DNA of 64,000 bases from Candidatus Gottesmanbacteria bacterium (GTDB lineage Bacteria > Patescibacteriota > Microgenomatia > UBA10105 > UBA927), in assembly GCA_023245335.1 (NCBI GenBank), contig JAHFKK010000001.1, positions 936,019 through 1,000,018 of the forward strand. The letters run 5' to 3'. Numbering within the stretch: position 1 is the first letter of the stretch; each line of letters opens with the position of its first letter. The translations under genes were made by a program, and so were the position numbers. Below are positions 1 to 64,000 of the stretch, piece after piece. A model generated the notes under the pieces. That model was not told the origin of the DNA, made no database searches, and saw only the letters and a list, made by a program, of their open reading frames with translations.

Positions 1-66
1 ACGCACGGAAAAATTAAACACGTTCATTGGTTTATTTTAGCATGTCCTAACTGACACATAATAAGA

Positions 67-1791
67 CTAAACCACTCCGTGTTCAATTTTTAGTCTGCTC
101 ATTTTCCCGGCGATCTCCTCTTCCTCGACGCCGAAATCAGAAAGTAATCGGTTCACGATAGAGAGCGCTGCCTCAAACTCAGGCTGGACGACGACCTGTA
201 CACCCAGGGACTTCAAGTGCCGCTGATCTTCTTCGTGATGCGTACGGCATATAATTTTTATCTTTCTGTTGAGGGATAACGCGTTCCCGATAATCATTTC
301 CTGCGTATGCCGGTCCGGAATCGCGATGACTATCGCCTTAGCTAGATCGACCTGGGCATAGTCAAGTACTTCCTTGTCCGCCGGGTCACCGTATATCGTC
401 TGAATTCCGGATTCTTTCAGAGTTTTCAAGGTCGTCTGATTATAGTCAACGACAAGAAACGGGACTCCAGCCATCTGTAGCGCACGGCCTATATACCGCC
501 CCACTCTGCCGTAGCCACATATGACCACGTGATCCGTGATGGGATATCCTTCGTCCCTCGGAAATTCATTCTCCCGCTCTTCTTCCCGAAAAAATTTCGG
601 AAAACGTCTGGCAAGTGCGGCGAATCCATAGTACACGTCGTGACTTCTCGTAATAAGCGGTGCGCTTATCATGATGGTGAGAAATGTAACCGCAACGAGA
701 ATCGCGGCATGCGTGTCATTGAGGGCGCCGGCGGCAACCCCCGCACGAGCGAGAACAAATCCGAACTCGCTGACCTGCGTGAGGTAGAGCCCAACCAAAA
801 ATGCGGTCTTACGGTGATAATTCATGAAACGAAGCAATCCGAAGCTTATAAACCATTTGACCAAAACGACGCTTGCGGTCAACGCAAGGACAACCGGCCA
901 CACCGTGAACACCGCACTTATGGGTAACGACATCCCCAGAGACACAAAGAAAACGACGGCAAACAGATCCCGCAACGGCCTGATTTCGGCAAATATCGCG
1001 TGATTCTGACTCGTCTCGGCAACGAGTAGACCCGCGAGAAACGCACCAAGGGTTATAGAAAGACCGACCGCATATGTGGTGAGTCCCACAAAAAATACGA
1101 TCCCGATGGTCGTGAGAAGCAAAAGTTCGCGGTTACGGAATGAGCTCACTGCCGTAAGGAGTTTGGGAACCCCGTGTCGGCCCAGATAGACGACAACGGC
1201 AAGGACGACTCCCGCTTTCAGCATCGCGAGGATGACCGTCCCAAAGGAGGCTATGACCGATGTGCTTCCCGAACTTTTAGAAACCGCTGCTAGAAGGATA
1301 AGAATGGGAACAACAGCAAGGTCCTGCACGACCAGCCATCCGGTGGCTACCTCACCCGGTACAGAATCAAGTTCACCGCGTTCGGAAAGGAGCTTCACGA
1401 CAATTGCCGTCGAGGAAAGGGCAGCGGCAGCTCCCAAGTACAGAGCCGGCACAAAACCCACCTGAAAAAGAACCAGGACAAGAAGGACCACAAAAAATGT
1501 CACGAGAATCTGTGCGATTGCTGGCCAGGCAATGACGTGCAGGATACGCCGGAGTTTATGAAATGAGAACTCTATGCCGAGAGCAAACAGTAGAAGCGTC
1601 ACCCCACCTTGGGAAACCATCTCTACTATCGGGTGATTAATTATGCCCGGAAGAAATGTGGCAACCACGATGCCGCCCGCGATATACCCCAGTATAGAGG
1701 GCAGCCGCAGCCGGATCGCGATGACTCCCCCGCCGATCGCTGCGGCAAGGAGAAGAAGAAATGTCGTTATGAGAGAAAGACTGGAAGACAC
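67..1791 (-). CDS. Monovalent cation:proton antiporter (CPA2/Kef-type) with C-terminal TrkA-N/RCK NAD-binding domain
   Basis: Multi-TM N-terminal half; C-terminal half has a Rossmann motif VVICGYGRVGRYIGRAL...VVDYN typical of RCK/TrkA-N domains fused to Kef-type exchangers. Confidence 0.8.
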   Translation of the reverse strand: MSSSLSLITTFLLLLAAAIGGGVIAIRLRLPSILGYIAGGIVVATFLPGIINHPIVEMVSQGGVTLLLFALGIEFSFHKLRRILHVIAWPAIAQILVTFFVVLLVLVLFQVGFVPALYLGAAAALSSTAIVVKLLSERGELDSVPGEVATGWLVVQDLAVVPILILLAAVSKSSGSTSVIASFGTVILAMLKAGVVLAVVVYLGRHGVPKLLTAVSSFRNRELLLLTTIGIVFFVGLTTYAVGLSITLGAFLAGLLVAETSQNHAIFAEIRPLRDLFAVVFFVSLGMSLPISAVFTVWPVVLALTASVVLVKWFISFGLLRFMNYHRKTAFLVGLYLTQVSEFGFVLARAGVAAGALNDTHAAILVAVTFLTIMISAPLITRSHDVYYGFAALARRFPKFFREEERENEFPRDEGYPITDHVVICGYGRVGRYIGRALQMAGVPFLVVDYNQTTLKTLKESGIQTIYGDPADKEVLDYAQVDLAKAIVIAIPDRHTQEMIIGNALSLNRKIKIICRTHHEEDQRHLKSLGVQVVVQPEFEAALSIVNRLLSDFGVEEEEIAGKMSRLKIEHGVV

Positions 1792-1844
1792 ATCAATGTC
1801 GTCACACCGGCAAAGTCAAAGGCAACATCTCATCAATATTTTCT

Positions 1845-2585
1845 TTACGCTTTTGACGTTTGATGTATGACGCTATTCATATCATCCGGTATCGGAGCCT
1901 CGACGTCAACCCGAGCCCCTCCCGTCGGGTGGGTAAATGTCACTTTCCACGCGTGCAGCATGACACGCGGCGCCCACACACGATCTGATCGTGACGTCTT
2001 TCTGCCGGCGTATTGCCAGTCTCCGACAATCGGATGGTTTATATATTTGAGGTGCACCCGAATCTGATGCGTGCGGCCCGTTTCGGGATATAACTCAACG
2101 AGACTTATTTCTTCTTTCTGTTTGCCGTTGGGCGTGATCCATGAATTGTGGACGGTATATCGCGTCACCGCTTCTTTTCCTCCGGGGACGATACCGAACC
2201 GCTCGCGGTTCCAAGGAAGCCGACCTACCGGCGCCCGAATTTCTCCGATCTGGGGAACCACACGCCCGTGCACGATGGCAAGATACGTCTTTTTGATGAT
2301 GCGTTCCTTAAATTGCCGCTGAAGTTCAACAAACGCTACAGGGTTTTTGGCGATGAGAAGACATCCGGAAGTTTCTTTATCTATCCGGTGTACAATGCCG
2401 GCGCGTTCGGAGAATATCTTTTCTTCATCTGTCGAAGGTGTAAACTCATTACTTTTTATGAAGACCTCGGCCCAATCCTGCACCGTCTCCCCTTGAACCG
2501 ATTCAGCGCGATTGACGACAATTCCCGGAGGCTTATTTACAACGAGCAGATCCGAATCTTCCAATAGTATGGGAATGGCTATCAT
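1845..2585 (-). CDS. RluA-family 23S rRNA/tRNA pseudouridine synthase
   Basis: HRIDKETSGCLLIAKN catalytic Asp motif and S4-like N-terminus. The start was moved to the internal Met (MIAIPILLED...), which gives an ATGA overlap with the upstream dksA-like stop. Confidence 0.8.
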   Translation of the reverse strand: MIAIPILLEDSDLLVVNKPPGIVVNRAESVQGETVQDWAEVFIKSNEFTPSTDEEKIFSERAGIVHRIDKETSGCLLIAKNPVAFVELQRQFKERIIKKTYLAIVHGRVVPQIGEIRAPVGRLPWNRERFGIVPGGKEAVTRYTVHNSWITPNGKQKEEISLVELYPETGRTHQIRVHLKYINHPIVGDWQYAGRKTSRSDRVWAPRVMLHAWKVTFTHPTGGARVDVEAPIPDDMNSVIHQTSKA

Positions 2586-2962
2586 GCCTTCGCTTTTTGT
2601 TTCGCAGTCAATTCCTTTTCGTGCGTGAGACACAATGTGGCAGTCGGCATGATGGCTAATCGATCCGTGTCGATCATCTGGCCGCAGACGCTGCAAAAGC
2701 CATACGTACCGTCGGTGATCCGGCCGAGAGCCTTTTCTACATTTGTAAGCTGCTGCTTGAGCTCATCAACGAGCGCGGCAACCCGATCATGATTCGATTC
2801 TTCATTTGCTTCCGTATCGGAGGCTGCGTTGTCGTTTGTCCGGTCTAGATCAGTAAACGGATCTTGGACATTGAGCTCTCGCATCCGCGCAAGGAGCCGG
2901 GCTTTCTCTTCCGTCAAATGCTTCTCGAGATCAACGAGTGTGTCTTTTGGAAACTGTTGCAT
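2582..2962 (-). CDS. DksA/TraR family C4-type zinc-finger protein
   Basis: C-terminal CSVCGQMIDTDRLAIMPTATLCLTHEK four-Cys finger after a coiled-coil N-terminus; TGA stop overlaps the rluA-like ATG. Confidence 0.7.
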   Translation of the reverse strand: MQQFPKDTLVDLEKHLTEEKARLLARMRELNVQDPFTDLDRTNDNAASDTEANEESNHDRVAALVDELKQQLTNVEKALGRITDGTYGFCSVCGQMIDTDRLAIMPTATLCLTHEKELTAKQKAKA

Positions 2963-3773
2963 AAAATATTTTCCCTTTCTCCGCTATAAACGAATGAACG
3001 GCGTGGGTGATTGGTCGTATCGATTCTCTCCCTCCGCCGCGCACATACAGCACACCAATACATTCAGCAAAAATGCCAATCAAGATCCATTGATTGGCAG
3101 TCAAGCCTCCCCAGTATACTGTACTTTCTTTCAGAAATTCAAGAGCAAACATAAAAACACTGTATAGAAAAAAGAACCAAACGCCGACAATGCCATACGC
3201 CCACTTTTTGGCGGCCGCAATCGTGGTGAGCTTCACCATAAGGGTACTCAACAACACCAGTGCCATCATTTCATAGAGTTCTACGGGATGACGCCCCCCC
3301 GCGAAGCCGACAAATCGAATTGCCCACGGAAGTGCTGTTCTCTTCCCGATTTCTAATCCGCTCATAAGTGCCGCTGTCTCGCCGATGATGATAGGAAGCG
3401 GTAACGCAACCGGCAGCGAATCCAGGACAAGACCGAGACGTACTTTATACCGGCGGCAGAGGACGATAAGCGTCGCGAGTCCCCCGACTAACGCGCCGAG
3501 CCAGGATAAACCGGGGGCAATCCAAAGAGCCGGTATAAGAAGCAATGACTTCCCGATAAAGAGATTTAAATGCGTTACGACAAAACCAAGCCGGGCGGTG
3601 AAAAGCGCAAAAATGGTACTGTAAAACGTGAGGTCAAACACCCGGTCCTCCTCGACAGCCCACCGCCGGAGCGACCGCCATACCAAAAACGAATATGCCA
3701 GCCATGCCAAAACCAAAAGGATATTCGAGACGAAGACCGATACATGCGCTATGGGAAACTCTATGGGCATCAT
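2931..3773 (-). CDS. Prolipoprotein diacylglyceryl transferase-like membrane protein (Lgt-like)
   Basis: Polytopic membrane protein with a degenerate Lgt signature (FAGGRHPVELYEM) and C-terminal LYSVFMFALEFLKES resembling the Lgt YSxxRFxxEFxRE segment; assigned by eye. Confidence 0.5.
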   Translation of the reverse strand: MMPIEFPIAHVSVFVSNILLVLAWLAYSFLVWRSLRRWAVEEDRVFDLTFYSTIFALFTARLGFVVTHLNLFIGKSLLLIPALWIAPGLSWLGALVGGLATLIVLCRRYKVRLGLVLDSLPVALPLPIIIGETAALMSGLEIGKRTALPWAIRFVGFAGGRHPVELYEMMALVLLSTLMVKLTTIAAAKKWAYGIVGVWFFFLYSVFMFALEFLKESTVYWGGLTANQWILIGIFAECIGVLYVRGGGRESIRPITHAVHSFIAEKGKIFYATVSKRHTR

Positions 3774-3790
3774 ATATCTATTCTACCGCA

Positions 3791-5083
3791 TCAAACTTTT
3801 TTTGCGTATCGAAATCGGTAGAGGCCGTATGAAAATACACACAATCCCAAAAAGAATATGACTTTCCCGACGCCGATAAGATCCGCAAGTACCCCGCTGA
3901 CGACAACGGGCAGGATGCCTGCTCCGCCGACGGAAGCAGAAAGGATGCCATACACCCGGCCCCGGACTTCACCGACCGCTTCTTTCTGGATAATGCTGTT
4001 TGACGGCACGTCCAAAAAACTGTTCGCGACACCCAGTAAGAAAAACAGTCCGAGAGCGATCGTCAAAACGAGTCCGCGGGGCACTAAGGTAAACCAAAAC
4101 GCATTGGTAGCCGCAAATATTGCCGAGACGAGCATGAGAATGGATCCTGCGGAAAGGACGCCGATATTAATGAGTCTGCCGGCAGGAAATTTGTACCCTC
4201 GGTTGCCCATCCACAATGCACCGGAAAGAATACCCAAGATAGTCGGTCCCACGATAAGAACCGACGCATCCCGTATATCGATCCTGAGAACTTTATCTGC
4301 AAAGCCAGGGCCGAGCGTCCCGAGAAGGACGAGGATAATTTGCGTACCGGTGAGAAGAACAACCGCGTCACGGAGAACGTGTGAACGAGCCACATACTGG
4401 AGACCTTCCCGCAAATCAGTCAATAGCCGCCTGAAAATATACGCCAAGTCATAGTGGAAAATATACCGGAGACTGCGCACCCCCTCACCTTGTGGTGGTA
4501 TGCCGGAGACAGAAATTGCCGCACCGACAAACAAAAGAAACAACATAAGATGTGCGCCTTCCCGACCGAATATCCGTAAAGCCGGGCCTGCAAAAATAAA
4601 TCCGACTGCCATACTGCTATAAAACGTAAAGGAAAATAAGCTGTTAGCGGATACGAGGTGTGTTTTCGGAACGAACTGCGGGATAAGCGGAACTTCGGAA
4701 GGTGTCGTCAACTGCATGATAATGGCGTAGAAAAAGACCAAAAGATAAATCGCTGCAATCTGATGGGGCAAAAGAAACACGGGAATGATAAGTAGCGCCC
4801 GGGTGATATGCGATACCAAAAGCACTGCACGCCGGTCAAGCCGGTCGACTATGACGCCTCCGACCGCGCCGAAAAGAAGAGACGGCAAACCATATGATAA
4901 AAAAAGGCCGGATACGGCAGTGTTACTCCCTGTACGTCGGTAGAGTAAAATCGCGAGCAGGAAGATAAGCATGTTGCTCGCAAGCTGTGATGCCATCTGT
5001 CCCAGCCAAAGTCTCCGAAATAACCGATTCCGAAGGACGTCCAAAATAGGGTGAACCTGCTGGGTAATCTGTGTGACCTTCAT
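3791..5083 (-). CDS. MFS transporter
   Basis: 12-TM profile; motif GAVGGVIVDRLDRR between TM2 and TM3, typical of the major facilitator superfamily. Confidence 0.8.
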   Translation of the reverse strand: MKVTQITQQVHPILDVLRNRLFRRLWLGQMASQLASNMLIFLLAILLYRRTGSNTAVSGLFLSYGLPSLLFGAVGGVIVDRLDRRAVLLVSHITRALLIIPVFLLPHQIAAIYLLVFFYAIIMQLTTPSEVPLIPQFVPKTHLVSANSLFSFTFYSSMAVGFIFAGPALRIFGREGAHLMLFLLFVGAAISVSGIPPQGEGVRSLRYIFHYDLAYIFRRLLTDLREGLQYVARSHVLRDAVVLLTGTQIILVLLGTLGPGFADKVLRIDIRDASVLIVGPTILGILSGALWMGNRGYKFPAGRLINIGVLSAGSILMLVSAIFAATNAFWFTLVPRGLVLTIALGLFFLLGVANSFLDVPSNSIIQKEAVGEVRGRVYGILSASVGGAGILPVVVSGVLADLIGVGKVIFFLGLCVFSYGLYRFRYAKKV

Positions 5084-5131
5084 AATCGTATGTATTTTGC
5101 AACTTTTCTCATCTTATCATACAATTTCCTT

Positions 5132-5605
5132 ATGACCGCAACCGCTCATGCCCTGGTCGCAGGCAGTATTGCCGCCCATTTCACCGACCCCGCAACCGCC
5201 ATCCTCCTTGCGCTCACGTCTCACTATGTCATGGACAGCATCCCCCACTGGGACTTCGGAACCGATTGGCGAACCCGTCCGAAGGCACAAACCGGCGCGC
5301 TCGCGATCCTTGAGACACTTTTTGGCATGACCGTCGCCGTATGGGCATTCCATGGTATTGTCGCCTTACCGCTTCTTCTTGCGACCATCGTCGTCTCATT
5401 GCTGCCGGACTGGCTGGAAACGCCGTGGTATATATTTTTCGCGCGCCGTGACTCTAAAGGAGTATCGAAACATGCTCCCCTTTTGGAAAAATTATCATAC
5501 GGATTTTATAAAGTGCCAAACGTCTTTCATACCAAAGCATCAATGGGTTTTGGATTACTCACACAGGCAGTCACCGTCGGGTTCTTCTATATCCTTCTCA
5601 AGTAA
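5132..5605 (+). CDS. Membrane-bound metal-dependent hydrolase-like protein (DUF457/YdjM-like)
   Basis: Small 4-TM protein with conserved His/Asp (HYVMDSIPHWDFG). The ORF track start at 5051 overlaps the divergent MFS gene, so the internal Met at 5132 was chosen. Confidence 0.4.
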   Translation: MTATAHALVAGSIAAHFTDPATAILLALTSHYVMDSIPHWDFGTDWRTRPKAQTGALAILETLFGMTVAVWAFHGIVALPLLLATIVVSLLPDWLETPWYIFFARRDSKGVSKHAPLLEKLSYGFYKVPNVFHTKASMGFGLLTQAVTVGFFYILLK

Positions 5606-5612
5606 CCGTGCG

Positions 5613-6569
5613 TCATGTACGTCGTACACGAATGAGGCCGGAGCACGGAATAATCTTGATCGTATTCTTTTCAAACTCATCTAGGAGTAGGTTCATCCCG
5701 AGACTATCGGAACTCATGTGACCCGCGATAACCAGATTGATGTGGTACTTGATCGCTTCCTTACGGTGTTCTTCCCCGGCGTGCATACCGATAACCGTGC
5801 CCACTCCCGCCATAGCCAATTTTTCGTAAATAATATGTGAAGGTTCTGTGCCTCCGGTGAATTCGATAGGGGCAATCTTTCCGGCCCTGTTTTTGGGGTC
5901 ACCGGCAAATATCACGGGACCTGCTTTCCCTTTCATCGCTTCGATGTATTCCGGTTCTGCTTTCAAAACTTCCAATACTTCTCCGACTGTTTCCGGTTTT
6001 CGTTTTTCGAAAAGCTTTTCCATGTACGTATGAACGAGATTGTCCGTGATCGTATGGGTGCTCATAAATGCAAAGCCCAGTAATCTCGCGGCGTCAATTG
6101 CCTGGGTGTGATTTATAGGACTAAACCGACGCTGGACCTCACCGATCCTATCGCGCATGACGCCTTCGGCGATATTTATCGGTACGCCGTATTTCGCCCA
6201 AATATCCGCCTGCACATCCATAACTTCATGAAGAGCCGCGAGTGACCCGCCTTCCGGATGATGCGTCAAAAGTAAATCGATTCCCTCGCCTTTTTGGTTC
6301 AGACGATCGGCAAGAAGCACCTCAGCCGCGTTTATATCTATGCCGGCCATAATGGTGTCTACGTCGAGGTCGGACTTCCCGAGATAAATGCGCGAATCCG
6401 TATACGGATTCGTCAAATCTTCCGTGTCAAATTCTTTTTGCTTGGATTTGGGAAGTTCTGCGTATTCCTTTTTCCTGCGGGCAAGCATTTTTTCGACGCC
6501 TCCCTTTCCGCGTGGATCCGCTTCTATACCCATTTTTACCGCTAACGCATACAGGTTTTGTAGTTTCAT
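5613..6569 (-). CDS. Nif3-family dinuclear metal-centre protein (YqfO/GTP cyclohydrolase 1 type 2 homolog)
   Basis: LLLTHHP and C-terminal AGHMSSD motifs matching Nif3 (ThHP...GHYxsE). Start trimmed to MKLQNLY because the longer ORF runs into the tRNA. Confidence 0.7.
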   Translation of the reverse strand: MKLQNLYALAVKMGIEADPRGKGGVEKMLARRKKEYAELPKSKQKEFDTEDLTNPYTDSRIYLGKSDLDVDTIMAGIDINAAEVLLADRLNQKGEGIDLLLTHHPEGGSLAALHEVMDVQADIWAKYGVPINIAEGVMRDRIGEVQRRFSPINHTQAIDAARLLGFAFMSTHTITDNLVHTYMEKLFEKRKPETVGEVLEVLKAEPEYIEAMKGKAGPVIFAGDPKNRAGKIAPIEFTGGTEPSHIIYEKLAMAGVGTVIGMHAGEEHRKEAIKYHINLVIAGHMSSDSLGMNLLLDEFEKNTIKIIPCSGLIRVRRT

Positions 6570-6599
6570 ATCCAAAATTGTATCACATCTTCCTTGGAG

Positions 6600-6684
6600 T
6601 GGCGTGGGAGAGACTCGAACTCTCACGAAGTGTTATCTTCACAGGTTTTTGAGACCTGCGCGTCTACCATTCCGCCACCACGCC
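6600..6684 (-). tRNA. tRNA-Leu (anticodon CAA), type II with long variable arm
   Basis: Reverse complement reads GGCGTGG-TG-GCGGAATGGTAGACGC...CAGGT-CTCAAAA-ACCTG...long variable arm...GAGAG-TTCGAGT-CTCTC-CCACGCC-A. Acceptor and T stems pair, the D-arm is tRNA-Leu-like, and the anticodon loop is CU-CAA-AA. Confidence 0.85.
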
Positions 6685-6731
6685 CTATGGGTATTATACT
6701 GCAAAAACGCGGGCAACGAGAAGCCGGGGTA

Positions 6732-8084
6732 TTAATTAGCGGCGGGTGGTTGTACCTCCGTATGTTTCCGTTCGACGGAATAGAATCGGATCCGGTCACC
6801 GCGGAAAATAAGGTCTATCTCGCCCAAGGGACCGTTCCGGTGCTTGGCGATCCTGAGCTTGGTCGGAATCTGTTCGCCCCACATCGTCTGATCGGCTTCC
6901 TCTCGGTAGATAAACATGACAACGTCTGCATCCTGTTCGATGGAACCGGACTCGCGTAAGTCAGAAAGTTCCGGTACTCTCGTCCCCCGCGCTTCTACCG
7001 CCCGCGACAGTTGTGAACAGGCAAGAACCGGAATACGGAGCTCACGCGCGAGATTTTTCAGACTCTGGGATATGATGGATACTTCCTGCACGCGGTTATC
7101 AAATTTACGGCCGGCATCGGCAAGCTGTAAATAGTCGACGATAATGAGCTTCACGCCGTGCTCCACCTGAAGCCTCCGGGCTTTCGTCCGCATTTCGACG
7201 ATATTCATGCCCGGCGTATCGTCGACATACAGCGGCGCCTCGGCCAACTCCCCCATGGCATCGGATAGCTTGGTGAAGTCATCGTCGGTAAGCCGTCCGG
7301 TTTTCAACCGCCAGGCGTCTATATCCGCCTGCGATACGAGGAGCCGGTCCACCAATTCTTCCTTGCTCATTTCCAGAGAAAATATGCCAGTCGGAATTTT
7401 TTCCTTGACCGTCGCGTATTGGGCGATATTGAGTATCATCGCGGTTTTGCCCGTGCCGGGTCGGGCGGCTAGGATAATAAGGTTCGCGTCCTGCATCCCG
7501 GCGAGCTTACTATCGAGTTCCGTAAATCCGGTCGGTATTCCCCGGAGTCCTCCGGCTCGTTTATGAAGTTCGTCCAACCGGTCAAACGACGAGGCCAATG
7601 CATCCTTAATCGGGATAAAATCGCGCCGAGTGGTTGACTGGGATATAGCAAAGATCTCCTGTTCCGCCTCTTCGACGATATCTCGTGCGTTACCTTCTTC
7701 TTTGAACGCAAGTTCCGTAATTTTGGCGGCCGACTGGACGAGCTGCCGCTTGGTCGCCTGCTCCTGGATGATGCGCGCATATTGCTCCGCATGCGCGCTG
7801 GTCGGAACGATATTGAGAAGTTCCGAAAGATACGCGGCTCCTCCGACACCCTTAAGTGACCCTGTTTTTTTCATCTGCGCCGTGACCGTCACGACGTCAA
7901 TTGGTTCATGTGCTTCATAAAGCTCCATCATCGCGGAATAAATGAGTCCGTTGGCGTCTTTGTAGAAATGGTGCGGCCGCAAAAACTCAGCGACATCTAT
8001 CATGGTGTCTTTATCGATGAGAATAGCTCCCAGGACGGACTGTTCGGCAACATCATCATGGGGCGGGACTTTCACGTTTGGCAT
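6732..8084 (-). CDS. dnaB: Replicative DNA helicase DnaB
   Basis: N-terminal DnaB helicase domain (DVAEQSVLGAILID), Walker A GARPGTGKT, RecA-like C-terminal fold. Confidence 0.9.
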   Translation of the reverse strand: MPNVKVPPHDDVAEQSVLGAILIDKDTMIDVAEFLRPHHFYKDANGLIYSAMMELYEAHEPIDVVTVTAQMKKTGSLKGVGGAAYLSELLNIVPTSAHAEQYARIIQEQATKRQLVQSAAKITELAFKEEGNARDIVEEAEQEIFAISQSTTRRDFIPIKDALASSFDRLDELHKRAGGLRGIPTGFTELDSKLAGMQDANLIILAARPGTGKTAMILNIAQYATVKEKIPTGIFSLEMSKEELVDRLLVSQADIDAWRLKTGRLTDDDFTKLSDAMGELAEAPLYVDDTPGMNIVEMRTKARRLQVEHGVKLIIVDYLQLADAGRKFDNRVQEVSIISQSLKNLARELRIPVLACSQLSRAVEARGTRVPELSDLRESGSIEQDADVVMFIYREEADQTMWGEQIPTKLRIAKHRNGPLGEIDLIFRGDRIRFYSVERKHTEVQPPAAN

Positions 8085-8143
8085 AGAAACAACGAGCAGA
8101 ATAATCGTTGACCCATACCCTGTTCATGACGAACAGTATGAGA

Positions 8144-8791
8144 TTACTCAAGGACGACTATCTGCATCTCCGCGGGCAGTTTGTCTTTGGTGACGGACAA
8201 TTTGGGAACCGGAACAACACCCTCTTTGCCCATTTCTTTCAAAAATAACGAGACCGGGGAAAGTTTTTCTTTCAGCATGGCGCTCGACTGATTCGCCGCA
8301 TAGTGCATCGGGATAACGATCTTCGGATCGATCGCAGCAACCACACCCGCCGCAACCTTGGCATCGATCGTAAAAAACCCGCCAACCGGAACAAAGAGCA
8401 CATCGACGCCATCCAATATATCCACCTGTTGGCTCGTGAGCTCGTGTCCGAGATCGCCAAGATGCGCAAACCGTACGCCATCCAGCTCGATACGATATGC
8501 GGTATTTTTGCCGCGCACATTTCCGCCTTCCGCGTCGTGAAACGTCGACACACCGATGACCCCCGCTCCCTTTATCTCATACTCGCCCGGCCCGCGAATG
8601 ACAAACGGCGTGCCCGAAACGGAAGCAACGTGATTGTGATCCGGATGTTCGTGAGAAATCGTGACGACGTCTGCTTCTACATTCTTGGGAAATTTCAGGC
8701 CAACTTTCGCTGAATCGTACGGATCAGTTACGACGGTCACCGTCTTGCCTCGGAGCTTAAAGGCTGCATGTCCAAGCGGAAGTATATCCAT
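8144..8791 (-). CDS. MBL-fold metal-dependent hydrolase (UPF0173-like)
   Basis: HxHxDH motif (ISHEHPDHNH) and downstream His/Asp ligands. Confidence 0.8.
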   Translation of the reverse strand: MDILPLGHAAFKLRGKTVTVVTDPYDSAKVGLKFPKNVEADVVTISHEHPDHNHVASVSGTPFVIRGPGEYEIKGAGVIGVSTFHDAEGGNVRGKNTAYRIELDGVRFAHLGDLGHELTSQQVDILDGVDVLFVPVGGFFTIDAKVAAGVVAAIDPKIVIPMHYAANQSSAMLKEKLSPVSLFLKEMGKEGVVPVPKLSVTKDKLPAEMQIVVLE

Positions 8792-8930
8792 AGTATTTGC
8801 AATTTATAACAGATTTGGGTATCCTAATCAACGCCCCCTCTTGCTATAAGCTGTGGGGACTGCCTCTTTAGTCTTTTGATTTTATTCTCTTTAATATTAA
8901 TATTTTTATATCGCCGGCATCGTATTGCAT

Positions 8931-9386
8931 ATGAATAAAGACGCGGTACTTGCAACAGTCATAGGATTTGGCGTCGGCCTGGTCATTGCCGGGCTGGTTT
9001 TTTTGGGGCCTACGCTTTTCAAAAATCTACCGCATTTCTCTCTGCCGAACCTGTCATTTTTATCTTCACTTGTACCAAAAAATCGAGGGGCACACCCTAC
9101 CCCCACTCCGACCCCGGGCACGCATGCACTTACCGTAGAGAGTCCGCTTCCCGAAGCAATAGAACCCAAAAATGAAACACTCATTTCCGGTAACGCCCCG
9201 GCCAATGCAATTGTCGTATTAGAGGGTGAAAGCAACGAGGCGGTCGTCATAGCAACTCCACAAGGAGCATACGCCGGAAAAGTGTCGTTAGGAGAAGGAA
9301 AGAACGCTCTTCGTGTCACGAGTTATTCTGGTAAAGAAGTACAAACTCAAAGCTTGACGGTGTACTACACACCCGAAAATTTTTAA
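8931..9386 (+). CDS. Hypothetical membrane-anchored protein with Ig-like beta domain
   Basis: N-terminal TM helix, Pro/Thr linker, beta-rich C-terminus. A promoter-like TTGATT-N16-TAATAT lies upstream. Confidence 0.45.
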   Translation: MNKDAVLATVIGFGVGLVIAGLVFLGPTLFKNLPHFSLPNLSFLSSLVPKNRGAHPTPTPTPGTHALTVESPLPEAIEPKNETLISGNAPANAIVVLEGESNEAVVIATPQGAYAGKVSLGEGKNALRVTSYSGKEVQTQSLTVYYTPENF

Positions 9387-9389
9387 CGT

Positions 9390-10205
9390 ATGAAAAAAAA
9401 TCTCTCACCATTCGCTTTCATTCTTCTCGTCATCTTCCTCGCCGCATTCGCCCGGCCAGTCTATGCAGTCGTCGGAACGACACCAACCGTGCTTCCGACC
9501 TCACCGCCCGCTACAACATCGGCTGATATACAAATCGAAAAGCTCAAAGAGCGCCTTGCAACCAAAGTCGCGGAACTCCGGACGCTCGTGAAGCGCGCGA
9601 TGTTCGGCACGGTCAAAACGGTCTCGGTCGCTTCCGCAACAGTCGAAACCAGCACCAAAGACATAAAGATTGAATTGGGCGACGGCGTGTCAGTCGCACA
9701 AATAATAAGCGGCAAACGGACGACGCTCACAACCGATGATATATCCGTCGGCGATCCGATCACAGTGTTCGGCACCTACGACAACACACTCGATCTTCTG
9801 AAAGCGCAGTTTATCTTCATAGAAAGTAGTATCGTCACGCAACACATCTCCGGCACGGTCAGCGACATAAGCGCAAAAGATTTTACGATGACAGTACATA
9901 CACCGGAAGGTCGCACCATCGTTGTCGATGTCGAGAAAACCACAAAAGCGACGTCCTGGAATAAAGCTGATGGCGTTACCAAGTCAGGATTTTCCAAAAT
10001 CGCAGTCGGTGATACGGTCCATGTGGCGGGCGTCGCCGAACCCAAAAAGGACGATCACATAAGCGCGAACCGCATACTGGATCTCGGTAACCTGTCGGGG
10101 GCAGTACCCAGCCCGACAGCAACACCTACCGTGGTTGCCTCCGATAGCGCGACTCCCAAACCAACCGCCAAATCCGCGAAAACAACGCTGTCTCCCACCC
10201 CATAG
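9390..10205 (+). CDS. Secreted DUF5666-like repeat protein
   Basis: Signal peptide (MKKNLSPFAFILLVIFLAAFARPVYA), two internal beta-domain repeats, Pro/Thr/Ser-rich C-terminal tail. Confidence 0.5.
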   Translation: MKKNLSPFAFILLVIFLAAFARPVYAVVGTTPTVLPTSPPATTSADIQIEKLKERLATKVAELRTLVKRAMFGTVKTVSVASATVETSTKDIKIELGDGVSVAQIISGKRTTLTTDDISVGDPITVFGTYDNTLDLLKAQFIFIESSIVTQHISGTVSDISAKDFTMTVHTPEGRTIVVDVEKTTKATSWNKADGVTKSGFSKIAVGDTVHVAGVAEPKKDDHISANRILDLGNLSGAVPSPTATPTVVASDSATPKPTAKSAKTTLSPTP

Positions 10206-10244
10206 CGCTTGTCCTCCGATATATTCACGTGTTACCATGCTGAT

Positions 10245-10622
10245 ATGAGTAAGAAACTTGCCGCATATCCGACATCGGAAATGGTCGCGTTATTTAACGC
10301 GATTCAAGAGATTCGTTCAGACGAGGAAGCAGCCAATTTTTTTCGGGATCTTCTGACGATTGCGGAACTTAAGGAATTCGCCAATCGGTGGCAAATGGTC
10401 AAACGCCTTGTACGCGGAGAGTCATATCTCAAAATCGCTCGTGACCTGCACGTTTCCACGACAACCGTCGGAAGAGTCGCCCACTGGCTCAATAACGGTA
10501 GTGGTGGATATAAAGCGGTAGCTTCCCGATTGTTCGATACCCGTAAGAATCCGGATTATCATGAATCTCCCAGATTCCGATCCGGCAAACTTGCCGGCTG
10601 GCGCAAACCCAACGAGCTATAA
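10245..10622 (+). CDS. YerC/YecD family TrpR-like DNA-binding protein
   Basis: Matches the YerC/YecD Trp-repressor-like fold: LFNAIQEIRSDEEAANFFRDLLTIAELKEFANRWQMVKRL...YLKIARDLHVSTTTVGRV helix-turn-helix. Confidence 0.7.
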   Translation: MSKKLAAYPTSEMVALFNAIQEIRSDEEAANFFRDLLTIAELKEFANRWQMVKRLVRGESYLKIARDLHVSTTTVGRVAHWLNNGSGGYKAVASRLFDTRKNPDYHESPRFRSGKLAGWRKPNEL

Positions 10623-10715
10623 CCTACGTTAATTATTGGCCGGACACTTTCCCTCCCCTCACCTATTCTTTCCCCGCTGCACATACTCTTAGGCATGTAG
10701 TACGGAAGCTGTATG

Positions 10716-10744
10716 TTGACACAATTGTATTAACGTGTTAACAT
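10716..10744 (+). promoter_or_regulatory. Sigma70-like promoter TTGACA-N17-TAACAT embedded in a TAACATG repeat cluster
   Basis: -35 TTGACA at 10716-10721, 17-nt spacer, -10 TAACAT at 10739-10744. Confidence 0.4.
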
Positions 10745-10775
10745 GCTAACATGTTAATATGATAACATCATAACC
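10730..10775. repeat. Cluster of about five degenerate 8-mer direct repeats (tTAACaTG)
   Basis: ttaacgtg-ttaacatg-ctaacatg-ttaatatg-ataacatc read directly in sequence. Confidence 0.5.
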
Positions 10776-10997
10776 AGAAAGCAATATGAATATCACGACC
10801 AACATCAATATGATCAATGTCAAAAGTCTCACTGACTTCTCTATGACCGTAGCCTTTGCGGCTTCTTCGCGTTGCCATCATCGCCTCAACCAAACCTACG
10901 CGTGGTTGAGTTGAGAATCTCTTTCTTCTAAGCATCAGCACCATTATTTCTCCCCTCTCCCATTCGCGGGTTTATATGTTCCGCGTCATAAAAGGAG

Positions 10998-11255
10998 GTG
11001 AATACCTTGAAAGAACAAAATGGGGAACGGGTCACTATAACAGTACAAACACTTGAGGAATTACGGGAATTTGAGCCATGGGGAAATGAGTATAAACAAG
11101 GCGAAAAGGCCCGGGCACGTCTCAGGCAACGGATCCAGCTTGGATTACCAGTCAGGATATCGGTTTCCAAAAAAAGTCTATTAGACCGGTTAGTAGGATC
11201 GTCTCGTATCATCTCTAATCAATCGACCATGTATGACAATAAAGGCGGGCATTAA
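10998..11255 (+). CDS. Hypothetical small protein
   Basis: AGGAGG RBS upstream; probable TTG start at about 11007; no recognisable domain. Confidence 0.35.
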   Translation: MNTLKEQNGERVTITVQTLEELREFEPWGNEYKQGEKARARLRQRIQLGLPVRISVSKKSLLDRLVGSSRIISNQSTMYDNKGGH

Positions 11256-11269
11256 TACCGATAGAATTT

Positions 11270-12346
11270 ATGTATAATCGGACTACTATGAACAATCCGA
11301 TCCTCATCACCAACCCGACAAACATCCGGTACCTGACCGGATTTGTCGGCGTGGCGCCCGAAGAGCGCGAAGCGTACGCTTTGCTGACTCAAAAACATAT
11401 ATTCCTTTTTACAAACGCTTTGTATAAAGAGTCAGCAAAGAATCTCCAATCTCCAATATCCAATATCCAATTACAATTCGTAGAAATCTCACGGGAAAAT
11501 CCTATATCTTCCGAACTCGCAAGGATCACCGCTGAATTCAATATAAAAAAGCTTGGATTTGAAGACGACAACCTGACGGTCGCAGAGCTCACCAAACTGA
11601 AACAAGTGTTGACTGACGTTAGCCTCGTTTCGACAAGAAATAGAATCGAAACGCTTCGGATGACAAAAAACAAAGAGGAAGTCGAGGCCATCCGACTGGC
11701 AGCAAAAATCACGGACCAATGCTTCACGTATATCATCAAACGTATCCGACCCGGAATCACCGAGTCACGACTCGCATGGGAAATAGAAAGCTTTTGCAAA
11801 GTCCGGGCAGGAGATAACGCATTCTCCCCCATCGTCGCCTTTAACGAACACAGCTCCCAACCGCATTATCAGTCCCGGAGCAATAGTCCCCTGCGGCGTG
11901 GGTCGCTTGTTCTTATGGACTTCGGCGCGAAAGTAAACGGATACTGCGCAGATATGACGCGCGTCGTTTTTTTGGGGTCTCCCAAACCGGAATGGAAAAA
12001 GGCCTATGAGACGGTTCTAGCGGCTAACGAAAAAGCGCTTAGTCTCCTTCGTTCAGGCGAGCGCCACGGCGCAACACTCGATGCAGCTGCCAAAGAAGTG
12101 ATCGCCGAAGCCGGATTCCCCCCGTACCCGCACAGCCTCGGACATGCCGTAGGACTCGCGATCCACGAAGCACCAAGACTAACTACTATGAAGGATGAAA
12201 TGCTCGCGCCCGATATGGCCGTCACGGTCGAACCCGGCGTGTATATCGAGGGCCGGTATGGCATTCGCATCGAAGATTTGGTGCGTATCAAAGATACAGG
12301 GATTGAAACACTTTCAGGTAGCCCAAAACAGCTACAAATCGTGTAA
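11270..12346 (+). CDS. M24-family Xaa-Pro aminopeptidase
   Basis: Pita-bread fold metal ligands: HSLGHAVGLAIHE and VEPGVYIEGRYGIRIEDLV; N-terminal creatinase-like domain. Confidence 0.85.
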   Translation: MYNRTTMNNPILITNPTNIRYLTGFVGVAPEEREAYALLTQKHIFLFTNALYKESAKNLQSPISNIQLQFVEISRENPISSELARITAEFNIKKLGFEDDNLTVAELTKLKQVLTDVSLVSTRNRIETLRMTKNKEEVEAIRLAAKITDQCFTYIIKRIRPGITESRLAWEIESFCKVRAGDNAFSPIVAFNEHSSQPHYQSRSNSPLRRGSLVLMDFGAKVNGYCADMTRVVFLGSPKPEWKKAYETVLAANEKALSLLRSGERHGATLDAAAKEVIAEAGFPPYPHSLGHAVGLAIHEAPRLTTMKDEMLAPDMAVTVEPGVYIEGRYGIRIEDLVRIKDTGIETLSGSPKQLQIV

Positions 12347-12356
12347 ACCCAAATTA

Positions 12357-12385
12357 TTGACACGGCAGTACTGTCAGGATATACT
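12357..12385 (+). promoter_or_regulatory. Consensus sigma70 promoter TTGACA-N17-TATACT
   Basis: -35 TTGACA 12357-12362, 17-nt spacer, -10 TATACT 12380-12385. Confidence 0.55.
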
Positions 12386-12391
12386 ACAGGA

Positions 12392-12513
12392 CATATGAAG
12401 ACCGCACAGAATACCGTTTGGTATCATACCCACCAGGTAACTGGCGGATTTTCCGTGCGATAAAACACACACGCATAGAAAATAGTAACCCGCCAGCCCG
12501 GCGGGTTTTTTTT
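12392..12513 (+). promoter_or_regulatory. Leader/attenuator-like element: leaderless 22-codon uORF plus mutually exclusive antiterminator and terminator
   Basis: uORF ATG 12395 encodes MKTAQNTVWYHTHQVTGGFSVR*. CTGGCGG (12438-12444) is the exact complement of CCGCCAG in the 5' arm of the terminator hairpin CCCGCC-AGCCC-GGCGGG+T8 (12489-12513). An alternative GNRA hairpin CCAG-GTAA-CTGG is also possible. Confidence 0.45.
12489..12513 (+). terminator. Rho-independent terminator
   Basis: CCCGCCagcccGGCGGG followed by TTTTTTTT, immediately upstream of the aminotransferase RBS GGGAGG. Confidence 0.7.
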
Positions 12514-12526
12514 GTGGGAGGAATCT

Positions 12527-13564
12527 ATGAAATTACCAAAAGCTTACGCAACAGTTGTACAAAAACGCACGATAGACATGACCGTGAGCGTGAATCCGCT
12601 CGGGTGTTCTCCCCGTGCGCTCCAAGCGCTTAATTCTATGTCGACTGCCGATGTCAGTACCTACCCTGACCAAAAAAGGCTTCTATCCTCCCTAGCGGTG
12701 AGGTACGATATGCGACCGGATATGATCCTTTTGGGAATCGGGTCAGAACAACTCATAAAGCTCGTTTGCCAGACATTTTTAAAGCGTCAGGATACTGCAT
12801 TCGTGGAATCCGGCTCCTTCTTTCTTTTCTCCAGAGAACCGAAAATTCTTGGCGCAAGAGTCGTATTTTTTGACTTTAACAACGCTAAGAGATTCCGAAA
12901 AAGGCCCACACTTCTGTTTCTCGCCAATCCGACTACGCCCGCCGGTATTAATCGGACAAACGAAGAAATACTTCAGGTTATAGACCTCGTTAATCCTATG
13001 ATTGCAGTGGTTGATGAGGCAAACGGTGAATTCAGAAATGGTTCGCTTATTTCGGATATCCGGAAACGCAGGAATCTCGTTGTTTTACGGACGTTCTCAA
13101 AAACACTCGGCCTTGCGGGACTACGGATCGGCATGGCATTCGGGAACTCGGATGTCATATCCCGCATGGGTGAACTGCAACAACCGTTTCCTGTCACGTC
13201 AGCGGCCTTAGCCGCGGCGGAAGCCGCACTCGACGACATATCATTTACCCGTAAAACTATACGGTTCGTGAAGGCTGAACGGGCCTTCCTGACAAAAGAA
13301 TTGATTACGAGAGGTTTTTCGGTATCTCCATCGGTGACCAATAATCTGTTCATATCCGGAAAAAACATAAAAAAAGTGATCTGCGAATTAGAAAACCGTG
13401 GTGTAAGCGTAATCGACGGCGCATACTTCCCCGGTAATACGCAGCCCGGATTCCGCATATCTCTGAGAGATAGAAGAACCAATCGTAAATTCTTGTCGAA
13501 AGTTGACGAAGTGCTCGCTTGTATGGGACAAAATAAGTTGATAGGATCAAAGGAGATTCTATGA
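12527..13564 (+). CDS. Class I/II PLP-dependent aminotransferase, histidinol-phosphate aminotransferase-like
   Basis: HisC-like blocks: NPLGCSP, LANPTTPAG, VDEANGEF, RTFSKTLGLAGLRIGMAFG (PLP-binding Lys). GGGAGG RBS; ATGA overlap with hisS. Confidence 0.75.
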   Translation: MKLPKAYATVVQKRTIDMTVSVNPLGCSPRALQALNSMSTADVSTYPDQKRLLSSLAVRYDMRPDMILLGIGSEQLIKLVCQTFLKRQDTAFVESGSFFLFSREPKILGARVVFFDFNNAKRFRKRPTLLFLANPTTPAGINRTNEEILQVIDLVNPMIAVVDEANGEFRNGSLISDIRKRRNLVVLRTFSKTLGLAGLRIGMAFGNSDVISRMGELQQPFPVTSAALAAAEAALDDISFTRKTIRFVKAERAFLTKELITRGFSVSPSVTNNLFISGKNIKKVICELENRGVSVIDGAYFPGNTQPGFRISLRDRRTNRKFLSKVDEVLACMGQNKLIGSKEIL

Positions 13565-14772
13565 ACACAACACAACCGCTCAAGGGTTTCCGGGATTTCC
13601 TCCCGGCCGAGGCAGCCAAAAGAAAATGGCTGAGGGATAAGCTCGCCGCGATCTGCGAATCATGGGGGTATTTGCCGGTTGAGACGCCGACCCTCGAACC
13701 TTTGGAAATTTTTACCGGCGCAATCGGCGAAGATGAAAAACTGTTCTTTAAGTTCAAAGACCAGGGCGATCGTGATGTAGCGCTCCGATATGACCAAACG
13801 GTGCCGACCTGCCGGCTCATCGCCGAATACCAAAACTCACTGACATTCCCTTTTAAGCGCTACCAAATCCAGCCCGCTTTCCGCGCCGAGAAGCCGCAGA
13901 AGGGCAGATACCGCGAATTCACCCAGGTGGACGCGGATATCTTCGGCATCAAAACTCCGGACGCAGATGCCGAAACCATCGCGCTCTCTCTCGATATTTA
14001 TAAACAGCTTGGATTTAAACGCCCGCTCGTACGCATCAACACCCGCGCCCTATTTAAAGACATACCTTATGGAGCAATCGTTTCTATCGACAAAATCAAA
14101 AAAATCGGCGGCGAAGGCGTGCTCGCCGAGATGAACCGCAAAGGCATTTCGTCCGATAAGGCAAAAGAGTATCTCAACTACGTCAAAAATCTGACTCCCA
14201 ATGAAGAAATCACGTTTATCCTGAAGTATCTCAAGGACTACGGATTCCCGGACGACTGGTATGAATTTGATCCGACGATCGCCCGCTCCTTCTCCTACTC
14301 CATGGGCCCCATATGGGAAGTGGAAATACCGGAAGCCGGCGGATTATCAGTCCTCGGTGGAGAGCGCTACGACGGTCTAATCGAAAAATTAGCAGGCAAA
14401 GATATAGGCGGCACGGGATTCGGACTGGGATTTGACCGGACACTCGAAGCGGCTGACGCACTCGGGCTCACCCCGACCATCACGACAAGCGGGCAGATAT
14501 TGATGACGGTGTTTGCGGTGGGTAGCCTGCCGCAAGCGCTCGAGATCACCCGTTTGCTACGAAGCGGCGGCGTCTACACCGACCTGTATCCGGCTCCCGA
14601 TAAACTGGACAAACAGTTAAAGTACGCGGACAGGAAAGGCATCCCCTACGTCGTCATCCAGGGGCCCGATGAAGCCAAACGCAACGTCATGAAGCTCAAA
14701 AATATGCAGACCAAAGAACAGGAAGAGCTCACTGTCCAACAGGTCATCGACAAACTCACCGTCGCTTCATAA
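13561..14772 (+). CDS. hisS: Histidine--tRNA ligase
   Basis: Class II aaRS motif 2 FRAEKPQKGRYREFTQ, HisRS-specific blocks, C-terminal anticodon-binding domain. Confidence 0.9.
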   Translation: MNTTQPLKGFRDFLPAEAAKRKWLRDKLAAICESWGYLPVETPTLEPLEIFTGAIGEDEKLFFKFKDQGDRDVALRYDQTVPTCRLIAEYQNSLTFPFKRYQIQPAFRAEKPQKGRYREFTQVDADIFGIKTPDADAETIALSLDIYKQLGFKRPLVRINTRALFKDIPYGAIVSIDKIKKIGGEGVLAEMNRKGISSDKAKEYLNYVKNLTPNEEITFILKYLKDYGFPDDWYEFDPTIARSFSYSMGPIWEVEIPEAGGLSVLGGERYDGLIEKLAGKDIGGTGFGLGFDRTLEAADALGLTPTITTSGQILMTVFAVGSLPQALEITRLLRSGGVYTDLYPAPDKLDKQLKYADRKGIPYVVIQGPDEAKRNVMKLKNMQTKEQEELTVQQVIDKLTVAS

Positions 14773-14810
14773 GTCTTGATACTTTCCCCGCAATACGGAA
14801 TACTGATGAA

Positions 14811-15758
14811 GTGAGTAAAAAACGCATTAACGCATATCTTCTCCTCCTTCTGGTCTCCGTCATATGGGGAGCCGCAAGCCCGATCGTCAAGTATGCACTC
14901 ACCTGGTTCCATCCCGTCATATTCCTCACATACCGATTTTTTCTTAGCTCCATTATCGCGCTTATCATTTTCGGCGCAGAGCCCGCTACATTCCCCAAAA
15001 AAGCGAGAGACAAATCACTTGCGTTTCTGACTATGATGCTCTCGACGCCGATCGCGTTGGGGCTTTTCTTCCTTGGATTATCCAAAACGTCTGCACTCTC
15101 CGGAAGCCTTATAACCGCAGGCGCCCCCATCCTCCTGGTTGCGGCGGGGGCACTTTTTCTCCACGAGCGAGTCTCAAATACGGAAAAAGTCGGAATAGTC
15201 ATAACAATTATCGGGACGTTCATGATCGCAATCGGCCCCCTGGTCTTTAACAACACGGCGAATCATTTCGGTACGCTGGAAGGAAATCTCATCATGGTGC
15301 TGGCAACAATTGCCGACCTATCGGCGACCCTATTCACCAAAATATGCATGGATCGGGGTATATCGTTGCGGCTTCTCGCACACGGACAATTTGTCCTGGG
15401 GCTTATTATCTTCCTCCCGATCCTTCTTCTCCGGCATCCTATCGTATCCATAGCAGCAACCGTCGTTGACGCTCCCTGGTCTGCACATGCGGCCGTGTGG
15501 TTTATGGCGCTGATCTCGGGATCGCTTGCCTATACTCTCCGTGACCATGGACTCCGATGGGTTGAGGTGTCGGAAGCGGCAATTTTCACCTACCTGCAGC
15601 CAATCTGGGCAGCCATCCTTTCCATTCTTTGGCTCGGTGAGCCGATTACTACGTCATATATAATTGGCGGCGGCATACTCACCCTCGGCGTCTGTATCTC
15701 CGAATACCGGGGAAAGCGGGTTCCAGCCGTGGTCCACCGTCGACACAAGCGTAAATAG
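14811..15758 (+). CDS. EamA/DMT-family transporter
   Basis: 10 predicted TM helices in two EamA-like repeats. Confidence 0.8.
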
Positions 15759-15777
15759 ATGCTATAATAGCCTTCTT

Positions 15778-16080
15778 ATGAAATCCGGCATCCACCCCAA
15801 ATGGTATCCAAACGCCGTCGTTTCGTGTGCCTGCGGCAACACGTTTACGGTCGGGTCCACCAAGGATAAAATTCAGGTTGATATCTGCAGCCATTGTCAT
15901 CCGTTCTATACCGGTGAGATGAAATTTGTCGATGCCATGGGTCGTGTCGAACGATTCCAGACCAAACAAAAACAGGCAGCGACCAGCGGCTATGTCTCCA
16001 AAAAGAAGAAAAAGCAGCTTCGATCCGCGTCCGACCAAACGCCGAAATCCCTCAAGGAAATGCTCATGGGCTTGAAGTAG
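15778..16080 (+). CDS. rpmE: 50S ribosomal protein L31 (zinc-binding type) with Lys-rich C-terminal extension
   Basis: [46 protein letters not shown] is canonical L31. The ORF track start at 15664 was trimmed; TATAAT lies at 15762. Confidence 0.85.
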
Positions 16081-16109
16081 CTCGTTCTTTATTTTTCCAT
16101 ACATAGAGT

Positions 16110-16808
16110 ATGAATACTGATATCGCCATCATGGAATTCCGTGCGGGTCCCGGCGGAGATGAAGCGCGGATCTGGTCGCAGGACCTCATGCGCATGTACT
16201 CACGATATGCGGTCATTCTCGGATGGAAAGTCGAACAGCTCGACGAGGGCGTCATACGCATCCGTGGGACCGATGTATTTACCAAACTCCAGTACGAGGC
16301 CGGTACACACCGCGTCCAGCGTACCCCGACTACAGAACGCCACGGGCGTATACATACCTCAACCGCGACGATCGCGGTACTTCCCGATGTCCCGGAAAAT
16401 GAAATATACATCCGTCCGGAGGACATAGAGTGGGATTTCTATAGAAGCGGCGGCAAAGGCGGCCAAAATGTGAATAAAGTAAGTTCGGCCGTCCGCATAC
16501 GCCATAAGCCGACCGGCATCGTCGTCCAATGCCAGACGGAACGGGATCAATACCAAAACCGCCAAGTCGCGCTCGGCATGCTGAGGGCAAAGCTCTGGGA
16601 GCAACAGCTCCTCGATCGGGAAAAGTCCGTGAGTGAACAGCGAAGCGTCATCGGCCGGGGCATGCGCGCGGAAAAGATCCGCACCTACAACTTCCCCCAG
16701 AACCGCGTCACCGATCACCGGATCAACAAAAGCTGGCACAACCTTGAGGACATCATGAACGGCAAAATGCAAAAAATTACGGAAGCGATGATTTCTATGC
16801 AAACCTAA
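16110..16808 (+). CDS. prfA: Peptide chain release factor 1 lacking N-terminal domain 1
   Basis: PxT-type codon recognition segment RVQRTPTTERHGRIHTS, GGQ motif SGGKGGQNVNK, RF1-type C-terminus RTYNFPQNRVTDHRI. Only 232 aa; it begins where E. coli RF1 is at about residue 110. Confidence 0.8.
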   Translation: MNTDIAIMEFRAGPGGDEARIWSQDLMRMYSRYAVILGWKVEQLDEGVIRIRGTDVFTKLQYEAGTHRVQRTPTTERHGRIHTSTATIAVLPDVPENEIYIRPEDIEWDFYRSGGKGGQNVNKVSSAVRIRHKPTGIVVQCQTERDQYQNRQVALGMLRAKLWEQQLLDREKSVSEQRSVIGRGMRAEKIRTYNFPQNRVTDHRINKSWHNLEDIMNGKMQKITEAMISMQT

Positions 16809-16853
16809 GTCTTCTCTTTTTTTTATTTAAAAATTGCGGAGCGTCCCCAAAAA

Positions 16854-17270
16854 TTATTTCTTTTTTTTCGGATAAAATTCCGGATTCTGCTTCTCAAATT
16901 CAGCATCGATATCATCAAGGTCTTGCAGTCTCCGAACCTCAGGAATTCTTCGCTGAAGTATACCCTTCGCAAGGCGCTCAAGTTTACTCGATACGTGCTG
17001 AACTCGCGCACCTGCATCAGGATCAGTCAAACTGAATGCGCCGCCGTTATTACCGTGGACTTTCTTAAACCCCTTATGAAAACTGTCACTCTCGTCTTCT
17101 ATCCCCTTTCTTAGCCTTGGCTCGACGGGCGCAAGCGGAGGTTGTCCTTTTCTATTGCGTTGATGCGCCAGTGTCATTGCGTCAGATACCGCAGCTAAAT
17201 TGTGCTTCTCCTTCCCGTAGTTGGCTAAATCTATAGGCAAAATCTCTGAGTAATCAGCATCGGTTGACAT
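16854..17270 (-). CDS. Hypothetical acidic protein
   Basis: Only long ORF in the gap between prfA and htrA; no recognisable motif. Confidence 0.3.
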   Translation of the reverse strand: MSTDADYSEILPIDLANYGKEKHNLAAVSDAMTLAHQRNRKGQPPLAPVEPRLRKGIEDESDSFHKGFKKVHGNNGGAFSLTDPDAGARVQHVSSKLERLAKGILQRRIPEVRRLQDLDDIDAEFEKQNPEFYPKKKK

Positions 17271-17279
17271 AATTAGGAG

Positions 17280-18476
17280 TTATCCCTGCGTCCCCAGTGT
17301 AACAGATTTGGTGAGGGTCTTGCCATCCCGCCAGATTTCGACGGAGATCGTATCCCCGACCTTCTTGCCGCTCACGACGTGGGAGAGGTCATTGGTGTCC
17401 GTGAGCTTATCACCGTTTATTTTTGTGATGATATCATCCGCCTGTATGCCCGCTTTATCCGACGGACTGCCGGATACGACACTTGCCACATAGGCGCCCT
17501 CCGGAATATCATTGAGAATCGCCATCTGGCGCGTAATCATGCGGAATTCTACCCCCATATACGGCCGGTTAAACTGACCGGTGGAATTGAAGTTCGAAAC
17601 GGCATCCTTGACCACATTTATGGGAAGCGCGAAGCCGATGCTCTGTCCTTGCTGTGCGACAGCTGTATTCACGCCGATCGCCTGTCCCGCGGAATTAAGA
17701 AGCGGCCCGCCGGAATTGCCGGGGTTGATCGCCGCATCCGTCTGGATGACGTTATCGAGCTTCTCCGTCACGTCACCGAACGTCCCTCCGGCCGTGATTC
17801 CCCGCCCGACACCTGATATGACGCCGGTCGTCACGGTGTTACGGAATTCTCCGAGCGCGGTGCCTATGGCTATGGCTGTCTGACCGACTTTAATCTTTGT
17901 GGAGTCGCCCATCTCTATGGGTTTGAGGTTAGTCGCGTTAATTTTGATGATCGCCAGGTCATTATCCGGATCGCGATATATCTTGATGACGTCATATGAT
18001 CTGTTGTCATTGGTGATGACACGGTACTTCATCTGCGTGTCAGAGACGACGTGCTTATTGGTCACGATGAGCCCATCAGTACTTATGATGAAGCCCGATC
18101 CGATATCCTGTTCCTGATTCTGACCCTGTGTTGATCGAGGTAACGGCTGCTGAGGGATCGCCTGGTTAAACGGATCGAATGGATTCTGGAAAAGATCGCT
18201 TATGCGGCTGGTTTGCGTGACCCCTATCGTGACAACCGAGGGCGATGCTTTATCGACGACATCGGTGACGACGCTTTCTTCGTTAACAACTCTAAAATTA
18301 GCACTGGGCAGTGTCGCCGGCCCTTGCGGCAGATGGACGTACCGGTCAAAAAATTGCCAGTTGAGTCCAAAAACTCCCGACGAAACCGCCCCGCCCACAA
18401 GAAACAGTACTACAGCAATGCCCAATAGCCATTTATGTAGTTTCATACCATCTTTTGAACGATATTCCTTGCCCAC
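17280..18476 (-). CDS. HtrA/DegP-family serine endoprotease with PDZ domain
   Basis: N-terminal TM helix, trypsin-like catalytic triad region (GNSGGPLLN), C-terminal PDZ. GTG start preceded by AGGAGG. Confidence 0.85.
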   Translation of the reverse strand: MGKEYRSKDGMKLHKWLLGIAVVLFLVGGAVSSGVFGLNWQFFDRYVHLPQGPATLPSANFRVVNEESVVTDVVDKASPSVVTIGVTQTSRISDLFQNPFDPFNQAIPQQPLPRSTQGQNQEQDIGSGFIISTDGLIVTNKHVVSDTQMKYRVITNDNRSYDVIKIYRDPDNDLAIIKINATNLKPIEMGDSTKIKVGQTAIAIGTALGEFRNTVTTGVISGVGRGITAGGTFGDVTEKLDNVIQTDAAINPGNSGGPLLNSAGQAIGVNTAVAQQGQSIGFALPINVVKDAVSNFNSTGQFNRPYMGVEFRMITRQMAILNDIPEGAYVASVVSGSPSDKAGIQADDIITKINGDKLTDTNDLSHVVSGKKVGDTISVEIWRDGKTLTKSVTLGTQG

Positions 18477-18605
18477 TGCGCCTCCTAGTTATACCTTCGT
18501 TACCTGAAAAAATACTGAAAAATATTCGCTACAAATCCGATCTTACGGCGAAACAAACCCTTATTCGGGATTACCATTCCGCCTCCCTCAGGGATCGCAA
18601 TAAAA

Positions 18606-19925
18606 TTATTGTAATAGGAGTTCGATCCCTTTGGCAAGTTGTGCGTCTTGGGTGGCAGTCGCAGTATCTGATAGTGTGACGACGACGTCGGGAGTAAGTC
18701 CCTTTTGGCTGATCGAGTTGCCGCTCGGAAGTAACCATTTACCGGTCGTCACATGAACTGCGGCCCCGCCCGAAAGATCAAACGGAGTTTGTACTGTGCC
18801 TTTGCCGAATGTGGTTTCTCCTATAAGTTTCGCGCGCTTGTCATCATGGAGAGCGCCGGAGACGATTTCCGCGGCAGATGCACTTCCTTTGTTGACCAGA
18901 ACGACCATGGGTATATCCAGAAGTTTGCCGGTGCGGTCTATGGGATAGTTCTGCACGCTGCCGTCACTGTTTACCTGGGAAACGACCGCTCCGCTGCGCA
19001 AAAACTCGCTTGCGATGTAGACTGCGCCGTCGAGGTACCCGCCGGGATTATTGCGTAAATCAAAAACCAGACCGGTTATCTTCCCGCCGGATTGCTGTTT
19101 GGACAATATATCGGCTACGGCTTTGTTCCAGTCGGTATTGGTCGTGTCGCCAAACCGGCTAAGGGATATGTAGGCAATCCGCTGGGATTTATCCAGAAGT
19201 TGAGCGGCGTCTGATGCGCCCGATATCTCGGTAATTTCAGCCGGAGTTTTCACCCACCAGACGACGGAGGGAACCGTGATGGTCGACCGCACGATATCGA
19301 TCTCTACCGGCTTGCTCGTTGCCTGCACGTGGAGGATAAGAAGCTTCACTTTAGAGCCCTTCGGACCGCGGATTTTATTTACCGTCTGGTCGACCGTCCA
19401 CCCCGTCGTATCGACATCATCGACTTTGAGTATGAAATCATTGGGTTTGAGCCCTGCGGCTTCCGCGGGCGTACCATGGAGAGGAGAAACGATGATCACC
19501 CGGCCGTCTTTCGTGCCGAGCTGTGCACCGATCCCTTCAAACGCTCCGCCCAGATCCTGTTTGAACTGCGTATTCTCCTGCGGCGGGAAAAATGAAGTGA
19601 ACGGATCGCCGACTGCGGCGACCATCCCGGAAATCGCGCCGTACACGAGCTTCTGCTGGTCGATCATCTTGGGATCGACGTAATTTTGCGTCAGCTTAGT
19701 CCAGACGTCCCAAAACAAACTAAAGTCAACGGTATTGCCGGCCGGCTGCTTCATGTTTACCACGACCCGACGGTCCGCGACACCGCCGCCCACAGACACC
19801 TGATGGGTACCCAACTGATAGCCGATACCTCCGGCAATGAGGAGAACCGCAATAGAAAGAATGAGGTTTCTGATGTTGGAGACCGGGAGGGGTTTCATCA
19901 ATATATAATATCCAATACCTGACAT
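18606..19925 (-). CDS. S41-family C-terminal processing peptidase (Ctp)
   Basis: PDZ domain plus S41 catalytic blocks LVFDLRNNPGGYL and VVLVNKGSASAAEIVSGAL (Ser/Lys dyad). Confidence 0.85.
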   Translation of the reverse strand: MSGIGYYILMKPLPVSNIRNLILSIAVLLIAGGIGYQLGTHQVSVGGGVADRRVVVNMKQPAGNTVDFSLFWDVWTKLTQNYVDPKMIDQQKLVYGAISGMVAAVGDPFTSFFPPQENTQFKQDLGGAFEGIGAQLGTKDGRVIIVSPLHGTPAEAAGLKPNDFILKVDDVDTTGWTVDQTVNKIRGPKGSKVKLLILHVQATSKPVEIDIVRSTITVPSVVWWVKTPAEITEISGASDAAQLLDKSQRIAYISLSRFGDTTNTDWNKAVADILSKQQSGGKITGLVFDLRNNPGGYLDGAVYIASEFLRSGAVVSQVNSDGSVQNYPIDRTGKLLDIPMVVLVNKGSASAAEIVSGALHDDKRAKLIGETTFGKGTVQTPFDLSGGAAVHVTTGKWLLPSGNSISQKGLTPDVVVTLSDTATATQDAQLAKGIELLLQ

Positions 19926-19980
19926 CGGATCAATAACCTATCTCTGGGTATCGCTCATTGTGAATTGGGAATAGAGGGCA

Positions 19981-20223
19981 TTAGGCCCGTACGACAAACG
20001 GAATAAGTGCGACGATGCGTGCGCGTTTGACAGCGTTTTCGAGTCTACGCTGATGCTTGGCGCAGACGCCGCTTCGTGCGCGACCCAAAAACTTCCCGCG
20101 TTCGGTGATGTACTTCCCCATCATGGGGGTGTCTTTGTAGTCCGGATTCGTTTTCGCTGCGCAAAAAGGACAGTTCGTCGGAACCGGTCTCAATTTCTTT
20201 ACAAATTTTCTCGATTTCATCAT
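19981..20223 (-). CDS. rpsR: 30S ribosomal protein S18
   Basis: CPFCAAKTNPDYKDTPMMGKYITERGKFLGRARSGVCAKHQRRLENAVKRAR is canonical S18. Confidence 0.85.
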   Translation of the reverse strand: MMKSRKFVKKLRPVPTNCPFCAAKTNPDYKDTPMMGKYITERGKFLGRARSGVCAKHQRRLENAVKRARIVALIPFVVRA

Positions 20224-20232
20224 ATATGTGTA

Positions 20233-20739
20233 TTAAAACGGAATGTCATCCGGATTTACATCCTCAGCTCCCGTCGGTTTCCCGTCTGCTTTCGGCTCTT
20301 CTTTCACGGCCTTTTTCTTCGGTGCCGCTTCTTCTACCGGCTTCTCGACTTTCGGCTCATCGACTGGTGCCGTCTGCCCTTCGTCTCCTGCCGTAATCGG
20401 GCGCCTCGAGTCCAGTACGATCATGTCTTCTATGACGATCTCTGTACTGGTCCTTTGCGAGCCGTCTTGGGCCTGCCAAGCGCTCGTCCGGAGCCTGCCC
20501 TCGACATACACTTTGCGTCCTTTGGCGAGCAACTGGCTGCAGAGTTCTGCGAGTTTGTTCCAGGCAACCGCCCGGTGAAACTCTGTCTCTTCCTTCTTCT
20601 CTCCGCTGTCGGTGACCCACGTCCTATTCGTCGCTATGCCGATCGTACAAACTGCGGCTCCGGTCGGTGTATACCGTAATTCCGGATCCCGGGTCAGGTT
20701 TCCGATGAGCGTGACCTTGTTAAGACTTCTGCTCGACAT
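20233..20739 (-). CDS. ssb: Single-stranded DNA-binding protein
   Basis: OB-fold N-terminus (VTLIGNLTRDPELRYTPTGAAV), Gly/Pro/acidic linker and C-terminal DDIPF tail. Confidence 0.9.
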   Translation of the reverse strand: MSSRSLNKVTLIGNLTRDPELRYTPTGAAVCTIGIATNRTWVTDSGEKKEETEFHRAVAWNKLAELCSQLLAKGRKVYVEGRLRTSAWQAQDGSQRTSTEIVIEDMIVLDSRRPITAGDEGQTAPVDEPKVEKPVEEAAPKKKAVKEEPKADGKPTGAEDVNPDDIPF

Positions 20740-20759
20740 ATACCCTCCTTCCCAACCTA

Positions 20760-21098
20760 TTACTCCTTGCCCGCCATAGCATTCTTGTCCGTCGTAGTTT
20801 TAACGGAGGCGGACGCGTCGGCGGGTTTGACCGTCAAAAGGAATCGTAATATTTCTTCCATGAGTTTCGTCTTTTTCTCTATATCGCCTGTTTTGAGTGT
20901 TCCCTCGACAGTAGCAACAAGATATGTCGCTTCCGTTTGCTTTTTGATGTCGTAGGCAAGATGTTTTTTGCCAAGAGAGGTAACTTCTTTGACTGTGGCG
21001 CCATCACCCACGAGTTTTTTCACAAGATCAGTCTGTGCTTTCTCCGCCGTCATGTCGACTGCGGGAGAAACCAAAACCATAAGTTCATACGTTGTCAT
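20760..21098 (-). CDS. rpsF: 30S ribosomal protein S6
   Basis: MTTYELMVLVSP... S6 fold; conserved rpsF-ssb-rpsR order. Confidence 0.85.
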   Translation of the reverse strand: MTTYELMVLVSPAVDMTAEKAQTDLVKKLVGDGATVKEVTSLGKKHLAYDIKKQTEATYLVATVEGTLKTGDIEKKTKLMEEILRFLLTVKPADASASVKTTTDKNAMAGKE

Positions 21099-21141
21099 AG
21101 GAGGAATCTTACCATAGGGAGGCTAAAAATCCAAGGAGGAA

Positions 21142-22209
21142 TCAGCTTCCAATCTTAAATTCGACCACATCGCCGTCCCGCATTTCGTATTCTTTGCCTT
21201 CACTTCGCACTTTGCCCTGCTCGCGGGCCTTTACCCAACCCCCTGCTCCCACAAAGTCGGTTAAGGACACGACATCCGCCTTGATAAATTTCTTCTCAAA
21301 GTCCGTGTGGATGACGCCTGCGGCCTGCGGCCCTTTCGTACCCTTCACGATCGTCCACGCACGCGATTCGATGATCCCGCACGTGAGAAACGATATGAGG
21401 CCAAGCATCTCGTAGGCTTTCGCGATCAAACGGTCGAGTCCGGACGCGTCGAGTCCGAGTTCTTTAAGGTACGCAACCTGCTCATCGACCGCCATGCTGG
21501 CAAGTTCCGATTCGGTCTTCGCGCAAATCATGATCGAAGGTTGTACGTCGCCTTTAACCGAATTCAGTTGATTTTCCGACACGTTATAGACGTAAAGAAC
21601 GGGCTTCATGGAAAGTAACTGCAAATCCCGGACGAGAATGCGCTCTTCCGAATCCGTAATCACCTCGCGCGCGGGTTTACCGGTATTGAGTCCCGCGATG
21701 AGCTTCTGGATGAGGACCCAGCGTTCCTGGATCTTCTTGTCATTCACGCCTCGGGGTTCGGCCTGCTTGGTAAGCGTCTGGAGGTCAGCGAGTACTAGCT
21801 CCGTCTCCACGATCTCCCGATCGCGCCCGGCATCCACATCCCCTGCCACATGCACGACGGAAGGATCTTCAAAGAATCGAAGCACGTTGACGATAAGGTC
21901 CGTTTCCCGGATATGCGACAGGAATTTATTTCCCAGTCCTTCCCCCACCGATGCACCCTTCACCAATCCTGCAATATCAACAAATTCTACGACCGCGGGA
22001 ACCAGGGGCGGCAGTTTCCCTTCCGTCGCTTCGACTACTTTCGCTAAAGCCGCTAAACGATCATCCGGCACGGGCACGACGCCGATATTCGGTTCGATCG
22101 TCGTAAACGGATAATTCGCCGCCTCCGCAACCTGCTTTTTCAAAAGCGCGTTAAATAGCGTGCTTTTCCCCGCGTTTGGAAGTCCGACTATCCCTATCTG
22201 TAGTCCCAT
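21142..22209 (-). CDS. ychF: Ribosome-binding ATPase YchF
   Basis: G1 GLPNAGKST, Obg-like GTPase fold, C-terminal TGS domain. Confidence 0.9.
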   Translation of the reverse strand: MGLQIGIVGLPNAGKSTLFNALLKKQVAEAANYPFTTIEPNIGVVPVPDDRLAALAKVVEATEGKLPPLVPAVVEFVDIAGLVKGASVGEGLGNKFLSHIRETDLIVNVLRFFEDPSVVHVAGDVDAGRDREIVETELVLADLQTLTKQAEPRGVNDKKIQERWVLIQKLIAGLNTGKPAREVITDSEERILVRDLQLLSMKPVLYVYNVSENQLNSVKGDVQPSIMICAKTESELASMAVDEQVAYLKELGLDASGLDRLIAKAYEMLGLISFLTCGIIESRAWTIVKGTKGPQAAGVIHTDFEKKFIKADVVSLTDFVGAGGWVKAREQGKVRSEGKEYEMRDGDVVEFKIGS

Positions 22210-22225
22210 ATGCCATGTACTCCTT

Positions 22226-22885
22226 TCATAATATTTCTAATTCAGAAATTGCATTTGCTGCAGAAACCAACTTCGCTTGCAGTGACTTATCTTGTTCTAG
22301 CATAACCAGATACAAGTCGATTGCTTGAATAAGATCATAGTATAAGCTATTAATTGATATCGCTAGGTATTCACTTTTATCATCTGGTCCAGAAATCTTT
22401 CCTACATGCCTGATTCCAGAAACTTCAATCTGCCCAATTCTAACTGTAGCATTCTCTCGTAGTCCCTTATAAGCAAGCCAAAATAGAGCCCGGCCATCTT
22501 GCTGAAGAAATGACTTCGGCTGGTACAAATGAACTAAACCATGTCTATACATTTTGTAAAGAACCTCGCCATTTAACTTGTAATAAGGATCAATTTTTTC
22601 ACCCATTACCTCCTTGATAAATTTAATTGACTGATCTGAAGTGGATATTTCTCTTATTTTTCCTTTGCTGTTCTTAAATTTTTTATCCAACTTCTCGTCA
22701 TACCCGCTATACAAAGTTCCTAAAAAATCGATAAAACACAGAATTTGACGGCTGGCACCAAAGTAACCACCTTGGTCTTGTCCAATATGGAGAATCGGTG
22801 CAATTTCGAGAAGTATTTGCTCCTTCAGTTCTTCTCCTAGAAAACTCTTCATTCTTGCCAAGCTCATGTTTTTATCTATTGCCAT
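22226..22885 (-). CDS. Hypothetical protein in an AT-rich island, with Rx4H (HEPN-like) motif
   Basis: GC roughly 35-40% against roughly 55% elsewhere; 219 aa; motif YRHGLVH; no other recognisable domain. Confidence 0.5.
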   Translation of the reverse strand: MAIDKNMSLARMKSFLGEELKEQILLEIAPILHIGQDQGGYFGASRQILCFIDFLGTLYSGYDEKLDKKFKNSKGKIREISTSDQSIKFIKEVMGEKIDPYYKLNGEVLYKMYRHGLVHLYQPKSFLQQDGRALFWLAYKGLRENATVRIGQIEVSGIRHVGKISGPDDKSEYLAISINSLYYDLIQAIDLYLVMLEQDKSLQAKLVSAANAISELEIL

Positions 22886-23206
22886 ATTTTTGCTTTTCTT
22901 AAATTCGGTAAAACAAAATTAAACCTAAATCGTATCGATGGGATAGTGCAATGTAGTTCTCGACTTTCAGATTCATGATGGAATTGTATCAGAGTGGTGA
23001 ATATTTTGTGAATTCAGGTGACAAGGAATTTGAACGTATATGGCTAAGGACGCTGTTACTATAAATTATTTGGCGCAAGTATTTCCGAACAAAGCTATAT
23101 TCCACGACACAGGTCAGCACCAACATACGTTTCTCTGACCATCAAGGTCCACTTCGTATGTTTTCTAACTGTGTATTGAATTCCCTCTTGTACTACAATG
23201 AAGTAA

Positions 23207-24082
23207 GTGGACAAGTTGGACAAGGTCATAGAGGATATCACTTCCCTGAAAATCCAGGGAGCGACGAACGTCGCACTCGCGGTCCTCGACTATATAGAAG
23301 AAGCGATCACCACAAACCCCAATCACTCCCCGCCTGACATAGAGTACCTGGGGACCAGACTCGCCTACGCAAGACCCACCGAGCCGCTCGCACAAAATGC
23401 GATCCGGTATATTTTTTCCGATACGTCCGCATCCCTCGTTTCCAGAATCACGCACTACCGGACATTCATCCAGGAAGGCAAACGGTCCATCCCGGCAAAC
23501 GGCAAACCGCTTCTCGTAGACGGCGGATCGTATCTCACGCTCTGCCACTCGTCGACCACCGTATCGCTTTTCCGCGAGGCACGGGCGGGCGGCGCGATGT
23601 TTAGCATGTACGTCGCGGAAACGCGGCCTCTTTATCAGGGCAGGATCACCGCCAATGAACTCATCCGCTTGGGGTTTGATGACATCACCATGATCATCGA
23701 TGACGTCGCGGTCTCCTTACTTGAAGGCCGCAAAGGCAAAATCGATGCGGTATTTATCGGCGCGGATCTCCTAGCCGATACCGGGTTTGTGAATAAAGTC
23801 GGAAGTCTCGCCGTGACGGCAGCTGCGCATCGCAACCACATCCCCGTGTATTCGTTATCGACATTACTGAAATTTGACCCGCGGCCATACACCCCGGCAG
23901 TCATCGAAAAGCGGGACTCCCATGAGATATGGGACGACGCGCCTAAAGAACTGCAATTTTACGCGCCTGCGTTTGACTACGTGCCGTATTTTCCGAACGT
24001 CCACATCGTCTGTGAGGCTGGCATCATTCCGGGCAAGAAAGTAAAGTCAGCCGCAGTAAAACAATATCCGTTCCTGGCATAA
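23207..24082 (+). CDS. eIF-2B alpha/beta/delta-like ribose-1,5-bisphosphate isomerase (e2b2 family)
   Basis: N-terminal IQGATNVALAVL and central Rossmann-like blocks of the eIF2B/MtnA family; immediately upstream of RuBisCO. Confidence 0.75.
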   Translation: MDKLDKVIEDITSLKIQGATNVALAVLDYIEEAITTNPNHSPPDIEYLGTRLAYARPTEPLAQNAIRYIFSDTSASLVSRITHYRTFIQEGKRSIPANGKPLLVDGGSYLTLCHSSTTVSLFREARAGGAMFSMYVAETRPLYQGRITANELIRLGFDDITMIIDDVAVSLLEGRKGKIDAVFIGADLLADTGFVNKVGSLAVTAAAHRNHIPVYSLSTLLKFDPRPYTPAVIEKRDSHEIWDDAPKELQFYAPAFDYVPYFPNVHIVCEAGIIPGKKVKSAAVKQYPFLA

Positions 24083-24089
24083 TAAACCT

Positions 24090-25328
24090 ATGGCTAATCC
24101 CTATCAGCACTACTTATCGCTCCATGAATCGGTCGATCCCACGAAGCACATCATCGCGACATTTGCGCTCTCGGTAACCGGTGAGCCGTTTGACCAGACC
24201 GCAGGGGGTGTCGCTGCGGAATCATCGGTCGGTACGTGGACGGATGTCGGGCTTGAGGACAAAAAAATCTGGGATATGCTGCACGCGAAAGTGACCGACG
24301 CGGATGAAAAGACGGGCACGATCACGATCGCCTATCCCCTTGACCTTTTTGAACCCGGCAGTATCCCGCAGCTTCTCTCATCTATTGCAGGCAACGTCTT
24401 CGGGCTCAAGGAAATATCACGTCTGCGGCTTCTCGACCTCGCGTTTCCGGAAGTCTACGTCAAAAGCTTCCCCGGCCCGGCGCTCGGCGTAGACGGCATC
24501 CGCAACCTCACGGGTGTCCGTGACCAACCGATCCTGGGGTCCATCATCAAACCCAAACTGGGACTCTCAAGCGCCGACCACGCCAAAGCCGCGATGGAAG
24601 TTTTTGATGAAGGCATACACCTCGTCAAGGACGACGAAAACCTGACCAGCATGTCGTTCAACAACTTTTACACCCGCGTGGATGAAGTGACGGACCGCAT
24701 GAATGAGAAGCATTATCTGGAAATCGGCAAGGCAAAAGTATACGCGTTTAATATCACGGCAAGTTACGAAGAAATGATGAAACGGGCAAACTACGTCCGG
24801 GACAAAGGCGCTAATTGTCTCATGATGGATGTCCTGACCGCAGGATTCAGCGGGGTCGCCGGCATACGAAATAGGAACTACGGCCTCATGATCCACGGAC
24901 ACCGCGCCATGCACGCGGCATTTACCCGGTCCCAAGAATACGGCGTCACCATGATGGTCATCGCCAAACTCGCGAGGCTCACTGGCGTCGACTCGTTTCA
25001 CACCGGCACCGTCGTCGGCAAAATGCAGGGCGGCAAGGATGAAGTGGTCAAGATCAACAATTTCCTCCGCTCGGATTGGTATGGCCTTAAGCCGGTACTG
25101 CCGACCGCTTCCGGCGGACTCCACCCCGGACACATTCCGGACCTTATGCACATCCTCGGCAACGATATGCTCCTCAACTTCGGCGGAGGCATCCACGGGC
25201 ATCCCGACGGCACACCCGCAGGCGCAAGGGCCGTGGTCCAGGCGACCTATGCAACACTATTAGGCGTTCCCCTCGCCCAAGCGAAAGAAAGCAAAGAACT
25301 CCAACGCGCACTCGAAAAGTGGCAATAA
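24090..25328 (+). CDS. Ribulose-1,5-bisphosphate carboxylase/oxygenase large subunit, form II/III (CPR/archaeal type)
   Basis: Active-site blocks GSIIKPKLGLS (carbamylated Lys), GIHLVKDDENL and GGGIHGHPDG; about 410 aa as for form III-like enzymes. Confidence 0.85.
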   Translation: MANPYQHYLSLHESVDPTKHIIATFALSVTGEPFDQTAGGVAAESSVGTWTDVGLEDKKIWDMLHAKVTDADEKTGTITIAYPLDLFEPGSIPQLLSSIAGNVFGLKEISRLRLLDLAFPEVYVKSFPGPALGVDGIRNLTGVRDQPILGSIIKPKLGLSSADHAKAAMEVFDEGIHLVKDDENLTSMSFNNFYTRVDEVTDRMNEKHYLEIGKAKVYAFNITASYEEMMKRANYVRDKGANCLMMDVLTAGFSGVAGIRNRNYGLMIHGHRAMHAAFTRSQEYGVTMMVIAKLARLTGVDSFHTGTVVGKMQGGKDEVVKINNFLRSDWYGLKPVLPTASGGLHPGHIPDLMHILGNDMLLNFGGGIHGHPDGTPAGARAVVQATYATLLGVPLAQAKESKELQRALEKWQ

Positions 25329-26302
25329 TGTCATCCTTTATGCGGCGCATATTCGCACTCGCTTTACTCGCCCTCCTCTCTATCGCGCTTGCCACAGCCA
25401 TCGCAATAGTAGTGTCGAGGTACATCGCAATAAAAACGCATTTCGTCACCAACATTCCGAAAGACTCGCTCACGTACCCGTCTCCAAATGCCCCGAAATA
25501 CTATTACGAACCCAAGCCAAACTCGACAAGTTCCGAAAAGCCTGATTGGCTGCCCTATACGGCGACATACACATATAATAATGAGGGATTTAATACTGCG
25601 GCCAACGTTTCAGCCGATAAACCGGACCATGTATTCCGCATTATCGCCTTGGGCGATTCTTTCACGTTCGGGCAATATGTAAATACCGCCGATAATTATC
25701 CTTCCCTGCTAGACACTCGGCTCAACAGTACGGCGTGCACGAAACAAACGAAATTTGAGGTACTTAATTTGGGGATGTCCGGATATGATCTCCAGTATGC
25801 GGTCGAACGCTTCGCCCGCCACGGACAACCATACCATCCTGACCTTGTCATCTGGCTCATCAATGACTTTAATCTATTGCAGATACACGAACTCCTGACT
25901 CCCCTGGAACAAACGATCATCCAAAATACGACAGATTCGTCAAGGCAAAAATATTATGCGGAAAACGATTATTATTTCGCCCGCATCCAGGCGACTGCTG
26001 ACCTGCAAAAAAAATACGGGCAGGCAAATATTTTGGACCAGCAAAAACAATTTCTCGCCCGGCTGACTTCCGTATATCCGGGACCGCTTGCGCTATTTAT
26101 GTTTACGGCCCCGATGACCGGCCCGAGAACTATCGTCCGCGACTACATAGCGGCACGAAAAAACAGTTACTTCGCAGAGCTGCCAAACCTGACTGATACG
26201 TCTTTGTTCCCTGACGGGCATCCGAGTAAAATAGGTCAGACAGCAATCGCAGACGGCGTGTACACCTATCTCACGTCCCATAAGCTTGTTCCCTGCCCAT
26301 AA
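25328..26302 (+). CDS. SGNH/GDSL-family hydrolase, membrane-anchored
   Basis: N-terminal TM helix; GDSL block IIALGDSFTFG and LNLGMSGYD block. ATG overlaps the RuBisCO stop (TAATG). Confidence 0.7.
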   Translation: MSSFMRRIFALALLALLSIALATAIAIVVSRYIAIKTHFVTNIPKDSLTYPSPNAPKYYYEPKPNSTSSEKPDWLPYTATYTYNNEGFNTAANVSADKPDHVFRIIALGDSFTFGQYVNTADNYPSLLDTRLNSTACTKQTKFEVLNLGMSGYDLQYAVERFARHGQPYHPDLVIWLINDFNLLQIHELLTPLEQTIIQNTTDSSRQKYYAENDYYFARIQATADLQKKYGQANILDQQKQFLARLTSVYPGPLALFMFTAPMTGPRTIVRDYIAARKNSYFAELPNLTDTSLFPDGHPSKIGQTAIADGVYTYLTSHKLVPCP

Positions 26303-26308
26303 CACACC

Positions 26309-27772
26309 ATGAAAATCCGGCTCCACATCATCGCATTTCTTGCCGGCATACTTCCTTTCGTCTTTCTCACCAAGGCACTTCTCTTCACCAATCCTCCGGT
26401 CTGGCCGGATGAACCGGTATTTACGTCGATCGCAAAGCATGTTGCGGACACCGGCAAAATCGGCACCGTCATATACGGAATCAATGATTTCAAAACCGAC
26501 CAGGGATCATTTCCCTACCCGCCGGTGTATTTTTGGGTGTTGGGAGCGTGGGGGAAATATTTCGGATTCTCTATCGCATCTGTTCGCGCGTTATCGATCG
26601 GTATCGCACTCCTCACCCTCCTTATTCTCTACGGCATACTTATCGAGCTCTTTAAAAAACCATACGTCGCCACCATAGGGCTTATCCTCATTACGACCGA
26701 TATTTGGTTTAACCGAATTTCCCGGCTCGGCCGGATGGAAATATTAGTAAGCTTCTTTACCGCCGCCGCCTTCTATGCGTTTCTTATCATGCGAAGACAA
26801 AAACGGATACGCGCGGGTCACATCCTCCTCACGGGCGTGCTCGCTGCCGCCGCGTTTCTCACGCATCCCATAGGCATACTCGCGACCATGACGATCTCCG
26901 CGCTGACCGTCATGTCCCGCATACGCAAAAGCGACAAAATCAAAATAATTTCCTGTTTGGTTATTTGCCTTACCGCCCTCACCGGCATATGGCTCGTAAG
27001 CTTGGGCACGATATTTCCGTATTTCCTGAAAGAGCTTCGCTACGCGGCGCTTCGCAAGTCAACGCTCCCGCCATACATCCTGCATCTTGTCACCACGTCC
27101 GACGTCTGGAAATATATATGGCTCGGGCACCTCACGCTCTTTGCTATCGCGCTCAACCAGATCTATAGGCGGAAAAAATATTCCGTACTGTTTTTTCTCG
27201 TTCCTGTCATCCTCGCGTACGGTCTTGTCTATTTCGGGACAGAGATGTGGTACATAGGATATCTCCAACCCTGGATGACGTTCTTCTCTATCGCGACCCT
27301 GCTCTCTATAAATAAGCGCACGCTGTTGTATCAGTTCACTGTTCTTCTCATTATTGTCATAACCGTTATCAACGTCATCATGTTCGGGACAAACGCCGGC
27401 GTCTCCGACACCATCCATGCCGCCGGTGGGAATTATGCAAAGTTTTCTCAAGCTGTCGATAAAGAAGTACCCCAACGTGCACGGGTGCTTGTCTCCGTGA
27501 TCCCGGATCCGACGTATCTCCTTTGGGAAAAAAGGAGTACTACCGGCGTATTGGAATTTTTCATGCCTCCTCTGAACACCGCATCGAATTATAAAAAAAT
27601 CCTCGATACTGTCGACGTAGTCGTCGCCAATAAGTTTCTTGAACCGATGCTGCCGTCCTATGTACGGCAAAATACCGCAGGGACTCCGAGGACGATATAC
27701 TCCGGGGGCTATTCCGCAACCGTATATATCCTGGTACCCAAAAACCAGCGCGTCTACACCGCGGGCAAATAG
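26309..27772 (+). CDS. GT-C fold glycosyltransferase (PMT/ArnT-like, GT39/GT83)
   Basis: Polytopic membrane protein of about 12 TM helices; N-terminal loop VWPDEPVFTSIAKH typical of PMT/ArnT-like enzymes. Confidence 0.65.
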   Translation: MKIRLHIIAFLAGILPFVFLTKALLFTNPPVWPDEPVFTSIAKHVADTGKIGTVIYGINDFKTDQGSFPYPPVYFWVLGAWGKYFGFSIASVRALSIGIALLTLLILYGILIELFKKPYVATIGLILITTDIWFNRISRLGRMEILVSFFTAAAFYAFLIMRRQKRIRAGHILLTGVLAAAAFLTHPIGILATMTISALTVMSRIRKSDKIKIISCLVICLTALTGIWLVSLGTIFPYFLKELRYAALRKSTLPPYILHLVTTSDVWKYIWLGHLTLFAIALNQIYRRKKYSVLFFLVPVILAYGLVYFGTEMWYIGYLQPWMTFFSIATLLSINKRTLLYQFTVLLIIVITVINVIMFGTNAGVSDTIHAAGGNYAKFSQAVDKEVPQRARVLVSVIPDPTYLLWEKRSTTGVLEFFMPPLNTASNYKKILDTVDVVVANKFLEPMLPSYVRQNTAGTPRTIYSGGYSATVYILVPKNQRVYTAGK

Positions 27773-27824
27773 GGACAAGGGGCAATCGCCCATTCCCTGT
27801 ATACCTATCGGATATCTAGAAACA

Positions 27825-28583
27825 TCAAGGACTCACTCGTCTTTTGGCATCAATAAGAAATTCGTTTTTATCTTTCGGGTCAAGAAAATCTACAGTAAAA
27901 TTTGCCATCTCGCGCTGGGAATACCGGGACGGATTGCCATCAAATACGGTCCGTTTCTCAGGCCTGATAGCGGTAAGCGGAGATCGGGCGAGTCCGTTCG
28001 GATTGACGAAGAATGAAACGCTGTCGTCGTTATTCCATCCAGTTATAAACCGAAACCCGACCGCTTGTGCTATCTCGCGTAGCCGGCCATAAAAAGAAGT
28101 GGCTATCCGCTTATGCTGGAGATCAGTTCTATCCGTATAATCAGAGACGCGCAGCTGACCGTTCCCGTAATTTGCCAAAATTATTTTCAGAAACACGAAA
28201 TCATGGAAATTTATCCCATCCTCCAATACGCTTGGGTACGCGTTATGAAACGCATCCACTCCCCGCGGAACGGGAGTACTATGATCCATGTTGTACTGTT
28301 CCTGATACGCATAAAATACTCTCCGACTGCTGACCGGTCGTTTGCGGCGCTCCGCTACTACAAACTCCAGCTTTCCCGCCATCCGCGGCAGACGGACCAC
28401 GCGGACTTTTTCAGGATCCTCGGCGAAATCAAATATGCGGGGTGCAGCGAAATACCGTAATGCACGCTTAGGGATAATAAATTTTTGAAATTCAGGAGGG
28501 TTGAGCGCCTTATAAAAAGCCTGCCGATCCTGCGCTAGTATAGCCGGTGTCGTTGTTGATTCGTGTGCCATACTCTTATGCAT
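27825..28583 (-). CDS. Hypothetical cytoplasmic protein
   Basis: 252 aa, no TM helix, no recognisable motif; AAGGGA RBS. Confidence 0.45.
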   Translation of the reverse strand: MHKSMAHESTTTPAILAQDRQAFYKALNPPEFQKFIIPKRALRYFAAPRIFDFAEDPEKVRVVRLPRMAGKLEFVVAERRKRPVSSRRVFYAYQEQYNMDHSTPVPRGVDAFHNAYPSVLEDGINFHDFVFLKIILANYGNGQLRVSDYTDRTDLQHKRIATSFYGRLREIAQAVGFRFITGWNNDDSVSFFVNPNGLARSPLTAIRPEKRTVFDGNPSRYSQREMANFTVDFLDPKDKNEFLIDAKRRVSP

Positions 28584-28591
28584 AAGTCCCT

Positions 28592-28852
28592 TTGGAAATT
28601 ATCGTGAAGAATTGTACCATAGATCTTATGAAACTCACGATCATCGCCCACCCCAACGCCAAAAACCCCCGCGTAGAAACGGATCTTTTGGGGACACTCC
28701 ATGTCTATGTGAACGCTCCTCCTTTGGAAGGCAAAGCAAACAAGGCGGTCGTTGAGGCGCTTGCCGAGTATTATACGGTGAAGAAAAGCGCAATTACGCT
28801 CCTCTCGGGCCATAAATCCAAAAATAAACGGTTTGAGATCATGGGCATATAA
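28592..28852 (+). CDS. DUF167/YggU-family protein (UPF0235)
   Basis: LTIIAHPNAKNPRVE...LHVYVNAPPLEGKANKAVVEALAEYYTVKKSAITLLSGHKSKNKRFEI matches the YggU consensus. Confidence 0.7.
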   Translation: MEIIVKNCTIDLMKLTIIAHPNAKNPRVETDLLGTLHVYVNAPPLEGKANKAVVEALAEYYTVKKSAITLLSGHKSKNKRFEIMGI

Positions 28853-28889
28853 CGCATCGCTCCCAGCTAGCATGGGAACGATATACACG

Positions 28890-29111
28890 TTACCCTTTCA
28901 GGCTTTGGTCTTCTGCCGAGCGTTCTCGACGATGATCCCTATCATACTGTGCGCCTATTCGCCGCGCTTCCCGTACGCTCAAACCACGGGACTGGGCATT
29001 TCTCCAAATACTAAAACGTATTGCCCTGCGCATCCGTGCATCATGTAACCGTTGCTCTGCGGCTTCCATAAGACCAAGTGCTCCGTAATGAATTTGTTCT
29101 ATTAGCTTCAT
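28890..29111 (-). CDS. Hypothetical small Arg-rich protein
   Basis: Strong RBS GGAGGTG with 6-nt spacer before the MKLIEQ start; 73 aa. Confidence 0.4.
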   Translation of the reverse strand: MKLIEQIHYGALGLMEAAEQRLHDARMRRAIRFSIWRNAQSRGLSVREARRIGAQYDRDHRRERSAEDQSLKG

Positions 29112-29177
29112 ACCACTCACCTCCTTTCGTTATCGGAGCATACAAGGGAGATGTTGATATGTAAAATTTAGGGATAT

Positions 29178-29861
29178 TTGTTACTTTTATATGATTGTGT
29201 TATATTTATATTAATGATAAAAATAACTGACATAATTAAAGAAATGCTCGAGGCTGATGACGTGGCCCGAGAAGCTTTGAAGCTCAACTATCTCAACCTT
29301 TCCGCCTACGCCAAGCGGATACGTCCGAGTATCGAAGCCAAACTCTATAAACCCGTTGCCATGGGATCGATGATCGTAGCGCTCTCACGACTACAAAAGA
29401 CGTTTGAGGCGGAACCGGACTATCGCCCGGCTATACGTATAGAAACCATGTCCATACACCCCAACCTCGCCGAAATTACGTTTGAAAAAACCACCGACAC
29501 CCTGTCCGCAGCTTCCACACTAAAGGAGGCGATCACCAATACGGACGCGTTTTTTGCCGTGACCCAAGGAACGAACGAACTGACCATGATCTTTGACGCC
29601 AAACACGTCACGGAAGTACTCGCCCATTTCATGCGCAAGCCCAAAGGCCAGTATGCGGCCCTGACTGCCGTCACGGTCCGTTTCGTGGAGGCAGACTATA
29701 TAGAAGTACCCAATATGATCTTCACTCTGGTCTCCGCGCTCGCCGTCAAACGCATCAACCTCATCGAAATAGTCTCCACATTTACGGAGTTATCCTTTAT
29801 CGTGCGAAGTAAAGACGCCAACCGCACGATCGAAGCGCTATCATCGTTTTTGTCCGCTTAA
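29178..29861 (+). CDS. Hypothetical protein (ACT-like alpha/beta repeats?)
   Basis: Only long ORF here; probable start at the internal Met 29214; no signature motif. Confidence 0.45.
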   Translation: MLLLYDCVIFILMIKITDIIKEMLEADDVAREALKLNYLNLSAYAKRIRPSIEAKLYKPVAMGSMIVALSRLQKTFEAEPDYRPAIRIETMSIHPNLAEITFEKTTDTLSAASTLKEAITNTDAFFAVTQGTNELTMIFDAKHVTEVLAHFMRKPKGQYAALTAVTVRFVEADYIEVPNMIFTLVSALAVKRINLIEIVSTFTELSFIVRSKDANRTIEALSSFLSA

Positions 29862-30841
29862 CTCAACTCAAGGCTGCCGGAAGCCCGAAGTTCCGTAAGT
29901 ATTGCAAGAATCTCTTCGGGGCTATTGGTCTCCATGCAACGCACCCGCCACTCGGTTGCGCCACGGAAGCCGGAAACGTAAATCTTAAAAAATTTACGGA
30001 GTATCGGGAAATTTTTACGGTCTTTCCACACCTCATCGAATAACCGTACGTGCCGTTCCATGATATCCAGGAGTTCCTTGGGCGTCCCTACATGGGGACC
30101 CGACCGGTCGAATGCCCACATATTATTAAATATCCCTCTGCCGATCATGACGCCGTCTACGCCATATGTTTGATGTTTTGCGATCGCATCTTTCACGTCC
30201 GCAACATCGCCGTTACCGACGATGACGGTAGGAATCTTCATCCTGTCCCGAATCTTCACCACTTTGCCTATTTCATCCCAGTGGGCCGGAACTTTCGACA
30301 GTTCTGCGACGGTCCGGCCATGTACCGTAAGTGCGTCTATTCCCTGCTCCAGAAGAAAGGTCAGCCACCGTTCGGTCACGATCGCCTTATTTCCTATCCG
30401 TGCTTTGACGCTCACCGGTATCGTTTTGCCCGCGGCTTTCACTCCATCTTTCATGGCCTGAATGACCGCTTTCGCAACATCGGGAGTGTCGATGAGGGCA
30501 CCGCCGGCACCGCCCTTCATGACCGTTTTGTCCGGACAACCGGTGTTTAAGTCGACGCCAACGAAACCCATACCCGCGATTGCTTTGGTAATCTCAAATA
30601 TCGTATCCGGATTCCTGCCCCAAATCTGGGCGATAATCGGCGACTCCACATCCGTAAACAACAACTTATCCCTGACTATGTCTCTCCCCGGCGAGCAATA
30701 GCCGTCCGCACTGGTAAACTCGCTGACGAAAAGATCCGGCCTTGCGATTTCCGCGACTATACGCCGAAATACCGTATCGGCAACCCCGTCAAGCGGGGCT
30801 AGGACAGTAAATGGCCGCGGGAGTGACTGCCAGATGTTCAT
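29858..30841 (-). CDS. tRNA-dihydrouridine synthase
   Basis: FMN-binding TIM-barrel blocks AQIWGRNPD and VDLNTGCPDKTVMKGGAGGAL (catalytic Cys). Confidence 0.85.
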   Translation of the reverse strand: MNIWQSLPRPFTVLAPLDGVADTVFRRIVAEIARPDLFVSEFTSADGYCSPGRDIVRDKLLFTDVESPIIAQIWGRNPDTIFEITKAIAGMGFVGVDLNTGCPDKTVMKGGAGGALIDTPDVAKAVIQAMKDGVKAAGKTIPVSVKARIGNKAIVTERWLTFLLEQGIDALTVHGRTVAELSKVPAHWDEIGKVVKIRDRMKIPTVIVGNGDVADVKDAIAKHQTYGVDGVMIGRGIFNNMWAFDRSGPHVGTPKELLDIMERHVRLFDEVWKDRKNFPILRKFFKIYVSGFRGATEWRVRCMETNSPEEILAILTELRASGSLELS

Positions 30842-30946
30842 CGGGAAATTGTAGCACAGGAGGGAGAATCATAGAATGTGAGATATCTCGTTTACTTTTT
30901 CCTCCAAGATGAGTAACCTTATAGTAATCCTGAAAGGAATCACGCT

Positions 30947-32131
30947 ATGAAATTATTTATCCGCACCTGTATCGCCGTCCTCGCCCTTCCTCTCATCCTC
31001 GTGGCACCCGTTGCCGCACGGGGCACGAATCCCCCCAAAATCGTCATGCTCGAAAAAAATACCATCGTCAATCATGATTATTTCGCCGCAGGCGACTCTA
31101 TCACTGTCTCCGGTACCGTAAATGGCGATGCATATGTCGCGGGCGGCACGGTCACGATGAACGGGACGATCAATGGAGACTTATTTGTCGCGGGCGGCAC
31201 GGTCAACATAAGCGGCAACATATTGCATGACCTGCGGGCCGCAGGCGGCACCATCAATATAAGTGCACCTATTCCTGGAAACATCACGGTCGCCGGAGGC
31301 AATGTAAATGTCGCAAAAGATGCGCGTATCGGAGGAAGCATCCTTGCCGGTGCCGGAACTCTTGAACTTTTGAGCCCCGTCGGACGGGGCATGAACGTCG
31401 GCGCAGGTACGCTCACGATCGGCAACCGCGTCAATGGTGATGTCACCGCAGGAGCAGGCACCCTCTCAATGCTTCCCGATGCCACTGTCACGGGTAACCT
31501 CAATTATTGGAGCAAAAACGATGCGACTCTGGGGACGGGAGCCACAGTATCGGGCTTACTGGTACGTCACGAACCGCCTGCGAAGATGGAACGTAAACTC
31601 CCGGGGATGACGGCAGATAAGGGTATCGTCATGACGAAAGTATTCGCCGGCATATTCGCCGTATGGAGCGTCGTAAATTTCCTGGTCGCCTTCATCCTGG
31701 GCCTTATTATCTTTGCTGTTCTGCCGGTGTTTACCGGGAAAACGATCGACGCATTCCGGAAACAACCGCTTGCTGATTTTGGCATAGGATTACTGACGGT
31801 TATCGCGCTTCCGGTCCTTGCGATTGTCTTGTGTGTCACGATCATCGGTCTGCCGCTCGGAATTTTCCTGTTTGCGGCACTCGGATTACTCGTTGTAGTC
31901 GTGCACGTCTATATAGGACTCGCGTTGGGAACGATCATCATGGGTGGTCTCAAGATGAAATCCGGTCGGACACTCACCTACCTCGTCGGGTTAATCGTGC
32001 TTCTTATCGTATCGTTCATTCCCGTAGTGGGAGGACTCACGAAATCCATCCTGGGACTTATCGTCCTCGGCGCGCTCGTAACCCAAAAATACGAGGTCGC
32101 GAAACAGATGCGCGCAAAAAAACTGGTCTGA
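30947..32131 (+). CDS. Bactofilin-like beta-helix repeat protein with C-terminal polytopic membrane domain
   Basis: Signal peptide, then tandem approximately 18-aa repeats (GDxxVAGGTVNIxGxI...), then four or more TM helices. Confidence 0.55.
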   Translation: MKLFIRTCIAVLALPLILVAPVAARGTNPPKIVMLEKNTIVNHDYFAAGDSITVSGTVNGDAYVAGGTVTMNGTINGDLFVAGGTVNISGNILHDLRAAGGTINISAPIPGNITVAGGNVNVAKDARIGGSILAGAGTLELLSPVGRGMNVGAGTLTIGNRVNGDVTAGAGTLSMLPDATVTGNLNYWSKNDATLGTGATVSGLLVRHEPPAKMERKLPGMTADKGIVMTKVFAGIFAVWSVVNFLVAFILGLIIFAVLPVFTGKTIDAFRKQPLADFGIGLLTVIALPVLAIVLCVTIIGLPLGIFLFAALGLLVVVVHVYIGLALGTIIMGGLKMKSGRTLTYLVGLIVLLIVSFIPVVGGLTKSILGLIVLGALVTQKYEVAKQMRAKKLV

Positions 32132-32152
32132 GAAACGCACGCAGGTCGGGAA

Positions 32153-32737
32153 TTACTTTTTCTCTGCAAGAATGAGTATCCATGGAAACGGAGTCAGTAT
32201 CTTCGTGACGGTAAATCCATGTGTTGCGACGAACTCGATGAATTGCGACCGCGTCCAGTGACGCAGATGTTCTGCCGGATTTCCCCAGCGGCGCCAATTT
32301 TTACCACGGACAAAATTTGCGACCCTGAACCACGGTTCGTTCGGCACCGACAGAAGGACATATTTTTTCGACACGCGACGAAGCTCCCGAAGCGCTTTGG
32401 CGGGTTGTGTAAGGTGCTCGAGCACTTCGTTACACAAGACGAGATCATACGATGCGTCCGGAGCGTGCAGTCCGTAGATATCCCCCTTGCCGATATCCAG
32501 CGCGGGCAGCTTCGCGCACGCGATCCCCAACGCCTGTTCCGATATGTCAATGCCCGTCAAATTCGCTCTTCGGACAACTAACCTCGCAAGCGTATATCCT
32601 TCTCCGCATCCGACGTCTATAATGCGCTCGGCGTGAACGGTATCGACCAATAGTAACAACTGGCGGTAAAAATTTTCTATGAGCATCCGCTGGATGGGAT
32701 TCTTGCTCTGGTGCTTCCCGTAGTTAGTGGATGTCAT
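32153..32737 (-). CDS. Class I SAM-dependent methyltransferase
   Basis: Motif I VIDVGCGEGY and motif II LVLCNEVLEHL; start trimmed to MTSTNYGK. Confidence 0.75.
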   Translation of the reverse strand: MTSTNYGKHQSKNPIQRMLIENFYRQLLLLVDTVHAERIIDVGCGEGYTLARLVVRRANLTGIDISEQALGIACAKLPALDIGKGDIYGLHAPDASYDLVLCNEVLEHLTQPAKALRELRRVSKKYVLLSVPNEPWFRVANFVRGKNWRRWGNPAEHLRHWTRSQFIEFVATHGFTVTKILTPFPWILILAEKK

Positions 32738-32741
32738 AGTA

Positions 32742-34391
32742 TTACCGCACCACCACCGCTTTATATACACTATGAGTGTGATCCGGCGCCTGAAAGGTAT
32801 AGACCGGCTGGTCTTTGGGAAATACATCCGTATTCCCGTTGACGATAACGAGTGACCCTTTTGGAAAAAAAGCTGCTGCATGCGGCAATTTCTTCACGTC
32901 GTCGGGTATGAAGACGAAGTACAGTGAACCAAACTGATATCCGTTGAGATTCCATACCGGTATCGTATGCGCGGTATTCTGATGGAAAACAGCCGGGGTG
33001 AGCCCGGTAAGAAACGCATATTGTGTCACCCAGGGAAGCGTCCCGTCAAAAAAGACATACGAGTATGCATACTGGTGTGCTACCCCGTAGCGTATAGCAT
33101 CGTTTTGTTCCTTTGACCACCATTCGGACGCATAGACCGGATAGTCAAAAAAATATGTGAACAGGTACGATGAGATATATACCGCAATGATGACTACGGT
33201 GCCGACTTTTGTCACCAGCTTCACCACCCCCTGATACCGCGAGACTCGGTCTAAAACGACACCGAGTCCATACGCGCTAAACATAATCGGCACCGGAAGC
33301 ATCATGACACTCCTATAAATATAACTGCCGGATGATAGCCCGCCCGGCAACGGACCGATGAGGAGCCACGAAAGAAGCAAATAACGTAACCTCTTCTTTT
33401 TTGTCCATACATAGAAGAAACCAAGAAAGAATAACGGAAGCTCAAACAAGTGATATTCTCCGTGATTTCCGACCGCGCGCTGCAGGTTCCCGGACCCGTT
33501 GACGAAAAACCAGTCCAGAGAAAAGATATTGACGTAACTCGTAAGGACATGTTTATACCCGACCGTCACTTTATTATGAAACAGGCGTGAAAGCCAGCGC
33601 GGCGCAGTACTCAATAGTTGTTCTCCTCCGGCAGTCGCTGCTATCTGTTGCGGATCGAAGACGCTCGATCGCTCATAATCATGAATCACGCCAGACGCAA
33701 AAATACGATACAGGACCGTCCCAAAAATTACCCAGAATATGAATGACGTTTTCAAAACCGACCACCGAATCGGCTGTATATGCGGCCACTTATAAATCGT
33801 CAAAACGATCAAAAATGGAACCAAAAAGAGCCTGGGCGCATCATATGAATATAAAGACAGTGCAAAAAGGGCAAACGACAGTGCGTATCGCCACATATGC
33901 CGTGAGGCCGTCAAAAAATAATACGTACCCGAAAGCACCAAGACCAGAGACAGTGATTCCAAAAGTCCCTGACGCGAAATCTGTATCGCCCAGGGATTCA
34001 CCGACATAAGAAACGCGGCAATAAGGGCAATACGCGTATCCCGGGTTAGGGACTTCACAATACCAAACAACGCGAGTATCGAGACGATGCCAAGGAGTGC
34101 CGACGGCAAACGATCCACGTATGTGTGTAGTCCGAACGCGCCTACAAACGGCACGAGTATCCAGCTGAGAAGCGAAGGGAACGTTCCGCCGATATTCGTA
34201 TCCCGAAATCCAACGAGCTTCACCTGACCGGATAAGTCTTTTCCGGTTTTGAGGAGACTATACGCCGTATAACCGGTAAGCGCCTCATCCGCGTGCAGTC
34301 CCGAGGGTATCGAATCCAACTGCCACAGCCGGATGAACCCTCCCGCAATGACAATAATCCCAAGTACATACCACACGACTCGTTTGGACAT
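32742..34391 (-). CDS. GT-C fold glycosyltransferase (PMT/ArnT-like, GT83/GT39)
   Basis: Polytopic; N-terminal loop HADEALTGYTAYSL resembles the DE/HAD motif loop of PMT/ArnT enzymes. Confidence 0.7.
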   Translation of the reverse strand: MSKRVVWYVLGIIVIAGGFIRLWQLDSIPSGLHADEALTGYTAYSLLKTGKDLSGQVKLVGFRDTNIGGTFPSLLSWILVPFVGAFGLHTYVDRLPSALLGIVSILALFGIVKSLTRDTRIALIAAFLMSVNPWAIQISRQGLLESLSLVLVLSGTYYFLTASRHMWRYALSFALFALSLYSYDAPRLFLVPFLIVLTIYKWPHIQPIRWSVLKTSFIFWVIFGTVLYRIFASGVIHDYERSSVFDPQQIAATAGGEQLLSTAPRWLSRLFHNKVTVGYKHVLTSYVNIFSLDWFFVNGSGNLQRAVGNHGEYHLFELPLFFLGFFYVWTKKKRLRYLLLSWLLIGPLPGGLSSGSYIYRSVMMLPVPIMFSAYGLGVVLDRVSRYQGVVKLVTKVGTVVIIAVYISSYLFTYFFDYPVYASEWWSKEQNDAIRYGVAHQYAYSYVFFDGTLPWVTQYAFLTGLTPAVFHQNTAHTIPVWNLNGYQFGSLYFVFIPDDVKKLPHAAAFFPKGSLVIVNGNTDVFPKDQPVYTFQAPDHTHSVYKAVVVR

Positions 34392-34462
34392 GATGATCGT
34401 AATAATAACATGAAAACAACCGGATGTACTCGAAATGACCCGCATTGGGTTACGGGTTTCCT

Positions 34463-35182
34463 TTATTCATCCGGTGTCTCGCCGGTTATGGTAACGAGTG
34501 TCCCCGGGTGATCTGCGGTCGCATAGGTCGTCGTCGTCGCAGTCACGGGATCGGCCCAGTCAAAAAGTTTCCCTGCATCCTCCGGCCGGATGTTTACGCA
34601 TCCGTGACTCATCGGATGCCCAAAATTATTATGCCAATACGCCCCATGTAGACTGAAGCCGGCACTTTTCGGTACTTGGTCGTTATAGAAAAACATCGTA
34701 TACGGTACGTTATAGAGGTTGTAATATGTCCCGTCCGCCTGATCCCCGCCTTCCATATGGGTATACCGGAGCTTTATCCATATATGGAAATCTCCCGTGG
34801 GTGTCGGATGCCACCTGCCGGAAGCGATGGGAAATGACATCGCGACATTACTCCCCTCATAGGCGGTCAGTGTTTGCGTCGAAAGGTCTACATAGATATG
34901 TTTGACCGCCGTCGTTTCCCCTAAAACCCTTGAGGACTTTTGGAGATTGGTAAGCGACGATGGGAGTGCGACACGCTCTCCCATAAACGTACTCGTCTTC
35001 CCCGGCTGAAAGCTACCGGTGAGATCATTGACACAGCTAATGGAGTTGGCACAGTAGGCAGTGCCATCAACGCGGAAAAGCAGCATATAGAGCGCAACAA
35101 CCACGATGATGAATCCTGTCAGGAGAAAAGCGACAAGAATCCAGGGTATATGCGTTCGTTTGGTTCGCTTCTTTTGTTTCAT
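34463..35182 (-). CDS. L,D-transpeptidase (YkuD domain)
   Basis: N-terminal TM anchor; catalytic block HGAYWHNNFGHPMSHGCVNI (His...Cys). Confidence 0.8.
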   Translation of the reverse strand: MKQKKRTKRTHIPWILVAFLLTGFIIVVVALYMLLFRVDGTAYCANSISCVNDLTGSFQPGKTSTFMGERVALPSSLTNLQKSSRVLGETTAVKHIYVDLSTQTLTAYEGSNVAMSFPIASGRWHPTPTGDFHIWIKLRYTHMEGGDQADGTYYNLYNVPYTMFFYNDQVPKSAGFSLHGAYWHNNFGHPMSHGCVNIRPEDAGKLFDWADPVTATTTTYATADHPGTLVTITGETPDE

Positions 35183-35189
35183 AGGTCAT

Positions 35190-35813
35190 CTACCGATGGG
35201 CAAGCTCGATAAAATTTCTCCCCCACATATCAAACCAATACGAGAACCCTATCGATTTATCCGCGGCGTAGGTCATGACATGGAGAAGCGACGGATCATC
35301 CCAACCCGTTACATCACGAAGTGCTACATCCGGCAATTTTTCATGAAAAATCTGAGAAACATCAACGGCAGGTTGTCCGTCGCCGAATGCTTCTCCGTTT
35401 GACTGAAAGACCTGAACCGAGAGCCCTTGGGGAGAAGTTATTTTTACAAAAACGAATTTATTATCCGGAGACCAGCTGTTCGGAGGCAGTATGAGGTCAT
35501 CTGACACTGGCAGGACGGTTTGATACAAAACGGTGCGGTTAGCTCCTGATATATCAGACGTCGTCACCACATACGCCGATTCGGTGGCCGTCAGGGTGAC
35601 CCGCTTCATGGTAAGCTTCCTGGTCCCGTCGGGCGCGTGTACGTCCGAAAGCGTCGTCGTGACATGCGTTGACGGCACGGATACCGGGGGCGCTTGCGAT
35701 ACCGCAAGGAGCGTAAACGGCAGTGTCCTATGTTGCGTCACTGCAATTGCCACGGTGATGATAACTAAACTGCCCACTGTTATAGCAAAATCCCTTAGAG
35801 TAAAGTGATTCAT
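35190..35813 (-). CDS. Hypothetical secreted protein
   Basis: Signal peptide or TM helix, beta-rich; no motif. Confidence 0.45.
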   Translation of the reverse strand: MNHFTLRDFAITVGSLVIITVAIAVTQHRTLPFTLLAVSQAPPVSVPSTHVTTTLSDVHAPDGTRKLTMKRVTLTATESAYVVTTSDISGANRTVLYQTVLPVSDDLILPPNSWSPDNKFVFVKITSPQGLSVQVFQSNGEAFGDGQPAVDVSQIFHEKLPDVALRDVTGWDDPSLLHVMTYAADKSIGFSYWFDMWGRNFIELAHR

Positions 35814-35816
35814 AGA

Positions 35817-36326
35817 TTATGACCGCAAGCCCAATGATTTGTGGACGCGGCGTTTTTTCGTCGTGCGGCGGGCGAAATTTTTAGACATGACACTTATGTT
35901 ACCGTCGATTTCCAGGACCGCCAAATCTACATCGGCAACTTTTTCTACGCCGTGCTCCCGGACCGCAGCCTCCAGCTCTTCGTAGCTAATTTCCGCCCGG
36001 CGCAGATGATCGTCATTTACCTTTCCCTTATAAATAATAAGGAGCGCCTCGCCCTGCAAGAAACGACTGATATGTCGTGACCGAAACAGGAGGTTTTTCA
36101 AAAGCCAGTTCGCGATGAATAAACCACTCGCCGCTGCGACCCCGCCAAGAAGCGACGTATTATCCCCCACCATGGCATTTTGCACGGCGTTGGACAAAAG
36201 AAGAATAAAAACCAGATCGATGATTGATAGCTGTGCGAGTTCTTTCTTGCCGAAAAGGCGTATGGCAAGGATGATAAACAGATAAATAACGATTGAGCGA
36301 CCTATAACGGCAAGAACGTCAACCAT
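35817..36326 (-). CDS. DUF421/YetF-family membrane protein
   Basis: Three N-terminal TM helices plus a cytoplasmic domain matching YetF-like proteins. Confidence 0.7.
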   Translation of the reverse strand: MVDVLAVIGRSIVIYLFIILAIRLFGKKELAQLSIIDLVFILLLSNAVQNAMVGDNTSLLGGVAAASGLFIANWLLKNLLFRSRHISRFLQGEALLIIYKGKVNDDHLRRAEISYEELEAAVREHGVEKVADVDLAVLEIDGNISVMSKNFARRTTKKRRVHKSLGLRS

Positions 36327-36410
36327 ATGATTGATTACTTCCCTGGTATCAGGGTACCGCGTTAGGCTCCGAAAGAAAAGGGTTATCTCCCGTACATCGG
36401 TTTATCACAC

Positions 36411-36443
36411 AAAAAAAGCGGCCCTTGAGGGGCCGCCTTTTTC
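36411..36443. terminator. Bidirectional rho-independent terminator
   Basis: AAAAAAA-GCGGCCCtTgaGGGGCCGC-CTTTTTCT perfect hairpin with flanking A and T runs. Confidence 0.7.
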
Positions 36444-36457
36444 TGCGAATGATGTTT

Positions 36458-36919
36458 TTATTCCCGTCCGGACTGCAATTCCAATCCTTCGTGTAAACCC
36501 TGGTTTGCATGATTACCAAACTGTCCCCGCTCTTCCGTCTGCACATTCACGCCCTTCGAATGCTCATCCTGTTCGGATGATTCTCCCTCGTCTTCCTCTT
36601 CATCGCCGCCCCGTATAATCGAGTGCAGGAATCCGGTCGGAATCGGCGTGATGGTCGGCGTAGGACTGACCGTTACTTCCGTGGTCGGCGTAGGCGTAGG
36701 ACTAATTCCCGTCGCTGACGTAGGAGTTGGTGTCGATGTCGGACTGTCTGTCGGACTGGGTGTTATGTCGTCATTGGCGGATACCGTTGCCTGCGTATGG
36801 ACGCCGCCCAATAATTCGCTATTGTGATTAAACGCAACGATTGCCCCGAGACCTCCTAATCCGACAAACGCAGATAACAAAAGACTGGCAAGTGATACAA
36901 ACCCATTTTGTGCTTTCAT
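36458..36919 (-). CDS. Secreted Pro/Thr-rich acidic protein
   Basis: GGAGG RBS, signal peptide, (TPTPT)n low-complexity linker, acidic DEEEDEGE tail. Confidence 0.5.
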   Translation of the reverse strand: MKAQNGFVSLASLLLSAFVGLGGLGAIVAFNHNSELLGGVHTQATVSANDDITPSPTDSPTSTPTPTSATGISPTPTPTTEVTVSPTPTITPIPTGFLHSIIRGGDEEEDEGESSEQDEHSKGVNVQTEERGQFGNHANQGLHEGLELQSGRE

Positions 36920-37005
36920 ACATGCCTCCTTTAAAAGGAAAACCGCATTGTATTCGGTCTTCGTGTAAAGTAGTAACGAATGAGGAGCGTATTCGTAACA
37001 GCGGA

Positions 37006-37752
37006 TCATTCATCCCGTGATGTCTCGCCTTTTTGATCGCCGGAGCGCGGAATTTCGATCTGGATTCCCTTCACGTCCGCAGGCGGCGTGGCGGACAGAT
37101 CAACGTGTTGCAGTTCAATCGTCGGATGCGGGGTTATCTCGGGAGTCGGATGCCTATCGCCCGATTGCCTGCCTTCTTCATGATTTTTTCCATCGTCTGA
37201 CTTCGTATCAGTACCACCGTGTTGTGTAGATTGCCGGAAAGACTCCAGCGTCTTTTCTGCAGCCTTTGCATGCGTCTCCACCTCGGAAGCATCGACGCCC
37301 TTTGCTTGTTCCATGGAATGTACCGTATCGTTAAAAGACGACACGGCACGCTCGACATCTTCGCTGGTCCTGTCATCCCTACCATCCGTTACCTCCTGCA
37401 CGCGCCTATCAATAAGAATCGTTGCAACAGACGTCTTGAGCCCTGTCGTTGGCGCGAGATGGAGAGCCGCCTGTTCGCTTGCGGTTTTTATGGGATAGAG
37501 CGGGTTTCCGGGCTTACTATACTGCGCGGCATATACAACCGCGCCGCCGACAAAGACCGATGCCAGGGCAAATCCCCCAACCAAACGCGCGATATGATAC
37601 GTGAGATGTATGCGCTCAAGTATCGAAGCCCGCCTTCCGATGAATGCCGTATTCATGAGCCGTATGCGCGCATTTTCCTGAAACGTCGCCCGGGGCGCTG
37701 CCTCAGGAATAGTTTTCATCGTCCGCAATATGTCTTCTAGCGATTGTTTCAT
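37006..37752 (-). CDS. Putative anti-sigma factor (single-pass membrane protein)
   Basis: 4-nt overlap with the upstream ECF sigma gene; central TM helix; no enzymatic motif. Confidence 0.5.
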   Translation of the reverse strand: MKQSLEDILRTMKTIPEAAPRATFQENARIRLMNTAFIGRRASILERIHLTYHIARLVGGFALASVFVGGAVVYAAQYSKPGNPLYPIKTASEQAALHLAPTTGLKTSVATILIDRRVQEVTDGRDDRTSEDVERAVSSFNDTVHSMEQAKGVDASEVETHAKAAEKTLESFRQSTQHGGTDTKSDDGKNHEEGRQSGDRHPTPEITPHPTIELQHVDLSATPPADVKGIQIEIPRSGDQKGETSRDE

Positions 37753-38291
37753 ACCCGCAAAATCTCCTTAAGTTTCTGTATCGCCCGACTCTGGAGGACC
37801 CGGACATGACTCACGGGTTTTTCCAAAATCCGACTAATCTCTTCATTATCCAGCTCTTCAATAAATTTGAGGACAATAATCTCGCCGTAGGTCTCCGGCA
37901 ACTTCGGGATGGCGCTGCGGACGTCCTCCATCTGCAATGCGGTCACTGTCTGCTCCTCGGGAGATGTGCCGGGATCAGGAACATGTAATGCCTCCTCAAG
38001 CGGAACGACCGCTACCTTATGTTCCCGATAAAAATCAATAATCATATTACGCGCAATGCGGAAAACCCATGCTTCAAACGGAATTCCCCGCTCGTCAAAC
38101 TGACCGATATGCTCAAATATCCGCACGAATATCTGCTCGGTCAGATCTTCTGCATCTTCCCGGCTCGTGACACGAAAATAGACGAACCGATAGACACGTG
38201 CGACTAACGCGTCGTAGAGTTCGCCCAGAGCCGACCGATCGGCAGCCTTGCAGCGAGCGACGATATGATCGATAGTACTATCTCTCCTCAT
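37749..38291 (-). CDS. ECF-type sigma-70 family RNA polymerase sigma factor
   Basis: Region 2 (RVYRFVYFRVTSREDAEDLTEQIFVRIF) and region 4 helix-turn-helix (DNEEISRILEKPVSHVRVLQSRAIQKL). Confidence 0.8.
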   Translation of the reverse strand: MRRDSTIDHIVARCKAADRSALGELYDALVARVYRFVYFRVTSREDAEDLTEQIFVRIFEHIGQFDERGIPFEAWVFRIARNMIIDFYREHKVAVVPLEEALHVPDPGTSPEEQTVTALQMEDVRSAIPKLPETYGEIIVLKFIEELDNEEISRILEKPVSHVRVLQSRAIQKLKEILRV

Positions 38292-38384
38292 ATACTGAAA
38301 CGAGACGCAGCCGATTTCGTAACAGCATCATACCAAATTCAGCCTACTTCGGGCGATCGCCTAAGTGATACAATCACCTCACCC

Positions 38385-39959
38385 ATGAGGACTCACCGGA
38401 TACTTTGGCTCATCGCGCTTCTATTTTTGGTCATCGGGTGCCTCACGATACATGACTACAACATCACCTGGGACGAACCCGAGAATTTCATGATCGGCAG
38501 GATTTACTTCAACGCATACCTCCATCCGCTTTCAGACATCCTTGCACACCCGACGACACTCCCAATCCCTCCACCCCTGCCTTTCCGAACGGAAACGCAT
38601 TATGAACGATATCCGCCGTTTGCGGACACGCTCGCCTCCATTACCTCGTTCGCCCTTGGTGAGCGCGCAAAGCTCCTCGATCCTATCGCGGCCCATCATC
38701 TCACCGCAGTTATATTCGGATCTCTTGCCATACTTACGACCGGACTCATCACCGTCGAGCTGACCGAGTCCCCGATTGCCGCTATAGTCGCCGCACTCGC
38801 GCTTGCCACCTATCCGCTGTTTATCGGGTTAAGCCACACCGACATCAAAGACGTACCGGGGGCCGCGATGTTTACGCTCACGATATATACGATTCTTCGC
38901 GCTATCAAAAAGAAATCATACATCACCACACTTATCGCGGGTATGACGTGGGGTATGGCTCTGGCAACAAAAGTTTCAAATACGTTTGCACCGGTTGTTA
39001 TCGCCGTCACGCTTCTTCTGACAATGCGTGTATGGCATCGCCGCCTTCTCCATCAGTCGATAAACCATGTCGTACTTTTTTCCCTGGCAGGTGGCACGTC
39101 ACTTCTCGCTGCTTGGCCCTGGCTTATCACGGACACTATCCCACACCTATTATTAATTTATCAGTATATAAACGAGGTTGGGAGAGGATTACCTGTGTTG
39201 TTCGCCGGCCGAGTCTATCACGCCGGTATTGATACACCTTGGTATTATGCGCCAGTATCTATTGCTGTCGTCACTCCTATCCCCATGCTTCTTGCCGCTA
39301 TCTTAGGTATCGGGGTAAGTATTCATCGCCAAAAAAATGAACAGGGAAAGCCTCTCCTCCTGCTTCCGGTCGTTTGGGTATGTATCATACTTACTCGCTA
39401 TCTCTTTCCGTCTATCACTGTCTACAACGGTATACGACAATTTTTGGAAGTTATACCTGCTATAGCCATACTGACCGGCATCGGCGTCGGTTGGATCATA
39501 CGGAAATTCGGAACTATGACACGATTTTCCCCAATATTGACGGCACTTACTCTCGCGGTTCTTTTTATTCCGACCGCACGAAACGACGTCGTATTACATC
39601 CGTATGAGATGCTCTATTTCAACAGAATGAGCGGCGGAATCCAAAAAGCCTCAACAACGTATGAATTCGACTATTGGGGATTTTCTGCCGGCGAACTGGT
39701 TAAACGCGTCAACGCATTGCCCGAAGTCCAGGGGAAAACGGTAAATATAAATTGGCTGGATTTCCCGTCCTGGTATTTCCCTGATAACCGCCTTACATTC
39801 GTCCCGAGTGACGCAAGCCCCGATTACGTGATCGTGCCTCATTCCGAAAACTTTTTTGTAGGCGCCAAAACATACTGGGACACACACGGGAGACGTCTCT
39901 ACACCATAACACGGGTGGGCGCTGAAGTCGGCTACCTGTACGAGGCGGTGAAACCCTGA
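38385..39959 (+). CDS. GT-C fold glycosyltransferase (PMT/ArnT-like)
   Basis: Polytopic membrane protein; DEPENF loop motif after TM1. The ORF track start at 38265 overlaps the divergent sigma gene, so the internal Met was used. Confidence 0.65.
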   Translation: MRTHRILWLIALLFLVIGCLTIHDYNITWDEPENFMIGRIYFNAYLHPLSDILAHPTTLPIPPPLPFRTETHYERYPPFADTLASITSFALGERAKLLDPIAAHHLTAVIFGSLAILTTGLITVELTESPIAAIVAALALATYPLFIGLSHTDIKDVPGAAMFTLTIYTILRAIKKKSYITTLIAGMTWGMALATKVSNTFAPVVIAVTLLLTMRVWHRRLLHQSINHVVLFSLAGGTSLLAAWPWLITDTIPHLLLIYQYINEVGRGLPVLFAGRVYHAGIDTPWYYAPVSIAVVTPIPMLLAAILGIGVSIHRQKNEQGKPLLLLPVVWVCIILTRYLFPSITVYNGIRQFLEVIPAIAILTGIGVGWIIRKFGTMTRFSPILTALTLAVLFIPTARNDVVLHPYEMLYFNRMSGGIQKASTTYEFDYWGFSAGELVKRVNALPEVQGKTVNINWLDFPSWYFPDNRLTFVPSDASPDYVIVPHSENFFVGAKTYWDTHGRRLYTITRVGAEVGYLYEAVKP

Positions 39960-39960
39960 T

Positions 39961-41769
39961 TTATCCTACCAAATCATACTTCTCAAGTGCCTTCATTCGC
40001 TCCTCTCCTGTGGCACCCAAGAGCGTTTTCTGAAGCATGATCATCTTGGCGTAGAGTCCCGACGTTTGTTTCATGAGATCCTTGGGGGTCCCAAACTGCG
40101 ATATTTTTCCCTCCGAGAGAACGAGGATCTTATCCACTCCCGACAATGTTGAGAGCCGGTGCGCGATGATAATCGTCGTTTTGCCGCGCGTCAGATGATC
40201 CAATCCCTGCTGGACCAGAAGTTCCGACCGGCTGTCGAGTGAACTCGTCGCTTCGTCGAGAATGATAAGCGGTGCATCATGGAGAATGGCCCTCGCTATG
40301 GCAAGACGCTGCTTCTGTCCGCCGGAAAGTTTCACCCCGCGCTCCCCGATAGTGGTTTCGTATTTCTTCTCAAGCGTATCTATAAATTCCGTCGCATTGG
40401 CGAGTCTTGCAGCTTCTCGAACTTCTGCATCGGTCGCGTCCGGGCTGCCATACCGGATATTTTCTGCAATCGTTCCCGAGAATAACAGCGCATCCTGGAA
40501 TACGATGGATATATGTTTGCGAAGCGATTCAGCGGTAACACCGCTGACGTCTTTTCTCGCCAGACGGATACTACCCAAGCGCGGGACATAATATCGGAGG
40601 ATAAGGTTCACAAGCGTTGACTTCCCCTGCCCGCTTTCGCCGACAAGAGCTAGCTTCTCTCCGTAGCCCAACGCAAACGAAATATCTTTAAGGACATCTC
40701 GTTTGTTCCCGTAGGAAAACGATACACCATCAAATGATAGGCTCGATCCTTTGGGCGTCTTCGGCCAAGTGAGTGCTGCGGCACCAGCCCGATCCTGTAT
40801 GATCTGCGACGTAGCGAGTACGGCAAAAAAATCTTTACTGCCGGCATCCGCCTGCTGTATTTGCCCGATGATAAACGACATGGCAAAGAGCGGAAACCGG
40901 GCCTGATTGACGAGCTGAAGCATAAGGGTCATTTCACCCAACGTGTAAGATCTCCGGTACGTCATAAACAGGATATAGGAAACGATACAAAAAAGAATGA
41001 TGTTGAGCGCAATCCTCCTATAGAAATCAAAGATATGCCATTCTTTGGATTGCACGCGCGTAATTTTTTCGATTTCGTCACGGGCCCGCCGAAACGCACC
41101 AAATTCGAATACTTCCCCCAAAAACGCTTTCACTACCCGTATGCCCGCGAGACTTTCAAGCGCTCTCCCCTGAGACATATCTGCGATCGCGTTTTTTTCT
41201 CCTTCGTGTTTCCCCCACGCCATCGAGGACCGATGGGTGATCACGATATAGATCGGAAACAACGCGGCCAAAAGAATTGCGACGATCGGTGAATAGAACA
41301 TAAGGATCGCGATCGTAATGATGGCGGTTAAGAAAAACGGCAGGAAGTTGTTCGTCGCGTTCTGGATGAAATTGGTGATGCTTTCTATGCCTCTATACAT
41401 TTTGTTCACGAGATTCCCGACCGCTATGTTGTCAAAGTACCCGACATCCAGACTTAATACGTGCTTATAAAATTTTGCCGATAAATACGACTGCAGTTTC
41501 ACGGCTAACAGATCGCCGATATACATGCCTACCGCGGTAAGTATCGTACCAAAAATGTCGGAAACGATGAGAATAGCGAGCGCCACATAGAGAATGTGCA
41601 ATTCGTTTTTACCGGTCAACAGTTGCGCAGTGATGCCGTCAACGATTTGCTTGAGGACAAAAGGCCCGACGAAACTCAAAAGCGATGATGCGATGATAAA
41701 AATACTCATCCCGACGTACCAACCGGTGAACGACTTGGTGAAGCGGAATATATTGAAAATGTTTTTCAT
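39961..41769 (-). CDS. ABC exporter, fused permease/ATPase (MsbA-like)
   Basis: 6-TM domain plus NBD with Walker A GESGQGKST, signature LSGGQKQRLAIARA, Walker B ILDEATS. Confidence 0.9.
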   Translation of the reverse strand: MKNIFNIFRFTKSFTGWYVGMSIFIIASSLLSFVGPFVLKQIVDGITAQLLTGKNELHILYVALAILIVSDIFGTILTAVGMYIGDLLAVKLQSYLSAKFYKHVLSLDVGYFDNIAVGNLVNKMYRGIESITNFIQNATNNFLPFFLTAIITIAILMFYSPIVAILLAALFPIYIVITHRSSMAWGKHEGEKNAIADMSQGRALESLAGIRVVKAFLGEVFEFGAFRRARDEIEKITRVQSKEWHIFDFYRRIALNIILFCIVSYILFMTYRRSYTLGEMTLMLQLVNQARFPLFAMSFIIGQIQQADAGSKDFFAVLATSQIIQDRAGAAALTWPKTPKGSSLSFDGVSFSYGNKRDVLKDISFALGYGEKLALVGESGQGKSTLVNLILRYYVPRLGSIRLARKDVSGVTAESLRKHISIVFQDALLFSGTIAENIRYGSPDATDAEVREAARLANATEFIDTLEKKYETTIGERGVKLSGGQKQRLAIARAILHDAPLIILDEATSSLDSRSELLVQQGLDHLTRGKTTIIIAHRLSTLSGVDKILVLSEGKISQFGTPKDLMKQTSGLYAKMIMLQKTLLGATGEERMKALEKYDLVG

Positions 41770-42075
41770 TCCGGGTTAGATTATGAATCTTCGAAATATG
41801 ACAACTCCCGAATTTATTGTACGATTCGTTACAAAAATTGTCGATTCCATGAGTTTCTATCATACTACAATTCCACGGGTTTCGTCCTTTACAGAAATGA
41901 CATGATAGAGAGGAGTGACGGAACGCTGTCGATGAAAGGAGCGGTATGAAAAAATATTGTCAATCCTCCACATCTGACTTGTGACCAAAGTATACGCATA
42001 AGGAGCAAGGCCCGGATCCCGCATGAATGAGCACACGCTTGATTTTCGACCCAAAGCGTAGCACAATAGTATGCA

Positions 42076-42477
42076 ATGAGGAAAACACCAAACACATTCA
42101 TCTACGTCATCGCGCTTTTCGGACTCATAATCGTCGGCGTCGTCACCACCGCAATTATAAACGTCGTCAAAAACAACCAGACAGCACCGACGGATATACG
42201 CGCTCGCGCAGGGGTCGTCAACATCATCAAATTGGTAGGCACGGTCGCAAGCGTCAATAGTGCGGACGGGACGCTAATGGTCGAGAATGTACAATTCAGT
42301 CCGGAAAGCAGGAGCGGTCCGGCAATCAATTACGGCACGTGGACAGTCACGATTCCGACAAGCTTCAACCTTTTATCCGCTTCCGTGGGAACGAACGTGA
42401 GTTTTGTCGTGAACGCATCTTCATTTGATGTCGCGACCCACAAAGTCAGCGCAACACAAATCACGGTAACCCGCTAA
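42076..42477 (+). CDS. Hypothetical membrane-anchored beta-domain protein
   Basis: N-terminal TM helix followed by a beta-rich domain similar in character to the 9390 protein. Confidence 0.45.
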   Translation: MRKTPNTFIYVIALFGLIIVGVVTTAIINVVKNNQTAPTDIRARAGVVNIIKLVGTVASVNSADGTLMVENVQFSPESRSGPAINYGTWTVTIPTSFNLLSASVGTNVSFVVNASSFDVATHKVSATQITVTR

Positions 42478-43304
42478 CGAAGTCCATCGAGTGTATGACT
42501 CTCCCCGGCGTTTACTGTCCGTTCTGGCATATCGTGACGAATGATATGGGCCGACCCTGTCCCCAACACCTCAAACGTGTTCTTTGCGCTGTCGATACAG
42601 CAGGCTGTCGTTTCGTCGATTCCCAGAATTGTTATGTTGGGAGGCAGCATACGACGAAGTGTCTCAAATCGCTTCATGCCCATCCAGCAGCGCGTCGTAT
42701 CAAAATCCTCGCCCTCCGTGTTATTCCAATGGGGTATCACGGCAATGGAAATCCCGTAGGGCTTCAATATATCTAATCCCTCTATCCAGTGGATATCCTC
42801 ACCGGCTTTATATATTTCGTACACCGGAAGTGCTACGCGGCCGATCGCGACGGCGGTCGCCGATCCCAAACAAAGCGTCGCTCCCCGTGCGTGAGCCTCC
42901 ATCATGCGCTTCCAGGCGAGCGTATCCCGAAGGTGGGTAATCACATAGCTCGGGCTCCCTGCCCCGCTGTAGAGATAATCAATCTCCCGTATGACATCGA
43001 CCGTGCTTGGGGTATTTGTACTTTTCTCTCCGTCTCTGCGCCAGGCAGGGATGCGCACGATATCGGGTTTCCAGTCGCGTAAATGCTCACGGAAAAAGTC
43101 TTCCATACGCTCCGGCCATCCGTGCATCGCGTTCACCTCGAATCCCGTCGGCGTTTCTAGAATTCCGATTTTTACCGGCGCTGAAAGCGACACACGCCGA
43201 AAAACATCTTCATGTATTTTCCGGCCCGTAGGGGTAAGCTCACCGGAACCGAATAAAACGATGACGCCGGGGGTACGGCTATCACGGCCGGAGCGCCGCG
43301 TCAT
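42474..43304 (-). CDS. Class I glutamine amidotransferase-like / peptidase S51-like protein
   Basis: Flavodoxin-like start VIVLFGSGE; possible nucleophile elbow LCLGSATAV; assignment weak. Confidence 0.4.
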   Translation of the reverse strand: MTRRSGRDSRTPGVIVLFGSGELTPTGRKIHEDVFRRVSLSAPVKIGILETPTGFEVNAMHGWPERMEDFFREHLRDWKPDIVRIPAWRRDGEKSTNTPSTVDVIREIDYLYSGAGSPSYVITHLRDTLAWKRMMEAHARGATLCLGSATAVAIGRVALPVYEIYKAGEDIHWIEGLDILKPYGISIAVIPHWNNTEGEDFDTTRCWMGMKRFETLRRMLPPNITILGIDETTACCIDSAKNTFEVLGTGSAHIIRHDMPERTVNAGESHTLDGLR

Positions 43305-44746
43305 ATGGTCTTTTTTTTTACACGGGAGCCCTGAGGCGTATCCTCTATTTCATATCCGCTCTTGACGATTTGATCGCGGACCGTATCGGATTCTGCGAAT
43401 TTTTTGGCGGCGCGGAATTCATCCCGTTTACGAAGCAGCGCTTGAATGCCGGCAGGCGCCTCTTCCTCCGTCGGCGCTTCAGAAATGTCGGCAAGCTTGA
43501 GACCCAAGACGTCATCAAAATCGAGAAGTAAATCAAATTTATCCTGACTCGGCACATTGGATTTGATAAGCTCCCAGACGACCGCGAGGGCCTGCGGAGT
43601 ATTCATGTCGTTTCCGAGTGCCGAATCAAATTTAGCGCGATACGCGTCTACTTTGGCAAGCTTCTCTTCACTAAGTGCTGAGCGTTCGCGTTTCTCCGCT
43701 TTCAGTTTGCTAATCTGAATTCGTAACTCCGACAGTGCTGATTGCGCAGCATGCAAGGATTCCCAGGTAAAATTGAGTTCGCTGCGGTACTGACTCGTCA
43801 AGTAAAAATATCGGAGCGCCAAAGGATCAATTCCTTTCTTTATCACGTCCTCGACGGTATAAAAATTACCGAAACTCTTACTCATTTTTTTACCGTCTAC
43901 GCGCAGAAAATTATAGTGTATCCAGTACTTCACGAACGGTTGACCGGTCGCTCCCTCACTTTGGGCGATTTCATTGGGATGATGAACCGGTATGTGGTCA
44001 ATGCCGCCGGTGTGAATGTCAAAACTGTCGCCGAGGTATTTCATGCTCATCGCCGAACACTCGATATGCCAGCCAGGGAAACCGTCGCCCCAGGGGCTAT
44101 CCCAATGCATCGCATGATCCGCAAATCTCCCGACACGTTTAAACCATAGCGCGAAATCCGCAGGATGTTTTTTGTGTTCTCCGGTTTGCACGCTGTCGCG
44201 AACCGCTGTTTTTTTCTCCGTGAGTTTCTGGCGCCCGAAAAGTTTATCGTATCCCGGAAAGGTCGTCACGTCGTAGTAGACCGCTTCAGGCGTTTCGTAG
44301 GCGTGACCGCGATCCACGAGCTTTTGTATGAGGGCAATCTGCTCGGCTATGTGCTCCGTGGCTTTACAGATAACGCTCGGCCGCAAGACGTTTAATGAAT
44401 CCATTGTGGTATAAAAATGATCAGTATAAAATTTCGCTACATCCCACACGGTCTTGCCGTACTTTTTTGCACCCTTTTCCATTTTGTCCTCACCCTCATC
44501 CGCGTCTGATGCCAAATGTCCGACATCCGTCACGTTCTGAACATGCGTCACGTCATACCCGAAACGCGTAAGTATGCGCCGTAATACATCGTCACCGACA
44601 TACTTGCGGCCATGGCCGATATGCGCGTAGTCATAGACGGTCATACCGCACGTATAGAGACCCACTTTGGGAGGATGTATGGGCACAAAATCTTCTATCT
44701 TCCGGGTAAAACTGTTATAGATATGAAGCATAGGCAATCTCCACAA
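43301..44746 (-). CDS. cysS: Cysteine--tRNA ligase
   Basis: HIGH motif (HIGHGRKY), KMSKS motif (KMSKSFGN), zinc-binding Cys residues. Confidence 0.9.
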
Positions 44747-44779
44747 AATACCTTATAGGAGTATATCATACCAAAAATC

Positions 44780-46210
44780 TCAATTCGGTTGATGCAGGAT
44801 TCGGTATACGGATGTTTCATGCGACCGGAAGAAAAGGTCGATATTGCCGTTCTTCTCTAAATTAATAACGCTCGTGATGAACCGCTCGCGGGGGATGAGA
44901 AAGCTTCGTTCATCCCAGTCTCTGGACGTATCGACGATAAGGTAAGAGGGCTTCCCCGCCCAGCGTAACCAATCACAGGTTTTTACCCCGCACGGGCTAT
45001 TTTCCGTAAAGTCCTTCGTCATCGGATATAAGGTGAAAACCAAGGGTCGTTCACTCAAATGCGGGGTAATGTTATTTTGACTGACCACGGATGCGTCTTT
45101 CGGCAGCTGCCGTATCCCCCGCTCGATATCCGTAACACTAGCAGGCATTGTCCAAAACCATCGCTTGGTAAGGTAGCTTAGCGGCAAATGCAGAACGTAC
45201 TGCAGCGCGAGCGCGCAGACAACAAGATAGATCGCGATATAGACCGTGTTCAATTTCTTCCACCGACTGATCACATCTATCGTCGGCAACGCAAGTAATA
45301 CCCCAAGTGTCACCCGATAATGCATAAATAATCCCTGTGCAGCAGTGAAATTCGGAGCGAAAACAAAATAATGGGCCATATCCCCTATCGCTGGAAGGAG
45401 CGTAAGTACGGAGGCGACAGGAAGGAATCCGAACCAGCCAAGCGAATAGAGCCAGGTCTGTCGCTTGTCAGCCGAATCGTAGAACAAAGAAAGACTCACA
45501 TGCTTTCCCAGACCATCCGCAGTTGCATACCGATAGCCATCATGAGTGAAGTGCGGAAAGTAGACGCCAAAAATCGCCGCAAAGTACAGGAGGGATATGA
45601 TTCCGGCAAAAAGAGAATTTCGGTCGCGGCGACGCAAAAAATATACTGCGCTGACGAGCCCGGTCAGAAGTGCTACATCTTCTTTTGAGATAATGGCAAG
45701 TACGAGCGTGATGAATATCCAATGGGTTTGCTCCGCATCCAGAAAGTATATAAACCACGCGAGCGCTGCGGCGCCGAAACTAAGACTGTGTACGTCAAAC
45801 CACACCGCGTTCTGCATGCCGTAAAACATGAGAAAACTTACAAGGAGAGCAAAACATACAACCGGACGTAGCTTCTTTTTCCGGGCTAATAGATAAACAG
45901 GAATCCCTGAAAAGCTAAGCGCTGCCGCCTGCAGTACGAGAAGCATTATCGGACTCCGGTAGAGCCAATAAAACGGTGCTATGAGTACATACATAAGCTC
46001 GACATGATCCGTGAGGATTGAGGTAAACGGATACGCCTGGACCGTCGTGATGGGTGCGCGCAAAATGCTGTAGAGCCAGACAATCTGATCGGTAATACCC
46101 AGATCAAATCCATAGGAACCGAAGTGAAGGTGCCGGATAACCGAAAGAACAGAATAACACACGGCAAAGCCCAAACAAATGAGGATGACCCAACGCAGCT
46201 CTTTTTTCAC
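44780..46210 (-). CDS. DUF2079-like polytopic membrane protein (predicted GT-C-type)
   Basis: At least 12 TM helices, periplasmic C-terminal domain; N-terminal pattern resembles DUF2079. Confidence 0.5.
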   Translation of the reverse strand: MKKELRWVILICLGFAVCYSVLSVIRHLHFGSYGFDLGITDQIVWLYSILRAPITTVQAYPFTSILTDHVELMYVLIAPFYWLYRSPIMLLVLQAAALSFSGIPVYLLARKKKLRPVVCFALLVSFLMFYGMQNAVWFDVHSLSFGAAALAWFIYFLDAEQTHWIFITLVLAIISKEDVALLTGLVSAVYFLRRRDRNSLFAGIISLLYFAAIFGVYFPHFTHDGYRYATADGLGKHVSLSLFYDSADKRQTWLYSLGWFGFLPVASVLTLLPAIGDMAHYFVFAPNFTAAQGLFMHYRVTLGVLLALPTIDVISRWKKLNTVYIAIYLVVCALALQYVLHLPLSYLTKRWFWTMPASVTDIERGIRQLPKDASVVSQNNITPHLSERPLVFTLYPMTKDFTENSPCGVKTCDWLRWAGKPSYLIVDTSRDWDERSFLIPRERFITSVINLEKNGNIDLFFRSHETSVYRILHQPN

Positions 46211-46222
46211 AAAAAAAATTAA

Positions 46223-46708
46223 TTAATCCTGCCGCACGTTTCTACTCATCTCCGTGCTTGATTTCTTCGCCTTCATTCCGTAGAGATCACCCCTCGGACG
46301 TTTGCCGCCGCTTTTGGGCAGGGCCTGTTTCTGCGCCTCCGCCTTTTGCTTCTTTTCTGCTTCCTTCTTTTGTTTTTCCTCTTCCTGAAGTTTCTCCCAA
46401 ACGGTAGGTTCCTTTTGCTGGGAGGTTTTACCGGAAATTTCCTCAAGTGCCTTTCGCGCAATTGCGGACTTCACTTCCTCGCTTTGGCCTGAAGCCGGCG
46501 CTTGTATTCCTTCTTCCTGACCTGGAATTTGCGGGGTATTTTGCGATTGCTGCTTTGGATTCTTTTTTCCTCCCGACGAAACACCAAGACTTTCAAGCGC
46601 CTTGCCTGCAATGTCTTTGGGGGCCTGCACAGCTTCCTGTGCCACGTCTTTGCCGATTTGTTCTATCGACTCGCCTATTTGACCTAAAATTGATCCGGGA
46701 TTTGCCAT
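46223..46708 (-). CDS. Hypothetical Lys/Glu/Gln-rich low-complexity protein
   Basis: Charged, probably disordered; coding status supported only by length and position. Confidence 0.35.
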   Translation of the reverse strand: MANPGSILGQIGESIEQIGKDVAQEAVQAPKDIAGKALESLGVSSGGKKNPKQQSQNTPQIPGQEEGIQAPASGQSEEVKSAIARKALEEISGKTSQQKEPTVWEKLQEEEKQKKEAEKKQKAEAQKQALPKSGGKRPRGDLYGMKAKKSSTEMSRNVRQD

Positions 46709-46709
46709 A

Positions 46710-47009
46710 TTACGCGAATCCTAATTGTTGTTTCGCAGCTATACTCATCCGATCCATATTCCACGGCGGTTCAAACGTCAACTCTACGCGGACTTCTTTG
46801 ACACCGGGTAACTTCCCCACTTCTTTTTTGATGGGGTCTGCGATAAGAGAAAATAGCGGGCACCCGATGGTCGTCAGGGTCATAGTGATTTCGACGACCG
46901 ACCCTTTGGATTTGATGCCGTATATAAGACCCAGATCCCACAGCGACACCCCGATCTCCGGATCCGGTATGTTTCTCAGTATTTCTTCAACTTGTTTTTT
47001 GGTTACCAT
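46710..47009 (-). CDS. DUF59/MIP18-family Fe-S cluster assembly protein (SufT-like)
   Basis: NIPDPEIGVSLWDLGLIYGI...TLTTIGCPL conserved Cys block. Confidence 0.7.
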   Translation of the reverse strand: MVTKKQVEEILRNIPDPEIGVSLWDLGLIYGIKSKGSVVEITMTLTTIGCPLFSLIADPIKKEVGKLPGVKEVRVELTFEPPWNMDRMSIAAKQQLGFA

Positions 47010-47011
47010 AT

Positions 47012-47626
47012 CTAATACTGCGTTCGTCCTTCCAGCGCTCTTGAGAGCGTCACCTCATCGGCGTATTCGATGTCCGCCCCGACCGGCAAGCCATGCGCGA
47101 GTCTGGTAATTCTGATTTTTCGCTCACTGCCTTGGTCAATTTGTTTCTGTATATACATGGCGGTCGCCTCCCCCTCCATGTTGGGATTCATAGCGAGAAT
47201 GACTTCCTCCACATGATCCTCCCGATCACTCACCCGTTTCAACAAATCAGCAAGATATATTTCATCCGGGCCGATGTTATTTAAAGGATCAATCGATCCG
47301 TGCAGCACATGATAGACGCCTTTAAACTTTCCGGTCTTTTCTATCGACAGGACATCGGTCGGTTGCTCGACGACGCAGATAAGCGTTTTTGTTCTCCCCG
47401 GATTGCTGCAAATGATACAGGGATCCTGCTCCGTCACATTTTTGCATAACGAACAAAGGACGGTATTTTTTTTGAGATTCGTGAGACTGTCCGCAAAACC
47501 TTCAAGATCCTCCTGCGGTACATGGAGAAGATAAAACGCCAGCCGTTGGGCCGTTTTGGGACCCACACCCGGAAGTTTCTCAAAACTCTCTATTAATCGC
47601 GATAAGCTTTTTGGTAGAAGTGACAT
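47012..47626 (-). CDS. recR: Recombination protein RecR
   Basis: HhH N-terminus, C4 zinc finger CSLCKNVTEQDPCIICSNPGR, Toprim domain. Confidence 0.9.
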   Translation of the reverse strand: MSLLPKSLSRLIESFEKLPGVGPKTAQRLAFYLLHVPQEDLEGFADSLTNLKKNTVLCSLCKNVTEQDPCIICSNPGRTKTLICVVEQPTDVLSIEKTGKFKGVYHVLHGSIDPLNNIGPDEIYLADLLKRVSDREDHVEEVILAMNPNMEGEATAMYIQKQIDQGSERKIRITRLAHGLPVGADIEYADEVTLSRALEGRTQY

Positions 47627-47704
47627 GGGTTCGTCCTCATACTATACAACAGTCAGAATAATTCAGCAGGTAGACTCGTTGGTAATAGAACAATTTTAGC
47701 GCAT

Positions 47705-48607
47705 TTAGTGCGCAATGGCATCAGAGAGAAGCTTAGCTACCGAAACAACGGTGAGTTTGGCGAAATGTTTTGATCTCGGAATCGCTATCGTATCAGTCAC
47801 GATAACTTCGTTTATGAAACTGTCGGAAAGAAGTGCCACGGCCTCACCGGCAAATACGGCGTGCGTCGCGAGAAAATAGATCGCTTTAGCGCCTTTTTCA
47901 TGCAGAAACTCACTAGTTTTTACCGCGGTCGCGCCGGTATTTATGATGTCATCAAAAATAATAATGGGTTTCCCCGCGACATCACCGGAAATACCGGTCA
48001 CTGTGACTCCCCCCGTTTCGACACTTCTCGTTTTATCTAAATACACGATCTGAAGTCCGACCTCCTTCGCAAACCGTTCGGAGCGGGACTTCCCACCTTT
48101 GTCCGGTGAAACAACAACTGCTTGTTCCCATTTGCCCTTACACTTGGCTTTGAGAGCCTCGGCAAGTACTTCGTGGGTAGACAGCTCGACTGCCGGGATA
48201 TGGAAAAACGGGACAACTGCCTCTGAATGCAGTTCGCAGGCAATGACCCGGTCAAAGCCCGCCGCTTCAATAAATTTCGCGACCAACTGGGCGGATATGG
48301 CTTCTCCTTTGCGGAACGCCTTATCCTGTTTACTGTATCCCATCCACGGAATAACTGCGGTGACTCGTTTGGCACTGAGGCTCTTGAGCGCCTGGCCGAC
48401 AAGGCATAATTCAACCAAACGCTGATCCGCAATTGTCGAAAGCGACTGGATGACGAAGACATCCTTGTCAGCGACGTCTTCTTTCACATATACCCGGCAT
48501 TCGTTATCGATGAAACGCGTTATCTCGACTCCCCCTAATAGTGTATGTGACTCTTTCGCGACGGATCGGGAAAGGGACGGATTAGAAGTACCCGAAAGAA
48601 GAATCAT
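47705..48607 (-). CDS. prs: Ribose-phosphate pyrophosphokinase
   Basis: PRPP-binding loop IIFDDIINTGAT; ELHSEAVVPFFHIP divalent-cation site. Confidence 0.9.
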   Translation of the reverse strand: MILLSGTSNPSLSRSVAKESHTLLGGVEITRFIDNECRVYVKEDVADKDVFVIQSLSTIADQRLVELCLVGQALKSLSAKRVTAVIPWMGYSKQDKAFRKGEAISAQLVAKFIEAAGFDRVIACELHSEAVVPFFHIPAVELSTHEVLAEALKAKCKGKWEQAVVVSPDKGGKSRSERFAKEVGLQIVYLDKTRSVETGGVTVTGISGDVAGKPIIIFDDIINTGATAVKTSEFLHEKGAKAIYFLATHAVFAGEAVALLSDSFINEVIVTDTIAIPRSKHFAKLTVVSVAKLLSDAIAH

Positions 48608-49332
48608 TGGCTTAATCCTAACAAAGTAAGTACCCGTTCGTCCAGAAGCGAGCTGACCGCAAGGTCAGCGCCTGCCGCAATGAGCGAAGCGACCGTATCC
48701 AAATGACCGGTGGCGACGCCCAATGCCATGACGCCCGCAGCTTTTGCGGCACGGATGTCATGAACCGTATCGCCGATGACGACGACTTCCTCTGCAAGAA
48801 ACGTACGGCCGAAACGCTTCTTTGCCTGAGCGATGCCCTCACGAACCAAATCCTCACGTTCTTCCATGCTGTCGCCGAACGCACCAAAATGAAAATGTCC
48901 GTCATATCCGGCGTTTTTTAGCTTCAGCCATGCGTTCTTTTCCACGTTACCCGTCACCAATCCGTAATATATGGCAGGCGGTGGCGGAAGACGGCGAACC
49001 AACTGCATTGCATCCTGAATAGGGGCATACGTAATGCTTCCATCCTTCACGGCGGCTTTCAGATATTTATGAAATACGTCCCTGCCCTCCAGAAATTTCT
49101 CGTCGAACCGTTCACGCGATATGCCCACGAGCTGGGCTATTTTCCACATGATCTTTTTGTCTACCATCCCGTTATAGGAGTTTACGTCGAGCGGGATGGT
49201 CACGGGTACGTGGTAGGTTTCCTCAAATACGGCACGTAAACGGAATTCCCAATAGGCGATACTTTTGTCCGTAACCTGGGTAAGCGTCCCATCGATATCA
49301 AATAATACGAGTGTTTTGTGAGAATTTTTCAT
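48604..49332 (-). CDS. HAD-superfamily hydrolase (subfamily IA)
   Basis: Motif I LVLFDIDGTLT; motif IV GDTVHD. Confidence 0.8.
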   Translation of the reverse strand: MKNSHKTLVLFDIDGTLTQVTDKSIAYWEFRLRAVFEETYHVPVTIPLDVNSYNGMVDKKIMWKIAQLVGISRERFDEKFLEGRDVFHKYLKAAVKDGSITYAPIQDAMQLVRRLPPPPAIYYGLVTGNVEKNAWLKLKNAGYDGHFHFGAFGDSMEEREDLVREGIAQAKKRFGRTFLAEEVVVIGDTVHDIRAAKAAGVMALGVATGHLDTVASLIAAGADLAVSSLLDERVLTLLGLSQ

Positions 49333-49351
49333 GACGCGATGGCATAAAAAA

Positions 49352-50566
49352 CTATGCCGTCTTCTTTGGGTATATTTCTAATGCTTTTTTGAGGAGCTCG
49401 ACACAGCGGGTTATAGCGACAGTATTTAATACGTACGCAATACGCACTTCGTTTTTCCCTTTGCCCGGCGTCGCATAGAACCCGGCAGCCGGAGCTAACA
49501 TGAATGTCTCGTTGTTATCCCGAAAGTCTGTAAGTAACCATTGGCAAAAATGTTCTGCATCATCAATCGGTAATCCGACGATCGTATAAAATGCGCCTTC
49601 TGGTTTGGGGATGACGACACCGGGTATGGCACGAAGCCCTTCATACAAAACGTCACGGCGCTTTTCGAATTCCGCATGTATCGCATCCAAAAACGGTTGC
49701 GGCACTTCCGAAAGTTTGGCGGCGACCAGCTGATCGATAAGTCCGGCCGACAATCTCCCCTGCCCGATATGCAGGACGCCTTGCATAATTTCCGTATTCC
49801 TGGAAACTAATGCACCGATACGCAAACCGCAGACACTATACCGTTTCGACAAACTGTCGAGCATGATCGCCTGATCCGGGATCTCCTCCATATAGGAAAG
49901 AAGCGACGTTTGTTTCCTACCGTCATAGGCATATTCCCTGTAAACCTCATCCGAGAGCAAAAATAATTCATGCTTTTTCACGATACGCACCAGCATCTCC
50001 ATCTCTTCTTTGGTATAGACCGTACCAGTGGGATTATTGGGCGTGCAGATAAGAATTGCTTTGGTTTTGCGGGTGATCATTTTTTCTATTTCCGCCTCTG
50101 CCGGCAAATGAAAGCCCGTATCGGCAGTCGTCAGCACCGGGACAAGTTTGACGCCATGAACGATCGCATAGGAATTATAATTACTGTAAAACGGCTCAAA
50201 TACAATAACTTCGTCAGCGGTGTCGCATGTCGCAAATAGCGCCCACGAAATGGCTTCTGATCCTCCCATGGTCACCTGAATATCTCTCGTCTCAAGAAAT
50301 GAAAAGCCCAAACCGTGATAATAGGAATTAAGTGCCGTAAGAAGCGGAGCCTCCCCGTGAGAATTGGCGTAGCCGATCGGATTCCTATCCCAGGCACGCA
50401 CGGCCTCCATCATGACCTCCGGAGTTTCTATGTCGGGGTCGCCGATATTGAAATGATACACTTTGACACCCTCTTTTTTCGCAGCGTCTGCAAACGGCAC
50501 GAGTTTACGGATGGGTGACGCGGGAACAGTCACCAGACGATCTGATACAGGAAGCGGTTTCATCAT
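49352..50566 (-). CDS. Class I PLP-dependent aminotransferase (AspC-like)
   Basis: PLP-Lys block SLSKRYSVCGLRIGALV, NPTGTVYTKEEM block. Confidence 0.8.
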   Translation of the reverse strand: MMKPLPVSDRLVTVPASPIRKLVPFADAAKKEGVKVYHFNIGDPDIETPEVMMEAVRAWDRNPIGYANSHGEAPLLTALNSYYHGLGFSFLETRDIQVTMGGSEAISWALFATCDTADEVIVFEPFYSNYNSYAIVHGVKLVPVLTTADTGFHLPAEAEIEKMITRKTKAILICTPNNPTGTVYTKEEMEMLVRIVKKHELFLLSDEVYREYAYDGRKQTSLLSYMEEIPDQAIMLDSLSKRYSVCGLRIGALVSRNTEIMQGVLHIGQGRLSAGLIDQLVAAKLSEVPQPFLDAIHAEFEKRRDVLYEGLRAIPGVVIPKPEGAFYTIVGLPIDDAEHFCQWLLTDFRDNNETFMLAPAAGFYATPGKGKNEVRIAYVLNTVAITRCVELLKKALEIYPKKTA

Positions 50567-50627
50567 GTTATTGTATCAAATCAGTCGAGTCCTGTGGAGA
50601 AATCATGCAGATACGCAACAAAACGGA

Positions 50628-51896
50628 TTATGTTCCCTCCTGCCAGCTGGTGAGGTAATGCTTTTGCTCTCGGGTCAGGTGATCTAACTTCACCCCCATC
50701 GCAGCAAGTTTCAGTCGTGCGATTTCGGAATCCATCTTCGGGCTTATGGTATAGACTTTGACCTTAAGATTCCCTTTATTCTTCACAAAAAATTCTGCGG
50801 CGAGCGCCTGATTCGCGAAGCTCATGTCCATGACCTCCGCCGGATGTCCTTCCGCGGCCGCCAAATTGATAAGCCTGCCTTCGCCCAGAATAAATCTGCG
50901 CGTGCCGTCCTTGAGTGTATATTCATCGACAAACGGCCGGATCCTTCGGGTGGATTTGGCTTTTTTCGCAAGTGCTGCGACAGCAATCTCTACGTCAAAA
51001 TGGCCGGAATTTGCCATGACCGCGCCATCTTTCATGCGCAGCATGTGGTCTAGAGATATGACGTTTTTGTCCCCGGTCACTGTGACAAAAATATCACCGG
51101 TTTTGAGGGCGTCCTTAAGCCGCTTGACGGAAAATCCGTCCATGACCGCTTCCAGGGCTTTAATCGGATCTACTTCGACGACAGTGACGTGCGCTCCCAT
51201 TCCTCTCGCCCGTGACGCCAGTCCCCTGCCGCACCATCCATAGCCGCACACCACAAACACTTTACCGGCGAGCAGCATATTGGTCGCCCGCATGATGCCG
51301 TCCAACGTCGACTGTCCGGTGCCGTAGCGATTATCAAACATGTGTTTGGTATTGCTGTCATTGACGGCAAAGACGGGAATTTTGAGGGCTTTATCTTTGG
51401 CCATCGCCTTAAGCCGTATGACTCCCGTCGTCGTCTCTTCATTGGATCCAATAAGTTCTTTTAACTGTCCCGGTCTTTCTTTATGAAGAAGTGAGACGAG
51501 ATCCGCTCCGTCGTCCATAGTGATCATGGGATGCGTATCAAGGACCGCATTGAGGTGTTTGTAATACGTCTTGGTGTCCTCGCCCTTTATAGCGTATGTG
51601 GGTATACCATGGTCTTTGACCAGACTGGCAGCCACATCATCCTGGGTAGAGAGCGGGTTACTGGCGCACAGAGAAATTTCTGCCCCACCGGCTTTCAAAA
51701 CAAGCATGAGGTTGGCAGTTTCTGCAGTGACATGGAGACAAACTCCAAGCCGCATACCTTTCAGGGGTTTTTCTGCAGCGAACCGTTTGCCGATACCTCG
51801 CAATACACCCATCTGATTGCCTGCCCATTCGATCCGGTTCTTCCCGAGGGCCGCCAAGGTCATATCCTTCACATCATGCGAAACAATTTTTGCCAT
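50628..51896 (-). CDS. ahcY: Adenosylhomocysteinase
   Basis: SAHH signature region, NAD-binding [14 protein letters not shown]-terminal dimerisation tail. Confidence 0.9.
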
Positions 51897-51963
51897 AGGT
51901 CTCCTTAAATGAATTTAAACATTGTCTGTTATAACAACCCAATTTCATCTAGTCAATAACTGA

Positions 51964-52617
51964 TTATTTTTGCAGACACGCTAATAACTCTTTAAGGGCG
52001 TTGCTTAACTTTATCATGCTGAGGTCAAGTCGCGTAGCAAAACTTGCAACCTCTTCCTTTTCAACGATATCAACAGGACTTTTTAACGCCATAAGTTTTA
52101 TGCCATTCATATAGCAAACTTGAGCGATCGACCCTAATTCCATATCGACAACCGCTGGATGAAACAGCTGATATAACCGGCCTCCTTCTTTTTGATCAGA
52201 AAGAACTTTATCGCCGGTCAAACAAATCCCTTTTTTCCAACTATGATTTCCTCGTATTGTCATAAGAGGTAACTTTATTTTTTCAACTTTGTGTATTCTC
52301 CCCAACGGATACCCTAATTTCGTCTGATCGAGATCATATTGGATGACATGTGTCGGCATAACAATGTCGCCTAAACTAACCTCTTTCATGAATCCGCCGC
52401 TTATCCCGACGTTTATAATCCACTCAGGATTATCATGATCTATAACATACTGCGTGACCGCAGCCGCGTGAACTTTGCCGATATTCGTCTGGACGAGACG
52501 GTATGAGTTTCCTACCCAATCCTTGGTAAATCCATACGATTGTAGCCTTTTGAGGTGAAGATTCTTTGCGAGAGGTTCGGTCTCAAATTCTGCTGCAGCG
52601 AGAACAATTATTTTCAT
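51964..52617 (-). CDS. mtnN: 5'-methylthioadenosine/S-adenosylhomocysteine nucleosidase
   Basis: PNP/UDP-1 fold; VVDMELGSIAQV catalytic block (VDMES-like). Confidence 0.75.
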   Translation of the reverse strand: MKIIVLAAAEFETEPLAKNLHLKRLQSYGFTKDWVGNSYRLVQTNIGKVHAAAVTQYVIDHDNPEWIINVGISGGFMKEVSLGDIVMPTHVIQYDLDQTKLGYPLGRIHKVEKIKLPLMTIRGNHSWKKGICLTGDKVLSDQKEGGRLYQLFHPAVVDMELGSIAQVCYMNGIKLMALKSPVDIVEKEEVASFATRLDLSMIKLSNALKELLACLQK

Positions 52618-52637
52618 GGAGGTATGTGTAGACTGAC

Positions 52638-53225
52638 TTACAAATTCGCGGAATCGGCAGTGAGAGGCAAATATAATTTTACTTCTCCGACGAATCCGTC
52701 TTTGTACGCGACTGCGTTGGGTATGATCCCTGCTTTTTGAAATCCCAGTTTTTCATACACGTGCAGCGCTCTCGGATTATTTTCAAAGCAGGATAACGTG
52801 AGCAATCGTAGCCCGAGAGCTTTCGCCTCGTCAATAAGCGCTTTCATAAGTTCCGTCCCTATGCCTTCATCACGATAGGCAGCTGCTAACGAAAGTCCCA
52901 GATGACCCACATGACTATGCCGATACTTACCCCGATCTGCCCGACCATTACCAGCAAAGGCGCCGTTTACAAATACCGAAATATTGACTGACTCATTTTT
53001 CTCGATACGGTCCAACATCTCGTCAAACCACTTACGTTCCTCTTCTTCTGTCGGAGCAGTTCCCGCAAGTTCTATAAACGTGTCTTCTGACACTAAATCA
53101 CAAGCGAAATTCCATACGCCGGTGAAATCATCCTTCGTCGGGTAACGAAAAACGACATCGTTCCCTTTTTTACTTTTGAATTGTCGCACGACCTTGCCTT
53201 GTTCCATATGGTAATGTGTTAACAC
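52638..53225 (-). CDS. GNAT-family N-acetyltransferase
   Basis: Motif A region RLLTLSCFENNPRALHVYEKLGFQKAG. Confidence 0.75.
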   Translation of the reverse strand: MLTHYHMEQGKVVRQFKSKKGNDVVFRYPTKDDFTGVWNFACDLVSEDTFIELAGTAPTEEEERKWFDEMLDRIEKNESVNISVFVNGAFAGNGRADRGKYRHSHVGHLGLSLAAAYRDEGIGTELMKALIDEAKALGLRLLTLSCFENNPRALHVYEKLGFQKAGIIPNAVAYKDGFVGEVKLYLPLTADSANL

Positions 53226-53242
53226 GCTAATATCTTTCGTGA

Positions 53243-54190
53243 CTACAATTGCGGGCGTTCATCATACGTATCTTTGTATCTTTTCACGAATTCCTTAACA
53301 GTATAGTGATGCGTCACCGTACCGTACTTCTCGACCGTGTATACTGCGGCGACCGCGCCCATCTGGCCGCACGCCTCAAGCGGCAAGCCGCGGACATATC
53401 CGGCAATAAATCCGCCCCGATAGGCGTCACCCGCACCCGTAGGGTCGCTCACCCTTTTGGCTTTGGCAGGCTTCACGTGGATCGCTTCATGTCGGGTCTC
53501 GATAATCGACCCTTTGGCTCCGAGTGTCGTCACCACAGCCTTGGGGCCCATGACGAGTAAGTCTTCGTGCGTGACATCCAGCTTATCCGCAATAAGATCG
53601 ATTTCATAATCATTGCCGATGAGTATCTCCGCGCCCGTTATTCCTTCCCGCAACTCACTAGCTGTAAACGTACCGATCTGAAAGGCCGGATCGTAAAGGT
53701 ACGGGCACGCGAGCTTCTGACATTCCCGCACAAAGTTCTTCATGGCGGTCGGATCCTGCGGTGAAATGACCGCAAACGCCGGATGAACGTCGCTTTTCGT
53801 GACGGAAAGTGATGACGCAAATTTCTGCGCACCGACATAAAACGAACCGATCTGGTTATCGTCCGTATCGGTGACGACGAAATAACAACTGGTCGGCTCT
53901 TTCTCAAACACGGATATGTGCGACACACTGATGGCATGCTTTTTGAGAAACGCCGCATAGGGGGCAAAGTCATTGCCGGCAACGGAGAGAATATCCGGCT
54001 CTACTTCTAGAAGCTTCAGGGAATACGCGATATTGCCGGCTGTGCCGCCGAACTGTTTACTTAAGCGGTCCGCAAGAAAGGAAAGGGATATTTTGTGGAT
54101 ATTATCCGGCATGATCCGGTCTGAAAATCGCCCGGAAAAATCCATGATGTAATCAAACCCAAGAGAACCGGTGACCAAAACGTGCTTCAC
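53243..54190 (-). CDS. PfkB-family carbohydrate/nucleoside kinase
   Basis: C-terminal DPTGAGDAYRGGFIAG signature and N-terminal GG motif. Confidence 0.85.
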   Translation of the reverse strand: MKHVLVTGSLGFDYIMDFSGRFSDRIMPDNIHKISLSFLADRLSKQFGGTAGNIAYSLKLLEVEPDILSVAGNDFAPYAAFLKKHAISVSHISVFEKEPTSCYFVVTDTDDNQIGSFYVGAQKFASSLSVTKSDVHPAFAVISPQDPTAMKNFVRECQKLACPYLYDPAFQIGTFTASELREGITGAEILIGNDYEIDLIADKLDVTHEDLLVMGPKAVVTTLGAKGSIIETRHEAIHVKPAKAKRVSDPTGAGDAYRGGFIAGYVRGLPLEACGQMGAVAAVYTVEKYGTVTHHYTVKEFVKRYKDTYDERPQL

Positions 54191-54191
54191 G

Positions 54192-54458
54192 TTATTGTTG
54201 GAAATTTTTGGATAGCTCGGCGAGTTTCATCGCAGCCGCTTGTTGGGATTTTTTGATAGCTTCGTTTAATCCCTCACGCATATTTTCGTTGGGTACGCCA
54301 TCAATCTCCACCACTTTGACATTCTGATTACCCGTAAGGACGATCCGGACATTTCCTTTGACCACTTCGAATTCCTCCTGCTCAAGGGCGGCTTGGATCT
54401 GCATCGCCTGCTTTCGCATCGCATTGACATCACCTAACGCTTTAAATGGATTAAACAT
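54192..54458 (-). CDS. YbaB/EbfC nucleoid-associated protein
   Basis: MFNPFKALGDVNAMRKQAMQIQAALEQEEFEV...; conserved dnaX-ybaB order. Confidence 0.85.
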   Translation of the reverse strand: MFNPFKALGDVNAMRKQAMQIQAALEQEEFEVVKGNVRIVLTGNQNVKVVEIDGVPNENMREGLNEAIKKSQQAAAMKLAELSKNFQQ

Positions 54459-54541
54459 ACAATATCCTTTCTGTCATTGCGATAAACGTTCGTTTTGAAG
54501 CAATCCCGATGGAATCGCCGCACTTCGTTCGCGATGACGGA

Positions 54542-55957
54542 TCATTTCTTTCCTAATACTATCTCAATTTTTACCTTTTCGCCAAATAATTTTTTGAGGA
54601 CATCCCCGAGCACTTGTTTCGTGTGCACTTCTGCAAGTTTTTCCTGATGAAACTTATAGAACGCTTCGATGGTTACTATACCACCTTCCACTGCCTTGGG
54701 TCTAGAGGAACGGAGGACTCCTGCGACCGAGTGGTTATAGGGCTTGGTCGCGACGATAAAATCAGGCCAATGCTCAACGAGCTTCTCAAACGTCAATAAT
54801 CCCAAAGACGGAACGGGCGGATCTCCTCCCGCAACGGCCGGAGGAGCAGAATGAACGACCGGTGCGGGATCCGGCGCTTTCTCTTTGACTACCGGCTTGG
54901 GCTCGACCGGCGGATCCTCCACTATCACCACTCGTTCGGTACAAAACTCTATGATTGCAACTGTTACCGGAAGTTTCGGGACGGGGCTTAAACGCAGTTC
55001 GGTATATGCCCTCATGAAAACGCTGATGGCGTGATTTGCTTCCGAGGATGTCCACCCGGCCTCTTCCGATCCTGTCGCTGCGGCAACTAGTTTCTGTTCC
55101 AAGTCTCCTAAAATATCAACGAGGAACGCTTTCATGTCACGCCCGTCATCCTGCATTGTATCGACGTCGTGGAGTGCGGCTTTCGTATCATGAGTAAGAA
55201 GGTGGGATAAAAACGCCCCTCGCTCGGTCGCGTCCGAGAGGGATAATGTCTTCCCGACCGTAGCTGACGTAATATCCCCTTTGGTGAAGCTCACCTGCTC
55301 GAGGTATTTCACGGCATCCCGAAAGGATCCATCGGCATTTTTTGCGATACGCGAAAGAGCTTCCGCATCGATCGTGATCTTCTCCGCTTTTGCTATACGC
55401 GAAAGCGCATGGAGTAATTCCTCCGATGTCGCTTTGCCGAATGATATGATCATGCACCGGGATTGTATGGTCGATGGCACTTTCTCGCGATCCGTGGTCG
55501 CTAAGACAAACACGGCGTGCGCGGGGGGCTCTTCGAGCGTTTTCAGGAGTGCGTTAAATGCTTCGGTCGTCAGCATGTGAACCTCGTCTATGATATACAC
55601 GGTGTATGGAGAAGATACGGGCGTAAATCCGATGCGGTCCCGAAGCTGACGGATTTCATCAATGCCGCGGTTACTCGCTGCATCCATCTCTATGACGTCA
55701 AGACTCGTGCCGCTTGCGACCGCCCGACACTGTTCGCAATTTCCGCATGGACCGTGCTTCGTCGGCTTCTCGCAGTTAAAAAGTTTTGCGATTACTCTCG
55801 CGGCTGTCGTCTTCCCCGCCCCCTTGGGGCCGGTAAAAAGATATGCATGAGGTAGTTCTTTTTTTTCTTTGTGGAGAAGCGCGAGTAATTGCTCTCGAAC
55901 GACGGCGTTATCTATATCTTCGATAACCTGCGGGCGATACGTGCGGTAAAAGGACAT
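54542..55957 (-). CDS. dnaX: DNA polymerase III subunit gamma/tau
   Basis: MSFYRTYRPQ start, Walker A GPKGAGKTT, zinc module CGNCEQC, SRC sensor motif. Confidence 0.9.
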   Translation of the reverse strand: MSFYRTYRPQVIEDIDNAVVREQLLALLHKEKKELPHAYLFTGPKGAGKTTAARVIAKLFNCEKPTKHGPCGNCEQCRAVASGTSLDVIEMDAASNRGIDEIRQLRDRIGFTPVSSPYTVYIIDEVHMLTTEAFNALLKTLEEPPAHAVFVLATTDREKVPSTIQSRCMIISFGKATSEELLHALSRIAKAEKITIDAEALSRIAKNADGSFRDAVKYLEQVSFTKGDITSATVGKTLSLSDATERGAFLSHLLTHDTKAALHDVDTMQDDGRDMKAFLVDILGDLEQKLVAAATGSEEAGWTSSEANHAISVFMRAYTELRLSPVPKLPVTVAIIEFCTERVVIVEDPPVEPKPVVKEKAPDPAPVVHSAPPAVAGGDPPVPSLGLLTFEKLVEHWPDFIVATKPYNHSVAGVLRSSRPKAVEGGIVTIEAFYKFHQEKLAEVHTKQVLGDVLKKLFGEKVKIEIVLGKK

Positions 55958-56006
55958 AGGCCAATCTTAAATCGAAAATGCTAAAACGAAAAGCTATCAA
56001 TTTATA

Positions 56007-56402
56007 TTATTCCGGATGATGGATCCCCAAGAGATGATTAATCCCGTGCTCAATAAGCTCAATGATTTTGTCATCGACGAGTTTATTCTCATCTGTCGCC
56101 TCCAGTACCGCCTGCGGGTAAGACACGACGACGTCGCCTAAGCGGAGTATCCCATCAGGCACCTCTACGAACGGAGCTGCGGGCTGAGAAGGATCGTTCT
56201 GGGGAAATGATAAAACATCGGTCGTCGCGTCTAGTTTACGATAGGTGAGATTTAATTCCTGCATCCTCCGGTCTCCGACAATCGAAATACTAACCTCAGT
56301 CTTACTCTTCACGCGCGTGGAAAGATAGGAAATAACTGCATCTTTGATTTTTTGAGTGGTGACCGGAAAGTGGGATTCTGTGTGAAATAAAACGGTGATC
56401 AT
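56007..56402 (-). CDS. ybeY: rRNA maturation endoribonuclease YbeY
   Basis: HGINHLLGIHH zinc-binding H-x-x-x-H...H motif. Confidence 0.85.
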   Translation of the reverse strand: MITVLFHTESHFPVTTQKIKDAVISYLSTRVKSKTEVSISIVGDRRMQELNLTYRKLDATTDVLSFPQNDPSQPAAPFVEVPDGILRLGDVVVSYPQAVLEATDENKLVDDKIIELIEHGINHLLGIHHPE

Positions 56403-56404
56403 TC

Positions 56405-56857
56405 TTATTGAGTTTTGGCAGTCATGAGTGACTTCAGTATTCCTGACACGCGCCCTCCATCGGCTTGGTCCTTCACGGCGGCCATCGCTTTACCCATCAT
56501 GGGACCGAACTCGCCGCCCCCGGCTACTACAGGCGCAAGTATTGCTTTAAGTTTCTCATCAGAAAGTTGTTTGGGTACGTACGACTCCAGAATCGTAAGC
56601 TGTGCCTTTTCTTTAGCGGCAAGTTCTGTACGCCCGACCTTCTCAAATGCCTCAACGGATTCTTTGTGGGTTTTGACCTGTTTTTTGATGACGTCTAAGA
56701 CATCCGCATCGGTGACTTTTGTATCCGCATCGATACCGTATTTGGCAATCGCTACGTTTTTAACTGCAGAAATGAGAAACCGCAACGTATCGACGGTCAT
56801 GGCGTCATGCCGTTTCATCGCGTCAGTGACGGTTTGCTGTAGCATTTGAAGCATCAT
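56405..56857 (-). CDS. GatB/YqeY domain protein
   Basis: Full-length match to the YqeY helical domain. Confidence 0.8.
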   Translation of the reverse strand: MMLQMLQQTVTDAMKRHDAMTVDTLRFLISAVKNVAIAKYGIDADTKVTDADVLDVIKKQVKTHKESVEAFEKVGRTELAAKEKAQLTILESYVPKQLSDEKLKAILAPVVAGGGEFGPMMGKAMAAVKDQADGGRVSGILKSLMTAKTQ

Positions 56858-56863
56858 AAAGCG

Positions 56864-57064
56864 TTATGAGTTATTACGCATTTTTCGTGCGTGACGCAAT
56901 CTGCGTTTCAATTCTTTTTTCTGCTCTTTGCGCCTCTCGGCGGGTTTGACGTAAAATTCACGCTTTTTGAGGTCCTGTAAAATTCCCTCGTTGAGAACTT
57001 TGCGCATAAATTTACGGATAAGTGCATCTGATGTATCTCCTGGTTGTGCTTTGACGAATACCAT
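56864..57064 (-). CDS. rpsU: 30S ribosomal protein S21
   Basis: MVFVKAQPGDTSDALIRKFMRKV...KPAERRKEQKKELKRRLRHARK. Confidence 0.85.
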   Translation of the reverse strand: MVFVKAQPGDTSDALIRKFMRKVLNEGILQDLKKREFYVKPAERRKEQKKELKRRLRHARKMRNNS

Positions 57065-57206
57065 AAATGAAAAAACACCGCCTTTCTTAGAAAGAGTTTC
57101 CCGATATACAATCGGGATTACTCTTTCTTAGACCCGCCGCTCAACCGCTCTTTGTGCCGTCTACGAATAGTAGTGAAAAGGCACAAAGTAAGGTTAGGCG
57201 GGTAAT
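57065..57206 (-). promoter_or_regulatory. Highly structured leader upstream of rpsU (two long hairpins)
   Basis: Minus strand: CCCGCC..CTTTGTGCC(21 nt)GGCACAAAG..GGCGGG nested hairpin, then an approximately 20-bp-arm imperfect palindrome TCTAAGAAAGAGTAATCCCGAT-TGTATA-ATCGGGAAACTCTTTCTAAGA. Confidence 0.3.
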
Positions 57207-57626
57207 CTATCTCATCTTTTCTTTGATCTTTTCTGCTATCCCGGCGAAATCTTTATTCGTGAGTTTTCTTGCCGGAAGTGACTGTATTATACCACCTCCA
57301 TCGCCCTCATAGCGAGGCAGAATATGGACGTGAAGGTGCTTCACCCCCTGCGGCTCCCCGTGGTTAATACCGATGGAAAGAATCTTTGTCTTATAGGCTT
57401 TTTCGGCGGCGGCGGCGACCTTTTGGACGCTTCTCATAAGCAGCCCCAGTTCTTTCGGCGTATAGTCCAGTATCGTCTCACCGTGCTTTTTGAGGATAAC
57501 CATGGTGTGTCCGTCGGTTGCTCCGAATATGTCTAAGAATGCCCTGGTGTCCGCATCCTCATAGACCGTGTAAGAAGGAATTTCATTGGCAACCAATTTA
57601 CAAAATATGCAGTCGCTCATACGCAT
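57207..57626 (-). CDS. HIT-family nucleotide hydrolase/transferase
   Basis: Histidine triad GVKHLHVHILP; zinc-finger-like CxxC at the N-terminus. Confidence 0.85.
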   Translation of the reverse strand: MRMSDCIFCKLVANEIPSYTVYEDADTRAFLDIFGATDGHTMVILKKHGETILDYTPKELGLLMRSVQKVAAAAEKAYKTKILSIGINHGEPQGVKHLHVHILPRYEGDGGGIIQSLPARKLTNKDFAGIAEKIKEKMR

Positions 57627-58447
57627 ACCTCCTTTATGACATCGACGATTTCCGAAAGGTTACGTTTCGATGGTTTCATATCGGGATTTTTGGCACTGCC
57701 GTTTAGAATCATGTGACGTGAGGCATGGAGGAACCACGTGGCGTACGGTTCGTCCTTTTTCAGTCGCTCATATAATTTGGTGAGATCAATCTCTTCTTTG
57801 GGAAGCGTTTTAATCCGAAGATATCCTTTCTTAGGATCCTTCCGGATGACGAGTGCAAATCCCCGCTTCTGTGCCTGATGAATGACTTCATCGTTGACCG
57901 TTTCAAATGCCGCGCCTTTCCCCCACTTGGTTTCAAAGACCGCCGCGTTTTCCAATTCTTTCTCCGCCCAAATCTTATTGAGCATGACTTTATATATGCC
58001 ATCCAGAGACTGGAATCCGAGTTCCATAATCTTCACCGGATTATCGGAAAACAAAAGCCGCCAGCCGTCGATCTGGGCGACCATACCGAAGTCCCAAAAG
58101 TCCGCTGCCGGATTCGGGAAAAATACTTCCCGGAAGTGATCGATTTCATTGACGACCGCGATCATCCGCTCAAGTGCAGGATCCGGGCCATGCATACGTT
58201 TGGCTTCCTCATACACAAGCATAGAGGCACAGGTGTCCGCATCCGACTGATGATGGTCGAATTTCCCGAAGCCCGTATCGGTATGCAGGATTTCCGGGTC
58301 GCTGTCGGGATCCATTTTATTGAGTGTCGTCCCCGCCGGCACAAATGCAAGCATCGCCTCCTCCCATCCCGGCCAAAACGTCTTCACGATCCAGGCACTG
58401 GTTATCGCATCAAGATCCGGACCGATATGGACGACTATAGTTTTCAT
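57617..58447 (-). CDS. DHH-family phosphoesterase-like protein
   Basis: Motif I HIGPDLDAITSA and motif III GFGKFDHHQ. Confidence 0.6.
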   Translation of the reverse strand: MKTIVVHIGPDLDAITSAWIVKTFWPGWEEAMLAFVPAGTTLNKMDPDSDPEILHTDTGFGKFDHHQSDADTCASMLVYEEAKRMHGPDPALERMIAVVNEIDHFREVFFPNPAADFWDFGMVAQIDGWRLLFSDNPVKIMELGFQSLDGIYKVMLNKIWAEKELENAAVFETKWGKGAAFETVNDEVIHQAQKRGFALVIRKDPKKGYLRIKTLPKEEIDLTKLYERLKKDEPYATWFLHASRHMILNGSAKNPDMKPSKRNLSEIVDVIKEVCV

Positions 58448-58525
58448 ACCATGTAGTATACCATGTGAAAAAGCGACTGAGTGATATTCTCAGAAAGAAA
58501 TCAATGAGGATCAACCTACGCCGAA

Positions 58526-58816
58526 TCAAGGAAGCTTATTCGTTAACTCATCCAGTTTTGTAAGGACTTCCCATGCATGAACCTGGATAGCCTCCTTCGA
58601 GGTATTTCGCTTCGCACTTAAATTTGCACGCCTGCCTCTCATCAACGCCTGTCCGAAGTTCCCCCATGATCGGTCTACCTGTACCCCGACGGATTTCAGA
58701 TCTAGACCCTCTGCCCTCGACACATCAACCTTTGCACTCCCAACCACTACAAGAACTGCTCTTGTATGATCCGGAAACGGTAATTTCTTCAAAACTTCCA
58801 GTGCGCTTTGAGCCAT
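58526..58816 (-). CDS. Hypothetical small protein
   Basis: 96-aa ORF with no motif in an otherwise non-coding 450-bp gap. Confidence 0.25.
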   Translation of the reverse strand: MAQSALEVLKKLPFPDHTRAVLVVVGSAKVDVSRAEGLDLKSVGVQVDRSWGNFGQALMRGRRANLSAKRNTSKEAIQVHAWEVLTKLDELTNKLP

Positions 58817-58901
58817 AGATATCCTTTCGGGGCAGAATGACGACTACAATTGGCATCTTTATAACTCCCCGTAAGAAAAAAGTCAATAAAATATAGGTCT
58901 G

Positions 58902-60134
58902 CTATGTCCCTGTCAATGTAGACATCACCGCTTGTAAAGGAATCAGCTTCGCCTCTTTCTCACTGCGTTTCTTCAGCTCAATCTGATCTCCCGTCTTGGC
59001 AGAGACGACAAGTCGAAGCGGTATACCGATGAGATCCGCATCGCCAAATTTGACCCCTGCCGATACTTTTCTATCATCCCAAAGCACTTCAACATGATTT
59101 TTTTGCAGTGTTTCATAGAGAACGTGTGCTTTTTCCTCCCCGCCGGGCAAGGAAACGAGATGTACCGCAAACGGCGCAATCTGCGGAAACCAAACAATAC
59201 CCCGGTCATCATGGGAGACCTCTACGGCGGTCCCCATGACGCGCGTCGGTCCGATGCCGTAACTGCCGAACCATACCGGTTTTTTCTGTCCCGTTTCGTC
59301 GGTAAAACTGACTTTCATTTTTTCGGCGTACCACTTTCCCAATGGAAAAATGTTACCGACTTCGATAGATTTGCCTGTACGGATATCCTTTTTCCCGCAC
59401 AAAGGACACGTATCTATTTTTTCGTCCATCAATTCTTTATTGACTCCCCAATCACAGGTACCGCAATAAAATATAGTGTCTTCACCGCCGTCTGAAAGCA
59501 CCTGAAACTCATGCGTGTGTTTATCGGTAAATACTCCGCCGCTTGCTTCTGTAACCCTAATCTCAAATCCCAATCGCTTAAAGATCTTTTTATATGCTTC
59601 TTTCACCTTTTCGTAGTATTCCATGAGATCTTCTTCCGATACGTGTGCGCTATAAAGATCTTTCATCATAAATTCCCGTCCTCGCAGGATTCCGCTTCTC
59701 GCGCGAGGTTCGTTACGGAACTTTGTCGAAAAATGATATACGGCGACGGGCAAATCCTGATAACTTTGGATATGCTTTCGCAGCAAATCCATAACGATCT
59801 CCTCATGAGTAAAAGATAACGCATACTCGTGTTCACGCGAGTCTTTCAGTTTATACAAAATTTCTGCTGCTTTATCCCACCTACCGGTTTCATTCCAAAT
59901 TTCCTTCGGATGCAGAAGCGGCATGAGCATCTCCTGTCCGCCTATGGCGTTCATTTCTTCGCGGATTATCTCGTTAATCTTGGTAACCACGCGAAATCCA
60001 AGCGGCAGAAGCGTCCAACTCCCCGCCATGAGTTGATCCACAAACCCTGCACGTACCAAGAGTTGATGGTTGACGCTCTCTGCGCCGGTTGGCGCAGTTT
60101 TTTTCGTTTTTGGAAATACATTCGAATACTTCAT
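58902..60134 (-). CDS. proS: Proline--tRNA ligase (compact form)
   Basis: Class II motif 2 FRNEPRARSGILRGREFMMKDLYS, motif 3 region, ProRS-like N-terminus; C-terminal CxxC zinc knuckle. Confidence 0.85.
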   Translation of the reverse strand: MKYSNVFPKTKKTAPTGAESVNHQLLVRAGFVDQLMAGSWTLLPLGFRVVTKINEIIREEMNAIGGQEMLMPLLHPKEIWNETGRWDKAAEILYKLKDSREHEYALSFTHEEIVMDLLRKHIQSYQDLPVAVYHFSTKFRNEPRARSGILRGREFMMKDLYSAHVSEEDLMEYYEKVKEAYKKIFKRLGFEIRVTEASGGVFTDKHTHEFQVLSDGGEDTIFYCGTCDWGVNKELMDEKIDTCPLCGKKDIRTGKSIEVGNIFPLGKWYAEKMKVSFTDETGQKKPVWFGSYGIGPTRVMGTAVEVSHDDRGIVWFPQIAPFAVHLVSLPGGEEKAHVLYETLQKNHVEVLWDDRKVSAGVKFGDADLIGIPLRLVVSAKTGDQIELKKRSEKEAKLIPLQAVMSTLTGT

Positions 60135-60143
60135 ATACCCTCC

Positions 60144-60479
60144 TTAATAGAGTTTACCACCAATAACTGCTTTTTCTTTATCAGGAACGATCAGTATACA
60201 TTCATGATCTCCATCCGGCACACCTAACGTCAGTACTTCCGATAAAAAGGGTCCGATTTGCCGGGGAGGAAAATTGACGACGCCAAGGACCTTTTTCCCC
60301 TTGAGCGCGTCTTTCGTGTAGTGCTTGACGAGCTGTGCACTGGATCGTTTGACCCCGATCTCCGGACCGAAGTCGATCGTGAGTTTATACGCGGGTTTAC
60401 GCGCTTCGGGGAAATCGTCAACGGCAGTGATGATGCCGACCCGGACATCCAATTTTAGAAAATCATCATATGTTGCCAT
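60144..60479 (-). CDS. tRNA-binding protein (CsaA/Trbp111-like OB-fold, MetRS C-terminal domain homolog)
   Basis: FLKLDVRVGIITAVDDFPEARKPAYKLTIDFGPEIG...VVNFPPRQIG matches the EMAP/Myf tRNA-binding domain; AGGAGG RBS. Confidence 0.8.
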   Translation of the reverse strand: MATYDDFLKLDVRVGIITAVDDFPEARKPAYKLTIDFGPEIGVKRSSAQLVKHYTKDALKGKKVLGVVNFPPRQIGPFLSEVLTLGVPDGDHECILIVPDKEKAVIGGKLY

Positions 60480-60500
60480 ATTCCTCCTTTTTTACCATCA

Positions 60501-60655
60501 AAAAACCCGCCACCCCACTCTCGGGGTAAGGACGGGTAATCGTGGTACCACCTTACGTTACTTCTTATTACTGCTGTCACGGGCTTACCCGTTTCCGTTC
60601 TTGGCGGAACCGCTTGTCCTGTTCGGTGGCAGGACTTATAACGCGTTTATGAACA
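60501..60655 (-). ncRNA. T-box-like riboswitch leader (proline specifier) with intrinsic terminator
   Basis: Minus strand AAGGUGGUACCACG (T-box consensus AGGGUGGNACCGCG). GUAAGG...CCUUAC antiterminator helix shares its 3' arm with the terminator ACCCGUCCUUACCCCgagaguGGGGUGGCGGGU-U6. Upstream hairpin GUCCUG-CCACCGAA-CAGGAC displays CCA/CCG. Confidence 0.6.
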
Positions 60656-60661
60656 TCCATT

Positions 60662-60691
60662 ATTATATCTTTTACTGCTTCTCGCCGTCAA
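60662..60691 (-). promoter_or_regulatory. Consensus sigma70 promoter TTGACG-N18-TATAAT driving the T-box leader
   Basis: -35 at 60691-60686 (overlaps the rseP stop), -10 at 60667-60662. Confidence 0.5.
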
Positions 60692-61806
60692 CCTCCGTGG
60701 GCCAAACGAAGAATGTCATTAATGGAAACTAACAAAATCAATCCCAAAAGGATGACCATACCAATCTGATGCGCATTTCGTTCAAAGACCGGATTTACCC
60801 GTCGGCGGAATATCTTCTCCAAAAAGACAAATGCGAGCCTACCGCCGTCGAGTGCGGGAATCGGCAGGATGTTGAGAATCGCAAGATTGAGAGATAGTAT
60901 GCTCGCAAGCTCCAATACCGCTTCCCACCCGAACTGTATTGCCTGTCCGGTTACCTGCGCTATACCTATGGGTCCGGCCACTTCTGCCTGGGGCCGCCGG
61001 AGTTTCGCAAGCTGTCCGATGGTAGTTCCGAGCGATACGATCATATCCCGCCCGCGGGAAAGGTTGATGACCAAGGCTTTTCCCGGAGCTTCCGTAAGAC
61101 TGTATTTATGAACCTTGAGATCCGAAAGGATAGCGACACCCATCGGTCCCTGGCCGCTGGGCGGGTTGACGCGCGGCGTAAGTGTCAAATGATACGTCTG
61201 GCCACTGCGAAGAACCGTCACGTCTATCGCCTTCCCTGCGTTGATATGGGTAAATTGAATAATCTCATCGGTCATGATCGGATTGTGAATACCCGCGGCA
61301 TCGGGATTCTCCGCTAAAGTCATATCCGTAATGACATCATGAACTTGAAATCCCGCAGTTGCGGCAGGCGTCCCGGGCATGACGGTCGCTATATGCACGC
61401 TCACCGGTTCCTTCACTCCATGGACCAGAAGAAACGTGGTGATCCCCACGGCCAGGAGAAAATTCATAAATACTCCGGCGGTCAGGATGACGGCACGCTC
61501 TTTCTTGGTTCTCGCCCAAAAGTACTCTTTTGCCTTAGCGCCTTTTACTTTTGATTTTTGTGCGTCCTCAAGGTCTTCTCCTGCAAGGCGTACAAATCCG
61601 CCGATCGGGAGCCAATTCAGGGAATAAATCGTGTTGCCGAATTTCTTGCCGGCGGCCCGCGGGGGCAAACCCAAACCAAATTCCTCGACGCGGACTCCGA
61701 TGATTCTGGCTGCGGCAAAATGTCCAAATTCATGAATCAGAACGAGGACGGTAAGAATAGCCAAAAATATAACGACCGTAAGTACCATAAACGAGTATGT
61801 AACCAA
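60688..61806 (-). CDS. rseP: RIP zinc metalloprotease RseP (site-2 protease)
   Basis: HEFGH zinc motif in TM1, PDZ domain, C-terminal LDGG motif. Confidence 0.85.
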   Translation of the reverse strand: MVTYSFMVLTVVIFLAILTVLVLIHEFGHFAAARIIGVRVEEFGLGLPPRAAGKKFGNTIYSLNWLPIGGFVRLAGEDLEDAQKSKVKGAKAKEYFWARTKKERAVILTAGVFMNFLLAVGITTFLLVHGVKEPVSVHIATVMPGTPAATAGFQVHDVITDMTLAENPDAAGIHNPIMTDEIIQFTHINAGKAIDVTVLRSGQTYHLTLTPRVNPPSGQGPMGVAILSDLKVHKYSLTEAPGKALVINLSRGRDMIVSLGTTIGQLAKLRRPQAEVAGPIGIAQVTGQAIQFGWEAVLELASILSLNLAILNILPIPALDGGRLAFVFLEKIFRRRVNPVFERNAHQIGMVILLGLILLVSINDILRLAHGG

Positions 61807-61862
61807 TATACCAAGTTACTATACCAACAATCGAGGGGGAAATTAAAAACAGTGAGGTCTTC

Positions 61863-62426
61863 TTATACCTGGAGGAGTTCCGCTTCTTTTTTCTCTCCCA
61901 TAGTGTCGATTTCTGCTATCATCTCATCGGTCAGCTCCTGGACCCTTTTTTCACCCAATGCCTTTTCGTCTTCCGATACGGTCCCTTCGCTCTCCATTTT
62001 CGTAAGTTCCTTCATCGATTCGTGCCGCACCTGCCGCACCATGATACGGCCGCCTTCTAATTTGGTTTTAGCGAGCTTGATGTATTCCTGACGGCGTTCT
62101 TCAGAAAGCGGCGGCAGAGAAATACGTATGATTTCGCCGTCGATGACCGGTGTGAGTCCTACATTAGCCGCTTCCAACCCTCGCTGGATTTCGGTAATAA
62201 TAGAAGGATCGTATGGCGAGATGACGATCATTTTCGCTTCCATTGTCGTGATCGTCGCAAGTTCCATCATTTTGAGATACTGTGTACCGCCGTAAACTGC
62301 GATAACGATATTTTCTACAAGCGCGGGGGTAGCTCTGCCGGAACGGATGGATGCAAGGTCCGCATGCGTGACGTCTATCGCTTTCTTCATCCGCTCGCGC
62401 GTAGCATTAATGACCGGGTCTATCAT
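61863..62426 (-). CDS. frr: Ribosome recycling factor
   Basis: Full-length match (MIDPVINATRERMKKAIDVTHADLASIRSGRATPALVE...). Confidence 0.9.
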   Translation of the reverse strand: MIDPVINATRERMKKAIDVTHADLASIRSGRATPALVENIVIAVYGGTQYLKMMELATITTMEAKMIVISPYDPSIITEIQRGLEAANVGLTPVIDGEIIRISLPPLSEERRQEYIKLAKTKLEGGRIMVRQVRHESMKELTKMESEGTVSEDEKALGEKRVQELTDEMIAEIDTMGEKKEAELLQV

Positions 62427-62538
62427 GGATATACGTATACTATCACAGCATTTTTTCCATTGCGAGAAGCGAAGCGACGAAGCAATCCCAATAAGATTGC
62501 CACGCCGTCGGAACGGACTCGCAATGACATAAAAGGAA

Positions 62539-62997
62539 TTATTCTCCCAGTTGCATGCGGGTAAATTTGGCGACGGTGATGTTCTCGCCGAGTTTGGCGA
62601 CCGTGAGCTTAATAAAGTCTGAAATTGCCACTTTCGGATCCCGGATATACGGACTTTTGAGAAGTTCCGCGACGTTTTTCGGATTCATCGACGCAACCTG
62701 GAGCGTGAGCTCATGAGCAAGCGCTTTAAATTCATCTGTTCTTGCGACAAAATCCGTTTCGCACCGCAGTTCTACCAATACCCCGACTTTGCCGTCTTGA
62801 TGGACATAGGAACTCACGATACCCTGTGAGGTTTCTTTGCCTTCTTTTTTGGATGCCTTTTCCAAACCGCGTTCGACGATAAGCTTCTTCGCTTTCGCGT
62901 AATCGCCTTTGGCGTCCTCAAGAGCCACCCGGCAATCCGCAATACCTGCGAGTGTTTCCTGACGAAGTTTTTTGAGAAGATCTATAGAAATATCCAT
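62539..62997 (-). CDS. tsf: Elongation factor Ts (short form)
   Basis: UBA-like N-terminus LLKKLRQETLAGIADCRVALEDAKGDYAKAKKLI plus a single core domain; 152 aa. Confidence 0.85.
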   Translation of the reverse strand: MDISIDLLKKLRQETLAGIADCRVALEDAKGDYAKAKKLIVERGLEKASKKEGKETSQGIVSSYVHQDGKVGVLVELRCETDFVARTDEFKALAHELTLQVASMNPKNVAELLKSPYIRDPKVAISDFIKLTVAKLGENITVAKFTRMQLGE

Positions 62998-63029
62998 ACG
63001 CCTCCTAACTCTTCGGGCTCATCCCAAGA

Positions 63030-63859
63030 TTATTGCGCTCGGCCCATCTTCACAGATGACGCGACTACTTTTTCTTCTTCTGCCTTCGGTGCCGCTGCGG
63101 CCGTTTCCTCTGCTTTCTTCTTGGCTTTCTCCGCTTCCTTTTGAGCTTTCTCTGTGGCTACCGCCGCTTCTTTTTCCGCTTGTTCGCGGCCCTCGCGGTA
63201 TGCATCTCCTAACGCGTTCATGATGAGCTGTACGGAACCCACCGCATCGTCATTTGCCGGAATCACATATTCTATATCCTCTGGATTCGCATTGGTATCG
63301 ACAATGCCGACGACCGGTATGTTCATACGGTGTGCTTCCCGTACTGCCGCCTGCTCTTTACGGACGTCGACAACCACAATGGCATTGGGTAACGCTGAAA
63401 GCGCGAGTACTCCGGCGTAATCGACATTTAGCCGCTCAAGATATCGAGCGAGCTTCGTTTGTTCGTGTTTGGGAAATTTTTTCCATCCGCCGTTGACCTG
63501 ATCGTCCATCATTTTTTTGATTTTCAGGAGATTCTTATGCACGCCCTCCCAATTGGTCATGAATCCGCCGATCCATCGCTGGACGAGATAGGACGCTCCT
63601 GCGTTGACCGCTGCTTCTTTCACGACACCTCTCGCCTGCCGTTTGGATCCGACGAAAAGTACCGTCCCGCCTTTTGCTGCCGTATCACGGACAAACTCCA
63701 TAGCACGATCGAGCCCTGACTTGGTTTTCGCAAGGTCGATGATGTGGATACCGTCTTTTTCCTGCCAGATGAAGGACGCTGCCTTCGGGTGCCAGCGCTC
63801 GGCTTTATGACCGAAATGGCATCCTGCTTCCAATAGTTGTTCCAGTGTTATGTCTTGCA
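63030..63859 (-). CDS. rpsB: 30S ribosomal protein S2
   Basis: GCHFGHKAERWHP, IHIIDLAKT, VLFVGSKRQA blocks; acidic/Lys-rich C-terminal tail; start trimmed to MQDITLEQ. Confidence 0.9.
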
Positions 63860-64000
63860 TAAAAAAACTCCAAAGATACGCTCTTTGGAGTCCAAAGTTG
63901 CGTATCTCTTGACCTTCCACCCGATACCCTTTTTGGGGAGAGATACTTCTTCAGGTGTGCAGAATAAAGATGATTATATCCTAATTACTATGCTTGACGC

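Follow-up and report, generated by a model that had tools for sequence, protein, structure and literature searches.

A minimal proline-specific variant of the T-box riboswitch proposed for csaA-proS leaders of Candidatus Gottesmanbacteria and other Microgenomates

In a 64,000-nucleotide stretch of DNA from a Candidatus Gottesmanbacteria bacterium (called the window below), the genes csaA and proS are preceded by a short leader in which several elements of a T-box riboswitch can be recognised. This raises the question of whether so reduced an RNA belongs to the T-box class and, if it does, which tRNA it senses. According to a 2020 review, transcriptional T-boxes generally need a long Stem I with an elbow-binding double T-loop motif, short or 'ultrashort' Stems I are found in translational, mostly actinobacterial T-boxes, and Stem III, with its flanks 5'-RRRxG ... 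AA-3', is indispensable for binding of the tRNA 3' end (PMC7583486). Published descriptions confine T-boxes to Firmicutes, Actinobacteria, Chloroflexi, Deinococcus-Thermus and Geobacter (PMC3766115). A first-pass annotation of the window, made from the sequence alone, had called them classically Firmicute and Actinobacterial, which omits the other three groups. In full-text literature searches, no T-box reports from CPR, Patescibacteria or named CPR phyla were found. The data presented here support a new, minimal proline-specific variant of the T-box riboswitch class, and we consider it very likely that the leader upstream of csaA-proS attenuates transcription as a T-box riboswitch specific for tRNA-Pro.

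All the features listed by the first-pass annotation were confirmed on the minus strand (Table 1). Its consensus promoter, TTGACG-N18-TATAAT, is present and matches 11 of the 12 consensus positions; the -35 hexamer overlaps the stop codon of rseP, the gene upstream of the leader. As a class, promoter-like sites are not enriched in the window DNA (6 found versus 5.0 expected), so that the match by itself is weak evidence. Similar promoter hexamers are found at the equivalent position of homologous leaders. The leader, estimated there at about 150 nt, measures about 155 nt if counted as far as the terminator's end and about 176 nt if counted as far as the ATG. Its sequence is identical in four further public assemblies of the same organism and an assembly artefact can therefore be dismissed. 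Downstream, the annotated order of AGGAGG, csaA-like gene and proS agrees with profile matches. The csaA product is a 111-aa CsaA/Trbp-type tRNA-binding protein (NF007495, 152.7 bits; PF01588), and proS, which starts 10 nt past csaA, encodes a ProRS without the INS editing domain that matches TIGR00409. No leaders were found at hisS and cysS of the window, both of which directly abut the preceding genes; T-box control in the window would thus be specific to the proline cassette.

Table 1. Positions in the window of the csaA-proS leader elements, the promoter and the genes
Feature	Position	Strand	Description or support
Sigma-70-type promoter	60662..60691	-	-35 TTGACG 60691-60686, 18-nt spacer, -10 TATAAT 60667-60662
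Proposed T-box leader	60648-60500	-	Hairpin, Stem II, IIA/F-box, linker, antiterminator, terminator
Stem I	60611..60645	-	Base helix CGC/GCG, asymmetric internal loop, 6-bp hairpin
Stem I hairpin GUCCUG-CCACCGAA-CAGGAC	60635-60616	-	Arms 60635-60630 and 60621-60616
Terminal loop CCACCGAA, 8 nt	60622..60629	-	Proposed specifier CCG 60626-60624, then conserved purine A 60623
Miniature Stem II UUCCG/CGGAA	60593..60609	-	7-nt purine-rich loop CCAAGAA; covariation, RNAalifold
Stem IIA ACGG/CCGU	60577..60592	-	Loop GUAAGC, F-box-like CCGUGA; Rfam alignment, covariance alignment
Unpaired linker CAGCAGUAAUAAGAAGUAACG, 21 nt	60556..60576	-	Left unpaired by RNAalifold
T-box sequence AAGGUGGUACCACG	60554-60541	-	12/14 matches to AGGGUGGNACCGCG
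Antiterminator	60526..60556	-	A1, 7-nt T-box bulge and A2
Helix A1 GUAAGG/CCUUAC	60556-60551 with 60531-60526	-	Covariation across the family
T-box bulge UGGUACC	60550-60544	-	Rfam alignment
Helix A2 ACG/CGU, 3 bp	60543-60541 with 60534-60532	-	Loop AUUACC; covariation across the family
Intrinsic terminator, 12-bp hairpin	60537-60506	-	-22.1 kcal/mol, then U6
U-run U6	60505-60500	-	Directly 3' of the terminator hairpin
csaA	60144..60488	-	Directly downstream of the leader; RBS AGGAGG 60488-60483, ATG 60479
proS	58902..60134	-	410-aa bacterial-type ProRS; TIGR00409, 441.7 bits, match in two stretches

The 5' domain of the leader is small in all its parts. The GUCCUG/CAGGAC hairpin noted in the first-pass annotation is the end of Stem I: the distal part of the stem, with the elbow-binding platform, is missing. 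The internal loop below this hairpin (5' GUUAUAA, 3' AA) lies at a K-turn position that is degenerate in the window, AA/AA standing where L085, L086, L094 and L131 have GA/GA (L-numbers designate the relatives' loci compared with the window). In L085, a textbook GA/GA K-turn is formed at this place. As to the terminal loop, the Pro codons CCA/CCG followed by a purine had been read in it; of the two, CCG is the conserved one, with an A after it, and the reading of CCA is not upheld. Neither an AGUA/GAA S-turn motif nor an internal Specifier Loop was found in the window leader, and the proposed codon is displayed by the terminal hairpin loop. In the window, an S-turn is also lacking from Stem II. 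The F-box-like sequence of Stem IIA reads CCGUGA versus the consensus CCGUUA, and a candidate partner for the IIB side of the pseudoknot is the GC at 60572-60571. This possible IIA/B pseudoknot would comprise two fixed G-C pairs, with a third pair in 6 of 14 sequences, the window not being among them; for the window it is not supported. The purine motif that usually borders Stem III (AAGAAG / UAA) is retained in the linker, and the Stem III hairpin itself is missing from between its two halves: AAGAAG is directly followed by UAACGUA in the window, versus a hairpin and then UAAAUA at the same place in L085. A long-range helix (60644-60638/60560-60554) that appears in the MFE fold of the window was dismissed, as it is not conserved in L083.

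The 3' half of the leader departs little from what had been described. The near-consensus T-box sequence is present, and computation of both folds reproduced the GUAAGG/CCUUAC antiterminator that shares its 3' arm with a terminator followed by U6. Together, the 3' strands of A2 and A1 make up the 5' arm of the terminator, so that antiterminator and terminator are mutually exclusive. The constrained antiterminator fold amounts to -2.9 kcal/mol versus -22.1 kcal/mol for the terminator; on these calculated energies, the antiterminator would need a ligand to win, as is usual in T-boxes. The U6 of the terminator ends 11 nt upstream of the free AGGAGG, and no predicted structure occludes this Shine-Dalgarno sequence.

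A search with the Rfam T-box model RF00230, as had been suggested, gave matches of low score. The curated gathering threshold of this model is 93 bits, and a scan of the whole window with Rfam gathering thresholds found only a tRNA. In a 361-nt search with permissive filters, RF00230 aligns end to end to positions 60650-60525 with 30.7 bits (E = 3e-5), a score far under the curated cut-off. In this alignment the antiterminator and discriminator are nearly perfect, Stem II and IIA/F-box are recognised and Stem III is deleted. Only 24 nt stand in for the 88 Stem I positions of the model, in line with the reduced form, without the long Stem I platform, that the first-pass annotation had proposed. 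The relatives L085 and L131 reach 47.1 and 52.0 bits, so that the entire family lies under the Rfam curated cut-off. No match to RF00230 was obtained in whole-locus E-value scans of L047, L030 and L065, nor in a narrow scan of L030. It can be noted that the Rfam model detects family leaders only in narrow searches.

How widespread is this leader? The host had been recognised as of CPR type, and its nearest relatives are indeed Candidatus Gottesmanbacteria and other Microgenomates. Among reference genomes, the 80 loci with the closest ProRS all belong to Microgenomates (Gottesmanbacteria, Beckwithbacteria, Woesebacteria and others). At most of these ProRS-anchored loci, rseP adjoins proS and both csaA and leader are missing; this is also the case for the two closest ProRS relatives (79% identity). 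A strict T-box motif search of the 80 ProRS-anchored loci gave no matches, and a 5'-domain covariance model found nothing significant in them. The family was revealed by a CsaA-anchored search covering 80 metagenome loci. The loci with the closest CsaA (77-84% identity) carry a AAGGUGGUACC core and a terminator upstream of csaA. The 5'-domain model was seeded from seven core leaders, the divergent L094 and L047 being misaligned by MAFFT; it matches the window once (90.8 bits) and the 80 CsaA-anchored metagenome loci ten times. Homologous leaders were collected at about 20 loci, with 29-102 bits, in Microgenomates genomes and metagenomes. Together with the Rfam alignment, these matches set the element apart from a chance resemblance. 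Over 120 CsaA clusters with 80-88% identity came out of a database search, and some of them bear the name Candidatus Gottesmanbacteria. The leader is carried by all six of the long-contig clusters that were sampled (49-82 bits), in a common synteny, rpsB-tsf-frr-rseP-...-leader-csaA-proS-...-HIT-rpsU-yqeY-ybeY-dnaX. More divergent leaders were found in L047 (Woesebacteria), L094, L030 and L131. The distribution is patchy, since L001, L002 and L065 are devoid of the element and L081 seems to hold a remnant only. No match to a pattern of the IIA/F-box motif turned up in viral contigs. The window element is no singleton; it is a member of a conserved Microgenomates family. Its lack of Stem III is shared by L083, L094, L165, L170/171 and L173/174, many other relatives having this stem. 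In the Stem III-less leaders the switch structures are intact and co-varying, and the recurrence of such forms argues against simple decay.

Compensatory changes in related genomes, which the first-pass annotation had proposed to look for, were found in the Stem I hairpin, Stem II, A1 and A2. In a 15-sequence model alignment, the statistics of which lean towards structure because its members are relatives of one another and were aligned by fitting to the model, 98.7% of the cells are standard pairs versus 25-51% when the partners are slid by 1-3 columns. Double-sided changes affect seven pairs of this alignment (3/6 in the Stem I hairpin, 4/5 in Stem II), a number reached by none of 500 shuffles, although the independence of these related sequences is thereby overstated. 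Four of the six pairs of the Stem I hairpin vary, three of them on both sides. All the cells of Stem II are paired (100%) in the same alignment, and Stem IIA is invariant in the family alignment. An earlier alignment (A3) contained noise rows, namely L159, L130, only part of L131, and L091 out of register; in its successor A4, L168 is still out of register, being placed on an inserted hairpin. As an independent control, de novo prediction by RNAalifold from a MAFFT alignment of five Stem III-less leaders yields 27 pairs, 9 of which are compensatory, and the architecture obtained is the same, with the hairpin, Stem II, IIA, an unpaired linker, A1, the 7-nt bulge and A2. In 14 leaders, A1 is UAAGG/CCUUA or CAAGG/CCUUG. 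The bulge is UGGUAxx in all 14, and UGGUACC in 11 of them. Helix A2 varies freely in sequence (ACG, GCGAG, ACCCCGACG, GUCCCGAU, GAGAG and others) and always pairs. Finally, each of the 14 leaders has a stronger terminator that overlaps the 3' strands of A2 and A1 and is followed by a U-run; the terminator sequences differ entirely.

The identity of the tRNA is suggested by the Stem I loop. The stem GUCCUG/CAGGAC with the loop CCACCGAA occurs in the window and in L083. The loop CUCCGAA is closed by GUCCCG/CGGGAC in L170 and by GUUCCG/CGGAAC in L084, and CACCGAA by AUUCCG/CGGGAU in L168. Several leaders have the stem GUUCCG/CGGAAC, or its variants with CGGAAU or CGGGAC as 3' arm, with the loops AGAUCCGAC, AUAUCCGAC and UGAUCCGAC, and L086 and L165 have GUUCCG/CGGGAC with AAUUCCGGU. 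The stems are still different in L094 (AGGG/CCCU, loop UACCCAG) and L047 (AUUUGG/CCAAAU, loop UUUCCCG). Whatever the stem, every readable Stem I loop retains CCG or CCC with a purine after it, and proline is the sole amino acid with a codon in each loop. A loop codon that changes irrespective of the downstream gene had been named as counter-evidence; in the leaders with a readable Stem I a Pro codon is always kept and the genes are always proline-related, an outcome in favour of the interpretation. In L131, Stem I contains an S-turn specifier loop, AAUAGUA ... GAA-CCG-A, with a cap GGC-GAAA-GCC, and Rfam places its CCG-A at the specifier position of the model. L131 is a bridging form to the canonical specifier loop. 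No specifier codon could be located in L030, where the 5' domain folds differently. As to the other end of the tRNA, all leaders have U as the N of UGGN. The usual discriminator base of bacterial tRNA-Pro is A73, which fits the U of UGGU. No tRNA-Pro gene was found in the window or in any of the relatives' loci retrieved.

The nature of the genes points in the same direction. The family leader lies directly upstream of csaA in every case but one: in L165 it precedes proB-proA-proC-csaA-proS, proBAC being inserted between leader and csaA. This arrangement parallels the B. subtilis proBA and proI genes, which are controlled by tRNA-Pro-responsive T-boxes (PMC9245794). The downstream ProRS is of archaeal type (TIGR00408) in L083, L085, L093 and L165-L173; the window, L094 and L047 have a short ProRS of bacterial type. 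The regulated genes are thus always proline-related, with two non-orthologous types of ProRS and, in L165, proBAC.

On the basis of these sequence data, the leader most likely senses uncharged tRNA-Pro, and the following mechanism can be proposed. Transcription would start at about 60655. The nascent leader would then fold into a decoding module made of the Stem I hairpin, the small Stem II and Stem IIA, where the anticodon of tRNA-Pro would pair with the CCG of the Stem I terminal loop, codon-anticodon pairing being probably aided by the purine-rich loop of Stem II. If the tRNA is uncharged, its 3'-ACCA end would pair with the UGGU of the 7-nt bulge. This pairing would stabilise the weak A1/A2 antiterminator and allow readthrough into csaA-proS. 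With a charged tRNA, or none, the much stronger terminator (60537-60506) followed by U6 is expected to form and transcription would stop. We infer that tRNA binding, charge sensing and regulatory action take place in this RNA with neither elbow platform nor Stem III.

Several other readings of the leader have to be considered. The discriminator half of the switch might work while the Stem I loop is no specifier; any uncharged tRNA with A73 would then be sensed solely by pairing of its NCCA with UGGU, or the codon would lie elsewhere. Such a reading would account for a codon carried by a plain hairpin loop of 7-9 nt, with no S-turn or internal specifier loop, for which no published example was found, as well as for the loop of L030, in which no codon is identifiable. 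It is nevertheless improbable in view of the invariance of CCG/CCC plus purine while four of the six hairpin pairs vary. Moreover, no other unpaired segment is both conserved and endowed with a Pro codon, L131 ties the loop to the canonical specifier position, and the Stem II/IIA module, on which known T-boxes rely to support codon-anticodon pairing, is still present and co-varying. It could also be argued that the leader is the relic of a decaying T-box, its terminator being a constitutive attenuator or inert and no response to tRNA being left. The distal part of Stem I and Stem III, two parts reported to be essential (PMC7583486), are gone, the antiterminator of the window is weak (-2.9 kcal/mol), and relatives without the element (L001, L002, L065) or with an apparent remnant (L081) make its occurrence patchy. 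However, Stem III-less forms exist in at least six diverged leaders where A2 and the terminators, although completely different, still pair, where the UGGUACC bulge and the specifier are intact, and where even the purine flanks of the lost Stem III are kept. Pairing kept despite sequence divergence, together with an intact bulge and specifier, indicates purifying selection on both alternative structures, and makes a relic quite improbable.

Finally, the leader could be a protein-binding operator, to which ProRS or CsaA would bind, for instance through mimicry of the tRNA anticodon arm by the hairpin, and thereby autoregulate the operon. In E. coli, ThrRS autoregulates in such a way at the thrS operator. 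The 7-nt loops CUCCGAA and CACCGAA are as large as an anticodon loop, a tRNA-binding protein is the product of the first gene, and Trbp-type proteins bind single-stranded 3'-CA ends (PMC11286949). These ends have to be terminal, however, a feature that an internal segment of the leader does not offer. Furthermore, the loops hold a Pro codon and no Pro anticodon (NGG), CGG being found only in L086 and L165, by chance; the Shine-Dalgarno sequence is unsequestered in the predicted structures; and the entire architecture is homologous to that of T-box RNAs. An operator of this kind is therefore very improbable, and the T-box riboswitch specific for tRNA-Pro is the reading retained in what follows.

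The constant linkage to csaA deserves attention. A co-crystal structure published in 2024 established that the tRNA elbow is not bound by Trbp111, a CsaA homologue, whose binding is limited to the single-stranded 3'-terminal CA, and the authors of this study proposed that the protein may stop tRNA tails from pairing with UGGN sequences (PMC11286949). The idea that CsaA replaces the missing platform of Stem I by binding the tRNA elbow was ruled out, as Trbp grips the 3' CA end (PMC11286949). In view of the same data, two speculative roles are plausible: CsaA could pass uncharged tRNA to ProRS, and it could compete with the T-box bulge and create a negative feedback. Since the csaA product binds free tRNA 3'-CCA ends, the very feature read by the T-box bulge, a stronger version can be formulated, in which a transcriptional T-box of about 120 nt, confined to CPR, works without elbow platform, S-turn and Stem III through its coupling to CsaA as cofactor or feedback competitor. 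This version is, in our opinion, unlikely. In any case, the constant csaA linkage suggests a testable feedback circuit with a tRNA 3'-end-binding protein.

Comparison with known T-boxes helps to situate the element. With the class I T-boxes described by RF00230 it shares the T-box sequence, the A1/7-nt UGGN bulge/A2 structure opposed to an intrinsic terminator, Stem II and IIA/F-box, as well as a specifier matched to the pathway, here proline, and targets that are aminoacyl-tRNA synthetase and biosynthesis genes. In contrast with class I, the window element has no AG bulge, distal loop, elbow platform or S-turn, its codon is in the terminal loop, Stem II is limited to 5 bp and a 7-nt loop, and Stem III is absent. 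Its aptamer has a length of about 120 nt, rather than at least 200, the host belongs to CPR (Microgenomates), and the first regulated gene is csaA. The family would thus extend T-box regulation to the Candidate Phyla Radiation. It also forms a natural deletion series that leads from L131, whose canonical specifier loop is capped and which has Stem III, to the window form, with its hairpin-loop codon, tiny Stem II and no Stem III, the switches being intact throughout. This series bears on the statements that an elbow platform is needed in transcriptional T-boxes and Stem III in reading of the 3' end. At its small end, the window leader would provide a very small natural scaffold for structural studies or for the engineering of tRNA sensors. 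In the TBDB database, use of the short-Stem-I model was limited to Actinobacteria and to those class I hits whose Stem I is truncated (PMC7778990); this search design and the Rfam curated threshold would both overlook the leaders of the family.

Two groups of naturally reduced T-boxes are closest in form. Like the actinobacterial ileS T-boxes (TBDB class II; Mycobacterium, Nocardia), which depend on the Stem II and IIA/B module beside the codon, the window leader has a truncated Stem I without elbow-binding motif and retains Stem II and IIA. The capped specifier loop of L131 presumably resembles the loops of these ultrashort-Stem-I ileS T-boxes. The latter, however, are translational and specific for Ile; they act by sequestration of the Shine-Dalgarno sequence and have preserved both Stem III and the complete S-turn of Stem II, whereas the window leader has an intrinsic terminator, a free Shine-Dalgarno sequence, a Pro specifier, no Stem III and no cap helix at the specifier. 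The glyQS T-boxes, for their part, are a naturally reduced variant that still acts via transcription termination, as is proposed here. They are devoid of Stem II and IIA/B and keep a long Stem I with the elbow platform as well as Stem III. The window element is the reverse of this arrangement, Stem II and IIA being kept while distal Stem I and Stem III are lost.

The csaA gene lies directly 3' of the candidate tRNA-Pro T-box leader in the window, and likewise in the CsaA-anchored metagenome loci L083-L098 and the further CsaA clusters L165-L174, with the exception of L165, where proBAC genes intervene. In this Gottesmanbacteria MAG (GCA_016218255.1), a compact leader lacking Stem III is followed by proB-proA-proC-csaA-proS, a complete operon for proline synthesis and charging. 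The operon's ProB, at 208 aa, is short and falls under the NCBIfam cut-off in score. Trbp/CsaA-type proteins bind the 3'-terminal CA of tRNA (PMC11286949). As CsaA-type proteins and the T-box bulge recognise the same tRNA feature, the 3' end, CsaA could exert feedback on the riboswitch upstream of its own gene.

Two types of proS occupy the slot after csaA (see table), and the carriers of the archaeal-like ProRS are the relatives closest to the window in leader and CsaA. Judging from these sequences, it looks like proS was swapped by non-orthologous replacement, the leader-csaA unit being left unchanged. The genomes having the most similar ProRS (79% identity) are L001 and L002, two Candidatus Gottesmanbacteria references in which rseP directly adjoins proS, with neither csaA nor leader in between. 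The leader-csaA cassette is patchy, close relatives included. Upstream of the csaA-proS pair of L081, solely a T-box-like fragment is found, GAAGGUGGAACC, with no matching 3' strand for A1, one of the antiterminator helices flanking the bulge; this fragment may be a decayed leader. Within the window, neither hisS nor cysS has a leader or a T-box.

Positions of the loci and genes compared, counted within the window or within each fetched locus
Feature	Position	Strand	Description
csaA, window	60144-60479	(-)	
proS, window	58902-60134	(-)	410-aa bacterial-type ProRS without INS domain, syntenic slot after csaA
proS, L165-L174	about 6340-7880		~482-aa archaeal-like ProRS (TIGR00408, ProRS-C_1), same slot
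Leader and operon, L165	3215-7811		
rseP/proS junction, L001 and L002	about 2983-3001		
T-box-like fragment, L081	about 820-890		
Leader, L131	1975-2210		soil metagenome
Leader, L030	2300-2640		divergent
hisS, window	13561-14772	(+)	preceding gene directly adjoining
cysS, window	43301-44746	(-)	preceding gene directly adjoining
RuBisCO large-subunit homologue, window	24090-25328	(+)	PF00016, PF02788
PMT_2 glycosyltransferase genes, window	26309-27772, 32742-34445, 38265-39959		
tRNA-Leu(CAA), window	6600-6684	(-)	

The minimum free energy fold of the window leader pairs GCGUUAU with GUAACGU (60638-60644 with 60554-60560 (-)), enclosing the whole decoding module. Because this long-range pairing is not kept in L083, it is probably fortuitous.

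Family members also differ by insertions. An additional hairpin stands between Stem I, the specifier hairpin, and Stem II in L091, L093, L166 and L168, and the covariance model took those of L168 and L091 for Stem I; in L086/L088, the Stem II loop is enlarged by an insertion of ~30 nt. In the divergent L131 leader, the specifier loop (GAA-CCG-A) is of the canonical S-turn kind and carries a GAAA cap; both Stem III and a terminator are present. Here, csaA lies ~290 nt downstream of the leader, and the gene after it encodes a Ca2+/H+ exchanger; proS is absent from the fetched 2.5 kb downstream of csaA. In the L030 leader, undetected by Rfam, the T-box core has UGGUAUC as its bulge, CUUGG/CCAAG makes a clear IIA/B pseudoknot, and the F-box is canonical. 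The 5' domain of this leader resembles a three-way junction and displays no recognisable Pro codon.

Elsewhere, the window carries a RuBisCO large-subunit homologue with several PMT_2 glycosyltransferase genes nearby. The sole tRNA gene of the 64 kb is a tRNA-Leu(CAA).
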